This document shows positions 1 through 64,000 of a stretch of DNA of 64,000 nucleotides, in pieces. Position numbers and translations under genes: made by a program. The notes under the pieces were generated by a model. That model did no database searches. It saw only the letters and a program-made list of their open reading frames with translations, and was not told the origin of the DNA. The number at the start of each line of letters is the position of its first letter. Position 1 is the stretch's first letter. Source of the stretch: a virus; IMG/VR virus record IMGVR_UViG_3300045988_087374; one strand, written 5' to 3'.

Positions 1-2
1 CT

Positions 3-785
3 CAGTGGGAGAAGAAAGTCGAATTTGCGATTGAGGGTGATGGAAACGATGCTCTTGTAAGTAGATATGGTGTCAATGTGGCTAAAGTATTTCCATATTG
101 GAAAGTCAGAGAGGGCGACAAATATACGCCGCCAAGACATAGAGGTGTGGAGATTACACCGCCGGAATGGGAAGAATCCGGAATTGGAAAAGTGGTTCGC
201 GTCGTATATCCGATTCAGTACAAGGACGGACATATTGAATATCTTTCTTGCGAAAGAGCAGATGTACTGAAGAATCTTGCAGCACATATCAAGAATAATC
301 TTCAGAATGAAACGTTTGGGATTTGTGCAGACAGATACAAAGCTACAGATGCACAGAAAGCTCAGATTGAAGCAAAGAAAAAAGAAATCATGAAAAAGGT
401 TGCTGATATTGGGGAACTGGAAGCAATTATTGATTGTGAGGAATTAAGACCGTACATTTCCCCGTCTTACTACGAAACACAGTCCAGAGAATCCATGATT
501 ATCCGTAAAATGCGTAACAACATTATGAAGTCTATTCCTAAGAAATGGGATAATTCGGTGCAGGCATATGAATATAACACGTTGGACGCTACATACAGGG
601 AAGTACAGGAAGAGATCGAACAGAATGCCAACAAAGAGGAATTTATTCCAGAACCAATGGCAATCGAGGAACAGCCGAAACAGCCGACAGTTGCAGAAGT
701 TGTACATTCAGCTGAGAAAGAACCAGTTCCGGCAGCAGTCGTGGAACCGGAAATTCCAGAATTCATGAAACAGGAGGAAATGTGA
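3..785 (+). CDS. hypothetical phage protein, 5'-truncated by window edge (track ORF 78..785 extends open to nt 3)
   Basis: same frame open from nt 3; acidic C-terminus; no motif recognised. Confidence 0.5.
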   Translation, partial: QWEKKVEFAIEGDGNDALVSRYGVNVAKVFPYWKVREGDKYTPPRHRGVEITPPEWEESGIGKVVRVVYPIQYKDGHIEYLSCERADVLKNLAAHIKNNLQNETFGICADRYKATDAQKAQIEAKKKEIMKKVADIGELEAIIDCEELRPYISPSYYETQSRESMIIRKMRNNIMKSIPKKWDNSVQAYEYNTLDATYREVQEEIEQNANKEEFIPEPMAIEEQPKQPTVAEVVHSAEKEPVPAAVVEPEIPEFMKQEEM

Positions 786-786
786 T

Positions 787-1392
787 ATGAACAATAAAGA
801 AATTTTACAGAAAGCAAAGGAACTGGTTGAACTTCTGGAAAAGCAGGAAGAAACTGAAAAGATTGAGTTGTCAACACTGAAACGAGGAGAAGTATTTCAG
901 ACCACTGGAAAGCGTAAATACAAGGTTCTGGAACAGTATGGAGATACAACGAAAATTATTTCACTTGATCTGGTGAAAAAAAATGTGGAATTCGGAGACA
1001 ACACGGATTACAACAAATCAAATGTAAAGAAGTTATGCGACACAGAAATCTTAAAGGATTTTGAGGAAGAATTTGGTGCTGAAAGCATCGAAGAGCATAC
1101 GGTAGATATTATTACCGTGGATGGACAGAAAGTCGGAAGTGTAAAATGTAAAATCCGTCCAATTACATTTGATGAAGCACGAGAATACACAGATATTACA
1201 CCGAACAATGATCTGAACGACTGGTATTGGACGTTGTCGCCATGGTCGACAGAAGAACGTGGTTGGAGTAAAAGCTTGGCCGTTGTTTCCCCTTCGGGCT
1301 ATATCTTCAGCGTCAATTACGTCAACGCTAATGGTGTTCGCCCAGTTTGTATCTTAAAATCTAATATCTTTGTATCTAAGGTGGAGGAATGA
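787..1392 (+). CDS. DGR-1 target protein A (WYWTLSPWS...VVSPSG...NGVRPV C-terminal variable domain)
   Basis: 201 aa; C-terminal 22 codons coincide with VR-a; paralog of next ORF. Confidence 0.85.
   Translation: MNNKEILQKAKELVELLEKQEETEKIELSTLKRGEVFQTTGKRKYKVLEQYGDTTKIISLDLVKKNVEFGDNTDYNKSNVKKLCDTEILKDFEEEFGAESIEEHTVDIITVDGQKVGSVKCKIRPITFDEAREYTDITPNNDLNDWYWTLSPWSTEERGWSKSLAVVSPSGYIFSVNYVNANGVRPVCILKSNIFVSKVEE
1279..1345 (+). repeat. DGR-1 variable repeat VR-a
   Basis: aligns to TR 2391-2457; 12 differences, all at TR adenines. Confidence 0.9.
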
Positions 1393-1994
1393 TTATGAAG
1401 AAAAATCTGAAATATTTCGAGAATGAATTATCTCGGTTGAATAAAGAATTTGCAGATTATAAGAAAAAATATATCGGAACACCGGAAATTGGAAAAGTTA
1501 TTGAACTTGCTGGAATGGATTGGCTGATTCTGGATAAGACAGAAAAAGGATATTTTGCCATTTTGAATGGATTTGATGAAAAAGAAAGAACATTTGATTC
1601 AACTTCAAATAACTGGATTACAAGTAAACTGAGAAATGAGTTAAATGCTCGTTTTCTTAAAAAAATTACGGACGAGCTTGGGAAAGATGCAGTTATTGAG
1701 TTTGATCGAGATTTACTTTCTATGGACGGCCAGACGGAATACGGACATTGTAAAGATAAGATTTCATTTTTGACGGTTGATGAATACCGAAAATACAGAA
1801 AATTACTTACAAATATGGATAAATGGTGGTGGCTGCTTACTCCATGGAGTACACCAGTAAATGATTTCAGCACAACAATTACCGTTGTTTCCCCTTCGGG
1901 CTTTATCTACAACGACGGTTACGACTACGTAAATGGTGTTCGCCCAGTTTGTATCTTTTCTTCTTCAATCTTTGAATCAGGAAGTGATGATTAA
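1389..1994 (+). CDS. DGR-1 target protein B (paralog of A)
   Basis: 201 aa; WWWLLTPWS...VVSPSGFIYNDGYDYVNGVRPV; ATGA overlap with previous ORF. Confidence 0.85.
   Translation: MIMKKNLKYFENELSRLNKEFADYKKKYIGTPEIGKVIELAGMDWLILDKTEKGYFAILNGFDEKERTFDSTSNNWITSKLRNELNARFLKKITDELGKDAVIEFDRDLLSMDGQTEYGHCKDKISFLTVDEYRKYRKLLTNMDKWWWLLTPWSTPVNDFSTTITVVSPSGFIYNDGYDYVNGVRPVCIFSSSIFESGSDD
1878..1947 (+). repeat. DGR-1 variable repeat VR-b
   Basis: aligns to TR 2388-2457 (offset 510); 11 differences, all at TR adenines. Confidence 0.9.
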
Positions 1995-2365
1995 TGGCAA
2001 ATGAAGACTTAAAGGTAATAACAAAGGCTAAGCAGCTCGCAAAGCATACATTAATAGTTACCAGCAATTGCAGACGATATCCAAAGAAATACAGGTTTTC
2101 GTTGGTAGATAAGATGCAAAATAAAGCATTAGAAATCTATGAGTTGCTTTTTGAAGCCAACCGAACTGATCTGAAAGATTATAAAAGAGAACGGTTAGAA
2201 CTGCAAACAAAAGCTATTACTTATTGCGATGAGTTGATGTACTTTATAGAACTTTCATATGAATTAGGAATTATCAATTCCGGTGGAATGGAAGCATGGT
2301 CGCAAATGGTAAAAGATATAAAGTACATGACTATTTCATGGAGAACAAAAGACAGAAAAAGATAA
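1994..2365 (+). CDS. avd: accessory variability determinant (Avd-like four-helix-bundle protein)
   Basis: 123 aa, basic, helical, sits between DGR target and TR/RT as in canonical DGRs. Confidence 0.7.
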   Translation: MANEDLKVITKAKQLAKHTLIVTSNCRRYPKKYRFSLVDKMQNKALEIYELLFEANRTDLKDYKRERLELQTKAITYCDELMYFIELSYELGIINSGGMEAWSQMVKDIKYMTISWRTKDRKR

Positions 2366-2387
2366 TTTTCACAGGTTATGCACTGCG

Positions 2388-2457
2388 AATACCGTTGTTT
2401 CCCCTTCGGGCAATATCAACAACAACAATTACAACAACGAAAATGGTGTTCGCCCAA
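2388..2457 (+). repeat. DGR-1 template repeat (TR)
   Basis: non-coding copy of VR-a/VR-b; AAY-rich (aacaacaacaattacaacaac); intergenic between avd and RT. Confidence 0.9.
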
Positions 2458-2560
2458 CATGGATCACATGCAGACAGAGTAAGCGTAAAGCTGAAATCAG
2501 AAAAGATACAAGCAAATGCATAACCTTTTCGCAATGGACAAATATAAAGGAACAAAATAA

Positions 2561-3580
2561 ATGGATAAAGAAATTGTTGCAAATTTTGAGAATTTATATC
2601 GTTCTTACAAAAAGGTTAAGAGCGGCAAGAGATTTAATTCAGGTACTGCAAGATTTTCTAATTTGTCTCTTGAAGGCCTTCATCTCTTGAAAGAACAATT
2701 GGAAAGTCAAACGTATACCATAAATCCGTATAATAAATTTCAAATTCATGAGCCAAAAGAGCGAACGATAGAATCATGTGCATTTAAGGACAAAGTAGTG
2801 CAGAGATGCTTTTCTGATTACATTCTGACACCGAAACTTGAAAATATCCTGATTAAATGGAACACTGCCGGGCAGCAAGGAAAAGGACAACACATGGCAA
2901 TGGACGGGTTAAGAAATCAAATGTTGGATTTCTATAAAAGAAATGGAATGAATAGTTGGATTGTAAAATGTGATATTCACAAATACTTTTATTGCATAGA
3001 CCATGAAATCATGAAAGATGTTTTGGATTATTACTTTGATGATGATTTTACAGTCTGGTTGAACCATTTGTTTATTGACAGTACAGGTAATCCCGGGCTT
3101 CCATTAGGAAATCAGGTAAATCAGAAGTACGCATTGTTGCTTTTACATTCACTGGATCAGATGATAACGATTGAATTTGGAAATCCATATTACGGACGAT
3201 ACAACGATGATTTTTATGTGATTTGTAAAACGAAAGAAGATGCCAGAGAAATTCTCGAAGCAATCCGAATGATGATTGAAAGTCTTAGACTGGAATTAAA
3301 CCCTAAATCACAAATTGTACCATTTCGCATGGGATTGTGTTATCTGGGCTTTCATCATTACGTGACTGATGAAGGAAAATATATCAGAAAATTGCGTGGT
3401 GATAAGAAAAGAAAAACACAGAGAAAAATCCGAAGATGGGTACGGGCAGTGAATGACGGGAAGATGTCGATGGAAAAATTCCATGAAAAATACGGATCAT
3501 GCAAGAATCATATGCTTCATGGAAATTGCACCAAACTATGTCATAGTATGGATTTAGAAATTGAAAGGAGAATGAAGTGA
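2561..3580 (+). CDS. DGR-type reverse transcriptase
   Basis: 339 aa; RT motifs incl. LPLGNQVNQ (GxxxSQ-like) and YGRYNDDF (YxDD). Confidence 0.9.
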   Translation: MDKEIVANFENLYRSYKKVKSGKRFNSGTARFSNLSLEGLHLLKEQLESQTYTINPYNKFQIHEPKERTIESCAFKDKVVQRCFSDYILTPKLENILIKWNTAGQQGKGQHMAMDGLRNQMLDFYKRNGMNSWIVKCDIHKYFYCIDHEIMKDVLDYYFDDDFTVWLNHLFIDSTGNPGLPLGNQVNQKYALLLLHSLDQMITIEFGNPYYGRYNDDFYVICKTKEDAREILEAIRMMIESLRLELNPKSQIVPFRMGLCYLGFHHYVTDEGKYIRKLRGDKKRKTQRKIRRWVRAVNDGKMSMEKFHEKYGSCKNHMLHGNCTKLCHSMDLEIERRMK

Positions 3581-3927
3581 GATTAATTAGTCAGAATGGG
3601 GAATTTGATGTTCCTTATGAAATTACACCATTGAGCAGAACTGGAAATATTATAAGGATATATATTCCGATTTCCGGCGAAAAAGGAACGATTATGGCGG
3701 CATACTCCACAGAAAAAAAGGCTGAAAAAGCTATGGAGATGTTGCGTAAAGTGTATACAGGAATGTTTCTTGCGCAAAATGTTGAAATGAGCGATGACGA
3801 TTACGAGGAATGTATAAAAATGGCTGCAAGAGGTTTTGGAATCATCAAAACAATGGTTAACAGTCCAGATATCAAATTTGAACCGGCAAACATCGTGTTT
3901 AGATTTCCTAAGGATGATGAAGTATAA
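3577..3927 (+). CDS. hypothetical protein
   Basis: 116 aa, start overlaps RT stop. Confidence 0.6.
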   Translation: MRLISQNGEFDVPYEITPLSRTGNIIRIYIPISGEKGTIMAAYSTEKKAEKAMEMLRKVYTGMFLAQNVEMSDDDYEECIKMAARGFGIIKTMVNSPDIKFEPANIVFRFPKDDEV

Positions 3928-3952
3928 ATCTTGATATAGAAAAGGAGACATT

Positions 3953-4582
3953 ATGAGTTATAGCAGTTTAGTAGTTATCACTCCGGATTACTATGGAAAG
4001 GAAAAAGAAATTTTTAGAAACTCATGGTTATTTTCACCTATTATCTTGGATGTTTTGACTGAGAAATATATTCCTTACGGAGAACTTTTCAGACATGGAT
4101 ATAAAAGAAACGTGATTTACGACAGAAAACTTTTCAAAGAGCTTAACAGCATTATAAACGATTGTCAGGACACACCAGATCGTATTTTATGGGAACTGTC
4201 TAATCAGCAGATTTTCTTCACGAAAGACAAAGATTTTATCGAAGAGTGCATTTATGCCTTTCTCAAACAGAATGAAAACTACTGCGCCGATTATGACAGC
4301 GAAAACCACATTCCAGTTTTAAAAATAAAACATATTCTGGAAAGGTTTTGCGATATTGCACATCATATCAAAACGCTTGAAGTAGAAGAAACACCATACT
4401 TTGTATTTAAGAACACATCGGTTGACGATAGTGTATCTAATTGGTTCTCTTGTTTTAATGAGAACACCGGGAAATGGGAATATTCTAAATTAAGTGAGAA
4501 CAAAGATTTTTGTGCAGAATTTGTAGTGATTGAAGATAACAAAATAAAACAATTTATCAGTAATCTGGATTACAAATATTAA
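3953..4582 (+). CDS. hypothetical protein
   Basis: 209 aa; AAGGAG RBS. Confidence 0.6.
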   Translation: MSYSSLVVITPDYYGKEKEIFRNSWLFSPIILDVLTEKYIPYGELFRHGYKRNVIYDRKLFKELNSIINDCQDTPDRILWELSNQQIFFTKDKDFIEECIYAFLKQNENYCADYDSENHIPVLKIKHILERFCDIAHHIKTLEVEETPYFVFKNTSVDDSVSNWFSCFNENTGKWEYSKLSENKDFCAEFVVIEDNKIKQFISNLDYKY

Positions 4583-4616
4583 TGCAAAAACAATGTAGAA
4601 AAAGAGGTGATGTCAT

Positions 4617-5384
4617 TTGTTCATGCGAGTAATTTCAACAGGAAGTACTAAAGGAAATTGTTACGCTTTGCAGGCAAGTACAGGCGAGATTATTCTTCTT
4701 GACTGCGGATGCAATTACAAGAAAATCCTTAGAGGGATTGACTACCAGATAAGCAATGTTGAAGCTGTACTTCTTTCACATGGGCACGGAGATCACACCG
4801 AAGCATTCAAGGAAATAATGAATGCAGGCATTCAGATTTACGCCAATGACGAGACCGTTGAGGACATGAACGTCCGAACAGGCGAACTGATGAAAGGCGT
4901 TCCAGAAAGATACCCATTTAGAGTTGGTTCGTTTATCGTGACTCCATTTGAGCTGCCGCATACGACATATGATAAAGAAGCAAAAATACTTATTCCGTGT
5001 CCAAACTACGGCTATCTGGTACAGCATGAAGAAATGGGAAAACTCCTGTATATGACCGATTTCGAATTCTGCAACTATAGTTTCCGCAGAATGCAAGTTG
5101 AGCATCTGGTAATTGAGTGCAATTACTGCGAAGAATTGGTGAATAGGTCAGAAGCTAACTACAGGCACCGAATAAAAGGGCATTGTTCTTTGTCAACTTG
5201 CAAGCAATTCATTAAGCAAAACCGCACAGAATCACTTCGGACGGTAACACTGGTACATTTGAGTGGTCAAGCGTCAGATGCCCGTAAAATACAGCAAGAA
5301 ATACAGGAAGTCACAGGAAACAATGTTCTGGTTCAGATCGGACGGGCTGGACTGGAAGTCGACTTGAATTTGTGCCCGTTCTGA
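4617..5384 (+). CDS. metallo-beta-lactamase-fold hydrolase
   Basis: LLSHGHGDH (HxHxDH) motif. Confidence 0.75.
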   Translation: MFMRVISTGSTKGNCYALQASTGEIILLDCGCNYKKILRGIDYQISNVEAVLLSHGHGDHTEAFKEIMNAGIQIYANDETVEDMNVRTGELMKGVPERYPFRVGSFIVTPFELPHTTYDKEAKILIPCPNYGYLVQHEEMGKLLYMTDFEFCNYSFRRMQVEHLVIECNYCEELVNRSEANYRHRIKGHCSLSTCKQFIKQNRTESLRTVTLVHLSGQASDARKIQQEIQEVTGNNVLVQIGRAGLEVDLNLCPF

Positions 5385-5398
5385 AAGGAGAAATTTTT

Positions 5399-5515
5399 AT
5401 GGAAATGCTAGACTGTAGCAAATGTAGATTCCGTAATTGCTGTACGTTGGCATGGGATTACGGTTCACTTTACTGTAACGACTATGAGGAGGAAGATACA
5501 TGGAACATTTCTTAG
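5399..5515 (+). CDS. small Cys-rich hypothetical protein (38 aa)
   Basis: AAGGAG RBS 7 nt upstream; below the track length cut-off. Confidence 0.3.
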   Translation: MEMLDCSKCRFRNCCTLAWDYGSLYCNDYEEEDTWNIS

Positions 5516-5659
5516 AATCACTCGAAAAACTAAAGAAACCGTCAACTCACAGTAATCCAGAGAAAGTTGACCCGTTGTTCTGTCGGTATAACAAGGGTTG
5601 GAATGATGCAATCGAAAAGGTCGAGAAACTGTTTGCAACGATTTCTAAGGAGAAGAAAC

Positions 5660-6082
5660 ATGAATAAAGTAATTTTGATCGGACGTTTAATCAAAGATCC
5701 AGATGTCCGAATGGGAACAAACGATACTAAGATTGCCAGATATACACTTGCAGTCAACCGCAAGTATCACAAAAACAATGAACCCACAGCTGATTTTATC
5801 GGCTGTGTGGCTCTTGGAAAGAATGGTGAATTTGCTGAGAAGTATCTGTACAAAGGAATCAAAATCGCAGTCGCCGGAAGAATTCAGACCGGCAGTTATA
5901 CTAATCGCGATGGGCAGAAAGTGTATACCACTGACGTATTAATCGAAGAACAGGAATTTGCGGAAAGTAAGAAGAGCCAGTCAGAAGAACAGCGTCCACC
6001 GATTCCGAGCCCAGAACAGGGTGCAGATGATTTTATGAGTGTTCCGGCATTCACAGAAGATGATGAACTTCCGTTTAGTTAA
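5660..6082 (+). CDS. ssb: single-stranded DNA-binding protein
   Basis: MNKVILIGRL..., OB-fold pattern, acidic tail DDELPF; AAGGAG RBS; the track start at 5567 is probably too early. Confidence 0.9.
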   Translation: MNKVILIGRLIKDPDVRMGTNDTKIARYTLAVNRKYHKNNEPTADFIGCVALGKNGEFAEKYLYKGIKIAVAGRIQTGSYTNRDGQKVYTTDVLIEEQEFAESKKSQSEEQRPPIPSPEQGADDFMSVPAFTEDDELPFS

Positions 6083-6092
6083 GGAGTAAGAA

Positions 6093-7502
6093 ATGAAGTT
6101 TATAGATTTTTTCGCAGGAATCGGAGGATTTCGCAGAGGAATGGAATTAGCGGGGCATGAATGCGTTGGTTTTTGCGAATTCGATAAATTTGCTACTGCG
6201 AGTTACATCTCAATGCACTTACTGACAGAAGAGCAGCGAAAGACATTGGAAGATATTCCTATCAAGAAAAGACAGAAAGAAATATTAAAGGAGGAATACA
6301 GAAATGGAGAATGGTATGCAAATGACATTAGAAGAGTGTATGCCGAAGACATTCCCAAAGCAGACTGCTGGTGCTTCGGGTTCCCCTGTCAGGACATATC
6401 CGTTGCAGGAAAGCAAGCTGGATTTCAAGGAAACCGTTCAAGCCTGTTTTTCAGAGTTATGTACCTTGTCAGACAACTCAAAGAAGAAGATAAACCCACT
6501 TACCTTTTCATTGAGAACGTTAAAAATTTGCTTAGTGTTAATGGAGGATGGGATTTCGCCAGACTGCTCATTGAAATGGAGCGGCAGGGGTATGATGCAG
6601 AATGGCAGGTGCTCAACTCCAAAGATTTCGGAGTGCCGCAAAACCGGGAAAGATGTTTTATTATCGGACATCTTAGAGGGGGAAGTACCTCAAAAGTATT
6701 TCCTATCGAAGGAACAGACGGAAAAAATAGTATTCAAATAATTGCACATAAAGACGGATATAGAAGAAATACGCAAGTGTTTGGACCTGATGGAATTACC
6801 GAGACTCTTGATACCGGACAAGGTGGTGGAAGAGGACATCATGTAGCATTGCCGTGTTTTATTGATTTAAGTTATAAAAAAACAGAGCTAACCAATAAGG
6901 CAAGGTGCTTACAAGACAGATACAACAAAGGAATTGCAAATCATAAAGCCGAAGTAAGCGGAGTTGCAATTCCAGTTCTCACGCCAGATCGTGCAGAAAA
7001 ACGTCAGAATGGCAGACGATTCAAAGATGATGGCGAGCCGATGTTTACGCTTACGAGTCAAGACAGACATGGCGTAGCAGTTGAACCAATCGGGATACTG
7101 AGAAATGTTCGCACAGAATATGGAAAAGAAATCCGCAAGGATTACGAAAGTGGAAAACTTGATATTTCCAGACATGAATTTCTTGCTAATGAAATCAGAG
7201 AAGATGGAATTGCAAATACCTTAGATACAAGCTGCAATCAAGGAATATTCGTGCAGATATCGGAAGAATTAACGGTATATGCAGTCTGGCATGAAAAATA
7301 TCAGTGTTACATAGCAATCAGAAAGCTGACACCGAAAGAATGTTTTCGGCTGCAAGGCTGGCCCGATGATTATTTTGAGAAAGCTCAGTTTGTTAATTCT
7401 GACAGCCAGTTATACAAGCAGGCGGGAAACGGAGTAACTGTATCAGTGATTAAAACAATTGCGGGAAAATTAAAAATATCTTGCGAACAACAAAGCCAGT
7501 AG
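6093..7502 (+). CDS. DNA (cytosine-5)-methyltransferase
   Basis: FAGIGG (motif I), GFPCQDIS (IV), ENVKNL (VI), QNRER (VIII), GNGVTV (X). Confidence 0.9.
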   Translation: MKFIDFFAGIGGFRRGMELAGHECVGFCEFDKFATASYISMHLLTEEQRKTLEDIPIKKRQKEILKEEYRNGEWYANDIRRVYAEDIPKADCWCFGFPCQDISVAGKQAGFQGNRSSLFFRVMYLVRQLKEEDKPTYLFIENVKNLLSVNGGWDFARLLIEMERQGYDAEWQVLNSKDFGVPQNRERCFIIGHLRGGSTSKVFPIEGTDGKNSIQIIAHKDGYRRNTQVFGPDGITETLDTGQGGGRGHHVALPCFIDLSYKKTELTNKARCLQDRYNKGIANHKAEVSGVAIPVLTPDRAEKRQNGRRFKDDGEPMFTLTSQDRHGVAVEPIGILRNVRTEYGKEIRKDYESGKLDISRHEFLANEIREDGIANTLDTSCNQGIFVQISEELTVYAVWHEKYQCYIAIRKLTPKECFRLQGWPDDYFEKAQFVNSDSQLYKQAGNGVTVSVIKTIAGKLKISCEQQSQ

Positions 7503-7518
7503 AAAGGAAAACAATTAA

Positions 7519-7944
7519 ATGAAACCAGTTTTGGAAACAAAATCTACATACAAAGGTTATCCATATGTGGTTCTGTTTATGCCCGGAGCATACAGATGCG
7601 GATATGTTGGAGTACCTTACAGTCACAAGTTAGCGAAGAAAAGTGTTAATAAGTTAAGTCATCTTAGATGCCATGGTGGAGTTGCCTACGCAGAATCGCA
7701 TTTATATAATTGCGATGATAAAGATACATGGTGGATTGGATTTGATTGCGCTCATTGTTTTGATGGATATGATATTGAGTTAGCGAAGCAGTATTTCGGG
7801 GGCAAACCAGGTTTCAAAATGATGCTTCAGGCAGCGGAAGATTTATGGGAAAAGGCAAACAAAGATCCAGAAACTGAAATCCGTTCGCTTGCTTACGTCA
7901 AAGATGAGTGCAAGAAACTCATTGACCAGATTAAAAAGGAGTAA
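7519..7944 (+). CDS. hypothetical protein
   Basis: 141 aa ORF with RBS. Confidence 0.6.
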   Translation: MKPVLETKSTYKGYPYVVLFMPGAYRCGYVGVPYSHKLAKKSVNKLSHLRCHGGVAYAESHLYNCDDKDTWWIGFDCAHCFDGYDIELAKQYFGGKPGFKMMLQAAEDLWEKANKDPETEIRSLAYVKDECKKLIDQIKKE

Positions 7945-7950
7945 TACCGG

Positions 7951-8553
7951 GTGGATTATAGAAAAGACATTGATGTGGACTACAGAAAAGTTTTTGCAAT
8001 GAAGCAAGAGCGAGAAAACAGAATACAAAAGATATGTCCAAACATTCCGAATTCTAGTGGCATATATGCTTTTTACAGGGTGGATGAAGCTGGAATTAGG
8101 CGCAGTTACGTGGGACAGGCGCTTAGACTTCGTGAGAGATGCGCGAGCCATTTAGCAGAATATGACCACATAGCATTAAGCCTTAAAAAGCATAAGTTTT
8201 ACAGTGAAAGCAATCCTACTGGTTGGAAACTTGCATACAGAACTTGCCCCAAAAGTGAGCTTGACCAAAAAGAAATTGAAACGATCAAGGCTTTTGCAGA
8301 TAAAGGTTTCCAGATGTACAACATTACAGCCGGTGGACAGTCAACTGGTAAGCAAGTAACAGGACAGTACAAACCGCCTAAGACATATAGACAAGGTATA
8401 CAGCAAGGCAAAATAACCCTTGCAAGAGAATTAAAGCATATTATTGATATTCACTTAGAAGTATCAATCAGACCAGAGAAAACAAACAATAAGGTGTCCA
8501 TAAAGGCACTCGAAAAATTCAACAATCTTCTTGATGAAGACTCTTACAAATGA
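7951..8553 (+). CDS. GIY-YIG domain protein
   Basis: GIYAFY...(13 aa)...YVGQA pattern. Confidence 0.6.
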   Translation: MDYRKDIDVDYRKVFAMKQERENRIQKICPNIPNSSGIYAFYRVDEAGIRRSYVGQALRLRERCASHLAEYDHIALSLKKHKFYSESNPTGWKLAYRTCPKSELDQKEIETIKAFADKGFQMYNITAGGQSTGKQVTGQYKPPKTYRQGIQQGKITLARELKHIIDIHLEVSIRPEKTNNKVSIKALEKFNNLLDEDSYK

Positions 8554-8703
8554 TAAAGCTGCCGGTTCCGGCAGAGATAAAACTCCATACAAAAGATAAT
8601 TACAACTGAATAATGCACACCCTCTGGGACTGTAACAGTGCGACTCGCTTCCTGGCATAGCACGCTATCCATTCTCGGAGGGTAAAAGAAACGAGGTAAT
8701 CAT

Positions 8704-8970
8704 ATGGTAAGTAAGTATAACACCGAAAGAAAGTATCGCGAGGGGCAGGAGAACCGCAAAGAAATCTTTAAGTTTATTGAAGATTACATCGAACTTCACG
8801 GATATTTCCAATCAAACCGCGAAATTGAAGAAACCACCGGATTGTCCAAAGCGACCGTACAAAGGCATATGAAGAAGTTCGAACTTGACGGAATTATTGC
8901 AACTGAACACCCAAACACACCACGGGCATATCGGCTCGTAGGATATGAATACAGGAGAGTAAGAGGATGA
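8704..8970 (+). CDS. winged-helix DNA-binding protein
   Basis: ETTGLSKATVQRHMKKFELDGII HTH-like segment. Confidence 0.55.
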   Translation: MVSKYNTERKYREGQENRKEIFKFIEDYIELHGYFQSNREIEETTGLSKATVQRHMKKFELDGIIATEHPNTPRAYRLVGYEYRRVRG

Positions 8971-9218
8971 AATTGTATAGTGTTTTCGACAATGACCAGT
9001 GGGTTGCGGATATGACAGCAGATGATATTGCTGAGATGATCGGATACACCAGAGAGCAGGTTATCCGTGCAGTTGCAAATGCATCGGTGATTAATGATAG
9101 ATATACGTTTGTGTACGATGGCGACACCATTGTAACAGGAAATACGCCGAATGACCGTAGACTCTTAAAGGAATTCATTCTGGCTACATTTCAGATAAAA
9201 GGATTGGTGGGAGCATGA
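8967..9218 (+). CDS. hypothetical protein
   Basis: overlapping stop/start chain. Confidence 0.55.
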   Translation: MKLYSVFDNDQWVADMTADDIAEMIGYTREQVIRAVANASVINDRYTFVYDGDTIVTGNTPNDRRLLKEFILATFQIKGLVGA

Positions 9219-9658
9219 ACAGAGCAGAGAGAAGGAGACAGCAGAAAGCAGCTGAGAAAACACGCTTAAATGCACCGTACAATTTCAGCAATTTCAGTCT
9301 GGAACAAATATCAAAGGCAACAGGGGCAAGGGTTGAGTCTTTGAAATTGTATCTGATGCAACGTGAAGATGAAATGCGAGAAGCGTTAATTAAAGAATCA
9401 CAGGAAAAGCTGTGGAAAGCAGAGGACTATATTGCAGTTGCAAATGTTCTTATCAGTTTGTTTGCAATTAAGAAAACGTGGAAGTTCACAAAAGCAAACC
9501 AGAGATTTCTGGAGAATCTGAATTCCGCGATGGAATACGTTGAAAAAATTGGAGTCGAAAAAGCATATCAGGAAGCAAAAGAAACAATGGAGATTGAACT
9601 TGAGTTTGATTCCATGGACATAAATAAAGAATTCGGTTTCGGAGAAAGAGAGGATTAA
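9215..9658 (+). CDS. hypothetical protein
   Basis: 147 aa, coupled starts. Confidence 0.55.
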   Translation: MNRAERRRQQKAAEKTRLNAPYNFSNFSLEQISKATGARVESLKLYLMQREDEMREALIKESQEKLWKAEDYIAVANVLISLFAIKKTWKFTKANQRFLENLNSAMEYVEKIGVEKAYQEAKETMEIELEFDSMDINKEFGFGERED

Positions 9659-9660
9659 TC

Positions 9661-10002
9661 ATGGCAGAGAATTGCAATGAATGCAGTATCGCGTGGATTC
9701 GCGGTGGTGAGTATGCAGAGGTGTCGGCGTACAGTGGGAGCAAATTAAAAGGGAGAGTCCTTAAATTATCAGAACAGTTCCCGGATGATGTGAAGATTCT
9801 GGCTACGAACAAAGACGGTTCAATTTTTGCTCATATTCCGGCTAAGTATGTGAAATTACGTGCACCGAAAATTTTGACGGAAGAGCAGAGAGCGGAACTG
9901 ATCGAGCGAGGCAAGAGTATGTCGAGAAGCAAAGCAATTGATTGTGAAGAAACGTCAGATTTCGATTCTGACGATGATAACGAGGAAATGTTCACGTTTT
10001 AA
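9661..10002 (+). CDS. hypothetical protein
   Basis: 113 aa. Confidence 0.55.
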   Translation: MAENCNECSIAWIRGGEYAEVSAYSGSKLKGRVLKLSEQFPDDVKILATNKDGSIFAHIPAKYVKLRAPKILTEEQRAELIERGKSMSRSKAIDCEETSDFDSDDDNEEMFTF

Positions 10003-10019
10003 AGAAAGGCGGTTTTAAG

Positions 10020-10247
10020 ATGAGTAAAGTAAAATCTTATGGATTAAAAGCATATGTATCTAAGGCGTTCGGATTGGATGTCGGAAGCCGAATTAAACGT
10101 ACTAAATGTGGCGAGGAAGAAAAAGAGCATATCTACGAGGTAAAACAGCTTTTTCCACATTGCGTTTTGCTGGAAGATATTTACGATCACACAAGAATTT
10201 GCCCTTGTTACAGTAAATTAAGTTTGATGTTAAGAGGGATTGAATAA
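10020..10247 (+). CDS. hypothetical protein
   Basis: 75 aa. Confidence 0.5.
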   Translation: MSKVKSYGLKAYVSKAFGLDVGSRIKRTKCGEEEKEHIYEVKQLFPHCVLLEDIYDHTRICPCYSKLSLMLRGIE

Positions 10248-10446
10248 AAAACTGGTTAAAAAGATGGGAGTATAGATGATTAAAAGAAAGGAATAACGAA
10301 TCCTCGGTAAACTGAGGTTGTATCAAGATTAGAATGGTGAATTGATACATAAAGTTTGGCGGAGTGGCTGTGCCTAAGTAAGCACTTAATAATGAATCCA
10401 AGCCGATTGCTAAACTATCCTCACACAGGATTTGTAGCGTGATGTT

Positions 10447-11157
10447 ATGAAAGTATGTTGGTTTTCGACAGGAATAAGCAGTTTTGTAGCGTGTTATCTG
10501 GCAAAGGATGTTGATGAGATTATTTATACTCATGTATCGAATCAGCATCCAGACAGTCTGAGGTTCTTGCATGATTGCGAGAAGTTGCTAGGAAGAAAGA
10601 TAACGATAATCCAGTCAGATAGGTTTGACTCAGTGGATAACGTGATGGAGTTCACGCACACAATGAATACTCCGTTTGGTTCTCCATGTACGAGATATTT
10701 GAAAAAAGAAGTAAGAAAAAAATGGGAATCTGAGCATCCGGATCACCACATATATGTATGGGGGTTTGATGTAAATGAAAAGAGTAGGGCAGAGAATACC
10801 TGTAAGGCTCTAAGCGATTACGACCATGAGTTTCCATTAATTGAACACAGATTAACTAAGCAAGAAGCACACGGAATAGCGGACAGGTTAGGATTAAAAC
10901 GTCCAATTATGTACGATTTAGGATATTCGAACAACAATTGCATTGGATGTGTCAAAGGCGGCATGGGCTACTGGAATAAAATTAGGAAGGACTTCCCCGA
11001 AGTATTTCAAAAGCGTGCGGAGCAAGAGCGTAGATTTGGAAGAAGTTGCATAAACGGAGTATTCCTTGATGAATTAGAACCAGACAGAGGAGATATTAAC
11101 ACAGAAATCATGGAGGACTGCACAATAGCGTGTCAGTTGCTTACATGGGGAAAGTGA
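10447..11157 (+). CDS. PP-loop ATPase, phosphoadenosine-phosphosulfate-reductase-like family
   Basis: N-terminal CWFSTGISS PP-loop-like motif; C-terminal CIGC. Confidence 0.65.
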   Translation: MKVCWFSTGISSFVACYLAKDVDEIIYTHVSNQHPDSLRFLHDCEKLLGRKITIIQSDRFDSVDNVMEFTHTMNTPFGSPCTRYLKKEVRKKWESEHPDHHIYVWGFDVNEKSRAENTCKALSDYDHEFPLIEHRLTKQEAHGIADRLGLKRPIMYDLGYSNNNCIGCVKGGMGYWNKIRKDFPEVFQKRAEQERRFGRSCINGVFLDELEPDRGDINTEIMEDCTIACQLLTWGK

Positions 11158-11166
11158 GGATCGGAA

Positions 11167-11391
11167 ATGAAAAATAATAATTACACTTCATTTTTCAAAA
11201 TGAAACCAAAGAAAGTAGAGAGATACATTCGTTGCAGAAAATGTGGTGCCGCTATGGATGATAGAGATTTCCCTTTTGAAATTAAGTGTCACAAATGCGG
11301 ATATTCGTATCAGTCAAAGCCGTGGGAGCCACAGCCTATGACGGCAGAAGAAATTACTGAATTATATTGTAAATTGCGCTATGGAAAGTGA
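11167..11391 (+). CDS. zinc-ribbon protein
   Basis: CRKCG...CHKCG. Confidence 0.55.
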   Translation: MKNNNYTSFFKMKPKKVERYIRCRKCGAAMDDRDFPFEIKCHKCGYSYQSKPWEPQPMTAEEITELYCKLRYGK

Positions 11392-11400
11392 GGACACAAA

Positions 11401-11688
11401 ATGTTAATTAGAAGTCAAGATAAAACAGCACTGGTAAAATTTGAAAACATTGTAGTTAATCTAAAACTCCCAGATTCATTGAGGGTTATATGTTGGGGTT
11501 GGCAGGATGCACAGAGAAGTGGAGGATATCTTATTTTAGGACAATATTCCACCAAAGCAAAAGCCATGAAAGTACTGAATATGATTCAAGAAGCCTATGA
11601 AAGATACGAATACGAAAAGGCATTCAAAACTGGGCCGGCATTGTTCGAGACATTTCAGATGCCAGAGGATAGTGAGGTGGAAATATGA
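11401..11688 (+). CDS. hypothetical protein
   Basis: 95 aa. Confidence 0.55.
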   Translation: MLIRSQDKTALVKFENIVVNLKLPDSLRVICWGWQDAQRSGGYLILGQYSTKAKAMKVLNMIQEAYERYEYEKAFKTGPALFETFQMPEDSEVEI

Positions 11689-12251
11689 AAAGATCTGAAA
11701 CAACAAAATTTCTTAGCAGATTGTTGGAAAAAAGCCGTTTTTCTGGTCCAGGTAAATACTGGGCTAGAGAAGTAAGCCTTGATTATGGCTACGCAGCAGG
11801 AAAGGCAAGAAGAGTAGATTACATGCAATTTATTCCGGAAAATCAGTGCTCTATCTCAGCAATCGAAAAAGGAATATTTGCATGCTATGAAATCAAAAGT
11901 TGCAAAGAGGATATTTACAGCGGAAATGGATTAAATTTTATTGGCGAAAAAAACTACCTTGTGACAACAATGGAGTGCTACAAAAAGATTTTACCTGATT
12001 TAAAAAATGGAAAATTTGCCCAACATATACGTGAGAATTTTCCGGAATGTTACGCGGAAATAGGTAACATGGGAGTAATGGTTGCAGTTCCGTATCAGAG
12101 AGATGTTGCAGAAGAATTTGAAAGCCCAACACCACTAGGTGAAGATGTGGAGAAATGGAGATTATCAGTTATTTTGAAGTGTGGACACAATGGTTCAAGA
12201 AAAAGATCCATGACAGAACTGTTGTTTTGCATGGTAAGAAGCGGGCAGTGA
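11685..12251 (+). CDS. PD-(D/E)xK-type nuclease-like protein (MmcB-like, tentative)
   Basis: RVDYMQF...YEIKSCKED (D...ExK) pattern. Confidence 0.45.
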   Translation: MKRSETTKFLSRLLEKSRFSGPGKYWAREVSLDYGYAAGKARRVDYMQFIPENQCSISAIEKGIFACYEIKSCKEDIYSGNGLNFIGEKNYLVTTMECYKKILPDLKNGKFAQHIRENFPECYAEIGNMGVMVAVPYQRDVAEEFESPTPLGEDVEKWRLSVILKCGHNGSRKRSMTELLFCMVRSGQ

Positions 12252-12267
12252 GAAAGGATGGAATAAT

Positions 12268-12468
12268 ATGATACATATCAAAGAAAGATTAATGCAGTAC
12301 GCGGATAAATATTCGGGCTGCTACAAATACGCCGGGGTGTATGTCAAAGTTATTCAAGATATGATTGAGCAGCTTCAGGGCGATCTGGAACAGGACGAGA
12401 AAGAAAATGGTTGGATTCCGGTGAGCAAGAGATTGCCGGAAGAATATGTTAAGGAGGACAGATCATGA
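12268..12468 (+). CDS. hypothetical protein
   Basis: 66 aa. Confidence 0.5.
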   Translation: MIHIKERLMQYADKYSGCYKYAGVYVKVIQDMIEQLQGDLEQDEKENGWIPVSKRLPEEYVKEDRS

Positions 12469-12566
12469 TTACATTCTTATTAGGACTTACACTTGGAATC
12501 ATAATCGGCGTGACTGGCATTGTATGCGTAGCGATCATGTACGATAAGCACCACCCAGACAATTAG
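12465..12566 (+). CDS. small single-TM protein (33 aa)
   Basis: ATGA overlap with previous ORF; hydrophobic MITFLLGLTLGIIIGVTGIVCVAIM. Confidence 0.35.
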   Translation: MITFLLGLTLGIIIGVTGIVCVAIMYDKHHPDN

Positions 12567-12576
12567 AAAGGAAGCT

Positions 12577-13485
12577 ATGAGAATACAACTTATAGATGTT
12601 GATGGACATAATTTTCCGAATTTGCCATTGATGAAAATATCGGCATGGCATAAGGGAAAAGGTGACTCCGTAGAATGGTACGACCCATTAACAGCATGGA
12701 TAAATCCACCAGATAAGGTATATATGAGCAAGGTATTTACATTTACGCCGGATTATCCGCATCCTGTATGTGCAACGGAAATCATAAAAGGCGGCACGGG
12801 ATATGAATATCCGTCTGGTGGGGAACCATTACCAAATGAAATTGAACATATTTATCCCGATTATAGTCTTTATTCAGAATTATGCAAAGATACCGCTTAT
12901 GGTTTTCTTACAAGAGGATGCCCTAGAGGGTGCGATTTCTGTATTGTAAAAGACAAAGAAGGAAAGAAAAGCTGTAAAGTAGCAGATTTATCAGAATTTT
13001 GGAATGGTCAAAAGAATATAATCTTGCTTGATCCCAACATGTTTGCTTGTACAGAATGGAGAAATTTATCTGAACAATTAATAGACAGTAGAGCATATAT
13101 AGATTTCTCACAAGGCTGTGACATTCGGATTATGACCGATGAAAAGGCAAATTACATTAAGCAAATGAAAATAAAACAGATTCATTTTGCATGGGACAGA
13201 TATGAAGACAAAGGCATAATTATCCCGAAATTTCAAATGTTTAAGAAAATAACTGGGTGGGATCGCAGAAAAATGTCTGTATATGTGCTGACAAATTTTA
13301 ATACCACATTTGAACAGGATTTGGAAAGAGTATACACACTTCGGGATTTAGGGTATTGGCCTTACGTAATGATTTTCGATAAGCAAAACACAAAACCTAC
13401 CGATTCTGTTAGAAGATTGCAACGATGGGTAAATATGAGAGCTACGTTTGAAAGTGTAAGAAAGTTTGAAGATTATACAGGATAG
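12577..13485 (+). CDS. radical SAM protein
   Basis: GCPRGCDFC = CxxxCxxC cluster motif. Confidence 0.8.
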   Translation: MRIQLIDVDGHNFPNLPLMKISAWHKGKGDSVEWYDPLTAWINPPDKVYMSKVFTFTPDYPHPVCATEIIKGGTGYEYPSGGEPLPNEIEHIYPDYSLYSELCKDTAYGFLTRGCPRGCDFCIVKDKEGKKSCKVADLSEFWNGQKNIILLDPNMFACTEWRNLSEQLIDSRAYIDFSQGCDIRIMTDEKANYIKQMKIKQIHFAWDRYEDKGIIIPKFQMFKKITGWDRRKMSVYVLTNFNTTFEQDLERVYTLRDLGYWPYVMIFDKQNTKPTDSVRRLQRWVNMRATFESVRKFEDYTG

Positions 13486-13499
13486 AAAGGAGTAACGGT

Positions 13500-13814
13500 A
13501 TGCTGACAAGGAACAAGAAACTGAAAGATTACGGCATTCCGGCAGAAGACATTGAAAAACTGAATACGATGCTGAAAGACTTCCCGGCAGAGTACGGATA
13601 CCTGCTTACCAGTGCTGCCTTGTCAGCTTGCCCGAAAAACACGGTGATAGCGGATATGGTTATTGAAAATATCTTGCATCGGAAAAGTTATAGGAAAATC
13701 AGTAAAGAAAGATATATCCCAATGAACCCAAAAGACTTCTACGGATACAGGCGCAAAACCGTCGCTGTACTGTATGAGAGGATGCGGTTGTTGGGAGTGT
13801 GGGAGGATGAATAA
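13500..13814 (+). CDS. hypothetical protein
   Basis: 104 aa. Confidence 0.55.
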   Translation: MLTRNKKLKDYGIPAEDIEKLNTMLKDFPAEYGYLLTSAALSACPKNTVIADMVIENILHRKSYRKISKERYIPMNPKDFYGYRRKTVAVLYERMRLLGVWEDE

Positions 13815-14054
13815 ATGAAATTAATTGATTTGATAGCAGCAATTGGCGGCGATCCCGAAAGCGACAATAAAATTCAGATATGCCATCCGGGTAGAAGCTG
13901 GGAAGATTACGATACATTCAATACCGGTTCAAAGCTGTTGAAACCATTTTATAACTTGAAAGTAAGCTGCCTTTCAGCGATAGAAACGGATGTGATTAGA
14001 GTTGACTTGGATTTCAATGAGAAAAAGGGTGAAGTAGATGAGCAGACTGATTGA
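13815..14054 (+). CDS. hypothetical protein
   Basis: 79 aa. Confidence 0.5.
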   Translation: MKLIDLIAAIGGDPESDNKIQICHPGRSWEDYDTFNTGSKLLKPFYNLKVSCLSAIETDVIRVDLDFNEKKGEVDEQTD

Positions 14055-14298
14055 TGCAGACGATTTAATTGAATATATTAAAATCTGGGAAATTGGAAAT
14101 AGTATTAGTTCTGACCAGAAGGAGTTTATTGATTGCGTCAACAGGCAGCTGACAGTTTTTGATGTGGATAAGGTTATCAATGAATTAAAAAGAGATAAAT
14201 TCATTGAATCGGAATGTATATTATCTGATGTACATCAAGGATATAATGCTGGACTGAACAGGGCAATCGAAATTATAAAAGGCGGTGGAGTTGAATGA
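14038..14298 (+). CDS. hypothetical protein
   Basis: 86 aa. Confidence 0.5.
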   Translation: MSRLIDADDLIEYIKIWEIGNSISSDQKEFIDCVNRQLTVFDVDKVINELKRDKFIESECILSDVHQGYNAGLNRAIEIIKGGGVE

Positions 14299-14528
14299 GT
14301 AAAGGTAAAGACATTTCCACCATGTATACAAAGGAGGAAAACAAAAAGAACGGAAGACTCGGATACGGTCTAGCTACCAGAGAGAAAGATACTATCATTA
14401 GTCCGGCGCAGTACGGAGCATTCTTGCAGAAAAGAGGTAAGAAATCATGAATAAATCAGTATTAGTTATGAATACACTGGAAAATTGCTTGGATGCGTCT
14501 TCTAGAACAATATAAGGAGAACGGATAA

Positions 14529-14744
14529 ATGTTAAAAATAATACGATGCGAAGATAACGGACAATCCAGTTGTAAACGCTGCGAAGATAAAGGTATTTGG
14601 AATAGGAACTAGATGCGTTTCTTGTATAAGATAGAAGGACAAGATGGTCTTTATTGTGAAGAATGCATAAAAGAAATTATGAGAAAGGAAGAACGAGAAT
14701 GTTTGAATATACAGAAAATGACAGCAAAGAGATCGGAGAAGTGA
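14529..14744 (+). CDS. zinc-ribbon protein interrupted by an in-frame TAG (14610-14612)
   Basis: strong AAGGAG RBS before 14529; CKRC knuckle is upstream of the TAG and CEEC knuckle downstream, in the same frame. Confidence 0.35.
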
Positions 14745-15571
14745 ACAGTGAGTTAGAGACAAAAAGAATTTCATTCAGCATTCACGGAGAGTTCATCACG
14801 CAGCTTGCGAGAGAGTGGTTTTATACCGGAGAAAAGAGCCATGAGAAAGTCATCGAGTTTCTGATGGATAGCATGACCGGAACAGACACATCGGAGGCAC
14901 AGATCAGAAGATATGCAGAGGACATTCTGCTCGGTCGCGCCGCCCTGAAGGGGAGCACGGCAGCAGGTACATATCATCTCGAAACATACGAACCGGGAGA
15001 AGAAGAGCAGATGCCGCAGAGCATGAACATCTGGAAAGAAGTCGAAAGACGGAAGAAAGCGGAGAAGGATCTGCGGAGAATGATTGAACGGTGGGACGTA
15101 GCAATGAACTGCATATCGGAAAACACGCAGAGAGAAATCCGAAAGAAACTTGGAGAAGAGACTGCGGAGGATAGACAGCAGGATGCGCTCGACAGCTTCA
15201 TGAAGAGAATGCTGGATAAAGAAGAACACACCACGGAAGATTATGGATGGTTAGAGCCGGACGGAACTTTTCATGGAGTGGAATGGGGAGAGCATCAGGA
15301 ATGGGCGCAGAATTTCATGAACGAAAAGTTCCCGAAAGAAGCAATGGACGGACACATTGACTTGCAGATAAAATGCAATGTCGGTTTGATTGGAGCAGGA
15401 GACTGGCTCGTTGAAAGAGGATGGGTTCTCTTACACAATCCGAGTCAGGGAATTGCTTTTCCGACAAAGAATCCGGTAAAAGAGTACACAAAGGCACAGA
15501 AAGAGTTCCTTTACAGCTATTACATAGAAAGAGGTTGCCAAAAAGAAGCAAACGCAATATGGCAAGAATAA
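14699..15571 (+). CDS. hypothetical protein
   Basis: 291 aa from MFEYTEND; the track start at 14663 is possible. Confidence 0.6.
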   Translation: MFEYTENDSKEIGEVNSELETKRISFSIHGEFITQLAREWFYTGEKSHEKVIEFLMDSMTGTDTSEAQIRRYAEDILLGRAALKGSTAAGTYHLETYEPGEEEQMPQSMNIWKEVERRKKAEKDLRRMIERWDVAMNCISENTQREIRKKLGEETAEDRQQDALDSFMKRMLDKEEHTTEDYGWLEPDGTFHGVEWGEHQEWAQNFMNEKFPKEAMDGHIDLQIKCNVGLIGAGDWLVERGWVLLHNPSQGIAFPTKNPVKEYTKAQKEFLYSYYIERGCQKEANAIWQE

Positions 15572-15674
15572 AAGAGAGGGATATTGTTCCAATTAATAAT
15601 GTAGAATCACAAAAAGATATTATTGCAGTTGGTTGGAATAAATGTATTGATAAGATTACAGGAGGAATGGATTA

Positions 15675-15869
15675 ATGGCATGTGCAAAGAAATGTGATAG
15701 ATGTGGAAAACTGTATGAGCAGTACAATTCTAAAAACGATAAAAAAAATCCTAATGGGATCATGGTATTAAATCTGGATAGTCAGAGAAGATATTTCACG
15801 CATAATGCTCTGGATTTATGTCCTGATTGCATGAAAGGATTTCAGGACTGGTTTAGAGAGGTGAAGTAG
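15675..15869 (+). CDS. zinc-ribbon protein
   Basis: CDRCG...CPDC. Confidence 0.55.
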   Translation: MACAKKCDRCGKLYEQYNSKNDKKNPNGIMVLNLDSQRRYFTHNALDLCPDCMKGFQDWFREVK

Positions 15870-16208
15870 ATGAGTAAGAAAGTGAAGTGCTGTGAGTGTG
15901 CTTCTTTTTTAGGCTGGGCTTTGCCTGAGCGAGTAGATAAAGATAACTACGAATACGCCAAAAGTGTTTTCAAATTGGCTTCTACTACAGGAGTATGTGC
16001 ATACAGCATGAAAACCAAACAGATGGCACATGAGCAGTATTGCAAACGATTTGAAAAGAATAAATATTTAGAGCAGGAAAGTGAACCTTTTAAACAGGAA
16101 ATTTTGAACCTTAAAAATGCGATTGCAGAGTATGAAAAAGAAAATTTTGTGGAAGTAGACGAATCTTGGAAAGCTCTATTTATGAAAAGATTTCAGGAGG
16201 TGAAGTAG
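15870..16208 (+). CDS. hypothetical protein
   Basis: 112 aa. Confidence 0.55.
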   Translation: MSKKVKCCECASFLGWALPERVDKDNYEYAKSVFKLASTTGVCAYSMKTKQMAHEQYCKRFEKNKYLEQESEPFKQEILNLKNAIAEYEKENFVEVDESWKALFMKRFQEVK

Positions 16209-16344
16209 ATGGAGAGATTAACAGAAAGAGTGTATGATGGGCTCATAATAATAAAGCAGGATAGTGGTGACGAAGGAAATTATAAAGCGGCTGATAAACT
16301 TGCCCACTTATGAAGACTTAGAAGAACAGGGCTTATGGTGGTAA
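16209..16344 (+). pseudogene. frameshifted remnant of a small phage gene
   Basis: MERLTERV...AADKLAHL* continues as YEDLEEQGLWW* in the next frame. Confidence 0.3.
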
Positions 16345-16363
16345 ATGTACGCATGAAGTTAGA

Positions 16364-16642
16364 ATGGAAGCCATTAAGGCGTTAGAAAAGCAGATTCCGA
16401 AGAAAGTTTTATACGAAGATGTTGGGTTTGACTGTTATCATGATGTAAACTTGTACGCCTGCATATGCCCGTCGTGCGGATTGCATATCATTGATTTTTC
16501 AGACGATGATGTTGATTCTAAATGTAACAGTGATAACCCAGAAGATATGTTTCATTCCAGTATGGTGTATCATGCGTATATCGGCATGAATAATTATTGT
16601 AACAGGTGCGGACAGAAATTAGATTGGAGAGAAGAGGAATAG
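16364..16642 (+). CDS. zinc-binding hypothetical protein
   Basis: CPSCG...CNRCG. Confidence 0.55.
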   Translation: MEAIKALEKQIPKKVLYEDVGFDCYHDVNLYACICPSCGLHIIDFSDDDVDSKCNSDNPEDMFHSSMVYHAYIGMNNYCNRCGQKLDWREEE

Positions 16643-16646
16643 ATAA

Positions 16647-17540
16647 ATGGCTCAGAAGCGAATGTTTACAATGAAAATCGTTGACAGTGATGCATTCCTG
16701 GAGATGCCGTTGTCAACTCAGTGCTTATATTTTCATCTTAACATGAGAGCTGACGATGATGGATTCATTGGAAATACAAAAAGAATAATGAAAATCATAG
16801 GAGCAAGTGAAGATGACCTGCGATTATTGATTGCAAAAAGGTTCGTTCTTACGTTTGAAGACGGTGTAATAGTAATCAAACACTGGCGAATGCATAACAC
16901 ATTGTCAAGAGATCGGTATGCTGAAACATCATATACAGACGAAAAGAAAATGCTGCTTTTGAAGGATAACGGTAGTTACTCTTTGACGGGTGGGAATCCG
17001 ATTGATGATACTCGGCTGATAGAACGCTCTGGACGGCAGACGCAACAAAGACGCAACAAAGACGCAACAAAGACGCACTCAGATAAAGGTTTAGATATAG
17101 ATAAAGATATAGATAAAGAGAAAGATAATAAATTAATAGTATCTAAAGATACTATTTGTCAGACTGATGTCCGACGTGTTATCGAGGAATGGAACAAATT
17201 ACAAGAAGTTGGTATCAATCCGATACGCGATATTAAACCGTCGTCAAAAAGATGCCAGTTACTTAAAGGGCGAATCCGTGAATATGGAATTGATGAAGTC
17301 TTTAATGCAATCAGCAACGTCCGCAAGAGTGATTTCCTTCGAGGGGAGAATAACCGCGGATGGATGATAACATTTGACTGGTTTGTTAAACCAAATAATT
17401 TCCTTAAGACGTTGGAAGGAAACTACAACAAGGAGGGACAGCATGGAACTTGCAGAACAGTTACAACACCTGTCAAACCACTTATCCCATTCGATCAGTG
17501 GAACGGAAGTGACGAGTCAGACACCCCATTCGCAGACTGA
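16647..17540 (+). CDS. phage replisome organizer / DnaD-like replication initiator
   Basis: N-terminal MFTMKIVDSDAFLEMPLSTQCLYFHL pattern; internal iterons; followed by the loader gene. Confidence 0.7.
   Translation: MAQKRMFTMKIVDSDAFLEMPLSTQCLYFHLNMRADDDGFIGNTKRIMKIIGASEDDLRLLIAKRFVLTFEDGVIVIKHWRMHNTLSRDRYAETSYTDEKKMLLLKDNGSYSLTGGNPIDDTRLIERSGRQTQQRRNKDATKTHSDKGLDIDKDIDKEKDNKLIVSKDTICQTDVRRVIEEWNKLQEVGINPIRDIKPSSKRCQLLKGRIREYGIDEVFNAISNVRKSDFLRGENNRGWMITFDWFVKPNNFLKTLEGNYNKEGQHGTCRTVTTPVKPLIPFDQWNGSDESDTPFAD
17038..17118 (+). repeat. iteron cluster (putative origin) inside the replisome-organizer gene
   Basis: agacgcaacaa x3.7 (17038-17078), then gatatagataaa x2. Confidence 0.6.
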
Positions 17541-18288
17541 TTGCCCTAAATGCGGCGGTACTGGCTGGATATGGTCAAGGAATGAGGACGGAATCCCGTA
17601 TTGCGAGGAATGTCCCTGCGGAATTCGTAAGAAAATAATCTTGCAGAATCAATTACAGTTCGCGGAAATGCCAGAAATGTATAGAGACTGTACCTTTGCG
17701 AACTTGAGAAGTAATGTGTATCAATCTCCAGACAGCAAGGAAACATTCATCCAGGCTGCAAAAGCTGTGAAGTACTGGCTTGAACATATCGGAGAGATGC
17801 AGAAACAGGGGATGGGACTATATATCTGCTCTGGCGTAAAAGGGTCCGGAAAGACAAGGCTTGCGTGTAGTATAGCTAATGAACTGATGCAGAAATATCA
17901 AAAATCAGTCAAATTTACTACCTCACTGGGAATTCTTGAGGAAATCAAGTCCACATGGTCAGTCCGCGATAATGCGACAGAAAGTAAGTTGATTCATGAT
18001 CTAACATATGCCGATGTTTTGATTATTGATGATTTCGGAGCAGATTCCGGGAAAGATTGGATTAATGAAAAATTCTATGGGATTATCAACGGACGGTATG
18101 TGGATAGAAAAATCACTATCTTCACAAGTAATTATCGCATATCGCAACTTCCGTATGATGATCGCATCACGAATAGGATTCTGGAGCGGTCTTATGAAAT
18201 CCCATTTCCGGAAGAATCCGTAAGAAAGCATATCGCGGAGGAAGCAAGAAATAACATGATTGCAGCTATCCAGAAAGGAGCAAAATGA
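17443..18288 (+). CDS. DnaC/IstB-like helicase loader ATPase
   Basis: Walker A GVKGSGKT, LIIDDFG Walker B; AAGGAGGG RBS before ATG 17443. Confidence 0.8.
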   Translation: MELAEQLQHLSNHLSHSISGTEVTSQTPHSQTDCPKCGGTGWIWSRNEDGIPYCEECPCGIRKKIILQNQLQFAEMPEMYRDCTFANLRSNVYQSPDSKETFIQAAKAVKYWLEHIGEMQKQGMGLYICSGVKGSGKTRLACSIANELMQKYQKSVKFTTSLGILEEIKSTWSVRDNATESKLIHDLTYADVLIIDDFGADSGKDWINEKFYGIINGRYVDRKITIFTSNYRISQLPYDDRITNRILERSYEIPFPEESVRKHIAEEARNNMIAAIQKGAK

Positions 18289-18512
18289 GGAAACCGTGGG
18301 GGCTTCTAAGTGAAGCAGAGATTAATGTGCTGAAGAAAAACCAGTGCATGAAATGTAGACACTTTTCCAAGACGAGCAAAAATAATACGTTCCTGGCTAC
18401 GTCGGTATGCAATTATATTTTGAACGAGGGACACAGCCGAAAATGTGATCCAAGGGACTGCATCAAAAGCGGACGATTTGAGAAAAGGATAGGGCGTAGA
18501 AAGAAGAGATGA
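18285..18512 (+). CDS. hypothetical protein
   Basis: 75 aa Cys-containing. Confidence 0.5.
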   Translation: MRKPWGLLSEAEINVLKKNQCMKCRHFSKTSKNNTFLATSVCNYILNEGHSRKCDPRDCIKSGRFEKRIGRRKKR

Positions 18513-18515
18513 AAA

Positions 18516-18737
18516 ATGAGAAAAGTAAGCGAAATGTACCGAAGATCTGGTGGGACTTGCTGGCAACATACTTGCATGGAGTGTGCGGATTACCTTCCGG
18601 GTAAGAAAACGGGGAAATGCCGGAACTATGAGCTGGACGTTCCATGGAATCCGAATTCCGTTGCCTGCAAATTTTTCACAAAAGAACACGAGGAAGAGCT
18701 GAAAGGACAAATGAATATTTTTGATTTTGTGAAATAG
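18516..18737 (+). CDS. hypothetical protein
   Basis: 73 aa. Confidence 0.5.
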   Translation: MRKVSEMYRRSGGTCWQHTCMECADYLPGKKTGKCRNYELDVPWNPNSVACKFFTKEHEEELKGQMNIFDFVK

Positions 18738-18920
18738 GGGTGATCGCATGGCAATCATAACACTTGACGGTAAACCGGTTGACATTGAAAAAATCGAACT
18801 GCCGGAGGAAATTGTGGAGTTAATCATGACGTGTCTGGATTGACCAAATGAATAATGTGGTGTAGAATGTGTCGTAACATGATATGTGCGGCACATTTTC
18901 TACACAAAGGAGGAAAACGC

Positions 18921-20285
18921 ATGGAATGTGTTGCATATTTGCGTGTATCTACAGAGAAACAGGCAGAGGAAGGAAACGGACTGGACAGTCAGCGGCGTGA
19001 TATTGAGAACTACTGCCGGAAAAACGAACTGATAATCAAGAATTGGTATGAAGACGATGGTTTTACTGGCTCGAACATGAACCGACCGGGATTGCAAAGA
19101 CTTATCAATGATTGCACCAGAAAACGAATCAAATGCGTAGTAGCATTCAAACTTGACCGATTATCACGAAGCATGGTAGACGGAATCTATCTGATCGAAC
19201 GAATATTTATCCCAAATGGTGTGGAATTCAAGTGCGTCCATGACAGTGTGAGTTACGACAGCCCAATGGAACAGGCATATACACAGATGATGGCAGTGTT
19301 CGCTCAGCTTGATAAAAACACAATGCTGCTTAGAATGCGAGGCGGAATGCTGGAGCGCGTGAAGCAGGGATTCTGGATGGGCGGCGGAAACTTGCCCTAT
19401 TGCTATGACTACGACAGGGAACAGGGGATTTTAGTTCCCATATCGGAACGAGCGGAGCAGGCAAGGCAGGCATTGGACTTGTACTTGTCGGGATATTCGG
19501 ATGCCAAAATCAGAGATATTTTAGGCTACACAAGCGAAAGGGTTGTCAGGAACATTTTGACAAGTCCGGTCAATATCGGGATGATTCCGTATAAGGGAAG
19601 TGTCTATCGAGGAAAGCACAAACCGATTTTTGAAGCAGAGAAATTTGAGGCAGCTCAAGAAATGAGGAAATCTCGCCGACAGCACAAACTTCAGAACATC
19701 AATCAGCCGGCACACTTGCTTACAGGACTATGCTATTGTGGTGTGTGCGGATGTAAGATGAGGTACCAGAAATGGACGCATGGAAAGCATAAGATATACT
19801 GCTGTTCGCGGAATGCGGGATGTTCACATTTGCCTAATTACAATCCTAACTGCGATAATTCTCTTGAATGGGCAGATGATATCGAGAAGCAGGTGGAAGA
19901 ACAGATTCTTAAAATCTCGCTCAATCTATCTTCGTACAAGCCCAAGGAAAAAGAAACCAGACTGGAAATATTGCAAAAGCAGTATGACAAAGAGAAAACC
20001 AAACTAAAACGGCTATATTCGTTGTACGCTGATGGGAACGATACAGTTCTGGAAATGATACAGGAATCCGAAAGCAAGTTGTCAGAAATAAAAGAACAGA
20101 TTGACAGAGAAACAGAGAATACAGAGTACACGCAAAAAAAAGAATACGTCTACGAAAAAATAAAAAGGCTCGCCGACGTTTGGGATCACATCGACAAGCC
20201 AGACAAAAACAAGATACTAAAGAGTATAATCTCAAAAATTGTGATAGTCAATGGAAACGTTGAAATACAGTTAAAGAGATTTTAG
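18921..20285 (+). CDS. large serine recombinase (integrase)
   Basis: YLRVSTEKQ catalytic Ser motif, FKLDRLSRS, Cys-rich zinc-ribbon and coiled-coil C-terminus; AAGGAGG RBS. Confidence 0.9.
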   Translation: MECVAYLRVSTEKQAEEGNGLDSQRRDIENYCRKNELIIKNWYEDDGFTGSNMNRPGLQRLINDCTRKRIKCVVAFKLDRLSRSMVDGIYLIERIFIPNGVEFKCVHDSVSYDSPMEQAYTQMMAVFAQLDKNTMLLRMRGGMLERVKQGFWMGGGNLPYCYDYDREQGILVPISERAEQARQALDLYLSGYSDAKIRDILGYTSERVVRNILTSPVNIGMIPYKGSVYRGKHKPIFEAEKFEAAQEMRKSRRQHKLQNINQPAHLLTGLCYCGVCGCKMRYQKWTHGKHKIYCCSRNAGCSHLPNYNPNCDNSLEWADDIEKQVEEQILKISLNLSSYKPKEKETRLEILQKQYDKEKTKLKRLYSLYADGNDTVLEMIQESESKLSEIKEQIDRETENTEYTQKKEYVYEKIKRLADVWDHIDKPDKNKILKSIISKIVIVNGNVEIQLKRF

Positions 20286-20370
20286 CATAACCTATACGCC
20301 ATACCTACGGCATATAGTTAGTGCTAATAAGTGCCGCACGTATCATGTTAATAAATAACAGGAGGTAACG

Positions 20371-21051
20371 ATGATCTCACAGGGAATTAGCCATACCGCA
20401 TATGACGTAATGCGAGAGTACATGATTACAGGAGCCGAACTGGACGGCAAATACCAAATTCCAATGATGGAACGATACACAGACCGACCGGGCGAAGATA
20501 CTGTGGATTTCAAGGATAGCTTCAGTCCGAAGATTAAGAACCACCGCAAGCTGACGGTGAATTTTTATATCCATGACTGTGAATTCGAGAGAATCTGGAA
20601 CAATCCAGACAGGTATCTGGAGCATCTGAAATGTTTCCACAGCGTGATCGCACCGGATTTTTCCATGGCTGTTGGACAGGGTGGAATGCCGTTCGCTATG
20701 AATATCTGGCAGAAATATCGTAATCATGCATTGTCTTATTATCTCAGTATGAACGGAATCAAGGTAATTCCAAACGTGAACATACCGCCGGAGTACTGTT
20801 ATGATTGGGCGTTTGACGGCGTACCGAAAAGAAGCACAGTAGCGTGCTGCACTAATGGCAGAATCAAAGCCAGGGCATCCAGAGAGGAATTCTGCAAGGG
20901 ATTCAAGGAAATGGAAAAGAGGATTGAACCACTGAGGGTTATTATTGTCGGGACAATTCCACCGGAACTTAAAACAGATGCAGAAATCGTGAATTTCAAG
21001 ACTCGCAGTCAGAAGATCAGAGACAGGGAGGGGAAATACAATGGGATATAA
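20371..21051 (+). CDS. DUF4417-like protein
   Basis: FYIHDCEFERIWNNPDRY...APDFS pattern, recalled from that family. Confidence 0.5.
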   Translation: MISQGISHTAYDVMREYMITGAELDGKYQIPMMERYTDRPGEDTVDFKDSFSPKIKNHRKLTVNFYIHDCEFERIWNNPDRYLEHLKCFHSVIAPDFSMAVGQGGMPFAMNIWQKYRNHALSYYLSMNGIKVIPNVNIPPEYCYDWAFDGVPKRSTVACCTNGRIKARASREEFCKGFKEMEKRIEPLRVIIVGTIPPELKTDAEIVNFKTRSQKIRDREGKYNGI

Positions 21052-21840
21052 TACTGATGCGTACATGAGGAAAAAATCTCGAACCAAGAAGCAACAGGAG
21101 AGGGAACAGATGATGAGTCGCAAAGGGATCGGTAAAAGGACCGGTCGCATGAAGAAAGAAAAGTTAAATAAATTGTGAAAAGTTAACAGCACTAGAATTG
21201 ATGTTATAAATTACACTGTGCCAAATGCACAAAAGAGAATTTTGAAATAAGGCTAAGCCGTTTTCTTGTTCCATTTTTTGCGATTTTTTCCGCAGATTTC
21301 GGGATCGCGCTGATCAATGCCAGTCTGAAACGTACCAGACTGCCGAACCGATGAAAATAGTAAAGCAGACCTGTGCAGGAAATCTCGAGAAATGCGGTAA
21401 TTGATTGACCGAAAACGGCTAGAATCAATTTGAATGTGCTAACCCTAGACTTAATCAAATACGCGTACAAAGTCCGTAAATGAGCCTAAAAGGAATTATA
21501 AACAATGTAACCGCTACCAGTACGCATATACGCACTAATTCTTGTAAAACGTCAAATACAGCCTTTCAAGATCAGGAGCTGCCGCCAGCTGCACGAACTG
21601 GACAAACTGCTAGAAAGACCAGCGGAAACGATCAGAAGCAGATCACAAACCGGAAGTGTATATATAACCATGATACCGCTGTTAATGTCTTGCGTCAATC
21701 CTTATTATTGATTACTTAAAAATTGCTAGAATTGATTTCAGAAGCCGATGCGGTAAAATGTACGTCTAATCCATCCAAAGCTGTTTTAACCCGTAAAACG
21801 TCAACAAAACCAAAGACACGAGAAAAAGAGCAGCCAAAAG

Positions 21841-22224
21841 CTACTCTAAGTAATTGACGCGGGCTTTTCGCGGAAGATCTCGGAAGAACTCGAGAAAGCC
21901 GGAGTTGTCCAAGGTACTATACTGGCGGTCTGATGTCGGAATGATACGCCCGTCCTTAATCTCCATGCATGACAGCTGCAAGTGATTTGCCAGCTTGGTT
22001 GACCGATGCAGGGCGTACCGCATGACCGACACAGCTCCAGATTGACAGCGAACCGGTGGCAAGTCGTACCAGATCAGCGGCACGGATCCGGACGCAACCG
22101 CCCGGAAAACATCGGCGGCGTTCTGTCTGGCGGCATCTCTTATTTTTTTAACTTCGGAAAAATCGCCGCTTTTTATGGCCACGATAGTCTGCTTTGGTGT
22201 TGGTTTTATAATCTTATTTATCAT
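21841..22224 (-). CDS. hypothetical protein
   Basis: GGAGGG RBS before MINKII (internal Met of the track ORF). Confidence 0.55.
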   Translation of the reverse strand: MINKIIKPTPKQTIVAIKSGDFSEVKKIRDAARQNAADVFRAVASGSVPLIWYDLPPVRCQSGAVSVMRYALHRSTKLANHLQLSCMEIKDGRIIPTSDRQYSTLDNSGFLEFFRDLPRKARVNYLE

Positions 22225-22226
22225 TT

Positions 22227-22439
22227 TTATAACCCTCCAAAAGTTTTGCTTTTCTTGTAGCATTTGTTCCAGAAGTCAACAATTTTTTCTGCTTCTTTTC
22301 TTGTACTACAAATATTAGCAGCGGTTATTCCGGAAATTTGCAACGCAAATACAAGGTTATCAGATTCGGCAACCCGAAGAACAGAAGCGAAGTTTTTACC
22401 GTCATTTTTCGTTGAAATTGCTATATAATGATATTTCAT
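22227..22439 (-). CDS. hypothetical protein
   Basis: GGAGGG RBS before MKYHYIAIS. Confidence 0.5.
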   Translation of the reverse strand: MKYHYIAISTKNDGKNFASVLRVAESDNLVFALQISGITAANICSTRKEAEKIVDFWNKCYKKSKTFGGL

Positions 22440-22455
22440 GTTTAAACCCTCCAAT

Positions 22456-22485
22456 TTTTAGAAAAACAGGCGGGGAAGACCCGCC
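22456..22485 (-). terminator. rho-independent terminator (minus strand)
   Basis: 6-bp GC stem 22469-22474/22480-22485, then a U-run on the minus strand. Confidence 0.55.
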
Positions 22486-22499
22486 CAGATATAGTGCAT

Positions 22500-22703
22500 T
22501 TAGTTCAGACAATCATTGATTTTCTTTTTCAGATGCGGAAACGCTTCACAAATTTCCTGCACGCTGTCTGCGTAATAGTCACCCACGGTCTTGCCAAAAA
22601 TCTTGATATTTCCGGAATAAAAACCGGCGAGATCGTTAAACCAGATGTCAAGCCCGGTTGCCTGCTCCTTTTTGTCGCTGTACCACATATCAATTTTTAT
22701 CAT
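22500..22703 (-). CDS. hypothetical protein
   Basis: 67 aa. Confidence 0.5.
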   Translation of the reverse strand: MIKIDMWYSDKKEQATGLDIWFNDLAGFYSGNIKIFGKTVGDYYADSVQEICEAFPHLKKKINDCLN

Positions 22704-22774
22704 GTTTTCTTATCCTCCTTGAATTTTATTAAAAGACCGCCGGGGAAATGCTCCCCGGTACGCTTACCGGCCTG

Positions 22775-22939
22775 TTAAGCCACACTATCAATAATTTTTT
22801 CAACTGCCTTTTCCCAGTCCGAGAAAGTGCAGTAGTTGTGGTCGTAATAATATTTTTCTTTTTCAAGTTCGTTTTTTCGCTCCGGAAACAGTTCCGCGAG
22901 AGAATCGGTCATCCGGTGAACTCTTTCGTAATCTGCCAT
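22775..22939 (-). CDS. hypothetical protein (54 aa, not in track)
   Basis: AAGGAGGG RBS; MADYERVHRM... Confidence 0.45.
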   Translation of the reverse strand: MADYERVHRMTDSLAELFPERKNELEKEKYYYDHNYCTFSDWEKAVEKIIDSVA

Positions 22940-22941
22940 GT

Positions 22942-23343
22942 TTACGCCCTCCTTAGCATCTCAAGAATCTTCTTGCAGGCTCTGATATAATCATCGGTCA
23001 ACACCTCATTCTTGGAATGTTCGCCGCGCGTCCGGGATTCGAGCCAATCAACAACGCCGGTGCGGTTGTTTCTCAGTTCTTCCAAAAATTCATCATACGA
23101 AGAAAAATCCTCATTTTTGATAAGTTCCGGGACAAATCGAGCGAACCCGAATATTGCATTTAAACCGTTTGGCTCTCTGTAGATACAACCGCCGTAAAAC
23201 TTGCTTTTGGTTCCCTCACAAGTTTTGTGAAGTGCTTTGCAACCATAACACATCGTGTTATATGTCAGGCTGTCGAGTGCCTGTTTTCTTTCTTTTCTTG
23301 CCTGCTCCTGTTCGGGAGTTGCGAAAATAGTATAATCTTTCAT
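22942..23343 (-). CDS. hypothetical protein
   Basis: 133 aa. Confidence 0.55.
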   Translation of the reverse strand: MKDYTIFATPEQEQARKERKQALDSLTYNTMCYGCKALHKTCEGTKSKFYGGCIYREPNGLNAIFGFARFVPELIKNEDFSSYDEFLEELRNNRTGVVDWLESRTRGEHSKNEVLTDDYIRACKKILEMLRRA

Positions 23344-23419
23344 GTTTCTACCTCTCTTTTTTATTTTTTTGAAATCCGGCGGTTGCGTTGAGGCTACGGC
23401 TTGACCGCCGCCGGAGATG

Positions 23420-23617
23420 TTAAACTTCTACGCTGATCAGGGACGGATCCAGATCTCCGCGTCTATATTTAACTGGGAGATACAAGCCCACGCCGTAAGG
23501 ATCGGCCAGCAGCTCCCCGAAATGGGAGTAATGATAGTCAATTCCCATTTCTTTGAATTTCCCTATTGCAGTACTGTTAAGGGAACCTTTTTCCCACTTA
23601 ATATTTGCTATTTTCAT
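23420..23617 (-). CDS. hypothetical protein
   Basis: AAGGAG RBS. Confidence 0.5.
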   Translation of the reverse strand: MKIANIKWEKGSLNSTAIGKFKEMGIDYHYSHFGELLADPYGVGLYLPVKYRRGDLDPSLISVEV

Positions 23618-23636
23618 TTTGTTTTCTCCTTATTTT

Positions 23637-23792
23637 TTATTTATTTTCATTCATGATTGCCTGAATGTGTGGTCTGTAAAGCGTGTTCCACAGCTCCTCA
23701 GCGGAGATACCGCATTCTTCGGCGACCTGAATGTTTTCATCATAACTGTTTAATAATTCAATTACTCTCTTTGTTCTTCCTTCTCTGCTCAT
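23637..23792 (-). CDS. small HTH-like protein (51 aa, not in track), first gene of the leftward operon
   Basis: MSREGRTKRVIELLNSYDENIQVAEECGISAEEL. Confidence 0.4.
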   Translation of the reverse strand: MSREGRTKRVIELLNSYDENIQVAEECGISAEELWNTLYRPHIQAIMNENK

Positions 23793-23839
23793 ACTTTTTT
23801 CCTTCTTTCTCCCGGCTTGGTGACCGGGTTGTTTGTTCT

Positions 23840-23998
23840 CTGTTGATGAGATTATAATACATCAAAATTTAATGTATGTCTATTGACATTATACACTAAA
23901 ATATAATGTATAAAAGAGTGCTGTTTTGTACATATTGTACATTGCGATATAGTGTATAAAATGATATGATAAAATATATCTTATAAGGAGGAAAAAGC
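23840..23998. promoter_or_regulatory. divergent early control region with TGTACA operator-like repeats
   Basis: AT-rich; TTGACA at 23883, TATAAT at 23853 and 23902; tgtaca at 23927 and 23936. Confidence 0.4.
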
Positions 23999-24250
23999 AT
24001 GATTAGATACAAACGAAATATAATTGATATGATGGCAAAAAAAGGAGTTACTACATATATTATAAGAAAAAATAAGCTTTTCACAGAAGGCCAGTTACAG
24101 CAGCTCCGCAGTGATCGGCTTGTTACTCAAGACACACTTGACAAGTTATGTACTATATTGGAATGTCAGCCTGGCTATCTACTGGAATATTTGCCAGATG
24201 AAAAAACAAAAGATTTTGAAGAAATGGTGTTGACATACACTAAAAAATGA
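23999..24250 (+). CDS. XRE/Cro-type HTH transcriptional regulator
   Basis: LDKLCTILECQPGYLLEY C-terminal HTH signature; AAGGAGG RBS. Confidence 0.7.
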   Translation: MIRYKRNIIDMMAKKGVTTYIIRKNKLFTEGQLQQLRSDRLVTQDTLDKLCTILECQPGYLLEYLPDEKTKDFEEMVLTYTKK

Positions 24251-24319
24251 TGTACAATAAAGACAGTTAAAGAAAGTAACTAAAAACTTCACTCACAGAG
24301 AAAAAAGGAGAGAGAAAAC

Positions 24320-24580
24320 ATGATTAAAGCAAACGGATGGACAGACTATTCAGAGAGAATTGGCGACGAAGTCTACAACGTTAGTGAGGACGGTTATAAA
24401 ACTTATAAAATTGAGGTTTTTTTAAGCAGTCCTTTTGATAGCAGTGCTTTACCGATTCGGACGATCACTGTTGGAAGTCTTGAGCAGGTAGAAAAAATCT
24501 TGAAGAAAGAAAGAGAAAAGGCAGGCATAACGGAACCGTACTCTTTTAGCTATACCACAAGAGACGGCTCTAAATGTTAA
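24320..24580 (+). CDS. hypothetical protein
   Basis: 86 aa. Confidence 0.5.
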   Translation: MIKANGWTDYSERIGDEVYNVSEDGYKTYKIEVFLSSPFDSSALPIRTITVGSLEQVEKILKKEREKAGITEPYSFSYTTRDGSKC

Positions 24581-24597
24581 TATTAGGAGGATGCGAA

Positions 24598-25281
24598 ATG
24601 GAATTTAAATGTGTGCATTACGGCGAAGAATGTGTGTTATCATACACAGACGAGGGCGAAAACACTCTGACGCAGGTTGTAACAGCAATGTCAGAAAAAG
24701 GAATAGAATTTGAACTGCTTCCAGTAGGAGACTGGCAGGATGAAATGTTCATCGATGTCTTGAAGTACGCAAGCCAGAAGGACGGACAGCCGGTATACTG
24801 CATCGTATGCGGTGCAGAGTGTTGCTACATACAGACGCGGAAATTGCCAGAAGATATGGATATTCAAAAGCTCGTCTATGATGTTTTGGGACAGAAAAAA
24901 GGCTATAAGCCTATGGTAATGCAGTCTAAATTCGGGAAGGTATTGACCGAAACAATGAATCAAGCGAATGAGATCATTGCTTCCGGAAACTTTTCCGAGG
25001 CAGAGCAAGAAGTTATAGCACTTTTCAGGGAAAAAGCATCGTCAACAATGGTACCTGAAGACGATCAATGGAGCTTCGAAGATGAAGATGATCCCGTAGA
25101 AGACGAAACAATGTTTTTATATTCGTACAAAATAGTTGCCGACTTACTCAGCCGAAAAGGTTACAGTTATGAAAAAATGGAACAGTACGCGAAAATAGAT
25201 CACCATGATGTTGAAACATGGGAGAATGATCTGAAGCGACTGTACAATGGTTTCTACTGGATGAATGTAAAGAAACAGTAA
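24598..25281 (+). CDS. hypothetical protein
   Basis: TAGGAGG RBS before MEFKCVHY. Confidence 0.55.
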   Translation: MEFKCVHYGEECVLSYTDEGENTLTQVVTAMSEKGIEFELLPVGDWQDEMFIDVLKYASQKDGQPVYCIVCGAECCYIQTRKLPEDMDIQKLVYDVLGQKKGYKPMVMQSKFGKVLTETMNQANEIIASGNFSEAEQEVIALFREKASSTMVPEDDQWSFEDEDDPVEDETMFLYSYKIVADLLSRKGYSYEKMEQYAKIDHHDVETWENDLKRLYNGFYWMNVKKQ

Positions 25282-25308
25282 AACGAGGGCGAAAAAGGAG
25301 AGGTAAAA

Positions 25309-25518
25309 ATGATGAATAGAAGATATGTTAAGAATGAATGGGGCGTAACTATTGACTACGAAGTTGCTGAAAACTTGATGGACGACGAACTCAGAGAAAA
25401 GATCGCATATGAGTTACAGCTTGTATCAGATCAAGAGTTCTTTGACATCTACTGCCAGGAGCACGAAAAAGTTTTTGGTGAAGAATGGGAGCTTGCAAAG
25501 AAAAACCCGTGTTATTAA
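25309..25518 (+). CDS. hypothetical protein
   Basis: 69 aa. Confidence 0.5.
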   Translation: MMNRRYVKNEWGVTIDYEVAENLMDDELREKIAYELQLVSDQEFFDIYCQEHEKVFGEEWELAKKNPCY

Positions 25519-25531
25519 GGGAGTTGGTAAA

Positions 25532-26152
25532 ATGAAAAGGACAAAAAGGAAGTGCCCGGAATGCGGAACTGAATTTTTCGGCACAACCGGTTCCACATTA
25601 TGCCCAGCCTGTCAAAAAAGTAAAATTGCAAGTTCTACAATTCGTGAAAGAACTTGCATAGACTGTGGGCGAACTTTTGATGGCGGGCCACGTGCTAAAA
25701 GATGCCCGGAATGCCGCATACTGGCGAGGAAAGAAAACACTGCCAAATATCGCAAGTCCGGGCCTATGCGTCCACTTGGGAGTATTGACTACTGCCAACG
25801 ATGCGGAAAAGAATATGTGGTAAAAACAGGCCGCCAAAAATATTGCTCTGGCAAATGTGCCCAAATTTCTGTCAAGGAATGGCAATCAGAACATAAAAAA
25901 GCAAAGTATAGCCCAGAGGAAGCTAAGAAGCAGCACGCAGAAAGCAGATTGAAAAGAATAAAAATTTGCAGATATTGCGGAAAATCTTTTTGGGATGGCA
26001 CTTCTTCAAATGTATGTTCGGAGTATTGCAGGAAAAAACAGTTGCAGATCAGGAGATATGAGTCAGAGATTCGGCGTGGCTGCAATTGCGATTTGCAAAA
26101 ACTGTTGGATGAAAGAGAGTTGTATAGAGAAGAGCAAAAAAAGAGTGACTAA
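25532..26152 (+). CDS. multi-zinc-ribbon protein
   Basis: repeated CxxC pairs (CPECG, CPAC, CIDCG, CPEC, CQRCG, CRYCG). Confidence 0.55.
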   Translation: MKRTKRKCPECGTEFFGTTGSTLCPACQKSKIASSTIRERTCIDCGRTFDGGPRAKRCPECRILARKENTAKYRKSGPMRPLGSIDYCQRCGKEYVVKTGRQKYCSGKCAQISVKEWQSEHKKAKYSPEEAKKQHAESRLKRIKICRYCGKSFWDGTSSNVCSEYCRKKQLQIRRYESEIRRGCNCDLQKLLDERELYREEQKKSD

Positions 26153-26261
26153 CAACGAACGTTAGCCACTCTCTCATAGAAACGCATTCAATAATAATTG
26201 AATAGCATCAAGCACCATCAGTATAATATAATACACATATAATGTCAAGGGAGAGAAGAAA

Positions 26262-26447
26262 ATGAATAAATACGAATTTAGTGCAAACGAATTAACAGAA
26301 AAGGCGTTTGCGGTATATAGCAACAGTAGCTTTGCGTTCTGGAAAGATGCAAACGGCACATTCTACAGAAGCGACAATCTAAACAGCGAAAAGGTGGAAG
26401 TCGGAACCGCCGAAGATGTAAACGAATTTTTGGAAATGTTCGCCTAA
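26262..26447 (+). CDS. hypothetical protein
   Basis: 61 aa. Confidence 0.5.
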   Translation: MNKYEFSANELTEKAFAVYSNSSFAFWKDANGTFYRSDNLNSEKVEVGTAEDVNEFLEMFA

Positions 26448-26453
26448 AAAAAA

Positions 26454-26480
26454 GCCCCTTGGAATTTACCAGGGGCTTTT
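26454..26480 (+). terminator. rho-independent terminator
   Basis: gcccct(t)gg / ccaggggc stem followed by tttt. Confidence 0.7.
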
Positions 26481-26715
26481 ATCATACTTTTTTTGCGGCG
26501 GTGTAACGACGACCTACGGGTTAACAGCCCCACCGCCAAAGCTGTTATAACACATATAACACAATATTCCCGAAGCTGTCAAGAGAAAAATTATATTTTT
26601 TTGCACTTGACTTTTGGTCTGACAGTGCGATATGCTTACACCAACGACGGCCGCCGGGAACTCATGGAGGGGTAGTGAACAGAAGCCAAGGTTAATTGAA
26701 TACCGAAATCTATGC

Positions 26716-26757
26716 AGCCAGATCACGCCGGAGCAGTGCCGGAAGGTCTGGCTTTTT
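26716..26757 (+). terminator. terminator-like hairpin ending an ORF-less transcript
   Basis: gccaga...tctggc stem enclosing a ccgg hairpin, then ttttt. Confidence 0.5.
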
Positions 26758-26958
26758 ATGTACCTGATAGACCTATATATTATATATATTAATAGATTAC
26801 CAGTACAGTAATGTATGTTAATATCTTTTATACCCCTCCATAGATTCTCTAAGGTTAGAGTTGATTAATATAATATATTATATATATATTAATATATAGA
26901 GCAGTAGAAGATATATCAGAAATACCAGAAGGTAAAAAAAATATTATATAAAAAACTG

Positions 26959-26987
26959 TTGACAAAATTATAAAGAGTATGTAATGA
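26959..26987 (+). promoter_or_regulatory. sigma-70-like promoter upstream of the TerS-like gene
   Basis: TTGACA, 17-nt spacer, TAATGA with TG immediately upstream. Confidence 0.45.
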
Positions 26988-27104
26988 TAGTAGCAACTTA
27001 ATACAGATACAGATTTTACAAGAGATTTTTTACGATACATAGGATTAAGCTAGGTTAATTAGATCATTGGACTATTAACCTGTTTATTTTTATGTATTTT
27101 TTTA

Positions 27105-27824
27105 TTGTATAAAAGAAATGAGGTGAAAAAGGGGAGGACAACAGAAGAACTTCTGGAGAATTTTGAAGACGAAACAGAAAATCTATTGCGTGCGTTTTGC
27201 GAAAAATACAATATCGAGAGTCCGATGGAGATGAAACAGAATACTTTTGAAGCTGCCATGTCCTACGCTGGTGATCACATTTTCTTGAAACCGGATGGAG
27301 TGACGCTAAAGTATAATCGCCAGACTATTGTTGATGCAGATAACGCTTTGCTTATAGAGTATATCTTAGATAGATATGAGCAGATATGCAAAATCTATAA
27401 CAAAGAAGTTAATATACAAGGTTTTAGTAGATACATAAAAATCAGCGAACAAACCATGTATAACTGGTTAAACGGTGAGTATAAAACAAAGGTATATATA
27501 GATACTGAGGGCAATGTTATAAAAGATATACAGGAATGGAAGTTGAATAAAAGGGGTGAATATAGGGAGATAACAAGCACCTCACACCTTGATTTAGTGA
27601 AAAAAATTAGGTTAATGGATGAACATTCCTTGTCAAATATCGGCATTGGCGACAGGAACAATACCGGCGTTGCAATGAAGCTAAACACTCAGTACGGATG
27701 GAACGCACCAAACGGAAGAGGAGCGAATGAGGATACCGGAAAACCGAAACGCAGTGCACAGGAGATCGCGGAAAAGCACAGAGCAGCACTGGAACTTCCA
27801 GAGCCAGAGAGACCGGAGCTGTAA
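27105..27824 (+). CDS. HTH DNA-binding protein, possible terminase small subunit (start uncertain: TTG 27105, GTG 27123 or AGG 27135)
   Basis: FSRYIKISEQTMYNWLNG HTH; lies before the packaging and head genes. Confidence 0.4.
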   Translation: MYKRNEVKKGRTTEELLENFEDETENLLRAFCEKYNIESPMEMKQNTFEAAMSYAGDHIFLKPDGVTLKYNRQTIVDADNALLIEYILDRYEQICKIYNKEVNIQGFSRYIKISEQTMYNWLNGEYKTKVYIDTEGNVIKDIQEWKLNKRGEYREITSTSHLDLVKKIRLMDEHSLSNIGIGDRNNTGVAMKLNTQYGWNAPNGRGANEDTGKPKRSAQEIAEKHRAALELPEPERPEL

Positions 27825-28327
27825 ATAGTGACACTGACCGAGCGCAAAACCTTGTAAAATGTACGCAAGGCACGAACAAAAAGCTACAAAAACATGAGAT
27901 ATAGCAATATTTGTACAATACATACAAATTACGCACTATAAATTGTGCATGATGTATAATAATCTATAAAGAAAACGTGAGTTTGTCTTATAGATACGTA
28001 TGTTCGATAAGAAACGGCATGACAATTCTCCTTGGCTACTGCCGAAGGCATCCGAAGACTAGCGTTTGAACCGGGTCGGCGGGAACCCATGGGGCAGAGG
28101 GCCGCCCGGTTAGCGTGATACCTGGACAGACCCAGGGAGGGGGTATATATAACACCCCACAACCGCCTAATGGGTTGCCCAAGGATTCCAAAAAAACAAA
28201 AAGACCCATTTTACATTCATTTCCTCAACATGGCAGAGATAGTGATTGCAACACGACAAGCGGTAAGCCTTAACCGTTTCTCTGCCAACACTAAATAAGG
28301 CAGTACCAAGAAAGGCAGGTATAAAAC

Positions 28328-28717
28328 ATGAAGATAGGGTATGCAAGGGAATCTGGATTATGGTTCCCGTTGGAAGCAAAGAAAAAGATACTTTTGAACG
28401 AAGAAATTGACTCGTTTATTTTCGATTTGGCAGATGAAAATAATAATTTTGAACTTCTTTGTGAAAACATGAAAAAGGGTGATTCATTAATTATTTGCGG
28501 AGTTGATGATATCGGAAATACCAAGAATGAAATTGAAGAAGCATGGAGACGGCTTTGTAATTTGAATATTGAAATCTATGTGCTCACAGCTCCGACGTTG
28601 TTTTACAGTGAAAGCATGACGCTAGAACAATCGTTTATAAGAGATGTGACACGTAGTGTACTTGCTTCTCAGGTTGAAATTGCTAATCAGAAATTAAAAG
28701 CAATAAACGATTTGTGA
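28328..28717 (+). CDS. resolvase N-terminal-domain-like protein without a DNA-binding domain
   Basis: MKIGYARES... resembles the serine recombinase catalytic domain start. Confidence 0.45.
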   Translation: MKIGYARESGLWFPLEAKKKILLNEEIDSFIFDLADENNNFELLCENMKKGDSLIICGVDDIGNTKNEIEEAWRRLCNLNIEIYVLTAPTLFYSESMTLEQSFIRDVTRSVLASQVEIANQKLKAINDL

Positions 28718-28751
28718 TAACTGATAATATTCGCAGAAAGGTAGGCATAAG

Positions 28752-28964
28752 ATGGAGAAAATAGTAAACAACGACGGATATCTTCGGTCAAGGTTGATGG
28801 ATATGGCGCAACATCTTTTGAATATTTGTAACGAAACCGGAAATTCAAATATTCAACTTATGACATCATCTTTGGAGAATGGGAAAGGTATTACGCTTCT
28901 GGCTAAAGCCGATGACAAACCGATTCTTTCTGTAAAAATGGATACTGCCTATGAAAAAGTATAA
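28752..28964 (+). CDS. hypothetical protein
   Basis: 70 aa. Confidence 0.5.
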   Translation: MEKIVNNDGYLRSRLMDMAQHLLNICNETGNSNIQLMTSSLENGKGITLLAKADDKPILSVKMDTAYEKV

Positions 28965-29100
28965 CCCACAGGGCGAATCAATCCGGATCCGGCTGCCGTA
29001 CCAGTTAGAGTGCAAACTCATATCTGAGAAGAACCGAACCGGCAAAAGCGTGTCGCAGATCACCCGTGAAGCACTGGCAGAATATTTTCGAAAGAGGTAG
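28951..29100 (+). CDS. ribbon-helix-helix (CopG-like) protein, 49 aa
   Basis: ESIRIRLPYQLECKL...SQITREALAEYF pattern. Confidence 0.45.
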   Translation: MKKYNPQGESIRIRLPYQLECKLISEKNRTGKSVSQITREALAEYFRKR

Positions 29101-29166
29101 GTAAATGTCGATACTCGAAAAATTTTTCAAAATACAAAAAGGCGGTTTTGGAAAGGAATAAAACGA

Positions 29167-29562
29167 ATGAATAGAAATGAAAAAGCTTATTATGCGTACG
29201 TAGAAAACGGAAAAGCGGTTATCACCGAAGAAAAACCGGATTTTAATAAAATAAAAAATTACACGATGGTAAAAGCCGACAGAATCGAATGTGTTATCGG
29301 TGGCAAGAAAATCCAGGATGAATTACCACTTCCAGATGAACCGATTGACGTAGCAACAAAACTTATCCAAGCAACTGTCACGGCAAAGATACCGAAATAC
29401 GGAGTCCTGTATCCGGTTCTGGAGGCAGAAAGTATTGAGATTCCAAAATACGATGTTATCCAGCTTCAGAAGATTGCAGAGCATCTTCTGGCGTATTGCA
29501 AAGCACAGGAAAGGGGATGCAAAGATGGCTGTTGTGAAAATTATAAATCCGAGTCCGTATGA
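29167..29562 (+). CDS. hypothetical protein
   Basis: 131 aa. Confidence 0.55.
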   Translation: MNRNEKAYYAYVENGKAVITEEKPDFNKIKNYTMVKADRIECVIGGKKIQDELPLPDEPIDVATKLIQATVTAKIPKYGVLYPVLEAESIEIPKYDVIQLQKIAEHLLAYCKAQERGCKDGCCENYKSESV

Positions 29563-29908
29563 CTGGAGGGGGACACAGTACTTTATTGATGGACATGAAG
29601 TACCGAGAGTAAAGTCTGTTGATTTCCATGTTTTGGTTGATGAAGTTCCGATATTTAATTTTGAAATGATGTCGGCACCTGATATAGAAATGGAGTGCCT
29701 GGCACAAATTAGTTTCACTTCTCAATCAATTACTGATGCAATTTCAGTTTTAAGACACGAACTGTTGCAACGCGGGGAAATTTACCACGGCTTCAAAGCA
29801 AGCCTAAAATCGGCTTTAGAGCATTACAATTACTGTGGATTGCCATTTGAGCCGAAAGATGATGTTGCCAGAAAGATTCTCGATTTCATGATAGGAGAAG
29901 AAAAATGA
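29525..29908 (+). CDS. hypothetical protein
   Basis: starts at MAVVKIINPS within track ORF 29435. Confidence 0.5.
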   Translation: MAVVKIINPSPYDWRGTQYFIDGHEVPRVKSVDFHVLVDEVPIFNFEMMSAPDIEMECLAQISFTSQSITDAISVLRHELLQRGEIYHGFKASLKSALEHYNYCGLPFEPKDDVARKILDFMIGEEK

Positions 29909-30084
29909 GATTACCATTAACAATCATTGCTGTAGCAATCAACATAATAGTGTTCACAACGTTGGCTGCATTCCTCGTGACGCAAATTAGCGAGCAGAAA
30001 ACACCGATGCTTTCTACTTTCTTCTTTGCACTGATGGAATTAGGACTTATTCTAAATACCATATTAATTTGCACAGCGAGGTGA
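29905..30084 (+). CDS. small membrane protein (59 aa)
   Basis: ATGA overlap; two hydrophobic segments. Confidence 0.4.
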   Translation: MRLPLTIIAVAINIIVFTTLAAFLVTQISEQKTPMLSTFFFALMELGLILNTILICTAR

Positions 30085-30349
30085 AATATGCTTTTAGCAT
30101 TTCCGATGTGGATTATCCCGTATCTCATCATAGAGCGGGTTAAACCAATAGAAAAACCTATTTGCATTTGCAGGCAATGCCCTTATGTAAAGCGGTATGC
30201 CAGCAAACGATCCATGCATCCGACATAGTGGGGAATTCAAACCGTTCAATTTTATAGCTTATTAAGATGCAAAAAAAATACCCCATATGATGTGTCACAC
30301 ACGATTCCCGCCGTATTTTGAGATGGTGCTTTCTACGGCGGGAACTTAC

Positions 30350-30421
30350 AGGGCTATCACCAAAAGGTAAGGTAACGGGCTTTGATCCCGTCATGTGTGG
30401 GTTCGAATCCCACTAGCCCCG
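30350..30421 (+). tRNA. tRNA-Gln (anticodon UUG)
   Basis: hand-folded cloverleaf; anticodon loop cTTTGat; T arm gtggg-ttcgaat-cccac; weak 1:72 pair (A.C) and G73, as in Gln tRNAs. Confidence 0.8.
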
Positions 30422-30467
30422 CTTGCCAAGATTTTTGGCACTTATGTTTTCTTTTTTTCACCTCGTT

Positions 30468-30520
30468 ACCATCTAGCTCAACGGAGCTGATTAAAGGGAC
30501 TTCAAATGTCCCGGATGGTT
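30468..30520 (+). ncRNA. tRNA-like minihelix lacking an anticodon arm
   Basis: 7-bp acceptor (accatct/ggatggt), hairpin agctc-aacg-gagct, canonical T arm gggac-TTCAAAT-gtccc. Confidence 0.4.
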
Positions 30521-30628
30521 TTCTCGGATCATAGCAGGAGGTGCTTATCGAGAGCCTTTGTTGCGACTGGTGGTTAAGAATCGCAACAGCAGACGCATTG
30601 TTGCTGACAGCCTACAATGTGCTGCTCA

Positions 30629-30702
30629 GGAAATTTAGTTCAGTTGGTCAGAACGTCCGGCTCATAACCGGAAAGTCCAGGGTTCGAGTCCCTGAATTTC
30701 CA
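30629..30702 (+). tRNA. tRNA with CAU anticodon, elongator type (Met or Ile2)
   Basis: GGAAATT-TA-GTTC-AGTTGGTCA-GAAC-G-TCCGG-CTCATAA-CCGGA-AAGTC-CAGGG-TTCGAGT-CCCTG-AATTTCC-A. Confidence 0.85.
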
Positions 30703-31063
30703 TCTCTTTCCTGAATGCCATTCGTACCGTAAAACGAATGGAAAAAACTTGCCGATTGAGCGTTTTGGCAATGTCTGTACGAGTGCGATACGGCGTAGCT
30801 TGTGCAAGGGATTGCTTTTCCGGTCGGCGTGCATCTCGGAGTAGTAATGTTTGGTGTAACGTGCACTTGGCATGGTGAGTTTTCAAGAGATGCAGTCTTC
30901 AAAAGACATACGTATACAGAATCCTAAACAACTCCGTGGAGCATACCACGGTTACCAAAAAGCCGTCAGGTTGGCAAAAATACGATAGTCCAAGTTATGA
31001 AAAATTGCCTAGTGGAACGCATAACACGAAAAAATCATTGCTAACCCGGGGTGTCCGGGTTGA

Positions 31064-31134
31064 CGCAGGATGGAGTATAGGTAACTCGCGGGCCTCCTTA
31101 GCCCGAAAGGGTGGTTCAATTCCGCCTCCTGCAA
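31064..31134 (+). tRNA. initiator-like tRNA with CCU anticodon (a scanner would call it tRNA-Arg-CCU)
   Basis: CGCAGGA-TG-GAGT-ATAGGTA-ACTC-G-CGGGC-CTCCTTA-GCCCG-AAAG-GGTGG-TTCAATT-CCGCC-TCCTGCA-A; C1xA72, A73, A11:U24, GGG/CCC in the anticodon stem. Confidence 0.75.
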
Positions 31135-31348
31135 TTTGCCAAGAGAAACAAGGTGTCCCAGCCCTTACAACTTGGGTGGGCGGTTTAATTCCGCAAGTCG
31201 GCAGTTCCGGCAGATACTCCTCTAGCAAAAGGTTATTGCTATCCTGTTTATCGGTTTTCGGTTCAAAAAGCAAGTTCTCAATTTTCTCTCTGTGGTGTGA
31301 AAATCAACCCAAACACTTAAATAAAGTGTTTGACCGTTACAGGCGGTA

Positions 31349-31420
31349 CGGAATGTAGCTCAGTGGTAGAGCAATGGCTTTGTAAGCTATGTGCCGCAAG
31401 TTCGATTCTTGCCTTTCCGA
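31349..31420 (+). tRNA. tRNA-Thr (anticodon UGU)
   Basis: TA-GCTC-AGTGGTA-GAGC D arm; anticodon loop ttTGTaa; T arm gcaag-ttcgatt-cttgc; one U.U mismatch in the acceptor. Confidence 0.8.
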
Positions 31421-31421
31421 T

Positions 31422-31539
31422 TCCATATAGTGGCGGAATACGTAGACGCTATTGTGGTAGCATAGGTTTGAACCCACAACTTAGGTGACCTTAGCCGGCG
31501 GCATGAGAGTAAAAGGGTGGAAATCCCCTCCTATATGGA
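31422..31539 (+). ncRNA. structured RNA with a class-II-tRNA-like 5' end (tRNA-derived?)
   Basis: 9-bp closing helix tccatatag/ctatatgga; TGGCGGAATACGTAGACGC resembles the tRNA-Leu D arm; no T arm. Confidence 0.3.
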
Positions 31540-31570
31540 CGTTTGATGCATTGAGTGATAATGCTCTGAT

Positions 31571-31707
31571 TGAAAAGTGGCGGAACTATTGACGGTGATG
31601 AATCCGATACAATAGAAAGGCAGACGCAGAGGATAGTACATCGTAATGGGTGAGTATGTGTCTTTGGACATGGGATGTACATGGAAGTTCGAACCTTCCC
31701 TTTTCAG
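31571..31707 (+). ncRNA. oversized tRNA-like RNA (acceptor and T arm present, no recognisable anticodon arm)
   Basis: 7-bp acceptor tgaaaag/cttttca; T arm ggaag-TTCGAAC-cttcc; 45-nt hairpin 31636-31680 at the variable-arm position. Confidence 0.3.
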
Positions 31708-31760
31708 CTCCTACGAATTGCCATCGTAGGAATAAATTACTCCTAAGGTATAGTTTGGTT

Positions 31761-31811
31761 TCCAGTACTCCACGTTGGGTGGCTAGTTACGGTTCAAGTC
31801 CGTGTACTGGA
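31761..31811 (+). ncRNA. tRNA-like minihelix lacking an anticodon arm
   Basis: acceptor tccagta/tactgga, hairpin ccac-gttgg-gtgg, T arm tacgg-TTCAAGT-ccgtg. Confidence 0.4.
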
Positions 31812-31834
31812 ATTTTTGTTTAAGGAGGTGGCTT

Positions 31835-32005
31835 GTGGAAGAAAAAGATTATTGTTGTACATGCAAATGGTATGCACTGGAAGAAGGCGTTTGCTGTAAT
31901 GGCGACAGTGAACATTGCGCGGATTTTAGATTACTTGATGATAGCTGTGAATGTTGGGAGGGTGTTGAAGATGAGAAAACAGGAGATAATTTACATCGCA
32001 GTTGA
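31835..32005 (+). CDS. small Cys-rich protein (56 aa)
   Basis: GGAGG RBS 6 nt before GTG 31835; MEEKDYCCTCKWY... Confidence 0.45.
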   Translation: MEEKDYCCTCKWYALEEGVCCNGDSEHCADFRLLDDSCECWEGVEDEKTGDNLHRS

Positions 32006-32342
32006 CAATAAAGATGCTAATTGGTTTTTAAATGAACTGTGCGAAGTTGGAAGAATAACAGATCCTTACCTGCGTGTCGATAGGAGAAAGAAAACGATTG
32101 AAACCAGTAATTGCAAAGTAATAGCAGTTTCTCTTTCAGGTTGTTACACATTTGCTCCGATATCACCTATAGATTTTTACCTGTATAGTAGCAAGCCTAT
32201 TACAACACAATTAGAATTGATAAAAAATAGATACAACGAACTGAAAACAATAGAGATGCATTTGTCGACATTTGCAACAAAAATAGATATGAAAATATTA
32301 ATTAATATTTTGAATGGTGTAGAAGATGAAGATAATGGGTAA
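31971..32342 (+). CDS. hypothetical protein
   Basis: GGGAGGG RBS before ATG 31971 (internal Met of track ORF 31833). Confidence 0.5.
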   Translation: MRKQEIIYIAVDNKDANWFLNELCEVGRITDPYLRVDRRKKTIETSNCKVIAVSLSGCYTFAPISPIDFYLYSSKPITTQLELIKNRYNELKTIEMHLSTFATKIDMKILINILNGVEDEDNG

Positions 32343-32487
32343 AGAAATCAATGATGAATGTTCCAAGTGCGGGAATATCCTTGAATGTGAATTGTTTCGA
32401 CAGGGGCACGGAATAAAACAGGAACGTGAGAATGTAGCAAAGATGATCGAGTGTCAGATGAAGCACAGGGAGGACAGGGAGAAATGA
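32335..32487 (+). CDS. small zinc-binding protein (50 aa)
   Basis: overlapping starts; CSKCG. Confidence 0.4.
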   Translation: MGKEINDECSKCGNILECELFRQGHGIKQERENVAKMIECQMKHREDREK

Positions 32488-32771
32488 AAGAAATTATGGA
32501 AAATAATTTATCGTTGCGAGACAAATGTAAATGTCCATTTTGCGGAGGAACAGTAATTAATACAGGACTGGATTTCTTTGGTGGTGACGTAGGTGCCGCA
32601 GGCTTGAGAACTGATGCAGAATGGATTTGTACAAACTGCAAAACTGAATTTAATAGTGAGTTTTATCTCAGATCTGATAGGATTGAGACGATTTATAACG
32701 CAAAGGTCACATTACTTGATAAAAAAGATTGTCAACCTAACATTCTTGGAGAATTAGATAATGATAGATGA
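32484..32771 (+). CDS. zinc-ribbon protein
   Basis: CPFCGG...CTNC. Confidence 0.5.
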   Translation: MKEIMENNLSLRDKCKCPFCGGTVINTGLDFFGGDVGAAGLRTDAEWICTNCKTEFNSEFYLRSDRIETIYNAKVTLLDKKDCQPNILGELDNDR

Positions 32772-32786
32772 ATATGGAGATATAAA

Positions 32787-32996
32787 ATGATTAAAATATT
32801 AAAACCAGGAACAAAAAAAGAAGCAACTTGTGACAAGTGCGGTGCGTTATTGAGTTATGATGAAAATGAAGATGTGAAAGAGGAATGCATAGAAAAAAAG
32901 TTTGCTACAAATATGCCATCTGGATATGGAATTAAGCAGAAATACATCATATGCCCGCAGTGTAAGAATAAAATAATTACGTGGTCTACAAGATAG
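32787..32996 (+). CDS. zinc-ribbon protein
   Basis: CDKCG...CPQC. Confidence 0.55.
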   Translation: MIKILKPGTKKEATCDKCGALLSYDENEDVKEECIEKKFATNMPSGYGIKQKYIICPQCKNKIITWSTR

Positions 32997-33008
32997 GAGC
33001 GAATTGCC

Positions 33009-33248
33009 ATGATTAAAAAACTCTGTAATCTCTACATAAAACATAAGACAAAAAATCTCACGAGGATTCCGTTGTTCACAATGATGTTTGACTGGAAGAA
33101 GTTCCAAGAGGGTGGGAAGAAAGGAAGTTGCTTACTGTATGTAATTCATCCAGACATCGCAAACGATCTGGTTCTGCGTAAGAAGCTGTGCGACTGCGCG
33201 GACTATATCCGTGACAATTACGATATGGAAAATTTTACAAAAATTTAG
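33009..33248 (+). CDS. hypothetical protein
   Basis: 79 aa. Confidence 0.5.
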   Translation: MIKKLCNLYIKHKTKNLTRIPLFTMMFDWKKFQEGGKKGSCLLYVIHPDIANDLVLRKKLCDCADYIRDNYDMENFTKI

Positions 33249-33264
33249 CGTGAGGGAATTTCAG

Positions 33265-33465
33265 GTGAATGGTGTTGAAAACAAAAGAATTTTGGAATTG
33301 AAAAAGGAAAATAAAAGACTTGTAGCAAAAAACAAAGAACTCGAAGAAAAACTCGAAAAAACCAATTCGATTGTTATGGCATATACAAATGAGTTGCAAA
33401 CCAGAGAAGTTATAAAAGGTGTTTGGGAGACACAATGCTTGCCCAATATTCATGGAGCAAGCTGA
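33265..33465 (+). CDS. coiled-coil hypothetical protein
   Basis: GAGGGA RBS before GTG 33265. Confidence 0.45.
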   Translation: MNGVENKRILELKKENKRLVAKNKELEEKLEKTNSIVMAYTNELQTREVIKGVWETQCLPNIHGAS

Positions 33466-33466
33466 T

Positions 33467-33742
33467 ATGGGAGTGAAAGATGAATTGAATCGGTTCTTTA
33501 TAGGAGAAAAAGAGATAGATACATCAGGAATACCGGAGTTCCCGGGAGATTTGATTAAGTATTCGCTGCAATCTGTCGGAAAAGAGCTTGAATTTAGGAC
33601 GGAATTTGAATTGCCGAAGGAAATTTTTTATTCATTGTTTTTCTCGAACCGGATAAGCCAAAATAATTTCCGTAAAATACATGGAATCCCCAAAAAGCGC
33701 AAGATTGCAGGACGAAGAGGAGTGAGGAAGCATGAAAGATAA
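33467..33742 (+). CDS. hypothetical protein
   Basis: ATG directly after the previous stop. Confidence 0.45.
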   Translation: MGVKDELNRFFIGEKEIDTSGIPEFPGDLIKYSLQSVGKELEFRTEFELPKEIFYSLFFSNRISQNNFRKIHGIPKKRKIAGRRGVRKHER

Positions 33743-34022
33743 TGCATATTTATTTAGCAGCCATTGGATAGAAGCCGTTCAAAGCCTATATCTTTCTTCA
33801 GGAGTGTTTAAAACATGTATTACTTCATATAAAAACAATTATCTTAAAATGCACGGAAAACACAAAATAAGACAGGTCGCTGGAAGAAAGAGAAAAAGAA
33901 AATTTAGTAATCAATTCAGTAAAAATGCAAAGAATAAAATGAGAATTTATCTCAAACGGAAACATAAAGGTATTAAGCATAAAAAGAATAGGAGAAATAA
34001 TGAGCATCAAATCAGCATTTGA
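33732..34022 (+). CDS. highly basic hypothetical protein
   Basis: K/R-rich C-terminus. Confidence 0.45.
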   Translation: MKDNAYLFSSHWIEAVQSLYLSSGVFKTCITSYKNNYLKMHGKHKIRQVAGRKRKRKFSNQFSKNAKNKMRIYLKRKHKGIKHKKNRRNNEHQISI

Positions 34023-34233
34023 ATCTGAGGGGATAGATTTCTCTCAGGTAATGAACCCACCGGAGCCGTGGGACGGACGGGCATTAATAAAGAACATCAA
34101 TGGCAAGGACTACGCTTGCTGCCCTTTCTGTCAGAAGAAAGCACTTCTGATTAGTTCAGATACAAAAATTCAACATCTTAAATTGAAGTGCAAGGGTAGT
34201 AACTGCAAGAAAGAGTTCGAGGTGAATGTATGA
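34000..34233 (+). CDS. zinc-ribbon protein
   Basis: CCPFC...CKGSNC. Confidence 0.5.
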   Translation: MSIKSAFESEGIDFSQVMNPPEPWDGRALIKNINGKDYACCPFCQKKALLISSDTKIQHLKLKCKGSNCKKEFEVNV

Positions 34234-34541
34234 AATATGGTGTAGTGAATTATCCCATTAAGATTATTGATGAAGAAATCATTAATGCACTGGCAGACAT
34301 TGAAATACATCATGAAGAAGATAAACGAATTGTTTTGGTAGAATGCGTCATGAATTATACAGAACTTCCAGAAGAATGCGTTCTTGAAATTGGATATCTT
34401 AAAAGAAAATTCAAACTCATGCATATCGACTCAGCTACAACAGAATTTGGAATCTATAAACTTAAATTTATGTTTGAGCGAGCAGAAGATATAAATAAAA
34501 AAGATGAGTGGTGGGATTCACTTAGAAGCATTGTGAGGTGA
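34230..34541 (+). CDS. hypothetical protein
   Basis: 103 aa. Confidence 0.5.
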   Translation: MKYGVVNYPIKIIDEEIINALADIEIHHEEDKRIVLVECVMNYTELPEECVLEIGYLKRKFKLMHIDSATTEFGIYKLKFMFERAEDINKKDEWWDSLRSIVR

Positions 34542-34545
34542 ATGT

Positions 34546-35127
34546 ATGAAAGAATTAATTAGACCTGTTCCAATTGAAATCGTTGATCTTGGAATAGAAA
34601 CTCACGCACAAATTGAGATTGAAGAAATTCTTCTTACATCATTCCCACCAATTCAAAAAACTATTTTAAAATTCAGCACTGAATGTACCGTATTTGATCT
34701 TAGAACTGAATACTCGATAAAAATAAAAAATGATGATGCAGTGATAAAATGTTATAGGGGGAACACTTTAAACACTTTCATTCAGAAAGACGCAGGTGAA
34801 AGAACTGTTGCTGAATGGCGCAAGGTTATATCGCGTTCAAAAAACACTCCGGACATTGTTAAAGCTATTGATTCTATAAAAGTGTCTGATGAAGATGTTA
34901 TTAAATCAGTTGCCAGTGATTCAGAAGAACTTCAAAAAACTAAGCCTATGGAACTGGACGAACTTTCGGAAGAAACCAAGTTTAGAATTTATAAATTAAT
35001 TGTAAATGAAATTGGAAAGCATTTTTACAATTGCGAGATGCGTATGTCATATAAAGACTTTATACTTGTTGAGGATTGCATCAGAAAAGTTTTGCAAGGA
35101 GAACAAGATGAACACAAAACGGATTAA
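34546..35127 (+). CDS. hypothetical protein
   Basis: 193 aa. Confidence 0.55.
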   Translation: MKELIRPVPIEIVDLGIETHAQIEIEEILLTSFPPIQKTILKFSTECTVFDLRTEYSIKIKNDDAVIKCYRGNTLNTFIQKDAGERTVAEWRKVISRSKNTPDIVKAIDSIKVSDEDVIKSVASDSEELQKTKPMELDELSEETKFRIYKLIVNEIGKHFYNCEMRMSYKDFILVEDCIRKVLQGEQDEHKTD

Positions 35128-35284
35128 ATGTATTTTGACAGGTGGATGCAAGTTCAAAAGTTCGGATACAGAATCGAAATGTAATGATAAAGAAAAGACT
35201 TGCACTATTACAGAAACTTGCTACAAATGTGGGAAGAAGTACACTGCTGTATTCACTTACAAACAGTTAGGAATTCCAGATTAG
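35108..35284 (+). CDS. small Cys-rich protein
   Basis: AAGGAG RBS before ATG 35108. Confidence 0.45.
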   Translation: MNTKRIKCILTGGCKFKSSDTESKCNDKEKTCTITETCYKCGKKYTAVFTYKQLGIPD

Positions 35285-35296
35285 GAGAAATGCTGA

Positions 35297-35506
35297 ATGA
35301 TAGAAATATTTGTAATTTTTGCTTTTGTGTTATTTATATTATTTTTAACTACATGGCAATGTGATGAAAAGCATGGCGTTTCGTATTGGACAGCAATGGT
35401 AATATTCGGAATAATCTTAACCGCTATTGGAGTGGCACTTTCGTATTTTATATACGTAATAGGTTTGGCGTTAATTTCAATATTTTCAAGCGTGTTCATT
35501 GGATAG
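35297..35506 (+). CDS. two-TM membrane protein
   Basis: hydrophobic throughout. Confidence 0.5.
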   Translation: MIEIFVIFAFVLFILFLTTWQCDEKHGVSYWTAMVIFGIILTAIGVALSYFIYVIGLALISIFSSVFIG

Positions 35507-35525
35507 TAAAGAATGGAGTATTTAT

Positions 35526-36125
35526 ATGAAAAAGATACCAACATTATTTGAGCGAGAATTCAAAGATCATAACGTTGTAAAGGTTCTTCCAAAAGTGCAT
35601 CCGGGTATGGAATGGGTACTTGAAGGAGAGGGGATTGCAACAGTCAAATACGACGGCTCTTGCTGTGCAGTAATTGACGGAAAATTTTATAAACGATACG
35701 ACTGCAAGAAGGGTAAAATACCACCAGAGGGATTTATTCCCTGTTGCGAACCAGATGCGATTACAGGTCATTGGCCGGGATGGTTAAAGGTTGATGAGAA
35801 TAATCCGTCTGACAAATGGTTTGTAGAAGCATATTATGTAACTTCAATGTGGACAAATCAAGGTCTTAAATTGCCGGATGGCACATATGAAGCTTACGGA
35901 AAACATTTTCATGGCAATCCGTATAATGATGATTATGATGCCTTGATAAAACATGGCAAAGAAATCGTTGAAGTCGAAAGGACATTTGAGGGGATCAAGA
36001 AATATCTTTTCGAACACGAAATAGAGGGATTAGTTTTCTGGAAAGACGGAAGCCCACAATGTAAAATCAAGCGTTCAGATTTTGGATTTGAATGGCCAGT
36101 AAAGAAGGCAAGGGAGAGTTTATGA
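35526..36125 (+). CDS. ATP-dependent RNA/DNA ligase-family nucleotidyltransferase
   Basis: ATVKYDGS = KxDG adenylation motif I. Confidence 0.55.
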   Translation: MKKIPTLFEREFKDHNVVKVLPKVHPGMEWVLEGEGIATVKYDGSCCAVIDGKFYKRYDCKKGKIPPEGFIPCCEPDAITGHWPGWLKVDENNPSDKWFVEAYYVTSMWTNQGLKLPDGTYEAYGKHFHGNPYNDDYDALIKHGKEIVEVERTFEGIKKYLFEHEIEGLVFWKDGSPQCKIKRSDFGFEWPVKKARESL

Positions 36126-36388
36126 AGAAAATATTTTTTGCTGCGTTATTATCAATGATGCTGTTTGGATTAACAGCATGTCAATCGACAACAAAGAGTT
36201 TGGGTGGGACAACCACATTAAAATTAAAACCAGGTGTAAAACTGGAAGAAATCACATGGAAAGACGATGATTTGTGGTATCTTACTCGACCAATGAGAGA
36301 TAACGAATCAGCCGAAACACATACATTTGACCAGTCAACTGATTTTGGTTTCGAAGGTCAAGTAATTATTATTGAGAAGAATAAATAA
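36122..36388 (+). CDS. lipoprotein
   Basis: signal peptide with lipobox LFGLTAC. Confidence 0.65.
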   Translation: MKKIFFAALLSMMLFGLTACQSTTKSLGGTTTLKLKPGVKLEEITWKDDDLWYLTRPMRDNESAETHTFDQSTDFGFEGQVIIIEKNK

Positions 36389-36413
36389 ATAAATCAGTCA
36401 GAGAGCCACATGA

Positions 36414-36461
36414 GAGCCAGACTAAAACCTAAAATAAGAAGGGAGGTCTGGCTCTATTTTT
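36414..36461 (+). terminator. rho-independent terminator
   Basis: 9-bp stem gagccagac/gtctggctc, then tattttt. Confidence 0.65.
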
Positions 36462-38198
36462 ATGTCAAAAATTACAGAAGGTTCGCTTGAATGGTATCGG
36501 GCAATTTTAAATCAAATCATTAATGGTGATATGACGGTCTATCAAAACCAAAAAGATTGCTTTGATCTGCTGTTAAATATGAATATTGACCTTCCTTTCA
36601 AGGATAATCCAGATGCACAGAACATGGCAATGAAAGTCAGTCGGTACGCTCATAATAAAGCTGCGAAAAAGGCAGCAGTTACAGGAAGTGGTTCATTTGA
36701 CGATTTGTACTGGCAGTATTTATTGATGGAAGCACAGAACTATCAGGTTGACAGCGGACTCCTTTACCTTGAAAAGAACCGAATCCCGAAAGAACGATTC
36801 TACGAACCACGAAGAAATGTGTTCTTACAGCATAACATCATAGGTTCACTGCAAGACCTGATGGATGACAAATTAGATATATTTGCATTAAGCGTACCTC
36901 CAGGTTGTGGTAAGAGTACTCTGGAAGATTTCTTTTTATCATTGGTAGGTGGATGGTTCCCGAATGACTTTAACCTGTCTTCGGCACACAGTAGTATTCT
37001 GACACGTTCCCTTTATGATGGTGTTCTGGAAATTATCAATGATCCCGTAGAATACACGTGGCATGAGATATTCCATAACGTAGAAATTCAAGGAACAAAT
37101 GCAAAGGAAACTACAGTCAATCTCGAAAGAAACGGACGATTTAAGACATGGACATTTCGCTCTATTGATGGTTCTTTGACTGGTGCCACTAGATGCAATA
37201 GATTCCTTACTGCCGATGACCTTGTGTCTGGTATTGAAGAAGCTTTGAACAAGAACCGACTTGATACCTTATGGACAAAAGTGGTAAATGACTTGCGTTC
37301 CCGTAGACTTGAGGGATGCAAAGAGTTTTATATTGCCACTAGATGGTCAGTACATGATCCTATCGGAAAGCTGCAACAACTATATGCCGGAAACCCACGG
37401 GCAAGGTTTATTGCAGTGCCGGCTCTTGACGAGAACGGCAAAAGTAATTTTCTGTTTACGGTAAATGGATTCTCTGAGAAATATTTCAATGATGCTAAGG
37501 AATCCATGGATGAAATTTCTTATAACTGCCTTTATCAGCAGCAACCAGTAGAACGTGAAGGATTACTTTTACCACCAGATAAACTTAAAAGGTTCTTCTT
37601 TAGTAAAGACGATGTGCCGGATGGATGCACTGACGAATATGCCATTCTTCCAAAAGAAGAAGCAGATGCGATATGGGCAGTATGCGATACGAAGGATAAA
37701 GGAACGGACTTCGAGTCTTTACCCATTGCATATCAATATGGAGATAAATTTTTCTTTCCCGACGTGGTATTCGATGATACCACAGACTATGATATTTTGG
37801 ATAAAAAGACAGCAGATATTTTGATAAGGCATAATCCGCACAAGATTCGCTTTGAATCAAATAATGTGGGAAATCGTGTCGCTCATAATATTCAAAATAT
37901 GATTAAAGGAAAATGTAGGGCAGATATTGAGACGAAGCCGACATCCGCAAATAAAGAAACAAAAATTCTTGTAAATTCTGACTATATAGCAAAACACTTT
38001 TATTTTTTACACCCAAGTCAATACAAAGCCAAGTCTGATTACGGACTATTTATGGCAAATGTAACCACATATACTACCAGAGCGAAAGTACCGCATGATG
38101 ATGGCATCGACAGTTTAGCTATGATGGCTGAGTATGTGCAAAATCCGCTTGGTGGAAAAGCAACAGCAACGCATAATCCATTTTGGGGAAGGAGGTAA
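36462..38198 (+). CDS. terL: terminase large subunit
   Basis: Walker A VPPGCGKST; size and position before the portal gene. Confidence 0.85.
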   Translation: MSKITEGSLEWYRAILNQIINGDMTVYQNQKDCFDLLLNMNIDLPFKDNPDAQNMAMKVSRYAHNKAAKKAAVTGSGSFDDLYWQYLLMEAQNYQVDSGLLYLEKNRIPKERFYEPRRNVFLQHNIIGSLQDLMDDKLDIFALSVPPGCGKSTLEDFFLSLVGGWFPNDFNLSSAHSSILTRSLYDGVLEIINDPVEYTWHEIFHNVEIQGTNAKETTVNLERNGRFKTWTFRSIDGSLTGATRCNRFLTADDLVSGIEEALNKNRLDTLWTKVVNDLRSRRLEGCKEFYIATRWSVHDPIGKLQQLYAGNPRARFIAVPALDENGKSNFLFTVNGFSEKYFNDAKESMDEISYNCLYQQQPVEREGLLLPPDKLKRFFFSKDDVPDGCTDEYAILPKEEADAIWAVCDTKDKGTDFESLPIAYQYGDKFFFPDVVFDDTTDYDILDKKTADILIRHNPHKIRFESNNVGNRVAHNIQNMIKGKCRADIETKPTSANKETKILVNSDYIAKHFYFLHPSQYKAKSDYGLFMANVTTYTTRAKVPHDDGIDSLAMMAEYVQNPLGGKATATHNPFWGRR

Positions 38199-38202
38199 AA
38201 TA

Positions 38203-38625
38203 AGGAATACAAGGGAATACCTGAATCAAATTCAACGTTACGAGAAAATCATTCACAATAAGTACATAGAGCGAGAACAATTAAGATCCCATGCAACTGG
38301 TCTGAAATCTTTCTGCTACGAATCAGAACGGGTGCAGACATCCGGCAGTCATGACATGATAGGCGATTTGGTGGCAAAGATTGTTGATCTGGAAGCTGAA
38401 ATCATAAGCATTACAAATGAGTACATGGACAAGAGAATGGAAATTATCCACTTAATTGATTCCGTGGAGAGTCCGGTTCTGTACGAGATTCTTTTCAAAA
38501 AATACATTAAAGGTAAACCACTGGATGTGATCGCTGATGAAATTGGATATTCCTATCAGCGAACCAAGGAGCTACATTTATGTGCTATTGAAACCGTAAA
38601 GGAACTTGGACGTTTTGATTCCTAA
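38203..38625 (+). CDS. sigma-region-4/ArpU-RinA-like late regulator; proposed AGG start (alternative: SD-less ATG 38134)
   Basis: GGAGG 38191-38195, 7-nt spacer, AGG 38203 in frame; C-terminal HTH DVIADEIGYSYQRTKELHL. Confidence 0.5.
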   Translation, partial: RNTREYLNQIQRYEKIIHNKYIEREQLRSHATGLKSFCYESERVQTSGSHDMIGDLVAKIVDLEAEIISITNEYMDKRMEIIHLIDSVESPVLYEILFKKYIKGKPLDVIADEIGYSYQRTKELHLCAIETVKELGRFDS

Positions 38626-38686
38626 AACATCATACTGAAACATACTTAAAAATGTAATATAATGTAAGGTGTAAGAATACATGAAA

Positions 38687-38716
38687 GCATCGGAGAAAAA
38701 TCTTCGGTGCTTTTTT
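38687..38716 (+). terminator. rho-independent terminator
   Basis: 10-bp stem, aaaa loop, tttttt. Confidence 0.7.
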
Positions 38717-38717
38717 C

Positions 38718-40178
38718 ATGCCTAAAAAGGAGGACGGGGCAGTGGCAAGAAATAAATCAAAGTATATCGACCTCTGCCAAGGTGAATTTGGCAGAAAGGT
38801 AGCTTATACCGGAGTGAGCAGAATTACACCTAATAACGTCTTGAAAGTAATTGCAGATACCATCGGCACTCACAACAGGAACCGGACAATGATTGACTAT
38901 CTGTACAGATATTACAAAGGAGACCAACCAGTCCTGTACAGAGAAAAACAAGTCAGACCGGAAATCAACAATAAAGTATGTGAGAATCATGCACTTGAAG
39001 TTGTACGTTTTAAGGCATCTCAGACTTATGGTGAACCAATTCAGTTCGTCTGTAAGAAAAAGAATGCAAGTGAAGAAACCAATGCACAGGTGGACTTGTT
39101 CAACGATTATCTGGACGAAGCCAACGCAGAAGCCAGAAACATTGAGTTAGGAACATATCAAAGTGCTGTGGGAACTGCATACAAGTGTATTCTTCGCGAA
39201 GAGGACTGGACAAGCGACTCAGATATGCCACCGTTCAGATTATTCATTCCGTATCCTGGAGATTGTTACATCGTATATTCCAGAAATACCGGTAAACCAA
39301 TGCTTTCCGTGCAGATACTGAAAGATGAAGAGAATCAGCAGTATTATCAGTGCTATTCAAGGGCACAATACTTTATCATTCAGAACGGTAAAATCACAAC
39401 TTCGGGGCTGAATGGTTTTGGAGAAATCCCGATTGTTGAATATCCAAATAACCATGACAGGCTGTCAGATATTGAGATCGCAATAACTATGTTCGATACA
39501 ATCAACGTCATGCAATCAAACCGCATGGACGGAGTTGAACAGTTTGTGCAAGCATTCATGAAATTCAAAAACTGTGAAGTTGATGAAAATGAGTTCCTGA
39601 AGATGGTGAAACTGGGAGCTATATCCGTAAAAGACACAGGATCCGGTTGCCAGTCAGATGTAGAATTAATGACCGCGGAACTGAACCAGTCCGAAAGCCA
39701 AGTTGCAAAGGACGATATTTACAGCAATATGTTGATTGTTGAGGGGATGCCGGACAGACAGCAGAATACAGGCGGAGATACCGGACAGGCAGTATATCTT
39801 CGTAATGGTTGGGATTTTGCAGAACGTAGAGCCAAACTTGACGAACCATTTATCCGTGAAGCTGAGAAAATGTCTGCAAGAATCATTCTAAAGATCATAC
39901 GTAATACCACCGGTGATATAAAACTTTCCACCAGAGATTTTGATGTAAAGATTACCAGAAATCCAACAGACAATATGCTTGTTAAAGCACAGGCACTGGA
40001 TTATCTGGTTAAGAACAAGATACATCCGCTCATTGCATTGATTACTTGTGGATTATTTAGTGACCCGCAGAAAGTATACGAAATGAGTTTTCCGTATATG
40101 CAATCTTTGTACGAGAATCCAGAAGAGGAAGTGCAGAAAGCACAAGCCTTGCTTACTAAGGATGTGGTTACTGAATGA
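38718..40178 (+). CDS. portal protein (SPP1 gp6-like); start may be GTG 38742
   Basis: size and position; AAGGAGG RBS lies inside the first 24 nt of the track ORF. Confidence 0.8.
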   Translation: MPKKEDGAVARNKSKYIDLCQGEFGRKVAYTGVSRITPNNVLKVIADTIGTHNRNRTMIDYLYRYYKGDQPVLYREKQVRPEINNKVCENHALEVVRFKASQTYGEPIQFVCKKKNASEETNAQVDLFNDYLDEANAEARNIELGTYQSAVGTAYKCILREEDWTSDSDMPPFRLFIPYPGDCYIVYSRNTGKPMLSVQILKDEENQQYYQCYSRAQYFIIQNGKITTSGLNGFGEIPIVEYPNNHDRLSDIEIAITMFDTINVMQSNRMDGVEQFVQAFMKFKNCEVDENEFLKMVKLGAISVKDTGSGCQSDVELMTAELNQSESQVAKDDIYSNMLIVEGMPDRQQNTGGDTGQAVYLRNGWDFAERRAKLDEPFIREAEKMSARIILKIIRNTTGDIKLSTRDFDVKITRNPTDNMLVKAQALDYLVKNKIHPLIALITCGLFSDPQKVYEMSFPYMQSLYENPEEEVQKAQALLTKDVVTE

Positions 40179-40810
40179 GTTCGGTAATGAAATTTGACAA
40201 AATCAACGCGTTGGATTCGAACAGGCGGAGTGAGCCGTACAAAGAGTATTTCGACAAAATGTCTATTTCTGATAAGCAAAAGAAACTGAGGATAGCTTTT
40301 TCCGAACAGATGGAAGAAGTTATCCTTTATATTTTATCACTGATAGAAACAATGATCGAAAGCGAATCCATTGACCAGAAATATGTAGAAGATGAGTTGC
40401 TTGAACGGTACCTTCTGATAGCAGCTACTTATTTTCCCGTAGATGATTACATCACGGATTACGCAAGGCAGTTTGCCCATGAAGTCGTGCGGGCAACTTT
40501 TGACCATACCGATGAAGAATATTATCTTTCCAAAGACAGGGCAATGTTTATTTCTGAATGTGAAGCCAATACTTCACTCAATTATAAAGAATATACAGAT
40601 GCAATCAAAGCAGGAAAGACCCTCAAGACATGGAAAGATGTCGGGGACAAGAGAGAACGAAAAACACACCTCGAAGTTGGCGGAACGACAATTCCTATCA
40701 GGGAATTATTTGCAGTTGGTGACAGTCTGATGCTTTTTCCAAAAGACAGCTCAGCCGGAGCCACCTCGAAGGAAATTGTGAACTGTCGCTGTTCAATTGA
40801 ATACAGTTAA
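40175..40810 (+). CDS. head morphogenesis protein (SPP1 gp7 / Mu F-like)
   Basis: position after the portal gene; C-terminal VNCRCSIEY. Confidence 0.7.
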   Translation: MSSVMKFDKINALDSNRRSEPYKEYFDKMSISDKQKKLRIAFSEQMEEVILYILSLIETMIESESIDQKYVEDELLERYLLIAATYFPVDDYITDYARQFAHEVVRATFDHTDEEYYLSKDRAMFISECEANTSLNYKEYTDAIKAGKTLKTWKDVGDKRERKTHLEVGGTTIPIRELFAVGDSLMLFPKDSSAGATSKEIVNCRCSIEYS

Positions 40811-40936
40811 TTAGGAGACGAGAAATCGTCTCTTTTTTATTACACAAAAATAAATGCAACCCGAAAGCGTGAACATGGGAGACACCTTGTGCTGAGCGAA
40901 CAGCGTTAAAAAGCGTATTGGTGATAGGAGATTTCA

Positions 40937-41563
40937 ATGACAAGAGAAGATGTTAAAAAAATTTTTCCAGAAGCAACCGACGAGCAGATTACTTCTTTTC
41001 TGAATCAGTCCAATTCTGATGTGGCTAGAGAAAAAGCAAAAGCCCAGAAGATGAAAGAGGATGCGGAGAAAGCAAAAGCACTGGAAGAAGAACTGGAAGA
41101 ACTGAAAAAACAGAACATGAGCGAAGCCGAGAAAGCAGAACTGGAACGCCAGAAAGAAAAGGCAGCAAACGAGAAAAGAATCTCTGATCTCGAATCTGCA
41201 CTTGCAACTTCGCAAAGAGAGGCACTCGTAGGAAAGATTACTTCTATTTTTGCTACCGCAGGAATGAAAGGAGATGCCTACACAGGGGCAATCAAAGCGT
41301 TTTCCAACATGAAAGCAGATGATGCTCTCAAAGAAGCACAGGCATTTGTCGATGGAATTTCCGCAGAAAATAAAACCGCTCTTGATACTGCAAAAGCCAC
41401 ATGGGAGAAAGAAGCCCTCGAAAGAACACCAAATCCGGGCGGCGGAACTGGTGACGGCAAAACAGAAAAGAAGAGTGAAGCATCCGAATATGCAAAAGCG
41501 TACTCAGCAAGAATGAACCCAGAAATCAAACCGGCGGACGATAACACACCGGTAAATATTTAA
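40937..41563 (+). CDS. scaffolding protein
   Basis: charged coiled-coil E/K-rich, immediately before the capsid genes. Confidence 0.65.
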   Translation: MTREDVKKIFPEATDEQITSFLNQSNSDVAREKAKAQKMKEDAEKAKALEEELEELKKQNMSEAEKAELERQKEKAANEKRISDLESALATSQREALVGKITSIFATAGMKGDAYTGAIKAFSNMKADDALKEAQAFVDGISAENKTALDTAKATWEKEALERTPNPGGGTGDGKTEKKSEASEYAKAYSARMNPEIKPADDNTPVNI

Positions 41564-41586
41564 TTCAAGTAAAGGAGATTTAGATT

Positions 41587-41931
41587 ATGGCTTTTATGAA
41601 AACAGAGCAGTACGAATCCACCCCAAACATTCTCGAATCTGAGGTTGGACTGGTACTTAAAACTTACACAGCAGATCAGACAAATGCCGAAACCGTTGGA
41701 ACTAAGAAAATCATCAAAGCAGGTTCCGTATATCCAACAAATGCAACCGGTGCAAAAGGAATCGTATTTGAAGATGTTGACATGACAGACGATGCAAAGA
41801 GACCAATTTCCGTAATTGTTGCAGGACGTGTTCTTGAAAAGAGACTTCCAGTAACTGTCGATACTACTGCAAAAACAGAACTCGAAAAAGCGGGAATCGT
41901 ATTCGTAACCACTACAGATCCAGAATTTTAA
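41587..41931 (+). CDS. possible head decoration protein
   Basis: 114 aa directly upstream of the major capsid gene. Confidence 0.4.
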   Translation: MAFMKTEQYESTPNILESEVGLVLKTYTADQTNAETVGTKKIIKAGSVYPTNATGAKGIVFEDVDMTDDAKRPISVIVAGRVLEKRLPVTVDTTAKTELEKAGIVFVTTTDPEF

Positions 41932-41944
41932 GGAGGTATAACAG

Positions 41945-42982
41945 ATGCCATTTAATGTATTAGAATCAATTACACAGGAAGAAAGATTTAACTTCTCTCA
42001 GGATTTCAGCGTAAAAAGACCGGGCATTCTTGATACCATTTTCCCGGATGTCAAAACCCAGTACCTGAAAGCTGAATACTACAGACTTATGGCCGGACAG
42101 CGACTGCCAGAGGTAGCATTTGTTCATGCACTTGATACCGAGGCAGAGATCGGCTCCAGACCGGGATTCGAAAAAGTGCTGACTGAAAAACTCTTCATCA
42201 AGAGAAAAATCAATCAGTCTGAGAGATTACAGCAGGCAATTGAAAATGGTGTGCCGGACGATGAACGTCTGAAGAGATTTGTATTCGATGATGCAGCCAA
42301 CCTGTTCGAAGGCGTTATTGCCAGAGCAAATGTTATGAAAGGCCAGTTCCTTTCTACAGGTGCCGTAAAAGTCAAAGAAAACAATGTAGATCTGAATATT
42401 GATTACGGCGTACCGACTGGTGCAAAAGTCACTCTTACAGACTGGTCTAGTCCAGATGCGGACATCATGGGTGATATTCAGAAGATGGTTGCAGTTGCAG
42501 AGGACAACGGTTTTGTTGTAAATAAGGCACTCACATCCCTCAAGATGATTAACTACATGAGAAACAATACTGCTATGCAGACAGCAGTTCTGGGAGCGGC
42601 AAATAAACGGCTCCTGACAAAACAGGAACTTGTAAACCTCATCATGCAGGAATATGGATTTACCATTGATCGCTGTGATGAGAAATTCAGATACAGAAAA
42701 GCAGATGGAACACTGAAAACCGGAAGATACTTCAAAGAAGATGTATTTACCCTGTATGAATCCGAAGCAAATGGTTCTTTCGGTACAGGACTCTGGGGCG
42801 TTACACCTGAGGAACTTGAATACAGACAGTTCGTTCAGGAAGAAAACCGTTCTTTCGTAACACTGTCCATGTGGGCTACACAGGATCCGGTTGCAGTATG
42901 GACAAAAGCATCCGGTATGTTCGTTCCTGTTGCACCAAAAGCCAACGGAGGTATCGTGATCGGTACCAAAGCGGGGGAATAA
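41945..42982 (+). CDS. major capsid protein (lambda gpE-like family)
   Basis: 345 aa, position, strong AAGGAGG RBS. Confidence 0.8.
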   Translation: MPFNVLESITQEERFNFSQDFSVKRPGILDTIFPDVKTQYLKAEYYRLMAGQRLPEVAFVHALDTEAEIGSRPGFEKVLTEKLFIKRKINQSERLQQAIENGVPDDERLKRFVFDDAANLFEGVIARANVMKGQFLSTGAVKVKENNVDLNIDYGVPTGAKVTLTDWSSPDADIMGDIQKMVAVAEDNGFVVNKALTSLKMINYMRNNTAMQTAVLGAANKRLLTKQELVNLIMQEYGFTIDRCDEKFRYRKADGTLKTGRYFKEDVFTLYESEANGSFGTGLWGVTPEELEYRQFVQEENRSFVTLSMWATQDPVAVWTKASGMFVPVAPKANGGIVIGTKAGE

Positions 42983-43077
42983 GCGGGCATAGTCTTGAAA
43001 AAGACAGCCAGTCACCATCTGTAGCGAGTGCAGATGATACATCAACACACAAGTATACAGAAAGCGAGTTGTCCAAC

Positions 43078-43182
43078 ATGACAGTGGTTCAGTTGAGACA
43101 GCTTGCGAGTGGCAACGGCTATGCCCTGTCCGCAACAAACAAGGCTGGTATTATCACGGAAATCCTGTCTCAGCAAGGGTAG
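43078..43182 (+). CDS. small HeH/Rho-N-like motif peptide (start uncertain)
   Basis: MTVVQLRQLASGNGYALSATNKAGIITEIL. Confidence 0.3.
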   Translation: MTVVQLRQLASGNGYALSATNKAGIITEILSQQG

Positions 43183-43192
43183 GTGATTATGA

Positions 43193-43519
43193 ATGAACGA
43201 AGAACTTGTAAATGATCTGACGGTTTATTTAGCTGATGAAGCAGATTCGCCCGAGATAATTCTCTTTTCTGTGAAGCGTGCAATTCGTTCATTCAAGAAG
43301 AAAAGAAATTATCCGTCAAGTTATACAGAGGAAAAAATAAACAGCGATATGGAAAGCTGCTATGATTGCATCTTCGATTTGGCTCTTTACTTTCTGGCAA
43401 AGCAGGGGGCTGAATTTCAATCATCCCATTCTGAATCATCCGTAAACAGAGGATGGAATTCAGAGACGGATATATTTGTCAATCATGGCGTTTTTCCATT
43501 TGCAAGCGGTTTAGGTTGA
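43193..43519 (+). CDS. head-tail connector (gp6-like)
   Basis: 108 aa, position after the capsid gene. Confidence 0.55.
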   Translation: MNEELVNDLTVYLADEADSPEIILFSVKRAIRSFKKKRNYPSSYTEEKINSDMESCYDCIFDLALYFLAKQGAEFQSSHSESSVNRGWNSETDIFVNHGVFPFASGLG

Positions 43520-43631
43520 ATAGATGGGACGGAACGTAACTCGCTCTTCCTCCCGGCGGGTTGCAGGGTTGCTCTTTTAAAGCAGGGAATGAGCAAAAAA
43601 TCTGATAGGGAGAGAAAGAAAGGAACTGGCG

Positions 43632-43937
43632 ATGGGATGTGAACATGAATGTTTTAATGAACACCGCTTCGAAGAAATTGAAAAAAGTATTCATGATATG
43701 CAGGAAAAGCAGTCTGAAAGGCACAAAGAATTTTATTCAAGAATTAATAAGCTCGAACAGCAGACCGCCCTGTATAGCAATGACTTAGATCATATCAAAG
43801 AAACAGTCGATGAGATGAACAACAATTTAAAAATCCTCATGGCAGTCCCCAGCAAACGTTATGACACCATTATTGTGTGTGTTATTACTACCGTTGTTGG
43901 AGCGATTGTGGGTTTTGCACTAAGCGGTATTTTTTAA
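43632..43937 (+). CDS. XhlA-like coiled-coil protein with C-terminal TM
   Basis: architecture: Cys pair, coiled coil, TM IIVCVITTVVGAIVGFALSGIF. Confidence 0.45.
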   Translation: MGCEHECFNEHRFEEIEKSIHDMQEKQSERHKEFYSRINKLEQQTALYSNDLDHIKETVDEMNNNLKILMAVPSKRYDTIIVCVITTVVGAIVGFALSGIF

Positions 43938-43967
43938 CTTCCACTTGTAAGGGAGGATGGTGGAGTT

Positions 43968-44180
43968 ATGGATTATAAGGATTTTACTGAAAGCGAAAGA
44001 AAATTTTATCTGCAAGAAGCAGGTTTTAACAGTCGCGAAGAAAAATTATTCCGATTACGGGTTTATGGCGAGAAAACACTGTGGGAAGCATCTGAACTGA
44101 TGGGGTACAGTCCAAGAACCATAGACCGGATTAACAATCGAATAAAGAAGAAAATAACAAAGGTTGCCCCGATGTATTAA
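43968..44180 (+). CDS. small sigma-70 region-4-type HTH protein
   Basis: LWEASELMGYSPRTIDRINNRIKKKI. Confidence 0.5.
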   Translation: MDYKDFTESERKFYLQEAGFNSREEKLFRLRVYGEKTLWEASELMGYSPRTIDRINNRIKKKITKVAPMY

Positions 44181-44193
44181 GTCGGGGTTTTTC
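44166..44193 (+). terminator. rho-independent terminator
   Basis: ccccga/tcgggg stem, then ttttt. Confidence 0.7.
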
Positions 44194-44229
44194 TTTGTAT
44201 TATGGCGAAAACGTGGCGAAATAGTGACG

Positions 44230-44258
44230 TTCAAAAACAGAGTTCCTTCCTATATAAT
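44230..44258 (+). promoter_or_regulatory. sigma-70-like promoter of the low-complexity cassette
   Basis: TTCAAA, 17-nt spacer, TATAAT. Confidence 0.5.
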
Positions 44259-44379
44259 ATAATCATAGGAGAAAACACAATGATTATGTTAAGAAACCCT
44301 TACGAGGGTATATGGGAAAAGCATCGTTCCATAGATGATATGGACATGATTCTGGAATCCCGAACAGGAGGAATAGATT

Positions 44380-44889
44380 ATGGCAGGTTATCCGTATTAT
44401 CCGCAACAGCCAATGGTAAACAGCCCATACGGGCAAATACAGCCGTATCAGGACAGGCTGGCACAATTGCAGAATAATTACCAACAGGCAATGCCTTATG
44501 GTCAAATACAGATGCAACAGCCAATACAACAGGTTCCACAGATTGCCATGTTACAAGGGCAGATGGTTGATGGGATTGATACTGTAAAAGCAAAGGACGT
44601 TGATATGTCTGGCAGTCCTGTTTACTATCCAAAAACAGACGGAACAGAAATATACAAAAAGCAATTACAGGCAGACGGAAGAAGCAGGATTTTTGTTTAC
44701 CGACTTGTAAATCCAGACGAACAGCAGCCACCGAAGCAGGAAGAAAAACAGATTGACATTGAGTCTATGTTTAATCAGCTTCGGAATGATGTTTGCTCTG
44801 AGATTTCTGGAATAAAAGATTTGCTACCGACACAAATATCGGTTACAAATGATTCCCCAAGACAGCAGAACGGAGGTAAGCAGAGATGA
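44380..44889 (+). CDS. Q/P/Y-rich protein
   Basis: AGGAGG RBS; N-terminus YPYYPQQPMVNSPYGQIQPYQ... Confidence 0.55.
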   Translation: MAGYPYYPQQPMVNSPYGQIQPYQDRLAQLQNNYQQAMPYGQIQMQQPIQQVPQIAMLQGQMVDGIDTVKAKDVDMSGSPVYYPKTDGTEIYKKQLQADGRSRIFVYRLVNPDEQQPPKQEEKQIDIESMFNQLRNDVCSEISGIKDLLPTQISVTNDSPRQQNGGKQR

Positions 44890-45131
44890 GTTTCAACCCA
44901 AACGCCATGATGAAAAAGCAATTTGAAAAAATGATTTCTCAGAGGTTCGGAAGTGTTGATAACATGATGAACGATATGAGTAAATTTGCAGGAAATAATC
45001 CGACATTGAAAAATGCATTGGATTTATACAAAAAAGGTGATACAGATCAATTACATCAAATACAGCAAAATGTATTTAATGAAAAGCACTTATCACCAGA
45101 CGGAATTATCCAGAAATTCCTTGGATTATAA
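44886..45131 (+). CDS. hypothetical protein
   Basis: 81 aa, coupled start. Confidence 0.5.
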   Translation: MSFNPNAMMKKQFEKMISQRFGSVDNMMNDMSKFAGNNPTLKNALDLYKKGDTDQLHQIQQNVFNEKHLSPDGIIQKFLGL

Positions 45132-45227
45132 CATTTCCCCATAATTGGGTGATTAAAAATCGCTACAATTTGGGACGACAGCCGCGGATGTCTCCTATTG
45201 TAAATAAAATTTAAGGAGACTAAAAAC

Positions 45228-46040
45228 ATGATGAATGGTTCTAATTACAGTCTTAGCGACATTGCCGCCGCTACAGGCTCTAATAACCGTGCCAATGACA
45301 TGTGGGGCGGTGATGGTTTTTCACTTATCTGGCTCGTACTGATCTTCGCAATCTTCGGATGGGGAGGTTTCGGCGGCTGGGGCGGTGGCTTCGGTGGTAA
45401 TGGTGGAAACGGTGCAAATGGTGCAGGATTCCAAGGATGGGCTACACGTGCAGATATCAATGAGAGTTTTGCTCTTAACGATATTCAGAATGGTATCAGA
45501 GGTATTCAGCAGGGCATCTGTGACAGCACATATGCTCTCAACAATACCATGCAGAGTGGCTTCAACGGCGTGAACGTTGGAATGCTTCAAGGCTTCAATG
45601 GCGTTCAGCAAGCAATTAACGCTGATACAGTGGCTAATATGCAGAACACAAACGCATTGCAGTCTCAGTTAGCAAATTGTTGCTGCGAAACAAGAGAAGC
45701 TATCCAGGGTATCAACTACAACCTGGCAACCAACACTTGTGCTCTCCAGAACACAATGAACAACAACACCAGAGACCTTATCGAAAACCAGAACAGCAAT
45801 GCTAGAGCAATACTTGACTTTATGGTAAATGATAAGATTGCAACGTTACAGGCTGAGAACTCTGATCTGAAACGTGCTGCATCTCAGGATCGCCAGTCTG
45901 CATTACTTACAACTGCTATGGCTTCTCAGACTCAGCAGTTAATCAATGCAATCAATCCGGCAGCTGTTCCGGCATATGTTGTTCCTAATCCGAACACCTA
46001 CTACGGTGGATGCAACGGATATAACAACGGTTGCTGCTAA
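45228..46040 (+). CDS. Gly-rich TM (YjcZ-like) N-terminus fused to an N/Q-rich domain with Cys-rich C-terminus
   Basis: LIWLVLIFAIFGWGGFGGWGGGFGGNGG...; ends GGCNGYNNGCC; AAGGAG RBS. Confidence 0.6.
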   Translation: MMNGSNYSLSDIAAATGSNNRANDMWGGDGFSLIWLVLIFAIFGWGGFGGWGGGFGGNGGNGANGAGFQGWATRADINESFALNDIQNGIRGIQQGICDSTYALNNTMQSGFNGVNVGMLQGFNGVQQAINADTVANMQNTNALQSQLANCCCETREAIQGINYNLATNTCALQNTMNNNTRDLIENQNSNARAILDFMVNDKIATLQAENSDLKRAASQDRQSALLTTAMASQTQQLINAINPAAVPAYVVPNPNTYYGGCNGYNNGCC

Positions 46041-46070
46041 GTAACTCGCCCTTAGAGGTTGACTAATTCT

Positions 46071-46101
46071 AAGAGGTGGGTTGCGGCTCACCTCTTATTT
46101 T
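46071..46101 (+). terminator. rho-independent terminator
   Basis: aagaggtg/cacctctt stem, then atttt. Confidence 0.65.
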
Positions 46102-46118
46102 GATTGAGAGGTAGAAAT

Positions 46119-46544
46119 ATGAGTTGTAAAAATGTATGCCAAGTCTGCAAACGTCTTGTATTCAGCCAGTCTGTATCGTTTACTGGGGGCAATCTTGTAA
46201 TCACACTTCCGGCAGGCAATTATAGCAATGGAGAAAAATATTGCATTGTGATCGCACAAAGTATACCAACAACCACTACGATTGCCGCCCCGGTAATGAT
46301 TCAGATAGGAACGGGGGAAACTCTGTATCCATTGCAGAATCGTTGCTGTGCACAGGTTACAGCTTGTGGCGTAAGAACCAGAACAAAATACGCAACCAGA
46401 GTAGCTACGAGTGCAACTGGTGGAGTATTCAAGATGTTAGGAAATCCGGCTTGTAGTCCGAGTAACAATTTGACAGCAATTAATGGTACAGCCCCAACGA
46501 CAGACACACCTGTTACACAGGCTGTCAGAAAGGGGGCAATGTAA
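46119..46544 (+). CDS. Cys-rich T/A-rich protein
   Basis: MSCKNVCQVCKR...; GAGAGG RBS. Confidence 0.55.
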   Translation: MSCKNVCQVCKRLVFSQSVSFTGGNLVITLPAGNYSNGEKYCIVIAQSIPTTTTIAAPVMIQIGTGETLYPLQNRCCAQVTACGVRTRTKYATRVATSATGGVFKMLGNPACSPSNNLTAINGTAPTTDTPVTQAVRKGAM

Positions 46545-47170
46545 TGCATAAAGTTGCAATGGAAATGGGAAAATGGGCTATGGAAAAAGCCAAAACACAT
46601 GGCTTTGATAATCTCAGTGCTCAAGACTGGGACGATCTGAAAGACTGTATGGAATCCGTAAAGTGTGCGATTTGTGCAGATAAAGATTACAGAATCGTAG
46701 AAGCTATGGACGAATGCGAACAGGAAGAGAAGTATCTTGGACGCATGGGATATGACAGGTATCGTTACGCAAACGGCAGATTTGCCCCGAAAGGCAAAGG
46801 AAGCCGTATGGGATATAAACCATATCTGTACATGGAAGATGATGACTGGATGGACGAGTATCTGAACGATCCAGAGTTTGAACGTAATATGTACCGCATG
46901 GGCTATCATCCAGACCGTAGTGATATGAGGATGGATGGAATGAACCATAAGCAGTCCAGATACGGTGAAACCTACGACAGATACAGTGAAAATCGCAGGC
47001 ATTACCACGATTCCAACGATACAGAATCCAAGAGAAAAATGGATGAGTCCATGAAAGAGTATACACAAGATGTCATCCGTACGATGTCTGAAATGTGGTC
47101 GGATGCAGACGCGAATCTCAAACAGCAGATAAGAACTGATCTGACCCGTCTGATACAGCAGATGAACTAA
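46544..47170 (+). CDS. hypothetical M/Y/R/D-rich protein
   Basis: 208 aa, repeated RMGY motifs. Confidence 0.55.
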   Translation: MHKVAMEMGKWAMEKAKTHGFDNLSAQDWDDLKDCMESVKCAICADKDYRIVEAMDECEQEEKYLGRMGYDRYRYANGRFAPKGKGSRMGYKPYLYMEDDDWMDEYLNDPEFERNMYRMGYHPDRSDMRMDGMNHKQSRYGETYDRYSENRRHYHDSNDTESKRKMDESMKEYTQDVIRTMSEMWSDADANLKQQIRTDLTRLIQQMN

Positions 47171-47187
47171 ACAAAAGATAAGATTAA

Positions 47188-47220
47188 GCCCTTGTTGCAG
47201 TAATGCGGCAGGGGCTTTTT
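47188..47220 (+). terminator. rho-independent terminator
   Basis: gcccttg/caggggc stem, then ttttt. Confidence 0.65.
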
Positions 47221-47243
47221 GGTGGAAAGGATGGTGATAAACC

Positions 47244-47630
47244 ATGCTAAGACAATTCTATATGAACGGGGACTTATGGAAAGTTCGCTTTGTTTCGCCC
47301 CATGATAGTGTTCTGATTGACCGTACAGGGCAGAGGACACTTGCGGTATCAGATTATTCTACAATGACAATTTCGATCGCAAATAATCTGTACGGGGAAC
47401 TTCTGAACCGTGTGTTTATCCATGAATTAGGGCATTGCGTGATGTTCAGTTATGGTTTATTGCCAGAACTTCATCGCATGGTCAAGAAACGATATTGGAC
47501 GGATGCAGAGGAATTTGTGTGCAATATCTTGGCAGACTACAGTCATTTTGTGATTGGTACAGCCAGAGATATTTTAGGAAACCGATTTACATATGTGGCT
47601 CCTGTTGGGGCAGAAAGGATGATTGCATAG
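47244..47630 (+). CDS. small HExxH zinc-metallopeptidase-like protein
   Basis: FIHELGHCV. Confidence 0.55.
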   Translation: MLRQFYMNGDLWKVRFVSPHDSVLIDRTGQRTLAVSDYSTMTISIANNLYGELLNRVFIHELGHCVMFSYGLLPELHRMVKKRYWTDAEEFVCNILADYSHFVIGTARDILGNRFTYVAPVGAERMIA

Positions 47631-47873
47631 ATGGCAAAAGCAGAGAACACAGTAATTTTTGATGGAATCAAGTATAATCCCGGTGACGAATTGCCGGATT
47701 TAGGCAGTTGGGTATGCACGGACGCAAGAGGCATGGTTCGTGATTATGAGGGACTTTCAAAAGACGTGTCAAAGCTCCCACATTATGTACAGAGCGGTTC
47801 TTCGGCATTATGTCTTGATACTTCTGAATTATACGAATATCACAAACCTACCGATACATGGTACAAACTGTAG
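47631..47873 (+). CDS. tail-fibre N-terminal module (paralog of residues 1-80 of ORF 51818)
   Basis: shared NTVI.DG..Y.PGD..PD...C.D.R...Y.GLS.DVS.L...YEY...KL pattern. Confidence 0.55.
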   Translation: MAKAENTVIFDGIKYNPGDELPDLGSWVCTDARGMVRDYEGLSKDVSKLPHYVQSGSSALCLDTSELYEYHKPTDTWYKL

Positions 47874-47886
47874 GAGGGTGTGGAAT

Positions 47887-48279
47887 ATGGCATTAACAGC
47901 GAAGAAAGTGTATGCAATTCTAAAACATCAGATTTCCGATATGGAAGCAAAATTAAATAGTCCTGTCACATACAAAGGAACGGTCGCATCAGCTGATTTA
48001 CTTCCTTTGAATCCGTCGATTGGTGATATGTACAATATCGAATCCGAGTCAATTTACGGTGAAGCTGGAACAAACGTAGCGTGGAACGGTTCTAAGTGGG
48101 GAACAATGGGCTCACCAATTAAGATTCCATCAAAAACCAGCGAATTGCAAAACGATTCAAGATTTGTTACTGAAACAGATTTGCAGAATGCTTTAGGAAA
48201 GAAAGCAAACGGAGAAGGAATCACTTTAAGCATTAACGAAAATGGTGGTCTTAGAGTAACATATAACAACGGAAAATAG
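47887..48279 (+). CDS. tail-fibre-associated protein
   Basis: AGGAGGG RBS; GDMYNI...NVAWNGSKW fibre-like motif. Confidence 0.5.
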   Translation: MALTAKKVYAILKHQISDMEAKLNSPVTYKGTVASADLLPLNPSIGDMYNIESESIYGEAGTNVAWNGSKWGTMGSPIKIPSKTSELQNDSRFVTETDLQNALGKKANGEGITLSINENGGLRVTYNNGK

Positions 48280-48290
48280 GAGGTATCACA

Positions 48291-49802
48291 ATGGCAGAAG
48301 TGGCAGTAGATGTAGCTATGGAGTCAACTTCACAAGAAATTCTTAATTTACTCAAAGTAGTAAAAACTATGGTGACAGATGTATCGAAATTTGATTGGAA
48401 AAATTTTTATCAGCAGACAGCAACAGATGAAGTATTTTCCACAAAGTTTTATTATTACGAAACTAGCACTAGCCCTAAAGGTGAAAGAATGAATGCTTCC
48501 ATTGGTCTGACTTCGGTTCCGTCAACGGAAACGATCAAAGGGCAAGACGATTTCTCAAATCGTAGTGCGTTCCAAACTTTGGATTGCAATTTTGTGATTG
48601 ACGAAAATGAAAATAAAACACCTGTGGCAATCAAGGATGGAAATGGTTATTCGAATATTGGCAAAGTGGATGTAGGGGTAATGGTTCCGCTGACTTACTG
48701 GGGAATCCAAAAGTTTGATACGTACTACATTGTGCATTTTGCAACCAGACCACATCCGGAATTAGAATGTACTACAGTAACTCCATGGTGTAACGAAGAA
48801 CTTGGATATGGGATACTGACAAAATATTATGCTGGACAAATTGATGGAATTCTGTATTCTTCTTCTGGAAATCCAATTTTTAATTTCGTTTCAGCACAGT
48901 CAGGAAATACGGAATTACAGAAGAAAGGGACGGGGTATCATGGGTCTGGGGCTGAACGTACCGCATATTTATTGTGTATGTTATGGATAAAATATGCAAC
49001 GAAGCATAGTCAGTCGGTTTTTCAAGGATGCTCTGGTTATAATTACCAATACAAAGTTGCACAGCCGGATGAGAACGTGGACTATGTGATTCTCACGAAC
49101 GCACAAGCGAACAATCTTTATGTTGGAGGAACCGTTTCGATTGGCGATGCAACAGGCCACGCAGATAATCTTGACCGTGGAAATGCGTACATGAGAAACA
49201 TTGCTGATAAAGTTAAAATTGCAAAGATAGAAACTATTTCTGGAACTTCAAACAGCAAAGTATATGTTGAAAAGGCAGGAATGACAATCACAGCAGATAC
49301 CTATGTTTCCTCTATGCCGTTGCATTCTGGGACAACTGACAACGTTCTTGGTAGCGACGGATATGTGGTAAACGATAATAAGCACGCGTTTAAATTAGGC
49401 GGCATCGAAGATATGGTTGGCGCATATTTCATTTCCATGGATGAATTGTGGAATAAAACAACTGCAAGTACCGTTGATTATTATGTCCGTGGAAAATCCG
49501 CATGGTCTGCAACCGCTTCTGGATGGATAAAGGTTGCAACCGTAGACTTAGGAGGCTCTGATGACTGCTGGATTGGCGACATCGAAATTGATCTCAATAC
49601 GGGTGCTGTCTGGTTAAAAACAAAAGGTTCAGGAGATTCTGTTGGAACCGGTGACAGACAGTATAATGGAGGCACGGGAACAGGCTGGCGCGAAGCACTG
49701 CGGCGTGGCGACCTCGGGAGCTGGTCGAGTGCCGGTCTTTCCTACGCGAGTCTCGGGAGCGGCGTGGCTCGCTCGGGGTGGTTCTGCGCCCTCTGCGTTT
49801 GA
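48291..49802 (+). CDS. DGR-2 target: receptor-binding / tail-fibre protein with a C-terminal variable region
   Basis: the last 33 codons coincide with VR-2. Confidence 0.85.
   Translation: MAEVAVDVAMESTSQEILNLLKVVKTMVTDVSKFDWKNFYQQTATDEVFSTKFYYYETSTSPKGERMNASIGLTSVPSTETIKGQDDFSNRSAFQTLDCNFVIDENENKTPVAIKDGNGYSNIGKVDVGVMVPLTYWGIQKFDTYYIVHFATRPHPELECTTVTPWCNEELGYGILTKYYAGQIDGILYSSSGNPIFNFVSAQSGNTELQKKGTGYHGSGAERTAYLLCMLWIKYATKHSQSVFQGCSGYNYQYKVAQPDENVDYVILTNAQANNLYVGGTVSIGDATGHADNLDRGNAYMRNIADKVKIAKIETISGTSNSKVYVEKAGMTITADTYVSSMPLHSGTTDNVLGSDGYVVNDNKHAFKLGGIEDMVGAYFISMDELWNKTTASTVDYYVRGKSAWSATASGWIKVATVDLGGSDDCWIGDIEIDLNTGAVWLKTKGSGDSVGTGDRQYNGGTGTGWREALRRGDLGSWSSAGLSYASLGSGVARSGWFCALCV
49702..49800 (+). 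repeat. DGR-2 variable repeat (VR)
   Basis: aligns to TR 49892-49990 (offset 190); 18 of 19 differences at TR adenines. Confidence 0.9.
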
Positions 49803-49838
49803 TTCCGCACCTTTTAGGGGTGAATTTTGCATAGCAAA

Positions 49839-49856
49839 AGAGGGGATTGCCCCTCT
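49839..49856 (+). other. GC hairpin with a 4-nt loop downstream of VR-2
   Basis: agagggg-attg-cccctct, not followed by a U-run. Confidence 0.5.
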
Positions 49857-49891
49857 ATAAAATAAAAAAATAACATAGGACTTGCCGCACG

Positions 49892-49990
49892 GGCGTGGCA
49901 ATCTCAGGAACAGGTCGAATGCCGGTCTTTCCTACGCGAATCTCAGGAACGACGTGACTAACACGAGGTGGAACTACGCCCTCTGCATTT
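49892..49990 (+). repeat. DGR-2 template repeat (TR)
   Basis: intergenic; its VR-frame translation is Asn-rich (aat/aac codons). Confidence 0.9.
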
Positions 49991-50213
49991 TTATGCTCGA
50001 CGGAGCAATTTAGTACATTGGTACTTTTTCGTGTGGCATTTCGTGGATGGAATTCCATTACCATAATGGTACTTAAATAGGAAATAGAAAGGGAATCGAA
50101 ATCCCGACGGGGATAACGATAGTTTATGCGTAAGGCATAAGCTGGGGCTAGTAGAAATCCGAACGTCTCTCGGAATTTAAACGATAAAATTCACTCAAAA
50201 GGTAGTTGTATAA

Positions 50214-51407
50214 ATGAAACGTTGTTGTAAGAGAATAAATATAACTGATAGAAATTTAATTGAGAGAGCTACAAAAGAATGCTTACATGGGAAAATGAAC
50301 AGAAGTGACGTTATTCGAATGTTTTCGGAGTATTCCGGTGTTTCATACAACGTAATAAAGAAGATATGCAAAGACAAACGTATGATGAACGGAGTAATAC
50401 AGACGGTTGTTGATGGTATTCAACAGGAGATCATCAATAAGAAATACATCGTAAAGCCTATCCGTTACAGAAAACAAGTTGATAAGTGTAATGGTAAAAT
50501 CAGAAATATTGGAATTCAGGATATCAAACAGCAGATTTATGATTATATTGCCGTTTACGCAATGGACGAATTGTTCAGAAAGAAACTGGGATTTTATCAG
50601 TGTGGAGCATTGAAGAAAAAAGGAAATGAATTTGGCTCAAAAGCAATTAAAAAGTGGGTAAATAACCATAACATGCGGTGGGCTTGGCAGGCAGATGTCA
50701 GGCATTATTACGAAACTATCCCAAAGCATAAATTGAAGCACCTTCTTTCCAGAGATATTGACAATCCTGATATTTTACATTTGGTATTTTTCTTGATTGA
50801 TACTTTTGATGGTGGGCTTTCAATCGGTTCATATCTCAGTCAGTATCTTGCTAATTACTATATGAGTTACGCATATCATTATGTGAGCGAACAAATCATA
50901 AAAACAAGAAAACATAAGAGTGGGAGCGTTAGTACCAGAACCTTGATTTCACATTCATTGTTTCAGATGGATGATGTTTTATTTTTGTCCAAAAGTCTTA
51001 AAGACTTAAAAATGGCAGTGAAACAATTCTCAAAATACATCAAGGAATTTTTGGGGCTGACTCTTAAAGATACATCAAATTTTATAGACTTGAGAATGGG
51101 GTATATTGATATTCTCGGAAGAAAAGTTTCCAGAAGAAGTCTGACAGTTCGCTCTTCAAATTTTATCCGTTTCCGCAGAACCGCAAGCAGAGTGAGAATC
51201 TTAGTGCGTCAGAATAAAAATATTCCATTATTGCTGGCAAGGAGCTATATCGGGCGGTATGGTGCTATTAAACATTCTGACACAAAGAAGTTCCAAAAGA
51301 AATATCACGTACCAGAAGATTTGAAAAGATGTAAAAATATCGTTTCTGCATATGAAAGGAGAATAAACAGACATGAAAGCAATGCGATTTACTTTTCCCC
51401 AACTTAA
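50214..51407 (+). CDS. DGR-type reverse transcriptase (second copy, divergent)
   Basis: LSIGSYLSQYLANYYM (IGxxxSQ), FQMDDVLFL (xMDD), ADVRHYYETI. Confidence 0.85.
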   Translation: MKRCCKRINITDRNLIERATKECLHGKMNRSDVIRMFSEYSGVSYNVIKKICKDKRMMNGVIQTVVDGIQQEIINKKYIVKPIRYRKQVDKCNGKIRNIGIQDIKQQIYDYIAVYAMDELFRKKLGFYQCGALKKKGNEFGSKAIKKWVNNHNMRWAWQADVRHYYETIPKHKLKHLLSRDIDNPDILHLVFFLIDTFDGGLSIGSYLSQYLANYYMSYAYHYVSEQIIKTRKHKSGSVSTRTLISHSLFQMDDVLFLSKSLKDLKMAVKQFSKYIKEFLGLTLKDTSNFIDLRMGYIDILGRKVSRRSLTVRSSNFIRFRRTASRVRILVRQNKNIPLLLARSYIGRYGAIKHSDTKKFQKKYHVPEDLKRCKNIVSAYERRINRHESNAIYFSPT

Positions 51408-51690
51408 TACTTCCATCTATCAACTGGATAAAGGCATGGATGTTATGATCTGCCTTAATGAAAGACAAGTTATTGCTGAAAATCCAGATGGTATCTCGGA
51501 AATAATGTATGAGTATGACGGAAATATTTTTCGTACATTTAAACTGACCGAAGAAGAAATTATGCGAGAACCAGAAAAATATCTGGACTACGAAGGAGAT
51601 ACTGAACCCACAGAAGAAATGACTCAATATGCAAACGAAATGATAGATGCCTATACAGAACAATTAATTTCGGAAGGAGTGATTGCGTGA
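51373..51690 (+). CDS. acidic hypothetical protein
   Basis: 105 aa, overlaps the RT 3' end. Confidence 0.5.
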   Translation: MKAMRFTFPQLNTSIYQLDKGMDVMICLNERQVIAENPDGISEIMYEYDGNIFRTFKLTEEEIMREPEKYLDYEGDTEPTEEMTQYANEMIDAYTEQLISEGVIA

Positions 51691-51818
51691 GAATTTTAGT
51701 TGAAAGTCTGAGAAGAATGTACGCGAATGGAAAAATAACAAAAGAAAAGATTGAAAGCATGTTGATTTTGACAGAAGCAGAGAAATATTACATACTTTCA
51801 TCGAAAGGAGAAGAATAA
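51687..51818 (+). CDS. XkdX-like small protein (43 aa, not in track)
   Basis: GTG start overlapping the previous stop; ...YANGKITKEKIESMLILTEAEKYYI. Confidence 0.45.
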   Translation: MRILVESLRRMYANGKITKEKIESMLILTEAEKYYILSSKGEE

Positions 51819-53851
51819 TGGCAATTGCATTAAATACAGTGATCGTTGACGGTCAAGAATATAAACCGGGAGATGTGATTCCAGACTTCAAGAGTATCAA
51901 ATGTGTTGATACGAGAGAACCACGAAAATATCAGGGATTATCTGCGGATGTTTCTGTCCTGAATGATGTTATTGCAAAATACGCTTCGGGCGGGGCATCC
52001 TGTTTTATGTCCGATACGGGAGAATACTATGAGTATGATCGCAAGGAAAAGACATTTAAACTTATCACCAATATCACAGAGCGTGGATTTGGTTCCGAAA
52101 AAGCGTATGGCGCGTTAAAACATATGCTTAAAAATGTGACTGTAAGTGATGAGAAGATACAAAGTGCTGTCACGGATTATCTGAGGGTAAATCCAGTCCT
52201 TCCCGGAGCCACCACAGAACAGGCACAACAGATCGAGCAGAACAAGACAGACGTTGCTTCACTGAAAGAGGAAACTGGTTCGCTAAAGGAAGATTTAGGA
52301 AACATAATGGATAATGTAAATCCGTTAACCTGGAACGATGGTTTTATGCTTCAAGATGGAAAAGCTGTTGCTGCTGATGGAAGAAGTGTGTCTGATTTTT
52401 GTTTATGTCCAGCAGAAACGCAAGTTGAATATATTTCTGAAACAGCAAATCAGTATGTACAAGGTATCGTTTTTTATGATAAATATAAAACACCTATTAT
52501 CGGATATGCTAACAATGGTAAAGATGAAGAGCCATGCACAGTTACATCGCCTAAAGGCACATATTATCTTAGATTAAGTGTGGTGAATAGTAATATTGAT
52601 AAAGCATATTTCAAGAGTAGCACACCAACTGTTAAAAGTTTTATCGAAAGAAATTCTAACCGTTTGATTGCTGCACAGGATACAGATTTTGCAGAAATTG
52701 AAGTGACAAATTATATGCTTATTTGCGATATCATCAAAAATAAATCTTATGTAGTAACCAATAATGTGTATAACGGTTTACAAGATAGCGAGAATAAAGA
52801 TTCTTCAACACTATGTATTCTTGATAAAACAAAAGACATGTATGCCGGGAATAGGTACAATGTGGATGTGATATTTTTTGATTCAGACAGAGAATTTATA
52901 TCATCAACTAATGCATTGTATCATGGGACAAAATTAACAAAAGAACAGTATCCATCAAATGCAAAATATGTTGCATTTACATGGGCGAAAGATGCTGTAA
53001 TTGCAGATAAAATGTATGTTTCTACTGTAGATAATGGATGGCAAACCGGATTGCCTGCACTTAAATATGGAAAAACAATCAAGTATAAAGGGCAAAGACC
53101 AAACATTAATATTTATAATTCAGATACACAAGAAGAAATATTTGATAAATTAGCTGATGCTTGCTATACACAGGATTGCGACGTGTATTTTGAAAAGGGT
53201 ACTTATATTTTTGATGCTATTTATGATAAAATCAAGACTTATTACAATAGCGTTGGAGATGCATTTGAAATGCTTTTAGGTGGGAACTGTCGATATTATA
53301 TGTATGGATGTACATTCAAAGGTGATTTTACAAATAGTACTGGTAAACAATCAACATTCGGTTCTCATAGACATGCAGGAAGTTATGAAATATTTGGTGG
53401 AACAATTATTTGTGTAGATGGCACTTATTGTGTACATGATGAAGTGAGTGGCGAAGAACTAATTAGTGTTAGAAAATATCATCATGTTACATTCAAATAC
53501 GTCAAAGGTAGCACTTATTCTAATTGGTTATGTAAATGTCTTGGATGTGGTACAGGAAAAAATACAATTACAATTATTGATGGCTGTTATTTTGAATCAG
53601 ATAATGATTTAAGTGATGCCGAAGCAAGTTGGCATGGTAATCTTGAAGATAATTCGGCTTGTGAAACATTTGTTGAAGTAAAAAATTCATATTTCAAGGA
53701 CAAAGGTTTTTATGTGGATGCTATTCCATCAGAATCTAAACAGATGGGTAAAATTATATTTTGTAACAATTCTGTTAAAAACAGATTACCTACAGAATCA
53801 AATGGATGGATTTTGGCTGGATGGAATAACGAGGTTCGTAGCACTAATTAA
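51818..53851 (+). CDS. tail fibre / receptor-binding protein
   Basis: 677 aa; N-terminus paralogous to ORF 47631. Confidence 0.6.
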   Translation: MAIALNTVIVDGQEYKPGDVIPDFKSIKCVDTREPRKYQGLSADVSVLNDVIAKYASGGASCFMSDTGEYYEYDRKEKTFKLITNITERGFGSEKAYGALKHMLKNVTVSDEKIQSAVTDYLRVNPVLPGATTEQAQQIEQNKTDVASLKEETGSLKEDLGNIMDNVNPLTWNDGFMLQDGKAVAADGRSVSDFCLCPAETQVEYISETANQYVQGIVFYDKYKTPIIGYANNGKDEEPCTVTSPKGTYYLRLSVVNSNIDKAYFKSSTPTVKSFIERNSNRLIAAQDTDFAEIEVTNYMLICDIIKNKSYVVTNNVYNGLQDSENKDSSTLCILDKTKDMYAGNRYNVDVIFFDSDREFISSTNALYHGTKLTKEQYPSNAKYVAFTWAKDAVIADKMYVSTVDNGWQTGLPALKYGKTIKYKGQRPNINIYNSDTQEEIFDKLADACYTQDCDVYFEKGTYIFDAIYDKIKTYYNSVGDAFEMLLGGNCRYYMYGCTFKGDFTNSTGKQSTFGSHRHAGSYEIFGGTIICVDGTYCVHDEVSGEELISVRKYHHVTFKYVKGSTYSNWLCKCLGCGTGKNTITIIDGCYFESDNDLSDAEASWHGNLEDNSACETFVEVKNSYFKDKGFYVDAIPSESKQMGKIIFCNNSVKNRLPTESNGWILAGWNNEVRSTN

Positions 53852-53974
53852 CTAAAGAGGGCTTTAGTGAACTCTCATAGTTCTTTTCTGCCCAACACGC
53901 AAGCTGATATTATGTTTATCGGCAAGGAATATCGGTGGGGCTTAATTATATTGATTAAGAACAGGAGAAAAGAC

Positions 53975-54163
53975 ATGAGAGTAAAGATTAAAGTCGGAGA
54001 TAACAAGATTGAGTTCAATATGAGCAAGCGTCAGGCTCTGCTTATCGTAAAAATGGCACAGGAGTTCGAAAAAGTGTACATGGCAGATGTGTTCGCAACC
54101 TTGGACGATGTAGATTCTGAGATTGATAAATCTGAAGAAGCACAGGAAACCGAAGTAAAATAA
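53975..54163 (+). CDS. hypothetical protein
   Basis: AGGAG RBS before MRVKIKVG. Confidence 0.45.
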   Translation: MRVKIKVGDNKIEFNMSKRQALLIVKMAQEFEKVYMADVFATLDDVDSEIDKSEEAQETEVK

Positions 54164-54179
54164 ACAATCAACCATTTAG

Positions 54180-54208
54180 GGGAGAGCAGAAAATGTTCTC
54201 CCTTTTTT
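54180..54208 (+). terminator. rho-independent terminator
   Basis: gggaga/tctccc stem, then tttttt. Confidence 0.7.
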
Positions 54209-54226
54209 CACATTGGAGAAAGTATT

Positions 54227-54625
54227 ATGAGAGGATTAAAAAGACAGAAACAGACCGTGTATTGGTCAAGAATCACTGAGGAACTTGACGGGATAGATAC
54301 CGTACCGACATACAGTCAGCCACAAAGTTTTAAGTTTTCCGTATCGTCTACCGCAGGAACGCCAGAGGAAATATCGGCAGGAATTGTGCCGGATTACGAC
54401 AGGTACATTACTTCCTTTAACCGTTCTTTTTGTCCACAAGAAGGAGATGTATTTTGGATTGATACCGTGCCACAGGTTGACACACTGGGAAATCTGGTTC
54501 TGGAAGATGGTATTCCTACAACACCGCCAGATTACCGTTTGAAAAAGGTTCTTGATACTCAGAAGGGCAATGTAGCCAGATATGGAATCAAAAAGATAGG
54601 TGCAGAGAATGAGCAAAAGAATTAA
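54227..54625 (+). CDS. head-tail joining protein (family unassigned)
   Basis: position; 132 aa. Confidence 0.45.
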   Translation: MRGLKRQKQTVYWSRITEELDGIDTVPTYSQPQSFKFSVSSTAGTPEEISAGIVPDYDRYITSFNRSFCPQEGDVFWIDTVPQVDTLGNLVLEDGIPTTPPDYRLKKVLDTQKGNVARYGIKKIGAENEQKN

Positions 54626-55127
54626 ATGCACATTGAGTTCGGAATCCATCCGAAATGCCATTAAGCAGCTAGAAACATACCAGAACAGATTGCAGGATAA
54701 GAATGAGATATTCGTGCAAAGATTGGCAGAACTGGGAATCCCCATTATAAATGAAAATATTATGTTGGCACAGGGGGATTCTGATAAAAACCACAATACC
54801 TACATCAAAATCAACAGGTTTGGAAGCTATGCACGGGCAACTCTTGTGTGCGAGGGTTCTGACCTAAGTTTCATAGAATTCGGTGCAGGTATTCATTACA
54901 ACACTCCGGCAGGAACAAGTCCCCATCCAAAAGGAGAAGAATTCGGATATACCATTGGTTCCTACGGACAGGGAAAAGGAAAAAACGAATCGTGGGTATA
55001 TGTGGCAGATTCTGGCGAATGGGTACGCTCTTACGGTACGGAGGCTACAATGCCCGTTTACAAAGCAAGTGTAGAAATTATGCAGAACATCCGTAGAATC
55101 GCAAAAGAAGTGTTTTCTGCACAGTAA
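54609..55127 (+). CDS. HK97 gp10-like tail-completion protein (tentative)
   Basis: position and size only. Confidence 0.4.
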   Translation: MSKRIKCTLSSESIRNAIKQLETYQNRLQDKNEIFVQRLAELGIPIINENIMLAQGDSDKNHNTYIKINRFGSYARATLVCEGSDLSFIEFGAGIHYNTPAGTSPHPKGEEFGYTIGSYGQGKGKNESWVYVADSGEWVRSYGTEATMPVYKASVEIMQNIRRIAKEVFSAQ

Positions 55128-55128
55128 T

Positions 55129-55446
55129 TCATGGATGAATAATCTTTCCAGAGTCCATATCTATGATGAGGTCTGGTGATTCTATGTCGTAGCACTCCGG
55201 GTCGTCGGGGTCTAGTATCTTACAATCAATCAGAACCTTTCTGCCCTCACATTCCGCGATGAAAGACACGGAACCAGTTTCCGGGTTTTGCGGTGGCTGA
55301 CATATTAGCAGATACTCTTTTCCGTAGATAGTGACTTTTTCGTTGATCGGATTTATGCAAGATTTGAGCATTTTAAAATTTCTCCTTGTCACAGATTTTG
55401 TACCAATTATACGCCCGTACATCTGCTGCGGCAATAGCAATTCCAT
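55129..55446 (-). CDS. hypothetical protein, the only minus-strand gene in the tail module
   Basis: 105 aa. Confidence 0.55.
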   Translation of the reverse strand: MELLLPQQMYGRIIGTKSVTRRNFKMLKSCINPINEKVTIYGKEYLLICQPPQNPETGSVSFIAECEGRKVLIDCKILDPDDPECYDIESPDLIIDMDSGKIIHP

Positions 55447-55542
55447 ACTGAAACATACTTAGGAAAATGGTATACTATAGTATATAAAAGCATCTGCCGG
55501 AATGGTGGGTGCTTTTTTCATGCGAAAAGGTAGGGTGATAAA

Positions 55543-55944
55543 AGGTTAGATACTGTAAAAAACCCAATTGAAGAAGTGTTTTCCAGATGGTCAAGGGCAA
55601 TCGAGCCAGTTGTCGGCAAAGGAAATTATTCCATGGATGAAAGCCAGACAATAGCTTCCACCAAAAAGACATACGCAAGGTTATTCTTACTTGGCAGTCC
55701 TACAGCAAGAAGCAATCTTGAGGGGGATGAATGTGCCACAATGCCATCATTTCAAGTCGAATCGTATGCATCCGGAGCAAAGGGTTCTTCAAAAGCATAC
55801 GACATTGATGCAGTTAGCCATGAAACCATGGTCAGTATGGGCTTCCGAAGAACATATGGGCCAGTCAAACAAAACAACGCTGATAACAGTATCAAGCGAG
55901 TTGTCAGCAGATACAGCCGGATATATACCGGCACATTACTCTAG
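55543..55944 (+). CDS. tail-completion/terminator-like protein; proposed AGG start (track: GTG 55576)
   Basis: frame opens at 55534; GGTGAT SD-like 55534-55539; AGG 55543; no canonical start before 55576. Confidence 0.45.
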   Translation, partial: RLDTVKNPIEEVFSRWSRAIEPVVGKGNYSMDESQTIASTKKTYARLFLLGSPTARSNLEGDECATMPSFQVESYASGAKGSSKAYDIDAVSHETMVSMGFRRTYGPVKQNNADNSIKRVVSRYSRIYTGTLL

Positions 55945-55961
55945 GAAAGGAGTGAAAAAAC

Positions 55962-56255
55962 ATGGAACAGATCATGAACTATGTGAAGCCGGAACTTCTG
56001 ATTGTCGCAGTTGTGCTGTACTTCATCGGAATGGGCATTAAAAAGTCCGAAATTATCCCGGATAAATATATCCCGGCAATCCTTGGCGCTTTAGGAATTC
56101 TGATTTGTGGAATTTACGTGATCGCATCTTCCACAATGTCTGGTTCTCGCGAAATTGCAATGGCAGTTTTTACCGCAATCACGCAGGGAATTCTTGTCGC
56201 AGGATTAAGTAACTATGTGAACCAGATCGTAAAGCAAGCAAATAAAGAAGAATAA
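55962..56255 (+). CDS. holin-like membrane protein
   Basis: 97 aa, 2-3 TM segments, charged C-terminus. Confidence 0.55.
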   Translation: MEQIMNYVKPELLIVAVVLYFIGMGIKKSEIIPDKYIPAILGALGILICGIYVIASSTMSGSREIAMAVFTAITQGILVAGLSNYVNQIVKQANKEE

Positions 56256-56290
56256 TTATTTATGGGTCGAAAGACGGAAAGGAGTACGTA

Positions 56291-56770
56291 AGGGCACGAT
56301 TAACAACGCTTGGTGTAAAATTTTCATACGCCGTTGAAACGGTAAAAGGTACAAAGCCAGCTAAATTCACACAGTTGGAAGAGGCTTCTTCCATCGGTGG
56401 CATTTCTCTTGAAACAGAACAGATTGACGTTTCCGCACTGGAAGATTATCTGACTCAGTATGCGGCAGGTAGACAGGACACAGGTGGTACTTGGGAGATT
56501 GAGTTTATCATGGATCCAGACAAATCCGTTAAACAGATCAAGAAACTGTACGAAGATTCTAAGAATGCAAAAACTACAGGACTGGCAACTTGGTTCCAGG
56601 TATCATTCCCGGATATGTCCGACGCATTCTTCGTTATCGCAGAATGCGGTCGTGAAATCCCAATGCCGGAAATTGCACAGAACGAAGCGGCAACCATGTC
56701 CATTTCTCTTATCATCAGTACTTATAAGGGACTGGACACCAAAGTTGAGCCTACAGCAGCTGCTGAATAA
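56291..56770 (+). CDS. major tail protein; proposed AGG start (track: TTG 56375)
   Basis: AAAGGAG 56278-56284, 6-nt spacer, AGG 56291; 28 in-frame codons (ARLTTLGVKFSYAVETVKGTKPAKFTQ) with no ATG/GTG/TTG. Confidence 0.6.
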   Translation, partial: RARLTTLGVKFSYAVETVKGTKPAKFTQLEEASSIGGISLETEQIDVSALEDYLTQYAAGRQDTGGTWEIEFIMDPDKSVKQIKKLYEDSKNAKTTGLATWFQVSFPDMSDAFFVIAECGREIPMPEIAQNEAATMSISLIISTYKGLDTKVEPTAAAE

Positions 56771-56792
56771 GATGTAAAACAGGGAGGTTATC

Positions 56793-57203
56793 ATGTTTAG
56801 TTTCTCAGTAAATGATAAAACATACAAAGTAAAATTCGGATATGGCGTACTTACCCAGTCGGATATTCTTACGCAGGTGTCTTCCATGGGAGAAATCACC
56901 AATCCGAAAGATATGATTAAAATGCTTCCAGAACTGATTCTGGCAGGGTTGCAAAGAAAACACAAAGACGAATTCGGGTACGAAACCGAAGAAGAAAAGA
57001 AAGTTGCGTATGAAAAGGTATGTGACCTTCTGGACGACTACGAAGATGAATCCACAGAGGAAAATCCTCATAATGGATTTACTTTATTTGAAAAAGCAAG
57101 TAAGGAGCTTGAGAAGAACGGTTTTTTATCCGGCATGATAAATGCAATGGAGAAAGAGGAGGAGAAACTTCCGAAGACTCCACAGGATCACAAGAAGAGC
57201 TGA
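56793..57203 (+). CDS. tail assembly chaperone (G-like)
   Basis: position before the tape measure; acidic C-terminus. Confidence 0.6.
   Translation: MFSFSVNDKTYKVKFGYGVLTQSDILTQVSSMGEITNPKDMIKMLPELILAGLQRKHKDEFGYETEEEKKVAYEKVCDLLDDYEDESTEENPHNGFTLFEKASKELEKNGFLSGMINAMEKEEEKLPKTPQDHKKS
57122..57128 (+). promoter_or_regulatory. putative -1 programmed frameshift slippery heptamer T_TTT_TTA
   Basis: X_XXY_YYZ in the chaperone frame; the -1 frame stays open to 57604. Confidence 0.5.
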
Positions 57204-57238
57204 CTTTTTCTGAAGTAGTCCACAAGAAGCTACTTCCG

Positions 57239-57604
57239 TTGTACTTATCAATCGGTGTTTCTGAAGAAAAGTTCTGGGATTCCACGCCATATGACCTTGA
57301 GCCATATCTCGATGCTTACAAATTAAAACAGCGGCAGTGGGATGCACAGGCATGGCAGTACAATATGTATACTATGTGCGCTGTCCAGACTGCTGTTGCG
57401 ACTGTACTTGTTGGCAAGAAATCCAAGGCGAAGTATCTTGATAAGCCATTCCTGCAAGATATACAAGAAGAACAGGAGAAAGGTGAAAATCTTTCTGAGG
57501 CAGAAAAGAAACGACAAAGAGAAAAATTACTTATGACTTTGCAACTTATGCAAGCGAATTTCGAACTGAATCACAGCAATGATGATGAGGGCAGGCAGGA
57601 TTAA
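57239..57604 (+). CDS. -1-frame extension of the tail chaperone (GT-like product); probably not independently initiated
   Basis: frame open upstream to the slippery site; no RBS at TTG 57239. Confidence 0.5.
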   Translation: MYLSIGVSEEKFWDSTPYDLEPYLDAYKLKQRQWDAQAWQYNMYTMCAVQTAVATVLVGKKSKAKYLDKPFLQDIQEEQEKGENLSEAEKKRQREKLLMTLQLMQANFELNHSNDDEGRQD

Positions 57605-57630
57605 AAGTCTTGTCTGCCCTTTATTTTTTT
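57589..57630 (+). terminator. strong hairpin plus U-run just upstream of the tape-measure start
   Basis: 12-bp stem gggcaggcagga/tcttgtctgccc, then tttattttttt. Confidence 0.6.
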
Positions 57631-57650
57631 GATTAAAAGGAGGTGGCTTA

Positions 57651-60600
57651 AGGGCTGATAATACCATAGATACTCTTGATATACAGATAACCAGTAGCAC
57701 CGAGAAAGCAGTGCAGTCAATCAGAAATTTATCCAAAAGTCTAATTGGATTGAATAAATCATTAGGAAGTGTTAATGCCAACGGAATCCAAAAATATGCA
57801 AATGAACTTCAAAAGGTTGTATCTGCATTTGATTCCTTGAACTCGAAAACTTCTGGATTGTCGACAGGGATGCAACGGGTTTCGGAATCATTATCATCTA
57901 TTGGAAAAGTAGATTTTAAAGAGACCGGAGTAAACTCATTTATCAATGCCATGAACCGTTTGGCTAAGGTGGATATGAGCAATTTCGATACTTCAAAACT
58001 TGGAAATATCGTATCTTCTTTGTCGGCATTGGCAAATATTCCGAATGTTTCATCCGGTGTAAATCGTTTTGTCTCTTCTGTGGCGAAATTAGCCGGGACT
58101 GGTGATTCTATCGGAACGGTTTCTAAGGAGATCACAAGCCTTGCGGACGCATTAAAAAGAGCAACCGAAAAGATGAGTACGGTTGGAGATGTTTCTGAAT
58201 CTGTCAACACATTTGTCCAATCTATTGCAAGACTGGCAAGTGCTGGAAACAAGACCGGGCAGACTGCAAGCCAGTTGTCTGTGTTGTCCAAGGCGTTACT
58301 TGATTTTTTTAATGCCATGCGTGATGCACCTAATATCAGTTCCGATGTTATCCGTATGACAGAAGCATTAGCACAATTGGCGAGAGCGGGTGGAAATATT
58401 GGAAGTTCCACCAGTTCTGTATCGAATTCGTTCAATACTATCAGCACTTCTTCTTCGAGGACGGAAATTGCTATACGAGGAATGTCACGGGTATTTTCCA
58501 CATTTGCTTTAAAGACGATTTCTCTTGGTCAAAAGGCTGCATCTGCAATCGCAAGGATTGGAATATCCGCGATCAATACCGCATCCAAGCTCAAGAAGAT
58601 GTCTGGAATTTTTACTACAATTAGCAACAAAATCAACAGCTTGTATATGCGAATGTTCTTCCTACAGAGGATTGGTTCTACACTGTTCAAACCGATAAAA
58701 TCAGCTGTCAATTATGTGGAAACTCTCAACTATTTCAACTCTGCATTCAAGCAAGTAGCTGAGAATGTGGATACGGACGAATGGAAGAAAAGTGGTATAA
58801 AATCCGCTGAAGCATATGCAGATTCGTTCCAAGAAAGAGCTAAGCAACTTTCACAGAAGCTGACAGGGTTTGAAGTTTCAGATACTGGCGAACTAACCAG
58901 AACCAATACTGCCAATCTTGGGCTTGACCCGGAAAAGACTATGCAGTATCAGGCAACATTTGCACAGATGGCATCTTCTATGGGAGATACATCGGAAACT
59001 GCGTTGAAGCTGTCAAATGCCTTGACTATGGTTGGCGCTGACCTTGCTTCTGTGCGAAACATGGACTTCGAGGATGTATGGCAGGATATGGCATCCGGCT
59101 TGACTGGTATGAGCCGTGCAATGGACAAGTACGGCATCAATATCCGTAATGCTAATATGCAACAAGAATTATACAATCTGGGAATTGACACCAGCATATC
59201 AAAGTTATCTCAGGCAGACAAAACAATCTTAAGAACGATTATTTTGCTGAATAACTCACAGTATGCATGGGGTGATTTGGCTAAAACGATTAACGGGTCA
59301 GTAGCGTAATAAATGCGTAGCTACTGGCAAGTCGCTCATATCGAAACCGACAAGTAGGGTATGAGTCATCAGTGATGAAATAAGCTGGAAAGCCGTTTGC
59401 AACGGTAATCAGAGAGTGAAGGCTGTGATTAAAACCGCAGTCAACCGCAACGCGTAGGAAGTGAACCTATAGTTGAGATACTACAGAATATAATCTTCCC
59501 AAGAGTCATCACTATCGGTCGGTACGGATGCAGAATCCGTGGTAAAAAGGTACGCTGGACTTGTACTGTAATGGTGCAGAAGTAAGGATAAAAAGCCTTG
59601 CGATAACAATTCGAGAACAGCCAGCAAACCAGATTCGTATGCTTCAATCTAACTTTGCTTCACTCGGAAGAACAATAGGTTCTTTGTTCATTCCTATACT
59701 GCAAACAGTTCTTCCATATATTAACGCAATTGTAATCGCACTGCAAAGAATGTTCGCTTATATCGCGAAACTTCTTGGTATTAAACTATCAAATTATGTT
59801 GCTTCTACGGGTGGAATTGCTGTTGATACAAGTAACATTGCAGACGAAATGGACAATGCCAGTGATTCTATTGATACTGCAAATAAGAATGCCAAAAAAC
59901 TTGAAAAAACATTATCTGTACTTGCTTTTGATGAACTGAATCAGCTTAGTGATAACTCTGATTCCAGCGGTACGAGCAGTCCGACATCCGGCACTGGCGG
60001 TAGTGCAGCACACCTTCCGGCATTGGATGCAGCACTAGATGCGGCTCTTGCCAATTACCAAAAGGCGTGGGACGAAGCATTCAAGAAAATGTCCAATAGG
60101 GCAAATGAGATGGCAGATGCTATTGTAAATGCTTTTAAGAAAAAAGACTGGAAAGGTCTTGGAAAAATAATGGCAGACGGCATCAACTGGGGAATGAAAA
60201 AACTCTATGATGCAATCAACTGGAATAAAGTTGGCCCGTATATTACAAAATTCACCAGTGCATTCACTCAGACGTTCAACAGCCTTGTCGATAATATCAA
60301 CTGGGACTTGATCGGACGTACTTTTGGAGCCGGTGTTAATACGATTGTTAATACAACAAATCAACTTTTAGAGGGAATTGACTGGAAGAACCTCGGGGCG
60401 AAGTTTGCTTCTGGAGTCTCAGGACTTGTAAGGGAAGTTGACTGGGAAAACTTCGGAAATCTTATTGGCAACTCTTTTATGCGTGGATGGAAAATCTTCG
60501 CGGGATTTGTCGAAAATCTTCCGTACAGCGAAATTGGTGTTGCTGTAGCAAACGGACTCAACGGAATTTTCCGTAAGATTAATTTTGCAGAGATTGCAGA

Positions 60601-62710
60601 TGCACTGGCAACCGGGCTGAATGGTGCTTTTAATACGCTCGCTTCTTTCACTAAGACTTTTGACTGGGATGAAATGGTTGATAATATCACAGGAGGTATT
60701 GTTACATTCATGCAGAAATTTGACTGGAAAGGAAACGGAGCAAAACTAGAAGATTTCATAAATCATTTGCTTACTGCACTGGTTGACATTGCCAAAGGTG
60801 TTGACTGGGAAGCATTTGGACACAATGTCGGTGTATTTCTCAGTGAAATCGACTGGGGGAAACATCTTAAACAATTGCTTACTGTATTGACCAGTGTTCT
60901 TGGTGGCATTTGGGAAGGACTCGGAAGCACGTCTGCCGGTACATTCATTCAGGCAATAGCTGTATTTGCAATTGGTTCAAAGTTGATGCCATTTGTTAAT
61001 AGCATTACGAAATTTTTGACCGGCTCAACCGTAACGACAAAACTTTCTACCGCAATTCAAGGAATGCTCAATCCGGCAATAACATCTGTCGCAGAAACGG
61101 CTGTTCCAGCGTTAGGAACTTCTCTCGGAAGCCTCGTTGCGACTGGTGGTGGAATTGCCTTGGCAACCGCAGGTGCAGTATTCCTTACCAAAAAATTAGC
61201 AGGACTTTTTGAAACCATGCAGGGCGGTAATGGAATGACTACTCAGTACGGTGGTTATCTGCATGATTATGCAACTCAGCTGACTAATGTAGCAAGCCTC
61301 ACCAATGAGCAATCAGAGGCATTATGGCAGTTGATTGAAAAGGATGAGGAACTTGGAAAAAGCCATGATGAAATGTATTCAGATATGGTTGAAAAACTGA
61401 AAGAATATGGTGTTTCCGCAGATCAAGCCAGAACTGCTCTTGTACTGTACGGAACGCAAGCGGGTGTATCAGCTGAGTTTGTGGACGGCATGACAAAGAA
61501 GATTGCAGAACTTGGCGAAGGAGTATCAGAAGCTGCTTCTAAATTCGACACATCCAAAATCAGTATGTCTGACCTTAAAAACGAACTGTATATGTTGAGT
61601 TTACAGTCTGATGAATTTGGTGGTTCGTACAGGACTGCTATGGACGAATTGGATAACGCTAATAATGGCGGTACTATCACAAGCACAAAAGATGCATTAG
61701 ATGCGGTTTATACTTCACTTAAAAATGCCGGAGTTCCGCTTGATGAGTTGAATAATAAACTGGCCAAGGATTTTCCTGATGCAACTGTCGCAACAAAAAC
61801 TGCGATTGAAAAGAATATCGTAGGTGCACAGAAAACCATTTCTTCCTCTGCCGGAAAAGCATCTAAAGATACCACAACGGCAACAAATGAAATGGCAAAG
61901 ACAGCTACTGACGATTTTGCAGAAATCCAGAAACAAGCAGACACTTACATGAAAGGCATGGAAACAACCACTACAAGCTCCTGGGGAAATTCCTCAAGAG
62001 AAGCGACCTTAAAAGCCAGAGAAATGAAAGTTGCAGTAAGTACGGAACTTGGCTTCATGGATAAGTCCGTAGCAAGTCATTTCAAAAGTCAATACAACAT
62101 TGCATACGGTAAATGGGAGTCACTTGGAAAAGCTGTATCTTCTTACATTTCAAAGGACATGAACAGCAAAATCGGCAGTTCTTTGAACAGCGTTGTAAAT
62201 ACAATTAAAAGCAAGTTTACCGGACTGTATAACGTCGGCAGAAATGCAATGCAAGAGTTGGCGAACGGTATGAGGTCTGTCCATATCAGCACGCCGCATA
62301 TGTGGATGAACATGAATGCTTCTACAAGCGGAAACCATTATTCCTACAACTGGAATTCTGGTGTAAACTGGTATGCGAAAGGCGGTCTGTTCGGTAAGGC
62401 ATCTGTGATCGGTGTTGGCGAGGCTGGTAACGAGGCTGTTCTTCCTCTGGAAAACCGGAAGGTAATGAAAGGCATTGCTGACAGTATCATGTCTGGTTAC
62501 GATGGTTCCATGGGATTGTCGGCTGAAGAACTTGCGGCGGCAGTGGAACGCGGTGTTGTTACTGCGATAATGAACAATGGTGGAATAGGCGGTTCTGCTC
62601 CTGAGTACATCATGAACAGCATTAAAGTCAATGAACGTGAACTTGCGAGAATTGTCACAAAAGCACAGGAAAACACAGATTATCGGATGAATCCGTCACC
62701 AGCCTATTGA
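57651..62710 (+). CDS. tape measure protein, interrupted by an intron at 59291-59613; proposed AGG start (track: GTG 57711)
   Basis: GGAGG 57639-57643, 7-nt spacer, AGG 57651; track ORFs 57711-59309 and 59561-62710 join as ...WGDLAKTI/EQPANQIRML... Confidence 0.65.
59291..59613 (+). mobile_element. probable ORF-less group I intron in the tape-measure gene (boundaries +/- a few nt)
   Basis: U at -1 (59290) can pair with G59331 in a P1-like helix; last nt G59613; in-frame stops right after the 5' junction; Q-like aaaaccgcag and R-like gttgagatactaca. Confidence 0.55.
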
Positions 62711-62766
62711 TTTTTGTGCCGGAATATGGTAATATATAAATACGCATAAGGGATGTTGAACCCGAA

Positions 62767-62824
62767 GGCATACTAAGGATAAAAGAGGCAAAAGCCTCAG
62801 GATTCTTTAGTATGCCTTTTTTTT
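62767..62824 (+). terminator. rho-independent terminator after the tape measure
   Basis: 13-bp stem ggcatactaagga/tctttagtatgcc, then tttttttt. Confidence 0.7.
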
Positions 62825-62862
62825 ATTTGTCAGAAAATATTTACAGAAAGGAAAATAGATAA

Positions 62863-63300
62863 ATGGCATCTAAAGTTTTGATTTTATTCTTTGCTTCTTT
62901 GCTGTCACTTTCCAATGCGGCTACACCACAAGTGGCAGAAACTCCTCAGATACAGGAAGAATCTACAGCACCTACAGTATCCGAAGATTCCACAGAATCC
63001 GTAGAACCTACAGAAACACCTGAATATGCTGCTGAGGATGAAAATGATTCGCTGACCGTTGAGGAAAAGTATGAACACAACCAGAACAAAGAAGATTACC
63101 TTGAAGATGATGGAGAAAATCTGATCTGGTACGATGTTCCGTACTGTGACGATCACGACTACGAAGTAATTGAAGACGACGCAGAAACTATGTATATCTG
63201 CAAGAAATGCGGATATTCACATTCTGAGTTCACGGAAGAATCTGAGGATGAGCCGGAAGAAGAACTACCAGAAGAAACCGATTCTGACGGCGAAGAATAA
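62863..63300 (+). CDS. secreted, highly acidic protein with a C-terminal CxxC
   Basis: signal peptide MASKVLILFFASLLSLSNA; E/D-rich. Confidence 0.6.
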   Translation: MASKVLILFFASLLSLSNAATPQVAETPQIQEESTAPTVSEDSTESVEPTETPEYAAEDENDSLTVEEKYEHNQNKEDYLEDDGENLIWYDVPYCDDHDYEVIEDDAETMYICKKCGYSHSEFTEESEDEPEEELPEETDSDGEE

Positions 63301-63312
63301 TTTAGGTAAAAC

Positions 63313-63372
63313 CAACAGGCTAACCCGACGGGGGACAAGTGCAATTCCATGATGCACCTGCCTGTTGTTTTT
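63313..63372 (+). terminator. terminator-like hairpin
   Basis: caacaggc/gcctgttg stem, then ttttt. Confidence 0.45.
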
Positions 63373-63433
63373 ATACATCATGGATCTGTGACTACAAGGC
63401 AGTCACGCATTAACGACATGGAGGTTATCTATT

Positions 63434-64000
63434 ATGAGTGAACAAATCAAAGAATTATCCCAAAATGAATTAGAAAGAAAAGTAGATTACATATTTTCAC
63501 ATAGATTTAATCACACTCTGCATGCTTATATCGATATTGCAGGTGATTTGACAGCAGGTGTTTTATTATCTCAAATTATGTACTGGTTTGATAAAGATTC
63601 AAAAAATGAGTGCGTCAGAACAAAAATCAAAAAGAAAGGTTATTTTTGGATTGCTAGGCGTAGAGATGAATGGGCAAACGAAATAAGAGTTTCACCTAAG
63701 CAGTATGATTCTGCGATGAAAAAATTAAAAGCTAGAAATTTGGTAGTTGTTGAAAAATTTAAAATTAATGGTGCACCAACAACGCATATCAGACCTAATG
63801 ACGAAGTAATAAATGTTGCTATCAAAGAATGGAAAGAACAAATTGCCATTAAAATCATCAAGGACAATGAGGCTGAGCAAAATAGAGCAGATTCTTCAAA
63901 TCAGAATTTGACAGAAGAAGAAATTTATAAAAAAGACGCTTCAAATACTGATGAATACTGGTTTTCCCCAAAAGAGGAAGTTCCAAATTCCAAAAAAAGG
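63434..64000 (+). CDS. winged-helix replication-initiator-like protein, 3'-truncated by the window edge (not in track)
   Basis: GGAGGT RBS; open to nt 64000; LLSQIMYWF...GYFWIARRRDEWANEIRVSPKQY. Confidence 0.5.
   Translation, partial: MSEQIKELSQNELERKVDYIFSHRFNHTLHAYIDIAGDLTAGVLLSQIMYWFDKDSKNECVRTKIKKKGYFWIARRRDEWANEIRVSPKQYDSAMKKLKARNLVVVEKFKINGAPTTHIRPNDEVINVAIKEWKEQIAIKIIKDNEAEQNRADSSNQNLTEEEIYKKDASNTDEYWFSPKEEVPNSKKR

What the first reader, a model, noticed from the sequence alone, without database searches (positions are those of the whole stretch)
38183..38214. AGG at the start position of the late-regulator gene immediately after terL
terL ends at TAA 38196-38198, inside the sequence GGAGGTAAAATAAGG. 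A perfect GGAGG (38191-38195) is followed after 7 nt by AGG (38203) in the frame that encodes a sigma-region-4/ArpU-like protein ((M)NTREYLNQIQRYEKI...). A second in-frame AGG lies at 38212. The only canonical alternatives are an SD-less ATG 65 nt inside terL (38134) or a GTG about 60 codons downstream, which would remove a large part of the protein. The AGG overlaps a TAA (TAAGG), as at 56291 and 57651.
Basis: partly seen in the sequence, partly recalled or inferred. Interest (0 to 1): 0.7.

Follow-up and report, generated by a model that had tools for sequence, protein, structure and literature searches.

The report
Phage AGG start codons with matching initiator tRNA
A human-gut phage starts at least four of its late genes with AGG instead of ATG and carries its own initiator-type tRNA whose anticodon reads AGG; this looks like a natural private start codon, which I found described nowhere in the searchable literature.

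Summary
terL ends at TAA 38196-98. GGAGG (38191-95) is followed 7 nt later by an in-frame AGG (38203), which opens a DUF1492/sigma-region-4-like regulator gene.

About 69 related phage loci have ATG at exactly that codon. Eight loci, the window included, have AGG, and their SD-to-AGG spacers differ.

The same ATG-to-AGG replacement occurs in the window at 55543, 56291 (major tail) and 57651 (tape measure). It occurs in four more gene families in relatives.

The explanation lies 7 kb upstream. The "tRNA-Arg(CCU)" at 31064-31134 has the hallmarks of a bacterial initiator tRNA:
- C1xA72 mismatch, G2:C71, C3:G70, A11:U24, G29:C41, G30:C40 and A73.
- 72% identity to E. coli tRNAfMet, against 51% to E. 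coli tRNA-Arg(CCU).

Its unusual U37 matches an invariant A at position -1 of every AGG start, giving AAGG:CCUU pairing.

AGG starts occur only in loci that carry the intact tRNA: 13 of 18 such loci, against 0 of 69 without it. AGG-start genes are under purifying selection (dN/dS 0.02-0.28).

No experiment supports this. The amino acid carried (Met or Arg) and the purpose are unknown. Four literature searches found no natural precedent.

The parts
31064..31134 (+). Initiator-type tRNA with anticodon CCU; ARAGORN labels it tRNA-Arg. Sequence: CGCAGGAUGGAGUAUAGGUAACUCGCGGGCCUCCUUAGCCCGAAAGGGUGGUUCAAUUCCGCCUCCUGCAA.
   Evidence: - Detected by ARAGORN and by the Rfam tRNA model at 46.9 bits against a gathering score of 29.
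- Features: C1xA72, G2:C71, C3:G70, A11:U24, G29:C41, G30:C40, C31:G39, U37, A73.
- 72% identical to E. coli tRNAfMet and 51% to E. coli tRNA-Arg(CCU).
- 97-100% conserved in 15 gut metagenome contigs whose flanks are 81-97% identical.
38191..38195 (+). Shine-Dalgarno GGAGG of the regulator gene, inside the last codons of terL.
   Evidence: It lies 7 nt upstream of the AGG. GGAG is conserved in all relatives.
38202..38205 (+). AAGG: the AGG initiation codon (38203-38205) plus the invariant A at -1, complementary to tRNA positions 34-37 (CCUU).
   Evidence: Orthologues have ATG at this codon in 69 loci and AGG in 8. The base at -1 is A in all four spacer variants of the AGG allele, and C, T or G in the ATG alleles.
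38203..38625 (+). Regulator gene (140 codons with the start). It resembles DUF1492 and sigma region 4, and is presumed to be a late transcription regulator.
   Evidence: - phrog_36 'transcriptional regulator', E=1.4e-14.
- Pfam DUF1492 at 17.9 bits, below its cut-off of 21.5.
- Weak sigma-70 hits.
- dN/dS 0.02-0.26 among AGG alleles.
55543..55944 (+). Gene of unknown function (133 codons) with an AGG start. GGGTGA at 55533-38, A at -1.
   Evidence: 72 orthologues have ATG at the aligned codon; 5 loci (window included) have AGG. A stop lies 4 codons upstream. The downstream GTG and ATG lack an SD.
56291..56770 (+). Major tail protein gene with an AGG start. AAAGGAG at 56278-84, 6-nt spacer, A at -1.
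   Evidence: phrog_158 major tail protein. 75 orthologues have ATG; 6 loci (window included) have AGG. There is no upstream canonical start. dN/dS 0.00-0.12.
57651..59309 (+). Tape-measure protein gene (N-terminal ORF) with an AGG start. AAAGGAGGTG at 57636-45, 5-nt spacer, A at -1.
   Evidence: Tape-measure PHROGs. 72 orthologues have ATG; 5 loci (window included) have AGG. A stop lies 7 codons upstream. dN/dS 0.08-0.16.
27135..27824 (+). Possible fifth AGG start (ambiguous): a terS-like gene with GAGGTGAaaaaggggAGG and G at -1.
   Evidence: Weak Pfam GP3_package hit. L292 has GTG and L303 has AGG one codon upstream of the window's AGG. An in-frame GTG at 27123 cannot be excluded. A different terS allele at the same position has AGG where 29 relatives have GTG.
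30350..31420 (+). tRNA cluster that holds the CCU tRNA: Gln(UUG), Met(CAU, elongator-like), CCU, Thr(UGU).
   Evidence: In relatives the third slot holds an initiator-like tRNA(CAU) with the same acceptor stem.

Best explanation
AGG 38203 is the genuine initiation codon of the regulator gene that follows terL.

It is one of at least four AGG-initiated late genes in this temperate gut phage (38203, 55543, 56291, 57651). A fifth at 27135 is possible, and relatives have up to eight.

These starts are read by a phage-encoded tRNA at 31064-31134, not by the host's tRNAfMet. That tRNA has the body of a bacterial initiator tRNA but the anticodon CCU. After SD-directed 30S binding it pairs in the P site with AGG. 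Its unusual U37 pairs with the invariant A at -1, so the pairing is four bases long: 5'-AAGG-3' with 3'-UUCC-5'.

Shown here:
- the sequence features of the tRNA;
- the exact ATG-to-AGG orthology;
- the co-occurrence of tRNA and AGG starts;
- purifying selection on the AGG-start genes.

Inferred, not shown:
- that the tRNA is expressed, aminoacylated and formylated, and enters the P site;
- which amino acid it carries (Met through MetRS tolerance of CCU, or Arg);
- that the arrangement makes late-gene translation depend on the phage tRNA.
For: 1. Orthology. About 69-81 related loci have ATG (GTG for one family) at the codon where the window or its tRNA-bearing relatives have AGG. This holds in eight gene families.

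2. The AGG is conserved while the SD-AGG spacer varies: TAAAATA, TAGATCA, TAAGGCA, TAAAAA.

3. No usable canonical start exists.

4. The tRNA has these initiator features:
- C1xA72 with G2:C71 and C3:G70, the formyltransferase determinants;
- G29:C41 and G30:C40, the pairs read by 16S A1339 and G1338, with G30 the crucial one (PMC5389676);
- A11:U24, A73 and A57.
Among 183 distinct tRNAs in all fetched loci, only the tRNAs of this slot combine a 1:72 mismatch with A11:U24.

5. It is 72% identical to E. coli tRNAfMet and 51% to E. coli tRNA-Arg(CCU).

6. It sits in the genomic slot that holds an initiator-like tRNA(CAU) with the same acceptor stem in relatives.

7. Co-occurrence:
- AGG starts in 13 of 18 loci with the intact tRNA;
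- 0 of 69 loci without it;
- 0 of 2 loci with a mutated copy;
- Fisher p=8e-12 by locus and 2e-9 by genome.

8. Position -1 is A at every AGG start (16 distinct contexts). In four families the ATG alleles have C, T or G there (p=3e-7). Pairing between tRNAfMet position 37 and mRNA -1, including with an A37U mutant, has been shown experimentally (PMC10018350).

9. dN/dS is 0.02-0.28 among AGG alleles, and 0.03-0.08 in the segments upstream of the first canonical codon.

10. The tRNA is 97-100% conserved while its flanks are 81-97% identical. The one copy with a broken G30:C40 pair (L094) sits in a genome with ATG starts.

11. Engineered initiator tRNAs with altered anticodons do initiate at the complementary codon (10.1101/2021.05.25.445580).

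12. The host initiator reads codons that are neither canonical nor near-cognate (AGG falls in that class) at only 0.01-1% of AUG in E. coli (10.1101/063800). That is too little for a major tail protein.
Against: - There is no experimental evidence of any kind: no expression, charging, formylation, P-site binding or protein N-termini.
- The third '3GC' pair is C31:G39, not G31:C39.
- Position 37 is a pyrimidine, which is very unusual for any tRNA.
- Four genomes carry the intact tRNA but show no AGG start in the parts I could read: contigs ..075970..064669, ERZ1027604 and ERZ779861.
- The association statistics are inflated by shared ancestry. Each gene probably changed only once.
- The host, and therefore its initiator tRNA, Fmt, MetRS and ArgRS, is unknown.
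- A 1:72 mismatch alone is not specific. The cluster's tRNA-Gln also has one.
Confidence: 0.8

Rival explanations
1. The AGG codons are weak non-cognate starts read by the host's ordinary fMet-tRNA, used to keep expression low. The CCU tRNA is an unrelated elongator that supplements AGG decoding.
For: Many codons give detectable initiation in E. coli (10.1101/063800). Phages often carry tRNAs for rarer codons. AGG is used at 6.6 per 1000 codons in the window.
Against: - Initiation from such codons is 0.01-1% of AUG. That is implausible for a major tail protein and a tape measure.
- The tRNA has a C1xA72 mismatch, lacks A20 (the main ArgRS determinant, PMC9976931) and has U37. It resembles tRNAfMet (72%) far more than tRNA-Arg(CCU) (51%).
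- AGA, not AGG, is the dominant Arg codon.
- AGG starts never occur without the tRNA (0 of 69 loci).
- The co-change of -1 to A is not explained.
Confidence: 0.06
2. The AGG genes are dead: start-codon mutations in a decaying prophage.
For: The element is a prophage in at least one assembly, a 532,862-bp contig. It carries a serine recombinase.
Against: - Four to eight genes, including essential structural ones, all carry exactly ATG to AGG and no other lesion.
- The ORFs are intact.
- dN/dS is 0.02-0.28 with dS up to 0.24 among AGG alleles.
- The alleles occur in at least 9 distinct genomes and many samples.
Confidence: 0.03
3. Translation of the regulator starts at another codon: ATG 38134, TTG 38149 or GTG 38152 inside terL, ATA 38200, or GTG/ATG 43-51 codons downstream. 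Alternatively it starts by termination-reinitiation after the terL stop, without any codon-specific tRNA.
For: Gene callers choose GTG 38152 (157 aa) or ATG 38356 (89 aa). The terL stop lies 4 nt before the AGG, which would favour coupling.
Against: - The upstream starts are not conserved, and two relatives have a stop 2 codons before the AGG.
- ATA is replaced by TCA, GCA or AAA in relatives.
- The N-terminal 43 codons are conserved and under purifying selection.
- Coupling cannot explain 55543 and 57651, which follow intergenic regions, nor the strict AGG.
Confidence: 0.05
4. Sequencing, assembly or base-modification artefact that turns the T of ATG into G.
Against: - The same AGGs appear in many independent assemblies from different studies, with different surrounding polymorphisms.
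- Other ATG starts preceded by TA or AA in the same genome are intact, for example 34000 ataATG.
- The artefact would have to track the presence of a tRNA gene.
Confidence: 0.01

Closest known systems
Bacterial initiator tRNA (tRNAfMet)
   Same: - Mismatch at 1:72, G2:C71, C3:G70, A11:U24, G29:C41, G30:C40, A73 and an A57 T-loop.
- 72% identity to E. coli tRNAfMet.
- It occupies the slot of an initiator-like tRNA(CAU) in related phages.
   Different: - Anticodon CCU instead of CAU.
- U37 instead of A37.
- 31:39 is C:G instead of G:C.
- Phage-encoded.
- The amino acid it carries is unknown.
Engineered orthogonal initiator tRNAs, i.e. anticodon mutants of E. coli tRNAfMet such as i-tRNA(AAC) with GUU starts (10.1101/2021.05.25.445580). 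Amber-initiator tRNA(CUA) is recalled from my own knowledge.
   Same: The principle is the same. An initiator body with a changed anticodon initiates at the complementary non-AUG codon behind a normal SD. Dedicated genes then depend on that tRNA.
   Different: Those are laboratory constructs. This is a natural system, conserved in several wild phage genomes, serving 4-8 genes, with an added fourth base pair (-1 with position 37).
Stop-codon recoding in gut phages by phage-encoded suppressor tRNAs (PMC10879173, PMC11210395)
   Same: A phage-encoded tRNA changes the meaning of a codon. That codon is concentrated in the phage's own, mainly late, genes, so their translation depends on the phage tRNA. 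It also occurs in human-gut phages and is also mis-annotated by standard gene callers.
   Different: That recoding acts at termination and elongation (TAG or TGA read as an amino acid). This acts at initiation. No in-frame stops are involved here, and the tRNA is initiator-type, not a suppressor.
Extended (quadruplet) pairing between tRNAfMet position 37 and mRNA position -1 (PMC10018350)
   Same: The base at -1 is complementary to tRNA position 37. That paper tested an A37U initiator, which favoured complementary -1 bases.
   Different: There the effect is a modest modulation with A37 and U(-1). Here the pair is U37 with A(-1), and the A is invariant at all AGG starts.
Elongator tRNA-Arg(CCU), which is how ARAGORN labels it
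   Same: Anticodon CCU, C35, U36 and A73.
   Different: No A20, no Watson-Crick 1:72 pair, U37 instead of a purine, and only 51% identity to E. coli argW tRNA.

Membership tests
Bacterial initiator tRNA (tRNAfMet type) | No Watson-Crick pair at 1:72 (C1xA72 in E. coli). | tested here: met
   C1 and A72. The feature definition is from PMC5389676.
Bacterial initiator tRNA (tRNAfMet type) | G2:C71 and C3:G70, which are the formyltransferase determinants together with the 1:72 mismatch. | tested here: met
   The acceptor stem is CGCAGGA/UCCUGCA. The definition is from PMC5389676.
Bacterial initiator tRNA (tRNAfMet type) | Three consecutive G:C pairs at 29:41, 30:40 and 31:39. | tested here: inconclusive
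   G29:C41 and G30:C40 are present. 31:39 is C:G, so the pair is kept but flipped. PMC5389676 reports that G30 is the crucial element and that a cg/GC/cg mutant sustains E. coli.
Bacterial initiator tRNA (tRNAfMet type) | A11:U24 in the D stem (R11:Y24, against Y11:R24 in elongators). | tested here: met
   A11:U24 is present. Among 183 distinct tRNAs in the fetched loci, only this slot's tRNAs combine it with a 1:72 mismatch. R11:Y24 as an Fmt element is mentioned in PMC9976931.
Bacterial initiator tRNA (tRNAfMet type) | Anticodon CAU, charged with Met and formylated. | tested here: not met
   The anticodon is CCU. Charging and formylation are not testable here. E. coli MetRS is reported to mis-methionylate tRNA-Arg(CCU) (PMC9976931), so Met is not excluded.
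Bacterial initiator tRNA (tRNAfMet type) | Binds the ribosomal P site directly with IF2 and is excluded from EF-Tu. | not testable with these tools
   Needs biochemistry.
Elongator tRNA-Arg(CCU) | A20 in the D loop, the main ArgRS determinant in E. coli. | tested here: not met
   The D loop is AUAGGUA, so the base after G18-G19 is U20. The identity rule is from PMC9976931.
Elongator tRNA-Arg(CCU) | C35 with U36 or G36, and A/G73. | tested here: met
   Anticodon CCU and A73.
Elongator tRNA-Arg(CCU) | A paired 1:72 and a purine at position 37, as in ordinary elongators. | tested here: not met
   C1xA72 and U37. It is 51% identical to E. coli argW tRNA against 72% to tRNAfMet.
Canonical or near-cognate bacterial start codons (AUG, GUG, UUG; CUG, AUU, AUC, AUA) | The start codon differs from AUG at the first or third position only. 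| tested here: not met
   AGG differs at the second and third positions. It belongs to the class that gives 0.01-1% of AUG in E. coli (10.1101/063800).
Phage code change by suppressor tRNA (stop-codon recoding) | In-frame TAG or TGA codons in phage genes, plus a phage suppressor tRNA. | tested here: not met
   The window's genes are intact ORFs under the standard code. The window's tRNAs are Gln-UUG, Met-CAU, CCU and Thr-UGU. The logic is analogous, but this is not a member.
DUF1492 / ArpU-like phage late regulator (the gene that follows the AGG) | Match to the family profile above threshold. | tested here: inconclusive
   - Pfam DUF1492 scores 17.9 bits, below its cut-off of 21.5.
- phrog_36 'transcriptional regulator' matches at E=1.4e-14.
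- Sigma-70 region-4-like hits fall below their cut-offs.

The most novel reading that the evidence does not exclude
This would be a natural orthogonal translation-initiation system.

The phage encodes a dedicated initiator tRNA with anticodon CCU and has moved a set of late genes from AUG to AGG. Those genes include the presumed late regulator, the major tail protein, the tape measure and, in relatives, the small terminase. The AGG is read as a four-base AAGG:CCUU interaction.

Translation of these genes would then be licensed by the phage tRNA. Possible consequences:
- a lock against leaky late expression in the lysogen;
- a timing device;
- a barrier that makes modules incompatible with tRNA-less relatives.

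The proteins may begin with a residue other than Met.
Probability: 0.72. Interest if true: 0.95.

Novelty: categorically new. Interest (0 to 1): 0.9.

Why it matters
The universal rule is that bacterial and phage proteins start at AUG or a close relative read by tRNAfMet(CAU). If this finding is true, that rule has a natural exception: a virus that brings its own initiator tRNA for a different codon.

What it would provide:
1. A natural, evolved counterpart of the orthogonal initiation systems that synthetic biologists build. It would be a ready-made part, an initiator scaffold with U37 and four-base pairing.
2. A new layer of phage gene regulation, parallel to stop-codon recoding.
3. A warning for annotation. 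Standard gene callers truncate or mis-extend these genes. Here the regulator is called as 157 aa or 89 aa instead of 140, and the tRNA is labelled tRNA-Arg.
4. A testable case for which features of an initiator tRNA nature keeps when the anticodon changes, and for whether MetRS or ArgRS charges it.

Tried and rejected
1. Genome-contig scan with the 15-mer GGGCCTCCTTAGCCC. The pattern was too short for 596 Gb. It returned 120 chance hits in unrelated taxa, none of them a tRNA. Host identity and prophage distribution in reference genomes remain unknown.

2. Same tRNA scaffold with any other anticodon in IMG/VR. Only the five CCU contigs were found.

3. Canonical E. coli-type initiator stem-loop with CCU (TCGGGCTCCTAACCCGA) in IMG/VR. 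No hits.

4. TAAGG at 59585 as a further AGG start. Rejected, because the same AGG is present in tRNA-less relatives and it follows a roughly 275-nt non-coding insert inside the tape-measure gene.

5. AGG 25547, 8964, 17431, 18288 and 51806. Rejected, because canonical ATGs with an SD are adjacent.

6. A five-base UAAGG:CCUUA pairing that would include A38. Rejected, because -2 is not conserved.

7. A promoter scan around the tRNA cluster gave nothing above chance.

8. Rfam at a permissive threshold around the tRNA cluster and around the tape-measure insert gave no extra families.

9. Four literature searches for a natural CCU initiator or AGG start in phages, plus one that returned nothing, found only engineered systems and reporter studies.

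10. The eight bases C31-A38 (CCUCCUUA) resemble the 3' end of 16S rRNA, the anti-SD (from memory). I considered an SD-sponge role. I set it aside because C31 is paired in the stem and the +4/+5 bases of the AGG starts are not complementary to U33 and C32.
Full report
**1. The observation**

- The window reads ...CCATTTTGGGGAAGGAGGTAAAATAAGGAATACAAGGGAATACCTG....
- terL (36462..38198; weak T7-terminase RNaseH-like Pfam hit) ends at TAA 38196-98.
- GGAGG lies at 38191-95. AGG lies at 38203-05, 7 nt downstream.
- The AGG is in the frame of an ORF that encodes (X)NTREYLNQIQRYEKII....
- That product matches phrog_36 'transcriptional regulator' (E=1.4e-14). It matches Pfam DUF1492 and sigma-70 region 4 only weakly.
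- In-frame canonical codons exist upstream inside terL (ATG 38134, TTG 38149, GTG 38152; none has an SD).
- They also exist downstream (GTG at +43 codons, ATG at +51; no SD).

**2. Orthologues carry ATG at the aligned codon**

*The regulator gene.* I fetched 80 loci anchored on terL from IMG/VR.
- Every one has a canonical ATG for the regulator within a few bases of the terL stop.
- Alleles include ggagatacgcATG-AAC-ACG-AGA-GAA-TAT (M-N-T-R-E-Y-L), which is the window's protein with ATG in place of AGG.
- A GenBank gut phage fragment (MT838118) shows the same.
- The closest relatives of the regulator itself (L007-L010, later L297) keep the AGG. The spacer between SD and AGG differs among them: TAAAATA, TAGATCA, TAAGGCA, TAAAAA.

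*The major tail gene.* I fetched 80 loci anchored on it.
- ATG sits at the window's AGG 56291 in 75 loci. AGG sits there in 6, the window included.
- For the tape-measure gene the counts are 72 ATG and 5 AGG.

*Unbiased scan.* I scanned every window AGG near an ORF 5' end against all loci.
- It returned exactly four sites where relatives have ATG: 38203, 55543, 56291 and 57651.
- 55543 is new: an unknown 133-codon gene upstream of the tail genes.

*Reverse scan.* Scanning the relatives that carry AGG found four more gene families with AGG alleles:
- a 77-aa zinc-ribbon protein (the window has ATG at 34000);
- two distal tail genes, which lie beyond the window's end;
- a small-terminase allele, where relatives have GTG.

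*A possible fifth site in the window.* The window's own terS-like gene (27135) may be a fifth case. It is ambiguous because an in-frame GTG lies 4 codons upstream.

**3. The alternatives to AGG fail**

- ATG 38134 is not present in any AGG relative.
- L297 and L010 have a stop two codons before the AGG.
- The tail genes have no upstream canonical codon at all.
- Downstream canonical codons lack an SD and are not conserved.
- The codon before the AGG (ATA in the window) is TCA, GCA or AAA in relatives.
- Among AGG alleles, dN/dS is 0.02-0.28 with dS up to 0.24.
- In the 88 codons between the AGGs and the first downstream canonical starts, dN/dS is 0.03-0.08. The genes are therefore alive and translated from the AGG region.
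- The window's exact junction sequence recurs in six assemblies from different samples. The identical terL protein is on 23 contigs, one of 532,862 bp, so this is a prophage.
- Gene callers in those records start the regulator at GTG 38152 (157 aa) or ATG 38356 (89 aa).

**4. The cognate tRNA**

The window has a tRNA cluster at 30350-31420: Gln(UUG), Met(CAU), 'Arg'(CCU) and Thr(UGU).

The CCU tRNA (31064-31134) reads:
CGCAGGA-UG-GAGU-AUAGGUA-ACUC-G-CGGGC-CUCCUUA-GCCCG-AAAG-GGUGG-UUCAAUU-CCGCC-UCCUGCA-A.

Its features:
- C1xA72, G2:C71, C3:G70, A11:U24;
- G28-G30:C40-C42, C31:G39;
- U20, U37, A57, A73.

How these compare with published rules:
- PMC5389676 defines bacterial initiators by the 1:72 mismatch, which with 2:71 and 3:70 is the formyltransferase determinant.
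- It also defines them by G:C pairs at 29:41, 30:40 and 31:39. The first two are contacted by 16S A1339 and G1338, and G30 is the crucial element.
- PMC9976931 adds R11:Y24 as a formyltransferase element.
- All of these are met except the orientation of 31:39.

Identity to other tRNAs:
- 72% to E. coli tRNAfMet and 51% to E. coli tRNA-Arg(CCU). I verified both reference sequences against E. coli genomes.
- 53-55% to the other tRNAs of its own cluster.
- 71% to the tRNA that occupies the same slot in relatives.

That slot tRNA in relatives has anticodon CAU, the same acceptor stem (C/G)GCAGGA/UCCUGCA, a 1:72 mismatch and A11:U24. It is a phage-encoded initiator-like tRNA(CAU). The CCU tRNA replaces it.

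**5. Association between the tRNA and AGG starts**

Distribution of the tRNA:
- Its 17-nt anticodon stem-loop occurs in only five IMG/VR contigs.
- A 25-mer occurs in 15 human-gut metagenome contigs.
- The tRNA is 97-100% conserved there while the flanks are 81-97% identical.

Co-occurrence within loci that show both the tRNA slot and at least one of the gene families:

| tRNA slot | Loci with an AGG start |
|---|---|
| Intact CCU tRNA | 13 of 18 |
| CAU tRNA or no initiator-like tRNA | 0 of 69 |
| Mutated CCU copy | 0 of 2 |

- One mutated copy is L094, whose G30:C40 pair is broken. The other is L105, an odd CAU-type scaffold with CCU.
- By distinct genomes the counts are 9 of 13 against 0 of 69 (Fisher p=2e-9).

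Caveats and context:
- These numbers overstate independence, because each gene probably switched once and the alleles are inherited.
- The group is strongly mosaic. The window combines a terL that is 97% identical to tRNA-less genomes with an AGG-type regulator and tail module. AGG alleles nevertheless never appear without the tRNA.
- Genomes with the tRNA but no detected AGG start exist (for example ..075970). That is expected if the tRNA has to come first.

**6. A fourth base pair**

- Every AGG start has A at -1, in 16 distinct sequence contexts across eight families.
- In four families the ATG alleles have C, T or G there, so -1 changed together with the start codon (p=3e-7).
- The tRNA has U at position 37, where tRNAs almost always have a purine. 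U37 faces mRNA position -1.
- PMC10018350 showed in E. coli that position 37 of tRNAfMet pairs with -1, using A37G and A37U variants ('quadruplet' pairing).
- The natural reading is AAGG paired with CCUU.

**7. Mechanism, and what is inferred**

Inferred steps: the SD positions the 30S subunit, the phage tRNA rather than the host tRNAfMet pairs with AAGG in the P site, and the protein is made.

Support from established work:
- Initiator tRNAs with altered anticodons initiate at complementary codons (10.1101/2021.05.25.445580).
- The host initiator reads codons outside the canonical and near-cognate sets, the class AGG falls in, at only 0.01-1% of AUG in E. coli (10.1101/063800).

The amino acid is open:
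- The tRNA lacks A20, the main determinant for E. coli ArgRS. It keeps C35, U36 and A73.
- E. coli MetRS is reported to mis-methionylate tRNA-Arg(CCU) through the shared C34 and U36 (PMC9976931).
- I regard Met and Arg as about equally likely.
- The formylation determinants are present.

Purpose (speculative):
- All AGG starts except the small-terminase (terS) cases lie downstream of the tRNA cluster. All of them lie in packaging, regulatory and morphogenesis genes. None is evident in the early region 1-26 kb by SD/ORF scanning, though that region was not checked against orthologues.
- A serine recombinase at 18921-20285 marks the phage as temperate.
- Making the late regulator and the tail proteins depend on a phage tRNA could lock late expression in the lysogen or time it.
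- As a by-product, it would make AGG modules incompatible with tRNA-less relatives.

**8. Comparison with what is known**

- It works like an engineered orthogonal initiator tRNA.
- In logic it also works like phage stop-codon recoding by suppressor tRNAs (PMC10879173, PMC11210395).
- It is not a member of the tRNAfMet family in the strict sense, because the anticodon is not CAU.
- It is not an ordinary tRNA-Arg, because it lacks A20, has a 1:72 mismatch and has U37.
- It is not a stop-recoding system, because there are no in-frame stops.
- Literature searches in the held library found no natural initiator tRNA with a non-CAU anticodon and no AGG start system in phages. The library omits many subscription papers, so prior description cannot be fully excluded.

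**9. Verdict**

- The underlying system is a phage-encoded CCU initiator tRNA with a set of AAGG starts.
- It is well supported by comparative sequence evidence but untested experimentally.
- I rate it highly interesting, and new in kind.

Noticed in passing
window 38634-38721 and 55447-55523: An element of roughly 80-90 nt occurs twice, directly upstream of the portal gene and of the AGG-start gene 55543. It consists of ACTGAAACATACTTA, an AT-rich -10-like stretch, a hairpin, then GTGCTTTTTTCATGC. It may be a late promoter with a terminator or antiterminator-like hairpin, possibly the target of the regulator.
   Followed up: partly
window 59310-59584: The tape-measure reading frame stops at 59309 and resumes near 59561-59585 after about 275 nt of non-coding sequence. 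Some relatives lack this insert, and the protein appears continuous there. There is no Rfam match, and the folding z-score is -0.96. Intron, insertion or split gene is unresolved.
   Followed up: partly
relatives L091-L170, tRNA slot after Gln/Met (e.g. L127:5074, L098:6091): Most relatives carry a phage-encoded initiator-like tRNA(CAU). It has a 1:72 mismatch, A11:U24, an anticodon stem with only two G:C pairs and the loop CUCAUAU. This is the likely ancestor or counterpart of the CCU tRNA.
   Followed up: partly
window 31349-31420 and the same slot in relatives (L138:6818, L143:5915, L002:9408, L160:3812, L120:5035): One tRNA scaffold (CGGAATGTAGCTCAG...CCTTTCCGA) carries different anticodons in different relatives: Thr UGU, Arg UCU, Ala UGC, ACA, AUC and others. 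Anticodon switching therefore seems common in this cluster.
   Followed up: no
L162:6666-6737, L165:6290-6361, L170: Some relatives carry a short-arm tRNA with anticodon UCA, which looks like an opal suppressor. A sister copy in L163 and L166 has UGA as its anticodon. These relatives may use stop-codon recoding.
   Followed up: no
L094:4555-4625 (contig ..110775) and L105:2952-3023 (contig ..087792): Two variant CCU tRNAs sit in genomes whose starts are all ATG. One has a broken G30:C40 pair and looks like decay. The other has the CAU-type scaffold with the loop UUCCUUA, which may be an intermediate or an independent origin.
   Followed up: partly
window 63313-63383: Rfam int-alpA RNA match at 52.2 bits (gathering score 35.8), at the far end of the window.
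   Followed up: no
window 35499-36125: An ORF between the tRNA cluster and terL has a weak RNA ligase (RLIG1) Pfam hit (E=2e-4, below the cut-off). It could be a tRNA-repair function.
   Followed up: no
window 55962-56255: A 97-aa ORF between the AGG-start gene 55543 and the major tail gene matches holin PHROGs (phrog_1129, E=5e-23). That is an odd place for a holin.
   Followed up: no
window 31094-31101 (tRNA positions 31-38): The anticodon arm reads CCUCCUUA, which is the same as the anti-Shine-Dalgarno 3' end of E. coli 16S rRNA (from memory). The three deviations from a canonical initiator loop (G31C, A35C, A37U) all create this match. It is probably a coincidence but is unexplained.
   Followed up: partly
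L306-L311 gene calls (window 38152 or 38356 to 38625): Public gene calls for the regulator start at GTG 38152 (157 aa) or ATG 38356 (89 aa). AGG-start genes are systematically mis-annotated, and the tRNA is labelled tRNA-Arg.
   Followed up: yes

Follow-up and report, generated by a model that had tools for sequence, protein, structure and literature searches.

The viral sequence IMGVR_UViG_3300045988_087374, of which the 64,000-nt stretch analyzed here is referred to as the window, carries a DGR at positions 787–3580 (DGR-1) with an Avd of its own (1994–2365) and two targets. A further set of repeats and a reverse transcriptase (RT) at 48291–51407 raises the question of whether the same phage has a second, complete and independently functioning DGR, and what accessory functions such an element would have at its disposal. 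We consider it very probable that this locus, DGR-2, is an active, accessory-less DGR residing in an inserted 4.2-kb fiber module and independent of DGR-1. All features of DGR-2 and its module described below are encoded on the plus strand.

The repeat pair and its reverse transcriptase

A repeat finder and a separate script of our own agree on a gapless alignment of the VR (49702–49800) with the TR (49892–49990, 99 nt) at an offset of 190 nt and with 81% identity; the homology ends abruptly at both flanks. The initial annotation, made by reading the sequence alone, had described the VR as the last 33 codons of a 503-aa protein with a TR collinear at this offset, and the computed alignment bears this out: The VR corresponds to residues 471–503 of the ORF at 48291–49802. 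Its other readings of the repeats were likewise recovered, namely, 19 differences with 18 of them at TR adenines (by our count 13 A>G, 4 A>T, and 1 A>C), a sole exception that is a T>C change at 49902/49712 in the third codon position, and, by translation, the sequence G-R-G-N-L-R-N-R-S-N...W-N-Y for the TR in the VR frame. The mismatches are thus adenine-biased on a computed alignment as well; no VR adenine is mismatched, and the probability of finding 18 or more of 19 mismatches at 24 adenines among 99 positions is 9.5e-14 (hypergeometric). When adenines are masked, the TR pattern has two sites in the 64-kb window, the VR and the TR themselves, where 0 are expected by chance, and the pair is the best match when the entire window is scanned in an unbiased, A-weighted manner.

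In DGRs the TR adenines sit in AAY-type codons, which makes the resulting variation nonsynonymous and free of stops. Every one of the 24 adenines here falls, in the VR frame, on the first or second codon position, the TR contains seven AAY codons, and a stop codon is unreachable. The mutable part of the VR spans approximately 49710–49786 and comprises 16 variable codons (residues 474–499), so that TR-driven variation could generate some 1.4e13 protein variants. The 3' end of the VR (49787–49800, CGCCCTCTGCGTTT) is invariant and GC-rich, and is a candidate IMH-like boundary. One of the 18 adenine mismatches has to be set apart from the count: The pair TR 49987 A/VR 49797 G is fixed in all relatives (T/G in the sister clade), residue 503 being a valine in 15 of 15 proteins, and we read it as probably a boundary difference of the IMH/IMH* type and not a product of mutagenesis.

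The RT of DGR-2 (RT2; 50214–51407) is encoded by an intact ORF of 397 aa with the IGSYLSQ signature and QMDD box already noted in the initial annotation, and is not truncated; IGSYLSQ fits the [I/L/V]GxxxSQ motif of DGR-clade RTs. It matches phrog_1423 ("Reverse transcriptase," E = 1.3e-49), as does the RT of DGR-1, and scores 28.8 bits against Pfam RVT_1, slightly under the gathering threshold of 29.6. Residues D161, D253, and D254 and the motif I-G-S-x-L-S-Q are invariant in a 44-sequence family alignment. The first residue of the catalytic YxDD box, here QMDD, is unusual; this Q is specific to one active subclade, and massive VR diversification is found in a sister clade that has QMDD too. 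An N-terminal domain of approximately 65 aa is conserved and specific to the clade, whose members come from Lachnospiraceae, other Clostridia MAGs, and gut phages. The structure model of RT2 (pLDDT 89.8) has as its best PDB match the Bordetella DGR RT (8ub7_A; TM 0.85, rmsd 3.1, E = 5e-16), and judged by this model RT2 is intact and has a DGR-type fold. The locus has every part of a complete DGR, namely, a target with its VR, a TR, and an intact RT of the DGR type.

The target, its module, and its place on the virion

The 503-aa target (48291–49802) matches phrog_17147 (E = 1.5e-65) and is modeled by AlphaFold with a pLDDT of 91.6 and a pTM of 0.90. The sole significant PDB matches of the model are chains of the variable protein TaqVP (5vf4; E = 3e-4, probability 1.0), with modest Foldseek TM-scores of 0.33–0.46 for the whole-target model. 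This match of the whole-protein model suggests that the target displays its VR on a C-terminal domain with a C-type-lectin-type fold, and that the 16 rewritten codons belong to the predicted ligand-binding surface. Matches in BFVD include collagen-like Siphoviridae proteins as well as entries labeled "tail collar fiber"; these labels are automated and add little.

DGR-2 lies inside a 4.2-kb block (47631–51818) that is missing as a whole from sibling phages: In three sibling loci (L235–L237), g47244 is directly followed by the homologue of g51818. The left edge of the block is formed by an 80-aa ORF (47631–47873), which has no Pfam match and for which tblastn shows 46–50% identity to the N-terminus of the g51818 homologues (the downstream 677-aa protein), pointing to a putative virion-anchor domain. 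Next comes a 130-aa ORF (47887–48279, from an ATG inside the listed ORF 47740–48279), which is found with the module in L045 (59% identity), is missing from L235–L239, and weakly matches one PHROG family of unknown function; it may serve the variable protein as a linker or shaft partner. The right edge is a 43-aa XkdX-like ORF (51687–51818) that has no direct Pfam match itself and is 49% identical to ORFs of relatives bearing PF09693 (Phage_XkdX). The order of the module is thus anchor-like ORF, 130-aa ORF, variable protein, TR, RT, an ORF in XkdW position, and XkdX-like ORF. From this arrangement, the module appears to be a tail-fiber-end unit inserted upstream of a second fiber-like gene with a common N-terminal anchor domain.

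The initial annotation called the diversified region the C-terminus of a tail fiber. The C-terminal position of the VR stands; the tail-fiber identity is something we infer, the position of the gene in the window being noncanonical. Tail fiber and receptor-binding protein genes belong to the distal tail module, where they follow those of the tape measure and baseplate and precede lysis. The target gene is instead located between the gene of the major head protein (41945–42982) and the tail genes (56375–62710; a putative major tail protein, tail chaperone, and TMP), and because the tail genes lie downstream of it, where the protein sits on the virion is uncertain. The target might accordingly be a head-, neck-, or collar-attached fiber or decoration, serving as a surface adhesin and not as the primary receptor-binding protein. 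The "tail collar fiber" label of the BFVD neighbors would fit this, as would a weak match of a DGR-1 target to a Hoc-like head-decoration PHROG, which implies that the phage may decorate its capsid. In distant Bacillota prophage relatives, however, the homologous target takes the position of the last tail fiber, followed by RT, small ORF, XkdX, holin, and endolysin, and relatives possess collagen-like shafts; in L003 an N-terminal collagen-like repeat is fused to the homologous domain, and the top BFVD matches are alike. In addition, since the module can be inserted, its genome position may not reflect the attachment site. We regard attachment to head, neck, or collar as somewhat unlikely, and favor a host-recognition fiber whose diversification would widen or shift receptor binding.

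Accessory functions and the relationship to DGR-1

Profile searches with Pfam, PHROG, and NCBIfam detected no Avd among the neighbors of DGR-2, a feature that the initial annotation did not mention. The same was true for 54 of the 84 ORF-cluster representatives from 49 RT2-type loci, scanned across flanks of up to approximately 3.5 kb on the upstream and 2 kb on the downstream side, in which a positive control was detected. Avd is present in about 74% of DGRs and does not strictly define them. Because Avd proteins are poorly conserved and the scan was limited to the flanks and to 54 of 84 representatives, a divergent or distant Avd serving DGR-2 is possible. By its gene content DGR-2 would be assigned to the accessory-less "architecture A" (A1), with target, TR, and RT on one strand and no avd, HRDC, or MSL found. 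ORFs resembling RNase HI or MutS are present at some RT2-type loci.

A candidate for a cassette-specific accessory that replaces Avd is the acidic 105-aa ORF at 51373–51690, which has no match in Pfam, PHROG, or NCBIfam. It is the most conserved neighbor of RT2-type RTs, its cluster being the largest among the small ORFs (42 ORFs from the 49 loci, including loci with an RT identity of 30–49%), and its 35-nt overlap with the RT stop suggests coupled translation; small acidic CH1 proteins, for which such a replacement of Avd has been proposed, moreover occur solely in avd-less DGRs (Wu et al. 2018, PMC5758913). This resemblance is one of description, CH1 proteins being 160–169 aa in length and from Bacteroides, and the ORF product is acidic (pI 4.1 for the cluster representative), unlike the basic Avd proteins of Wu et al., for which reason RNA binding is unlikely. 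All homologues examined adjoin an RT. In relatives they occupy an XkdW-type position, between the last fiber gene and the XkdX, holin, and lysin genes (target, RT, ORF, XkdX, holin, endolysin), and a fiber-associated role combined with insertion of the TR and RT upstream explains the synteny equally well. A DGR accessory is therefore distinctly unlikely in our view, and gene order makes a fiber-associated gene the more likely reading.

Less probable still, and very unlikely overall, is that DGR-2 is nonautonomous, with RT2 needing an Avd and borrowing that of DGR-1 in trans. The window does hold one clear Avd, at 1994–2365 (phrog_3206, 8e-24; NF033474, 1e-10), with none near DGR-2, and the RT of BPP-1 functions as a bRT–Avd complex (PMC6182149). 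RT2-type cassettes, however, diversify vigorously in phages without DGR-1: Among approximately 50 DGR-1-bearing IMG/VR contigs one alone also has an RT2-type RT, so that the two contig sets overlap by one. None of the 49 RT2-type loci is flanked by an Avd-like ORF in the scan described above, and tblastn with the DGR-1 Avd recovered no RT2-type GenBank record. For DGR genomes lacking avd, Wu et al. 2018 (PMC5758913) likewise found no avd at a distance, and proposed that homing is independent of Avd. A common Avd partner is also unlikely because the two RTs are merely 21% identical.

This low identity (pairwise E = 0.003) agrees with the initial annotation, in which RT2 was only a distant relative of the DGR-1 RT. 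The statement that the two TRs share no similarity holds in practice, but not strictly, as 55 nt of them can be aligned weakly, at about 70%, with gaps and out of frame; the TRs and spacers of DGR-1 and DGR-2 nevertheless appear to be unrelated in sequence. Two distinct DGRs in one phage, as first proposed, are supported by these comparisons, and the suggested independent acquisition is supported by the single contig with both RT types and by the siblings without the 4.2-kb block.

Diversification in the lineage, mechanism, and known systems

The most direct view of diversification comes from locus L044, whose RT is 99% identical to RT2: The VRs are 20% divergent, compared with 0–1.8% elsewhere, and 17 of the 20 nucleotide differences in the VR lie at TR-A sites, whereas the TRs differ by 1 nt. 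We also compared 15 members of the target's own 90% protein cluster (318 members), in which entropy rises from 0.05 over residues 1–470 to 0.91 over residues 471–503, and 16 of 17 A-containing TR codons vary. Targets with zero differences over the 470 N-terminal residues differ at 9–12 of the 33 C-terminal residues, exclusively in A-containing TR codons; different VRs on identical N-termini imply very recent turnover. A sister clade combines one identical TR with 21 distinct VRs, and the layout of VR, TR, and RT with A-only mismatches is found in all 5 GenBank loci and approximately 50 IMG/VR loci. The VR is thus hypervariable across relatives and the TR conserved, contrary to the invariance that the initial annotation had named as evidence against a DGR, and by these sequence comparisons DGR-2 is naturally active at the level of its lineage. 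That the copy in this genome is a recently inactivated relic of a formerly diversifying lineage is extremely improbable: The slightly subthreshold Pfam score of its RT would fit, but the RT ORF is full-length with all family-invariant residues, the exact protein recurs in different cohorts, on at least 23 contigs, L044 has the same or nearly the same TR, spacer, and VR-flanking elements, and turnover has been very recent.

Two noncoding segments are conserved with the cassette. The intergenic region between VR and TR (49803–49891) contains three DNA hairpins, at 49808–49822, at 49826–49838, and, with the sequence AGAGGGGattgCCCCTCT, at 49839–49856, on which DNA folding and a pattern scan agree. 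It is nearly invariant in 7 loci, among them L002 with an RT of 48% identity, shows zero differences to L044, and folds as DNA with –12.4 kcal/mol (z = –3.05). By analogy with the post-VR hairpins of BPP-1 (PMC3240598), it is a candidate for a target-recognition element analogous to a hairpin/cruciform and, alternatively or in addition, for the 5' portion of the DGR RNA. The TR-to-RT spacer (49991–50213, approximately 220 nt) is a structured noncoding RNA segment with covarying helices at 49995–50006, 50043–50058, 50059–50071, 50120–50144, and 50158–50174 and an invariant motif, GGGGCTAGTAG, at 50144–50154; it matches no Rfam family. RNAalifold predicts 44 pairs, 15 of them with compensatory change. 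In control analyses 97.5% of cells are paired, compared with 28–49% when the partner is slid, both sides change in 16 pairs, and the observed values are attained in 0 of 500 shuffles.

If DGR-2 works like the Bordetella DGR, RT2 would reverse-transcribe an RNA that covers the TR (49892–49990) together with the structured spacer (49991–50213), the cDNA probably starting, as in BPP-1, within the GC-rich TR 3' end. RT2 would copy adenines unfaithfully, and the A-mutagenized cDNA would replace the VR (approximately 49710–49786) at the 3' end of the gene 48291–49802, probably guided by the IMH-like VR end and the conserved downstream hairpins. We further put forward, tentatively and as a combined proposal that may well fail, that RT2-type DGRs form a self-sufficient class that does not depend on Avd, in which the RT domain of approximately 65 aa and the spacer RNA of approximately 220 nt replace the role of the Avd pentamer, the invariant spacer motif GGGGCUAGUAG might base-pair with the 3' end of the TR, and the cassette acts as a plug-in "hypervariable fiber" module recombining at the common anchor-domain sequence. 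If this were true, one phage could stack two mechanistically different DGRs.

A genome with both an Avd-bearing and an Avd-less DGR offers a natural system for studying the role of Avd, and priming and homing without it. The cis elements of the RT2 clade are compact and well delimited (a VR end with conserved hairpins, a TR of 99 nt, and a spacer of approximately 220 nt that shows covariation), and are a good basis for reconstitution or for engineered targeted-diversification tools. The module insertion also illustrates how a single step can provide a phage with a hypervariable gene for receptor binding.

Among known systems, the DGR of BPP-1 (mtd-avd-TR-brt) resembles DGR-2 in its C-terminal VR on a receptor-binding protein of C-type-lectin type, a TR upstream of the RT with a noncoding spacer between them, adenine-only mutagenesis with about 1e13 possible protein variants, and GC-rich VR and TR 3' ends with fixed differences and hairpins downstream of the VR. 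The folds of the two RTs match (8ub7_A, TM 0.85) at a sequence identity of approximately 17%. DGR-2 differs in having no Avd between target and TR, an RT that is approximately 70 aa longer with a conserved N-terminal domain and a QMDD box, a spacer of approximately 220 nt compared with 144 nt, and a main hairpin approximately 38 nt from the VR, whereas that of BPP-1 immediately adjoins it. Architecture A, which makes up 29% of the DGRs surveyed by Wu et al. 2018 (NAR 46:11; PMC5758913), shares with DGR-2 the order target, TR, RT, the lack of avd, HRDC, and MSL, and a C-terminal CLec-type VR; the avd-less Lineage 3A of that survey is confined to Bacteroides, whereas RT2 relatives are from Clostridia and gut phages. 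TaqVP of Thermus aquaticus (5vf4) is, like the DGR-2 target, a DGR variable protein with a C-type-lectin fold, aligned over approximately 450 columns at 13–14% sequence identity, but is a 381-residue bacterial protein outside any phage fiber module.

A further comparison is with the gut-phage DGRs (hankyphage, Quimbyvirus, the crAss-like cr55_1, and Faecalibacterium phages such as FP_Epona), which share the gut virome with DGR-2 and in which CLec-type structural proteins are diversified, with adenine-specific VR variation between near-identical genomes (PMC8008677). The RTs and fiber proteins of cr55_1 and FP_Epona are distant matches of the DGR-2 proteins, with identities of 24–27% between RT2 and the gut-phage DGR RTs. 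There are earlier descriptions of DGRs in gut phages, of architectures lacking Avd, and of genomes with several DGRs, and the current picture of DGRs is unchanged by our findings. The described gut-phage cases possess a single RT, at times combined with two targets, whereas two unrelated complete cassettes, one of them Avd-less, are found here; DGR-2 is a well-behaved case of a known system, distinguished by its missing Avd and its insertable module.

The repeat pair and its variation in related phages

A repeat finder identified a direct repeat with two copies of 99 nt (VR, 49702-49800; TR, 49892-49990) at 190-nt spacing and 81% identity, and in an ungapped alignment at offset 190 the similarity vanishes at once outside both repeat limits. 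The computed alignment confirmed the collinear pair and the 19 differences of the initial annotation: 18 are TR adenines replaced by G, T or C in the VR and one is a T-to-C change at codon position 3 (49902/49712), with no mismatch at any VR adenine. The hypergeometric probability of at least 18 of 19 mismatches falling on 24 adenines among 99 positions is 9.5e-14. A TR pattern with every A replaced by N matches the VR and TR sites alone in the 64-kb window (0 expected by chance), and when the whole window is scanned with A-weighting this pair comes out on top, followed by the two VRs of the other element, DGR-1, and nothing further. The VR encodes residues 471-503 of the 503-aa ORF at 48291-49802, the last 33 codons as had been proposed, and the TR translated in the VR frame reads GRGNLRNRSNAGLSYANLRNDVTNTRWNYALCI and contains seven AAY codons. 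All 24 TR adenines occupy codon position 1 or 2, no stop codon is reachable, and the 16 mutable codons permit 7e13 variants at the DNA level and 1.4e13 at the protein level. The last mismatch (TR 49987 A/VR 49797 G) is unchanged across all relatives (T/G in the sister clade), with residue 503 being V in 15/15 proteins; because it is fixed in every relative, it probably marks the boundary past which the TR is not copied. In the prototype DGR of Bordetella phage BPP-1, the first base copied is G117 of the TR, in its GC-rich 3' part (PMC6182149), the DGR-2 counterpart of which is CGCCCTCTGC (TR 49977-49986).

An invariant VR across related genomes, the outcome named at the outset as speaking against the element, is clearly not what we found, the VR being hypervariable in relatives. 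Compared over 4.1 kb with L044, an IMG/VR locus encoding an RT 99% identical to that of DGR-2 (RT2), every non-VR segment is 0-1.8% divergent and the TR differs at 1 nt; divergence of the VR is 20% (20/100 nt), with 17 of the 20 differences at TR-adenine positions. The target protein cluster at 90% identity holds 318 distinct sequences, and for 15 of its members mean column entropy is 0.05 over residues 1-470 versus 0.91 over residues 471-503; in these, variation affects 16 of the 17 codons containing a TR adenine and just two further positions, a single time each. Pairs of targets identical throughout residues 1-470 show 9-12 substitutions among their 33 C-terminal residues. In the sister clade (RT 72%, target 80% identical), one identical TR occurs with 21 different VRs and other TRs with 6 and with 3, almost all changes lying at TR adenines. 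The order target/VR, TR, RT, with mismatches at A only or nearly so, is found in five GenBank gut-phage contigs (RT 29-72% identical) and is kept in about 50 IMG/VR loci; the exact A-masked 99-nt TR pattern had no match in IMG/VR, and a relaxed core pattern recovered 38 loci there. These comparisons indicate that DGR-2 is a genuine and complete DGR that is naturally active, as shown for the lineage.

The target has no Pfam or NCBIfam match and belongs by similarity to phrog_17147, a PHROG family of unknown function. The sole significant PDB matches of its AlphaFold model (pLDDT 91.6, pTM 0.90) are chains of TaqVP (E = 3e-4, probability 1.0, TM 0.33-0.46), the variable protein of a DGR in Thermus aquaticus, which has a C-type-lectin fold. 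In a viral structure library the top matches are Siphoviridae proteins whose N-termini are collagen-like (TM 0.87), and many further ones, including one from the crAss-like phage cr55_1, carry the automated names 'tail collar fiber' or 'tail fiber'. At L003, a locus in the 176-kb gut phage MT835469, the homologous domain is joined to a GDKGEKGDKGD collagen-like repeat.

Reverse transcriptase and non-coding elements

RT2 (50214-51407, + strand, 397 aa) matches phrog_1423 ('Reverse transcriptase', E = 1.3e-49), as does RT1 of DGR-1 (3.6e-88); it also matches the group-II-intron RT model TIGR04416 (1e-15) and reaches 28.8 bits with Pfam RVT_1, slightly below the gathering score of 29.6. Alignment of 44 family sequences shows no variation at the catalytic aspartates D161, D253 and D254 or in the motif I-G-S-x-L-S-Q, and the residue preceding MDD is Q in the subclade of the window and in the sister clade only, being Y, F, H or W elsewhere. 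Since the QMDD-bearing sister clade diversifies vigorously, the QMDD box is compatible with RT activity. The N-terminal ~65 residues (MKRxCKxxDITDRxLI...) are conserved family-wide and missing from RT1 (2561-3580), to which RT2 is 21% identical with many gaps. The best structural match of the RT2 AlphaFold model (pLDDT 89.8) is the cryo-EM structure of the Bordetella DGR RT (8ub7_A; E = 5e-16, rmsd 3.1 Å, TM 0.85 normalised on target), which outranks group II intron, G2L4, DRT9 and retron RTs. The ORF is intact, and the original description of DGR motifs and of a distant relationship to the DGR-1 enzyme is upheld. A strict RT motif regex over the window found RT2 and missed RT1, because the motifs of the latter are LGNQVNQ, against the usual [LIV]GxxxSQ, and YNDD, against YxDD with a hydrophobic x; DGR-1 was located via its repeats.

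Almost no variation is seen among seven loci in the 89 nt separating VR from TR; one of the seven is L002, which shows 48% identity to the window in both RT and target. Folded as DNA, this region forms three hairpins (-12.4 kcal/mol, z = -3.05), of which AGAGGGG-attg-CCCCTCT (49839-49856) is the strongest. Efficient homing in BPP-1 depends on a hairpin/cruciform directly 3' of the VR (PMC3240598), and by analogy we predict that the region serves in target recognition; another possible role is as the 5' part of the DGR RNA. The strong hairpin is followed by an A-run and not a T-run, and we therefore rejected a canonical intrinsic terminator for the target gene.

The 223-nt spacer between TR and RT has a conserved multi-hairpin structure. 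In an alignment of 13 sequences, in which independent covariation events are few because they fall into about four lineages, RNAalifold gave 44 pairs, 15 with compensatory changes; 97.5% of cells are paired versus 28-49% with the partner slid, 16 pairs are changed on both sides versus 2-4 when slid, and 0/500 shuffles reach the observed values. The helices best supported by comparative analysis lie at 49995-50006, 50043-50058, 50059-50071 and 50120-50144 (+ strand). Folded as a single sequence, TR plus spacer gives no significant result (z = -1.47), and it is comparative analysis only that argues for a structured TR-plus-spacer transcript. An invariant spacer motif, GGGGCTAGTAG (50144-50154), is kept even at 29-38% RT identity, and the GGGGCUAGUAG(A) region (50144-50155, + strand) is a candidate priming partner of the TR end at 49977-49986. 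RNAalifold pairs GUAGA (50151-50155) with UCUGC at the TR 3' end (49982-49986), a helix that never varies and for that reason is not backed by covariation. Its likeness to the Sp-TR fold-back from which cDNA synthesis is primed in BPP-1 leads us to the hypothesis that cDNA of DGR-2 would be primed in the same way. No Rfam family matches window positions 49600-50400.

The putative fibre module and its genomic setting

DGR-2 (48291-51407) lies between head genes, comprising the large terminase (36462-38198), portal (38718-40178) and major head protein (41945-42982), and tail genes, comprising the major tail protein (56375-56770, weak match), tail chaperone (56793-57203, weak match) and tape measure (57711-62710), and because of this order the target is outside the canonical tail-fibre position. 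The tape measure itself appears split into ORFs 57711-59309 and 59561-62710 with a 250-nt gap, both matching phrog_28918 and TMP families; a frameshift, an intron or intein, or a true division of the gene could account for this. Upstream of the fibre module and close to it, 45228-46040 encodes a protein of 270 aa rich in Gly, Asn and Cys (phrog_16490, unknown function), which contains a hydrophobic segment and GGxGG repeats and is 91-97% conserved among sibling phages.

Three sibling phage contigs have flanking genes 87-100% identical to those of the window, and one of the three also has an RT with 97% identity to RT1. All three carry a homologue of the 677-aa gene (window 51818-53851) directly after g47244 (the gene starting at 47244); relative to them, the window and contig 3300045988_058957 contain an extra block (window 47631-51817). 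The first ORF of the block (80 aa, 47631-47873) shares 46-50% identity with the N-terminal part of the 677-aa protein, a resemblance that suggests entry by recombination at shared anchor-domain sequence. At its right end are a 105-aa acidic ORF (overlapping the RT stop) and a 43-aa ORF, the latter without a direct Phage_XkdX match and XkdX-like only via relatives' ORFs that bear this Pfam domain (49% identity). The 80-aa ORF, a 130-aa ORF and the small acidic ORF have no match in Pfam or NCBIfam.

Homologues of the 105-aa ORF led to Bacillota prophages with a 503-aa target, an RT of ~415 aa, a small ORF, XkdX, holin, GH25 endolysin and integrase. The order from target to endolysin is the typical end of a tail-fibre module, and by this gene order we identify the module as a tail-fibre-end cassette with TR and RT embedded, unusually positioned in the window genome. 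The initial label of 'tail fibre' is a probable one, drawn from relatives; the position in the window is not canonical for a fibre gene. Among contigs with identical RT2 (including loci L338-L347), the downstream fibre gene varies, encoding 677 aa, 706 aa (with a GDSL/SGNH lipase domain) or 533 aa, and all versions have in common the N-terminal anchor domain that ORF 47631-47873 encodes on its own; these comparisons mark the locus following the module as a hot spot of mosaicism. One such contig, L338 (ena:ERZ28760864:contig_556), encodes the exact RT2 protein at ~327-330 kb, and because this lies inside 532,862 bp, the phage may exist as a prophage in a bacterial chromosome, which could point to its host. 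Relatives of the RT2 family come mostly from Lachnospiraceae and other Clostridia MAGs.

Two DGRs in one phage and the apparent absence of Avd from DGR-2

DGR-1 comprises two 201-aa targets arranged in tandem (787-1392 and 1389-1994; core mismatches at A only, 10/10 each) with VRs at about 1280-1344 and 1878-1946, the usual DGR helper protein Avd (1994-2365), a TR (2380-2465) and RT1; its target weakly matches a Hoc-like head-decoration PHROG. About 50 IMG/VR contigs, many of 75-80 kb, contain the TR1/VR1 core, in 59 stretches altogether; most RT2-type cassettes belong to a different phage group of 88-92 kb. RT1 has relatives at 121 loci (80 listed) and RT2 at 52, and the single contig common to both sets among the matches listed is 3300045988_058957 (75.9 kb), which gives same-contig support for both DGRs independent of the window; exact RT1 and RT2 proteins co-occur in two samples, yet on separate short contigs. 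The claim that the TRs share no similarity holds for practical purposes; a weak resemblance exists (2385-2440 vs 49915-49966; ~70% over 55 nt, ~39/56 columns), probably compositional (AAY-rich, CLec-core codons). Being gapped, out of frame and too interrupted, it offers nothing usable for cross-templating, which we rejected. The spacers of the two elements show no resemblance. Because the contig sets share one contig, the TRs are barely alike and the spacers are unlike, sequence comparison indicates that the two DGRs are separate acquisitions, as first proposed, and that their stacking is an exception in this phage group. We found no phage with two unrelated complete DGRs in the literature, which is absence of evidence only.

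ORFs around DGR-2 match no Avd model, in contrast to the DGR-1 Avd (phrog_3206, 8e-24; NF033474, 1e-10). We extended this to same-strand ORFs of 85-190 aa from ~3.5 kb upstream to 2 kb downstream of the RT at 49 RT2-type loci, 39 of them from Lachnospiraceae, Clostridia and other MAGs. They formed 84 clusters, of which 54 were scanned through a representative, with the DGR-1 Avd as control; TR-frame ORFs, ORFs in Arg-rich alternative frames and long ORFs made up most of the remainder. The control was the only sequence scanned to match an Avd family. A tblastn search with the DGR-1 Avd recovered no RT2-type GenBank record.

Three other ORFs at RT2-type loci should be noted. A 169-aa RNase HI-like ORF (phrog_531, NF001236) sits between VR and TR at L003 (3650-4159) and at L278, and is an unusual candidate accessory gene. 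At one MAG locus among L263-L301, a small MutS-N-terminal-like ORF (NF003810/TIGR01070; starting MMSKVIEKYNELKK...) adjoins the RT and recalls the 'MSL' accessory class, seen by Wu et al. only together with avd (PMC5758913). The small acidic ORF (window 51373-51690) directly follows RT2-type RTs and is conserved there (42 ORFs from 49 loci); with its homologues (L329-L337, L002-L005) it shares the motif EPEKYLDYEGD, belongs to no known family and takes the XkdW position before XkdX. We rate it an unlikely Avd substitute, as prophage relatives place it before XkdX, holin and endolysin.

Overall, the initial reading of a complete, active DGR independent of DGR-1 stands, with the provisos that the tail-fibre role comes from relatives and that the element is Avd-less. 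Its layout matches 'architecture A', the accessory-less type described by Wu et al. (2018), which accounts for 29% of DGRs; in genomes of this type those authors detected no distant avd, and they proposed homing independent of Avd (PMC5758913). What goes beyond the routine is the pairing of an Avd-dependent-type with an Avd-less DGR in one phage, a cassette gained by clean module-level insertion, the clade-specific RT N-terminal domain and QMDD box, and well-defined cis elements fit for experiments. Relatives of DGR-2 are abundant in public data, and its features are all within the described range of DGRs: a CLec-type C-terminal VR, architecture A, a gut-phage setting and a multi-DGR genome, several DGRs being present in ~10% of complete DGR-bearing genomes (Wu et al., PMC5758913).

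Follow-up and report, generated by a model that had tools for sequence, protein, structure and literature searches.

We place a probability of about 0.92 on the reading that bases 59291-59613 of the window, the whole 64,000-nt stretch of viral DNA analysed here, are a functional self-splicing group I intron of the subgroup IA type within a tape-measure protein (TMP) gene, its splicing competence being predicted from sequence comparison. The original prediction, made from the letters of the DNA, had proposed an ORF-less group I intron at this place. Uninterrupted homologues at both the protein and the DNA level, a different intron occupying this very site and the covariation found within a family of related elements all bear this out.

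Exon continuity and predicted splice junctions

In the window sequence and its ORF listing, the TMP gene is interrupted by 323 nt and appears as two ORFs in different frames. The first, ORF 57711-59309, ends in ...AWGDLAKTINGSVA (or, as a second excerpt, ...YAWGDLAKTINGSVA) at a stop codon that is directly followed by a second TAA, while ORF 59561-62710 begins with MYCNGAEVRIKSLAITIREQPANQIRML. The in-frame pair TAA TAA at 59307-59312 lies shortly downstream of the 5' junction, as had been predicted, and the ORF listing contains no plus-strand ORF of at least 30 aa within the insert. Removal of bases 59291-59613 joins ACG AU↓A GAA in frame (arrows mark splice junctions throughout), and the result is one open frame of 1558 aa reading ...WGDLAKTIEQPANQIRML... 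(...GDLAKTI↓EQPANQIRML...). The 30-mer of the joined exons is GGCTAAAACGATAGAACAGCCAGCAAACCA and the corresponding junction-spanning peptide is ..DLAKTIEQPANQIR...

The joined frame behaves as a single protein in similarity searches. Two PHROG families match the spliced segment, each as one stretch spanning the junction: PHROG 1535, 'tail length tape measure protein' (E=5.9e-33), and PHROG 28918 (E=7e-80). Pfam and NCBIfam searches of the TMP halves and the junction returned noise only. A tblastn search with a 256-aa junction-spanning query retrieved 114 phage records, many of them annotated as tape measure protein; the best is Dulem virus 39, in which query positions 1-256 are covered in one piece. 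The original prediction had proposed a comparison with intron-less TMP orthologues, and BLASTP against the uninterrupted 1078-aa TMP of Dulem virus 39 indeed runs over the join without a gap (49% identity over 172 aa), aligning YAWGDLAKTIEQPANQIRML of the window with YAWGDLADTINQPANQMRLL; a longer excerpt of the join region reads YAWGDLAKTIEQPANQIRMLQSN in the window and YAWGDLADTINQPANQMRLLEAN in Dulem virus 39.

The same continuity is seen in DNA. The degenerate pattern ACN ATH GAR CAR CCN GCN AAY CAR occurs as continuous DNA in eight viral contigs, all intron-less at this site, which read ACA ATA GAA CAA CC.. and encode ..GD(L/F)xRTIEQPANQ(M/I)..; the intron-less site sequence is ACGATAGAACAGCC. 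The TIExxANQxRxL-type motif that the original prediction had attributed to Firmicutes phage tape measures, and expected the join to recreate, is therefore real, since these eight contigs encode TIEQPANQ uninterrupted.

The most direct evidence on the boundaries comes from close relatives of the window's phage. Contigs L130 and L131, with exon identities to the window of 97% and 93%, carry a different intron of the same family, 1249 nt long, between ...AAAACGAT (ACGAT↓) and G↓AGAACAGCC, whereas contigs L129, L132 and L133 carry the same 323-nt intron with one to three mismatches to the window. Because two inserts of unrelated length have identical flanks, the boundaries are fixed at 59290 and 59614. 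The junctions originally proposed, with T as the last exon base (59290) and G as the last base of the insert (59613), thus agree with the gapless protein alignment, the intron-less DNA and the sibling intron. An alternative junction that keeps an Arg codon (..TI-REQPANQ, with an intron at 59292-59611) was rejected; it would give the protein one residue more than its homologues have, and the intron would end in U instead of G.

The 314-aa GIY-YIG/NUMOD1 protein encoded by the 1249-nt sibling intron is a typical homing endonuclease, and the insertion site can therefore be regarded as a homing site. The 323-nt intron has no endonuclease gene of its own.

Secondary structure and covariation

The structure model was derived by comparison and tested on 43 diverse family members in a plain MAFFT alignment, with P3 treated as a pseudoknot; the resulting elements are listed in Table 1. 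Pairing extends to 81.9% of cells in this alignment, whereas sliding the partners by one to three columns lowers it to 35-41%; the covariation score falls likewise, from 0.471 to 0.08-0.13. Changes on both sides are found at 52 of the 64 pairs, and none of 500 shuffles attained the observed values of pairing, covariation or both-side change. RNAalifold, run with no structure supplied, recovered P4, P5, P6a, P7, P7.1, the inner hairpin (P7.2), P8 and P9.1. For the P1 extension and P2, which were assessed in 11 subfamily members, 97.8% of cells are paired (29-42% in slid controls) and 16 of the 17 pairs change on both sides.

Table 1. Exons of the TMP gene and elements of the intron (window coordinates; percentages are alignment cells paired, and both-side counts are pairs that change on both strands)
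Feature	Position	Strand	Details
TMP exon 1	57711..59290	+	526 codons plus AU of an Ile codon; ORF listing, PHROG matches
TMP exon 2	59614..62710	+	A of the Ile codon, then EQPANQIRML... through the stop
Group I intron, subgroup IA-like, 323 nt, ORF-less	59291..59613	+	Profile, covariation, boundaries
P1 5' strand CGAU↓U	59287..59291	+	Pairs with 59330-59334; 5' splice site after U59290
Internal guide AGUCG (P1 3' strand)	59330..59334	+	U59290.G59331 wobble
P1 extension hairpin	59297..59328	+	59297-305 with 59320-328; 97%; both-side 8/9 (11 relatives)
P2 hairpin	59335..59365	+	59335-42 with 59358-65; 98.9%; both-side 8/8
P3 5' strand AGUGAUGA	59371..59378	+	Pairs with 59506-59513; pseudoknot with P7; both-side 5/6 of counted pairs
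P3 3' strand UCAUCACU	59506..59513	+	Covariation, 43 members
P4 and P5	59385..59412	+	P4 59385-88 with 59409-12; P5 59392-97 with 59401-06; J4/5 AAA, J5/4 AA
P4' (Q) element AAUCAG	59407-12	+	Comparative model
P6 and P6a	59416..59445	+	P6 59416-17 with 59444-45, weak; P6a 59421-27 with 59436-42
R element GCAACGCGUAGG	59447..59458	+	P7 5' strand 59452-56; G59452 predicted partner in the guanosine-binding pair
P7	59452-56 with 59551-55	+	100% paired, 43/43 sequences
P7.1 and inner P7.1a/P7.2	59457..59499	+	59457-61 with 59495-99; inner 59467-73 with 59480-86
P8 and P8a	59514..59543	+	P8 59514-16 with 59541-43; P8a 59524-29 with 59535-40; 89-93%
S element AAAAAGGUACGCUGG	59544..59558	+	J8/7 AAAAAGG, P7 3' strand UACGC (59551-55), UGG
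P9 and P9.1	59560..59601	+	P9 59560-67 with 59573-79; P9.1 59582-87 with 59596-601
3' tail GAUAACAAUUCG	59602..59613	+	GAUAACA near-invariant in the family; terminal guanosine G59613

According to this model, the architecture is that of a canonical group I core from P3 to P9.1, in which the insertion typical of subgroup IA separates P7 from the 3' strand of P3. Michel and Westhof reportedly defined subgroup IA in 1990 by extra helices at this place, P7.1 together with P7.1a or P7.2. Both P7.1 and the inner helix are found here with covariation support: P7.1 is paired in 100% of cells with four of its five pairs changing on both sides, and the inner P7.1a/P7.2 helix is paired in 88.9%, the window copy having one A.C mismatch where close relatives have G-C. 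The first pair of P7 is G-C in all 43 sequences, consistent with a role in guanosine binding; the third is AU in 37 of them and GC in the remaining six, which include the window. The joining segments J4/5 (AAA) and J8/7 (AAAAAGG) are conserved in the family and may likewise be functional.

Most of the other helices are strongly paired. P4 (99.4%) shows CG/GC and GC/UA swaps, all seven pairs of P6a (91.7%) and all six of P9.1 (78.6%) change on both sides, and in P8/P8a compensatory changes appear even between close relatives. The P3 duplex has an energy of -9.3 kcal/mol, P6 is paired in 66% of cells and has 2-3 bp in the window copy, and the stops UAA UAA lie within the conserved 14-nt loop of the P1 extension. 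A search for P10 beside the splice site gave no convincing pairing. The nested part of the model has an energy of -68 to -73 kcal/mol, compared with -92.5 for the MFE, and the folding z-score is -2.3, so that thermodynamic folding does not decide the matter by itself; a model energy above the MFE is usual for ribozymes that are held by tertiary contacts.

The 5-bp P1 that the original prediction had drawn between cgatt and agtcg, with T59290 opposite G59331, is complementary and covaries with the insertion site. Relatives inserted elsewhere have, at the homologous guide position, UGGU↓A with U-GCCG, compared with CGAU↓U with AGUCG here, and because both strands change in them, the A-U pair and the first intron pair of P1 are compensatory. 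Two of the elements originally proposed were misplaced: the 'Q-like' aaaaccgcag (59442) belongs to the P6a hairpin, of which it forms the loop and 3' strand, and the 'R-like' gttgagatactaca (59472) coincides with the P7.1a/P7.2 hairpin, with the actual Q, R and S elements located as in Table 1.

Intron family, covariance models and known systems

The insert is, by sequence comparison, a clear member of a large family of phage introns. Its blastn matches among GenBank phages fall in unannotated gaps of split genes, including a split tape-measure gene of Streptococcus phage phiJH1301-1, whose junction GAU↓AGAA is that of the window, the gap preceding a helicase gene in a Bacillus phage, a gap inside gyrase A of Yersinia phage phiR1-37, and the 3' part of the I-BasI-encoding DNA-polymerase intron of Bastille-like Bacillus phages (93.5% identity over 31 nt, 59578-59608). 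The core common to these relatives reads ..GCAACGCRUAG-helix-UGAAMCU-hairpin-AGAAUAUAAU-helix'-CCAMGAG..GAAAAGRUAYGCUGRAC-hairpin-AAG-hairpin-GAUAACA. Scanning IMG/VR with a core motif (AACGCRTAGN{10,40}AGAATAWAAT) gave at least 120 viral contigs, and a typical family member matched 84 isolate-phage records from Staphylococcus, Bacillus, Clostridium, Clostridioides, crAss-like and cyanophage sources. When 41 related elements, without the window and its closest relative, were used to build a profile HMM, the sole match in the 64-kb window was 59377-59608 (E=3.1e-37). As for the phage itself, it matches IMG/VR contigs; megablast of window positions 50000-64000 against GenBank phages gave no match, and an exact 37-mer from the window was not found in GTDB genomes.

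The Rfam group I model, which the original prediction had proposed as a check, does not recognise the insert: RF00028 of Rfam 15 gave no match at the gathering score in the window, nor at E<=10 in a 600-nt slice. This miss reflects a limit of the model and is no evidence against the intron, since its relatives are missed as well, with none of nine tested family members reported at E<=1. RF00028 does detect canonical introns in the same loci, for example with three matches in contig L045 that adjoin a family member. The Bastille-type DNA-polymerase intron (I-BasI position) scores 42.8 bits against a threshold of 50, and the Twort orf142 introns score 64-101 bits. Compared with canonical introns, the family has the two middle pairs of P7 altered (GCRUA/UAYGC instead of GACUA/UAGUC) and its P7.1 is nested. 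It is quite possible, if somewhat short of probable, that these elements form a large unnamed clade of subgroup-IA phage introns that escapes RF00028 through the altered P7 and the nested P7.1/P7.1a.

Several known systems resemble the window intron. The orf142 introns of Staphylococcus phage Twort (AF132670), which belong to subgroup IA2 and for which there is a crystal structure, are also small and ORF-less, lie in a phage tail(-tube) gene and have the same order of elements. At the 3' end their layout closely resembles that of the window intron (..CUGRAC-P9 hairpin-AAG-P9.1 hairpin-G.UAACA....G). They differ in P7, which is GACUA/UAGUC in Twort and GCGUA/UACGC in the window, in having two separate hairpins after P7 instead of the nested P7.1/P7.1a, and in being scored by RF00028. 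The Bastille-type I-BasI intron of Bacillus phage Eyuki and its relatives shares the 3' domain and the architecture of P9, P9.1 and the tail, but it has an endonuclease ORF, a polymerase host gene and canonical R and S elements. According to a survey of the introns of Bastillevirinae, splicing has been confirmed by experiment for some of them (PMC11878797, 2025).

Group I introns in tape-measure genes were already published in 2008, and the window intron adds another. IA1 and IA2 introns were described at three sites in the TMP genes of Bacillus cereus-group prophages, as well as in a tail-tube gene; these TMP introns (TMP-IVS1, 2, 3a and 3b) include endonuclease-free copies and different introns at one site (Tourasse and Kolsto, 2008; PMC2504315). 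The window intron is like them in its subgroup IA type, its location in a conserved TMP stretch and its lack of an endonuclease gene, which some of them share, and the occupation of one site by different introns is likewise seen between the window and L130/L131. By their description, they differ from the window intron in phage lineage, the latter being from an uncultured gut-type phage, and in the insertion site, which is TI↓EQPANQ in the window.

Alternative readings, splicing model and consequences

An alternative, which we consider improbable, is that the intron has decayed and lost the ability to splice, so that the TMP is made as two polypeptides (one from 57711-59309 and one from a TTG start at 59561) or the gene is dead. 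The weakness of P6, the A.C mismatch in the inner P7.1a helix, the absence of a homing endonuclease and the existence of the TTG-started ORF would all fit such decay. Nevertheless, the core helices are all intact and every invariant position of the family is retained, the three other contigs with the 323-nt intron have kept it almost unchanged, and the differences from the approximately 90%-identical copies in L023, L052, L082 and L103 are mostly compensatory (P6a, P8a and P9). The first 18 codons of the putative protein starting at 59561 correspond to the P9/P9.1 RNA, which is conserved and is also seen ahead of unrelated genes, as in L009, and production of two polypeptides would cut the conserved TMP motif in half.

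Far less credible still is an insertion of another type, such as a group II intron, a MITE or IS fragment, or an intein-like element, even though the insert does interrupt a gene and is ORF-less. Group II introns have a GUGYG 5' end and a domain V, usually encode a reverse transcriptase and measure at least 600 nt, whereas the 323-nt insert starts with UAACG, has neither a GUGYG start nor a domain V, and gave no match to RF00029 in the same Rfam searches as those with RF00028. Inspection of the insert ends revealed neither the terminal inverted repeats nor the target duplication of a MITE or IS, an intein is excluded because the insert contains in-frame stops, and a P3/P7 pseudoknot core, which covaries here, is a feature of group I introns only. 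We give equally little credence to translational recoding, by which ribosomal bypass or frameshifting would join the two ORFs in place of RNA splicing. The halves do lie in different frames and the gap does start near stop codons, but a gap of 323 nt is far longer than the longest ribosomal bypass that we know of (about 50 nt, in T4 gene 60), and it consists of a conserved structured RNA that is present in many unrelated genes.

Under the preferred reading of a self-splicing intron, the insert in the late transcript would fold into the canonical core, and the end of the 5' exon (CGAU) together with U59291 would pair with the guide AGUCG, presenting the U59290.G59331 wobble. An exogenous guanosine could then dock at the P7 pair G59452-C59555 and attack after U59290 in the first transesterification step. 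G59613 would subsequently take the place of this guanosine, and the freed 5' exon would attack after G59613 in the second step. The ligated message, ACG AUA GAA (T-I-E), would be translated into one 1558-aa tape-measure protein, while ribosomes on unspliced RNA would be halted by UAA UAA, 17 nt into the intron.

The 323-nt intron could not home by itself, since it contains no endonuclease gene; vertical descent and recombination probably maintain it. By occupying the site it may mask or disrupt the target of the related endonuclease-bearing intron, and it may persist in this way or else spread through recombination. Near-identical phages that have, at one site, introns with and without an endonuclease thus offer a natural system in which to follow the turnover of introns and endonucleases.

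As regards annotation, the two ORFs should be merged into one gene for a 1558-aa TMP, join(57711..59290, 59614..62710); a two-gene call misleads structural inference because the tape-measure protein sets tail length. The Rfam blind spot for a large family is the only mildly novel aspect of these results. According to the Bastillevirinae survey, variant phage introns may escape the models of Rfam and GISSD, and the diversity of phage introns exceeds the current subgroups (PMC11878797); the family missed by RF00028 is a concrete instance of this gap. If the proposed clade is real, introns would be systematically unannotated in structural and replication genes of gut, staphylococcal, clostridial and crAss-like phages, with their host genes called as split ORFs, and the clade would merit its own covariance model or subgroup. 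With a model dedicated to the family, many genes that are now split in phage and virome annotations would be put back together.

Introns at the tape-measure site and at other sites

The position occupied by the 323-nt intron in the tape-measure gene of the window is not exclusive to this element. Two viral contigs whose exons are 93-97% identical to those of the window, L130 and L131, each carry a 1249-nt intron encoding a GIY-YIG/NUMOD1 homing endonuclease at exactly the same insertion site. In the tape-measure gene of a further related contig, L067, an intron of the same subfamily as the 323-nt element is present at a second site (GQSRA|LYKYGI), about 40 codons upstream.

Introns of this subfamily also interrupt the major tail genes of related phages (L009, L031, L042, L046, and L086), with L009 harboring two of them spaced by about 200 nt, whereas the major tail gene of the window contains no intron. 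A different arrangement is observed in contig L045, where four group I introns are packed into about 2.2 kb; three of them are canonical and detected by Rfam at 48-106 bits, and the remaining one belongs to the Rfam-invisible family.

Features of the window and of related contigs
Feature	Sequence	Position	Remarks
Four clustered tRNA genes	window	30350-31420	Rfam RF00005, 47-75 bits
97-aa ORF, hydrophobic holin-like protein	window	55962-56255	immediately 5' of the start-less major tail gene
9-codon upstream ORF	window	ATG 56262 to TAA 56289-91	1-base overlap with the AGG of the major tail gene
Start region of the major tail protein gene (PHROG 158)	window	56262-56375	canonical start codon absent
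P1-extension loop	window	59306-59319	GURAUMAAUGCGWA
P2 loop	window	59343-59357	GAAAYCNNCAAGUAG
int-alpA RNA	window	63313-63383	3' of the tape-measure gene; scores 52 bits with Rfam RF02996, exceeding the gathering threshold
1249-nt intron with homing endonuclease	L130	414-1662	minus strand
Four group I introns	L045	4574-6707	Rfam-invisible member at 6499-6707

The major tail gene start and other RNAs

The major tail gene of the window opens with AGG GCA CGA TTA ACA, the equivalent in the related contig L038 being ATG GCA CGA TTA ACT. The AGG is also found in three independent contigs (L129, L130, and L131) and is, therefore, not a read error. Just 5' of the ribosome-binding site of this gene, the sequence of L038 differs. 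Besides the intron and the tRNA genes, the window contains an int-alpA RNA, which is also present in the related contig L023.

Variation and conservation in P1 and P2

At the 5' splice sites of the L046 and L067 introns, protein continuity points to C instead of U as the last exon base, and the guide sequence presents an A in place of the G. Judging from these sequences, P1 would here contain a natural C.A wobble substituting for the U.G pair. Across the subfamily, the 14-nt loop of the P1 extension is conserved in sequence, as is that of P2, while their stems covary, and these two loops may form tertiary contacts.
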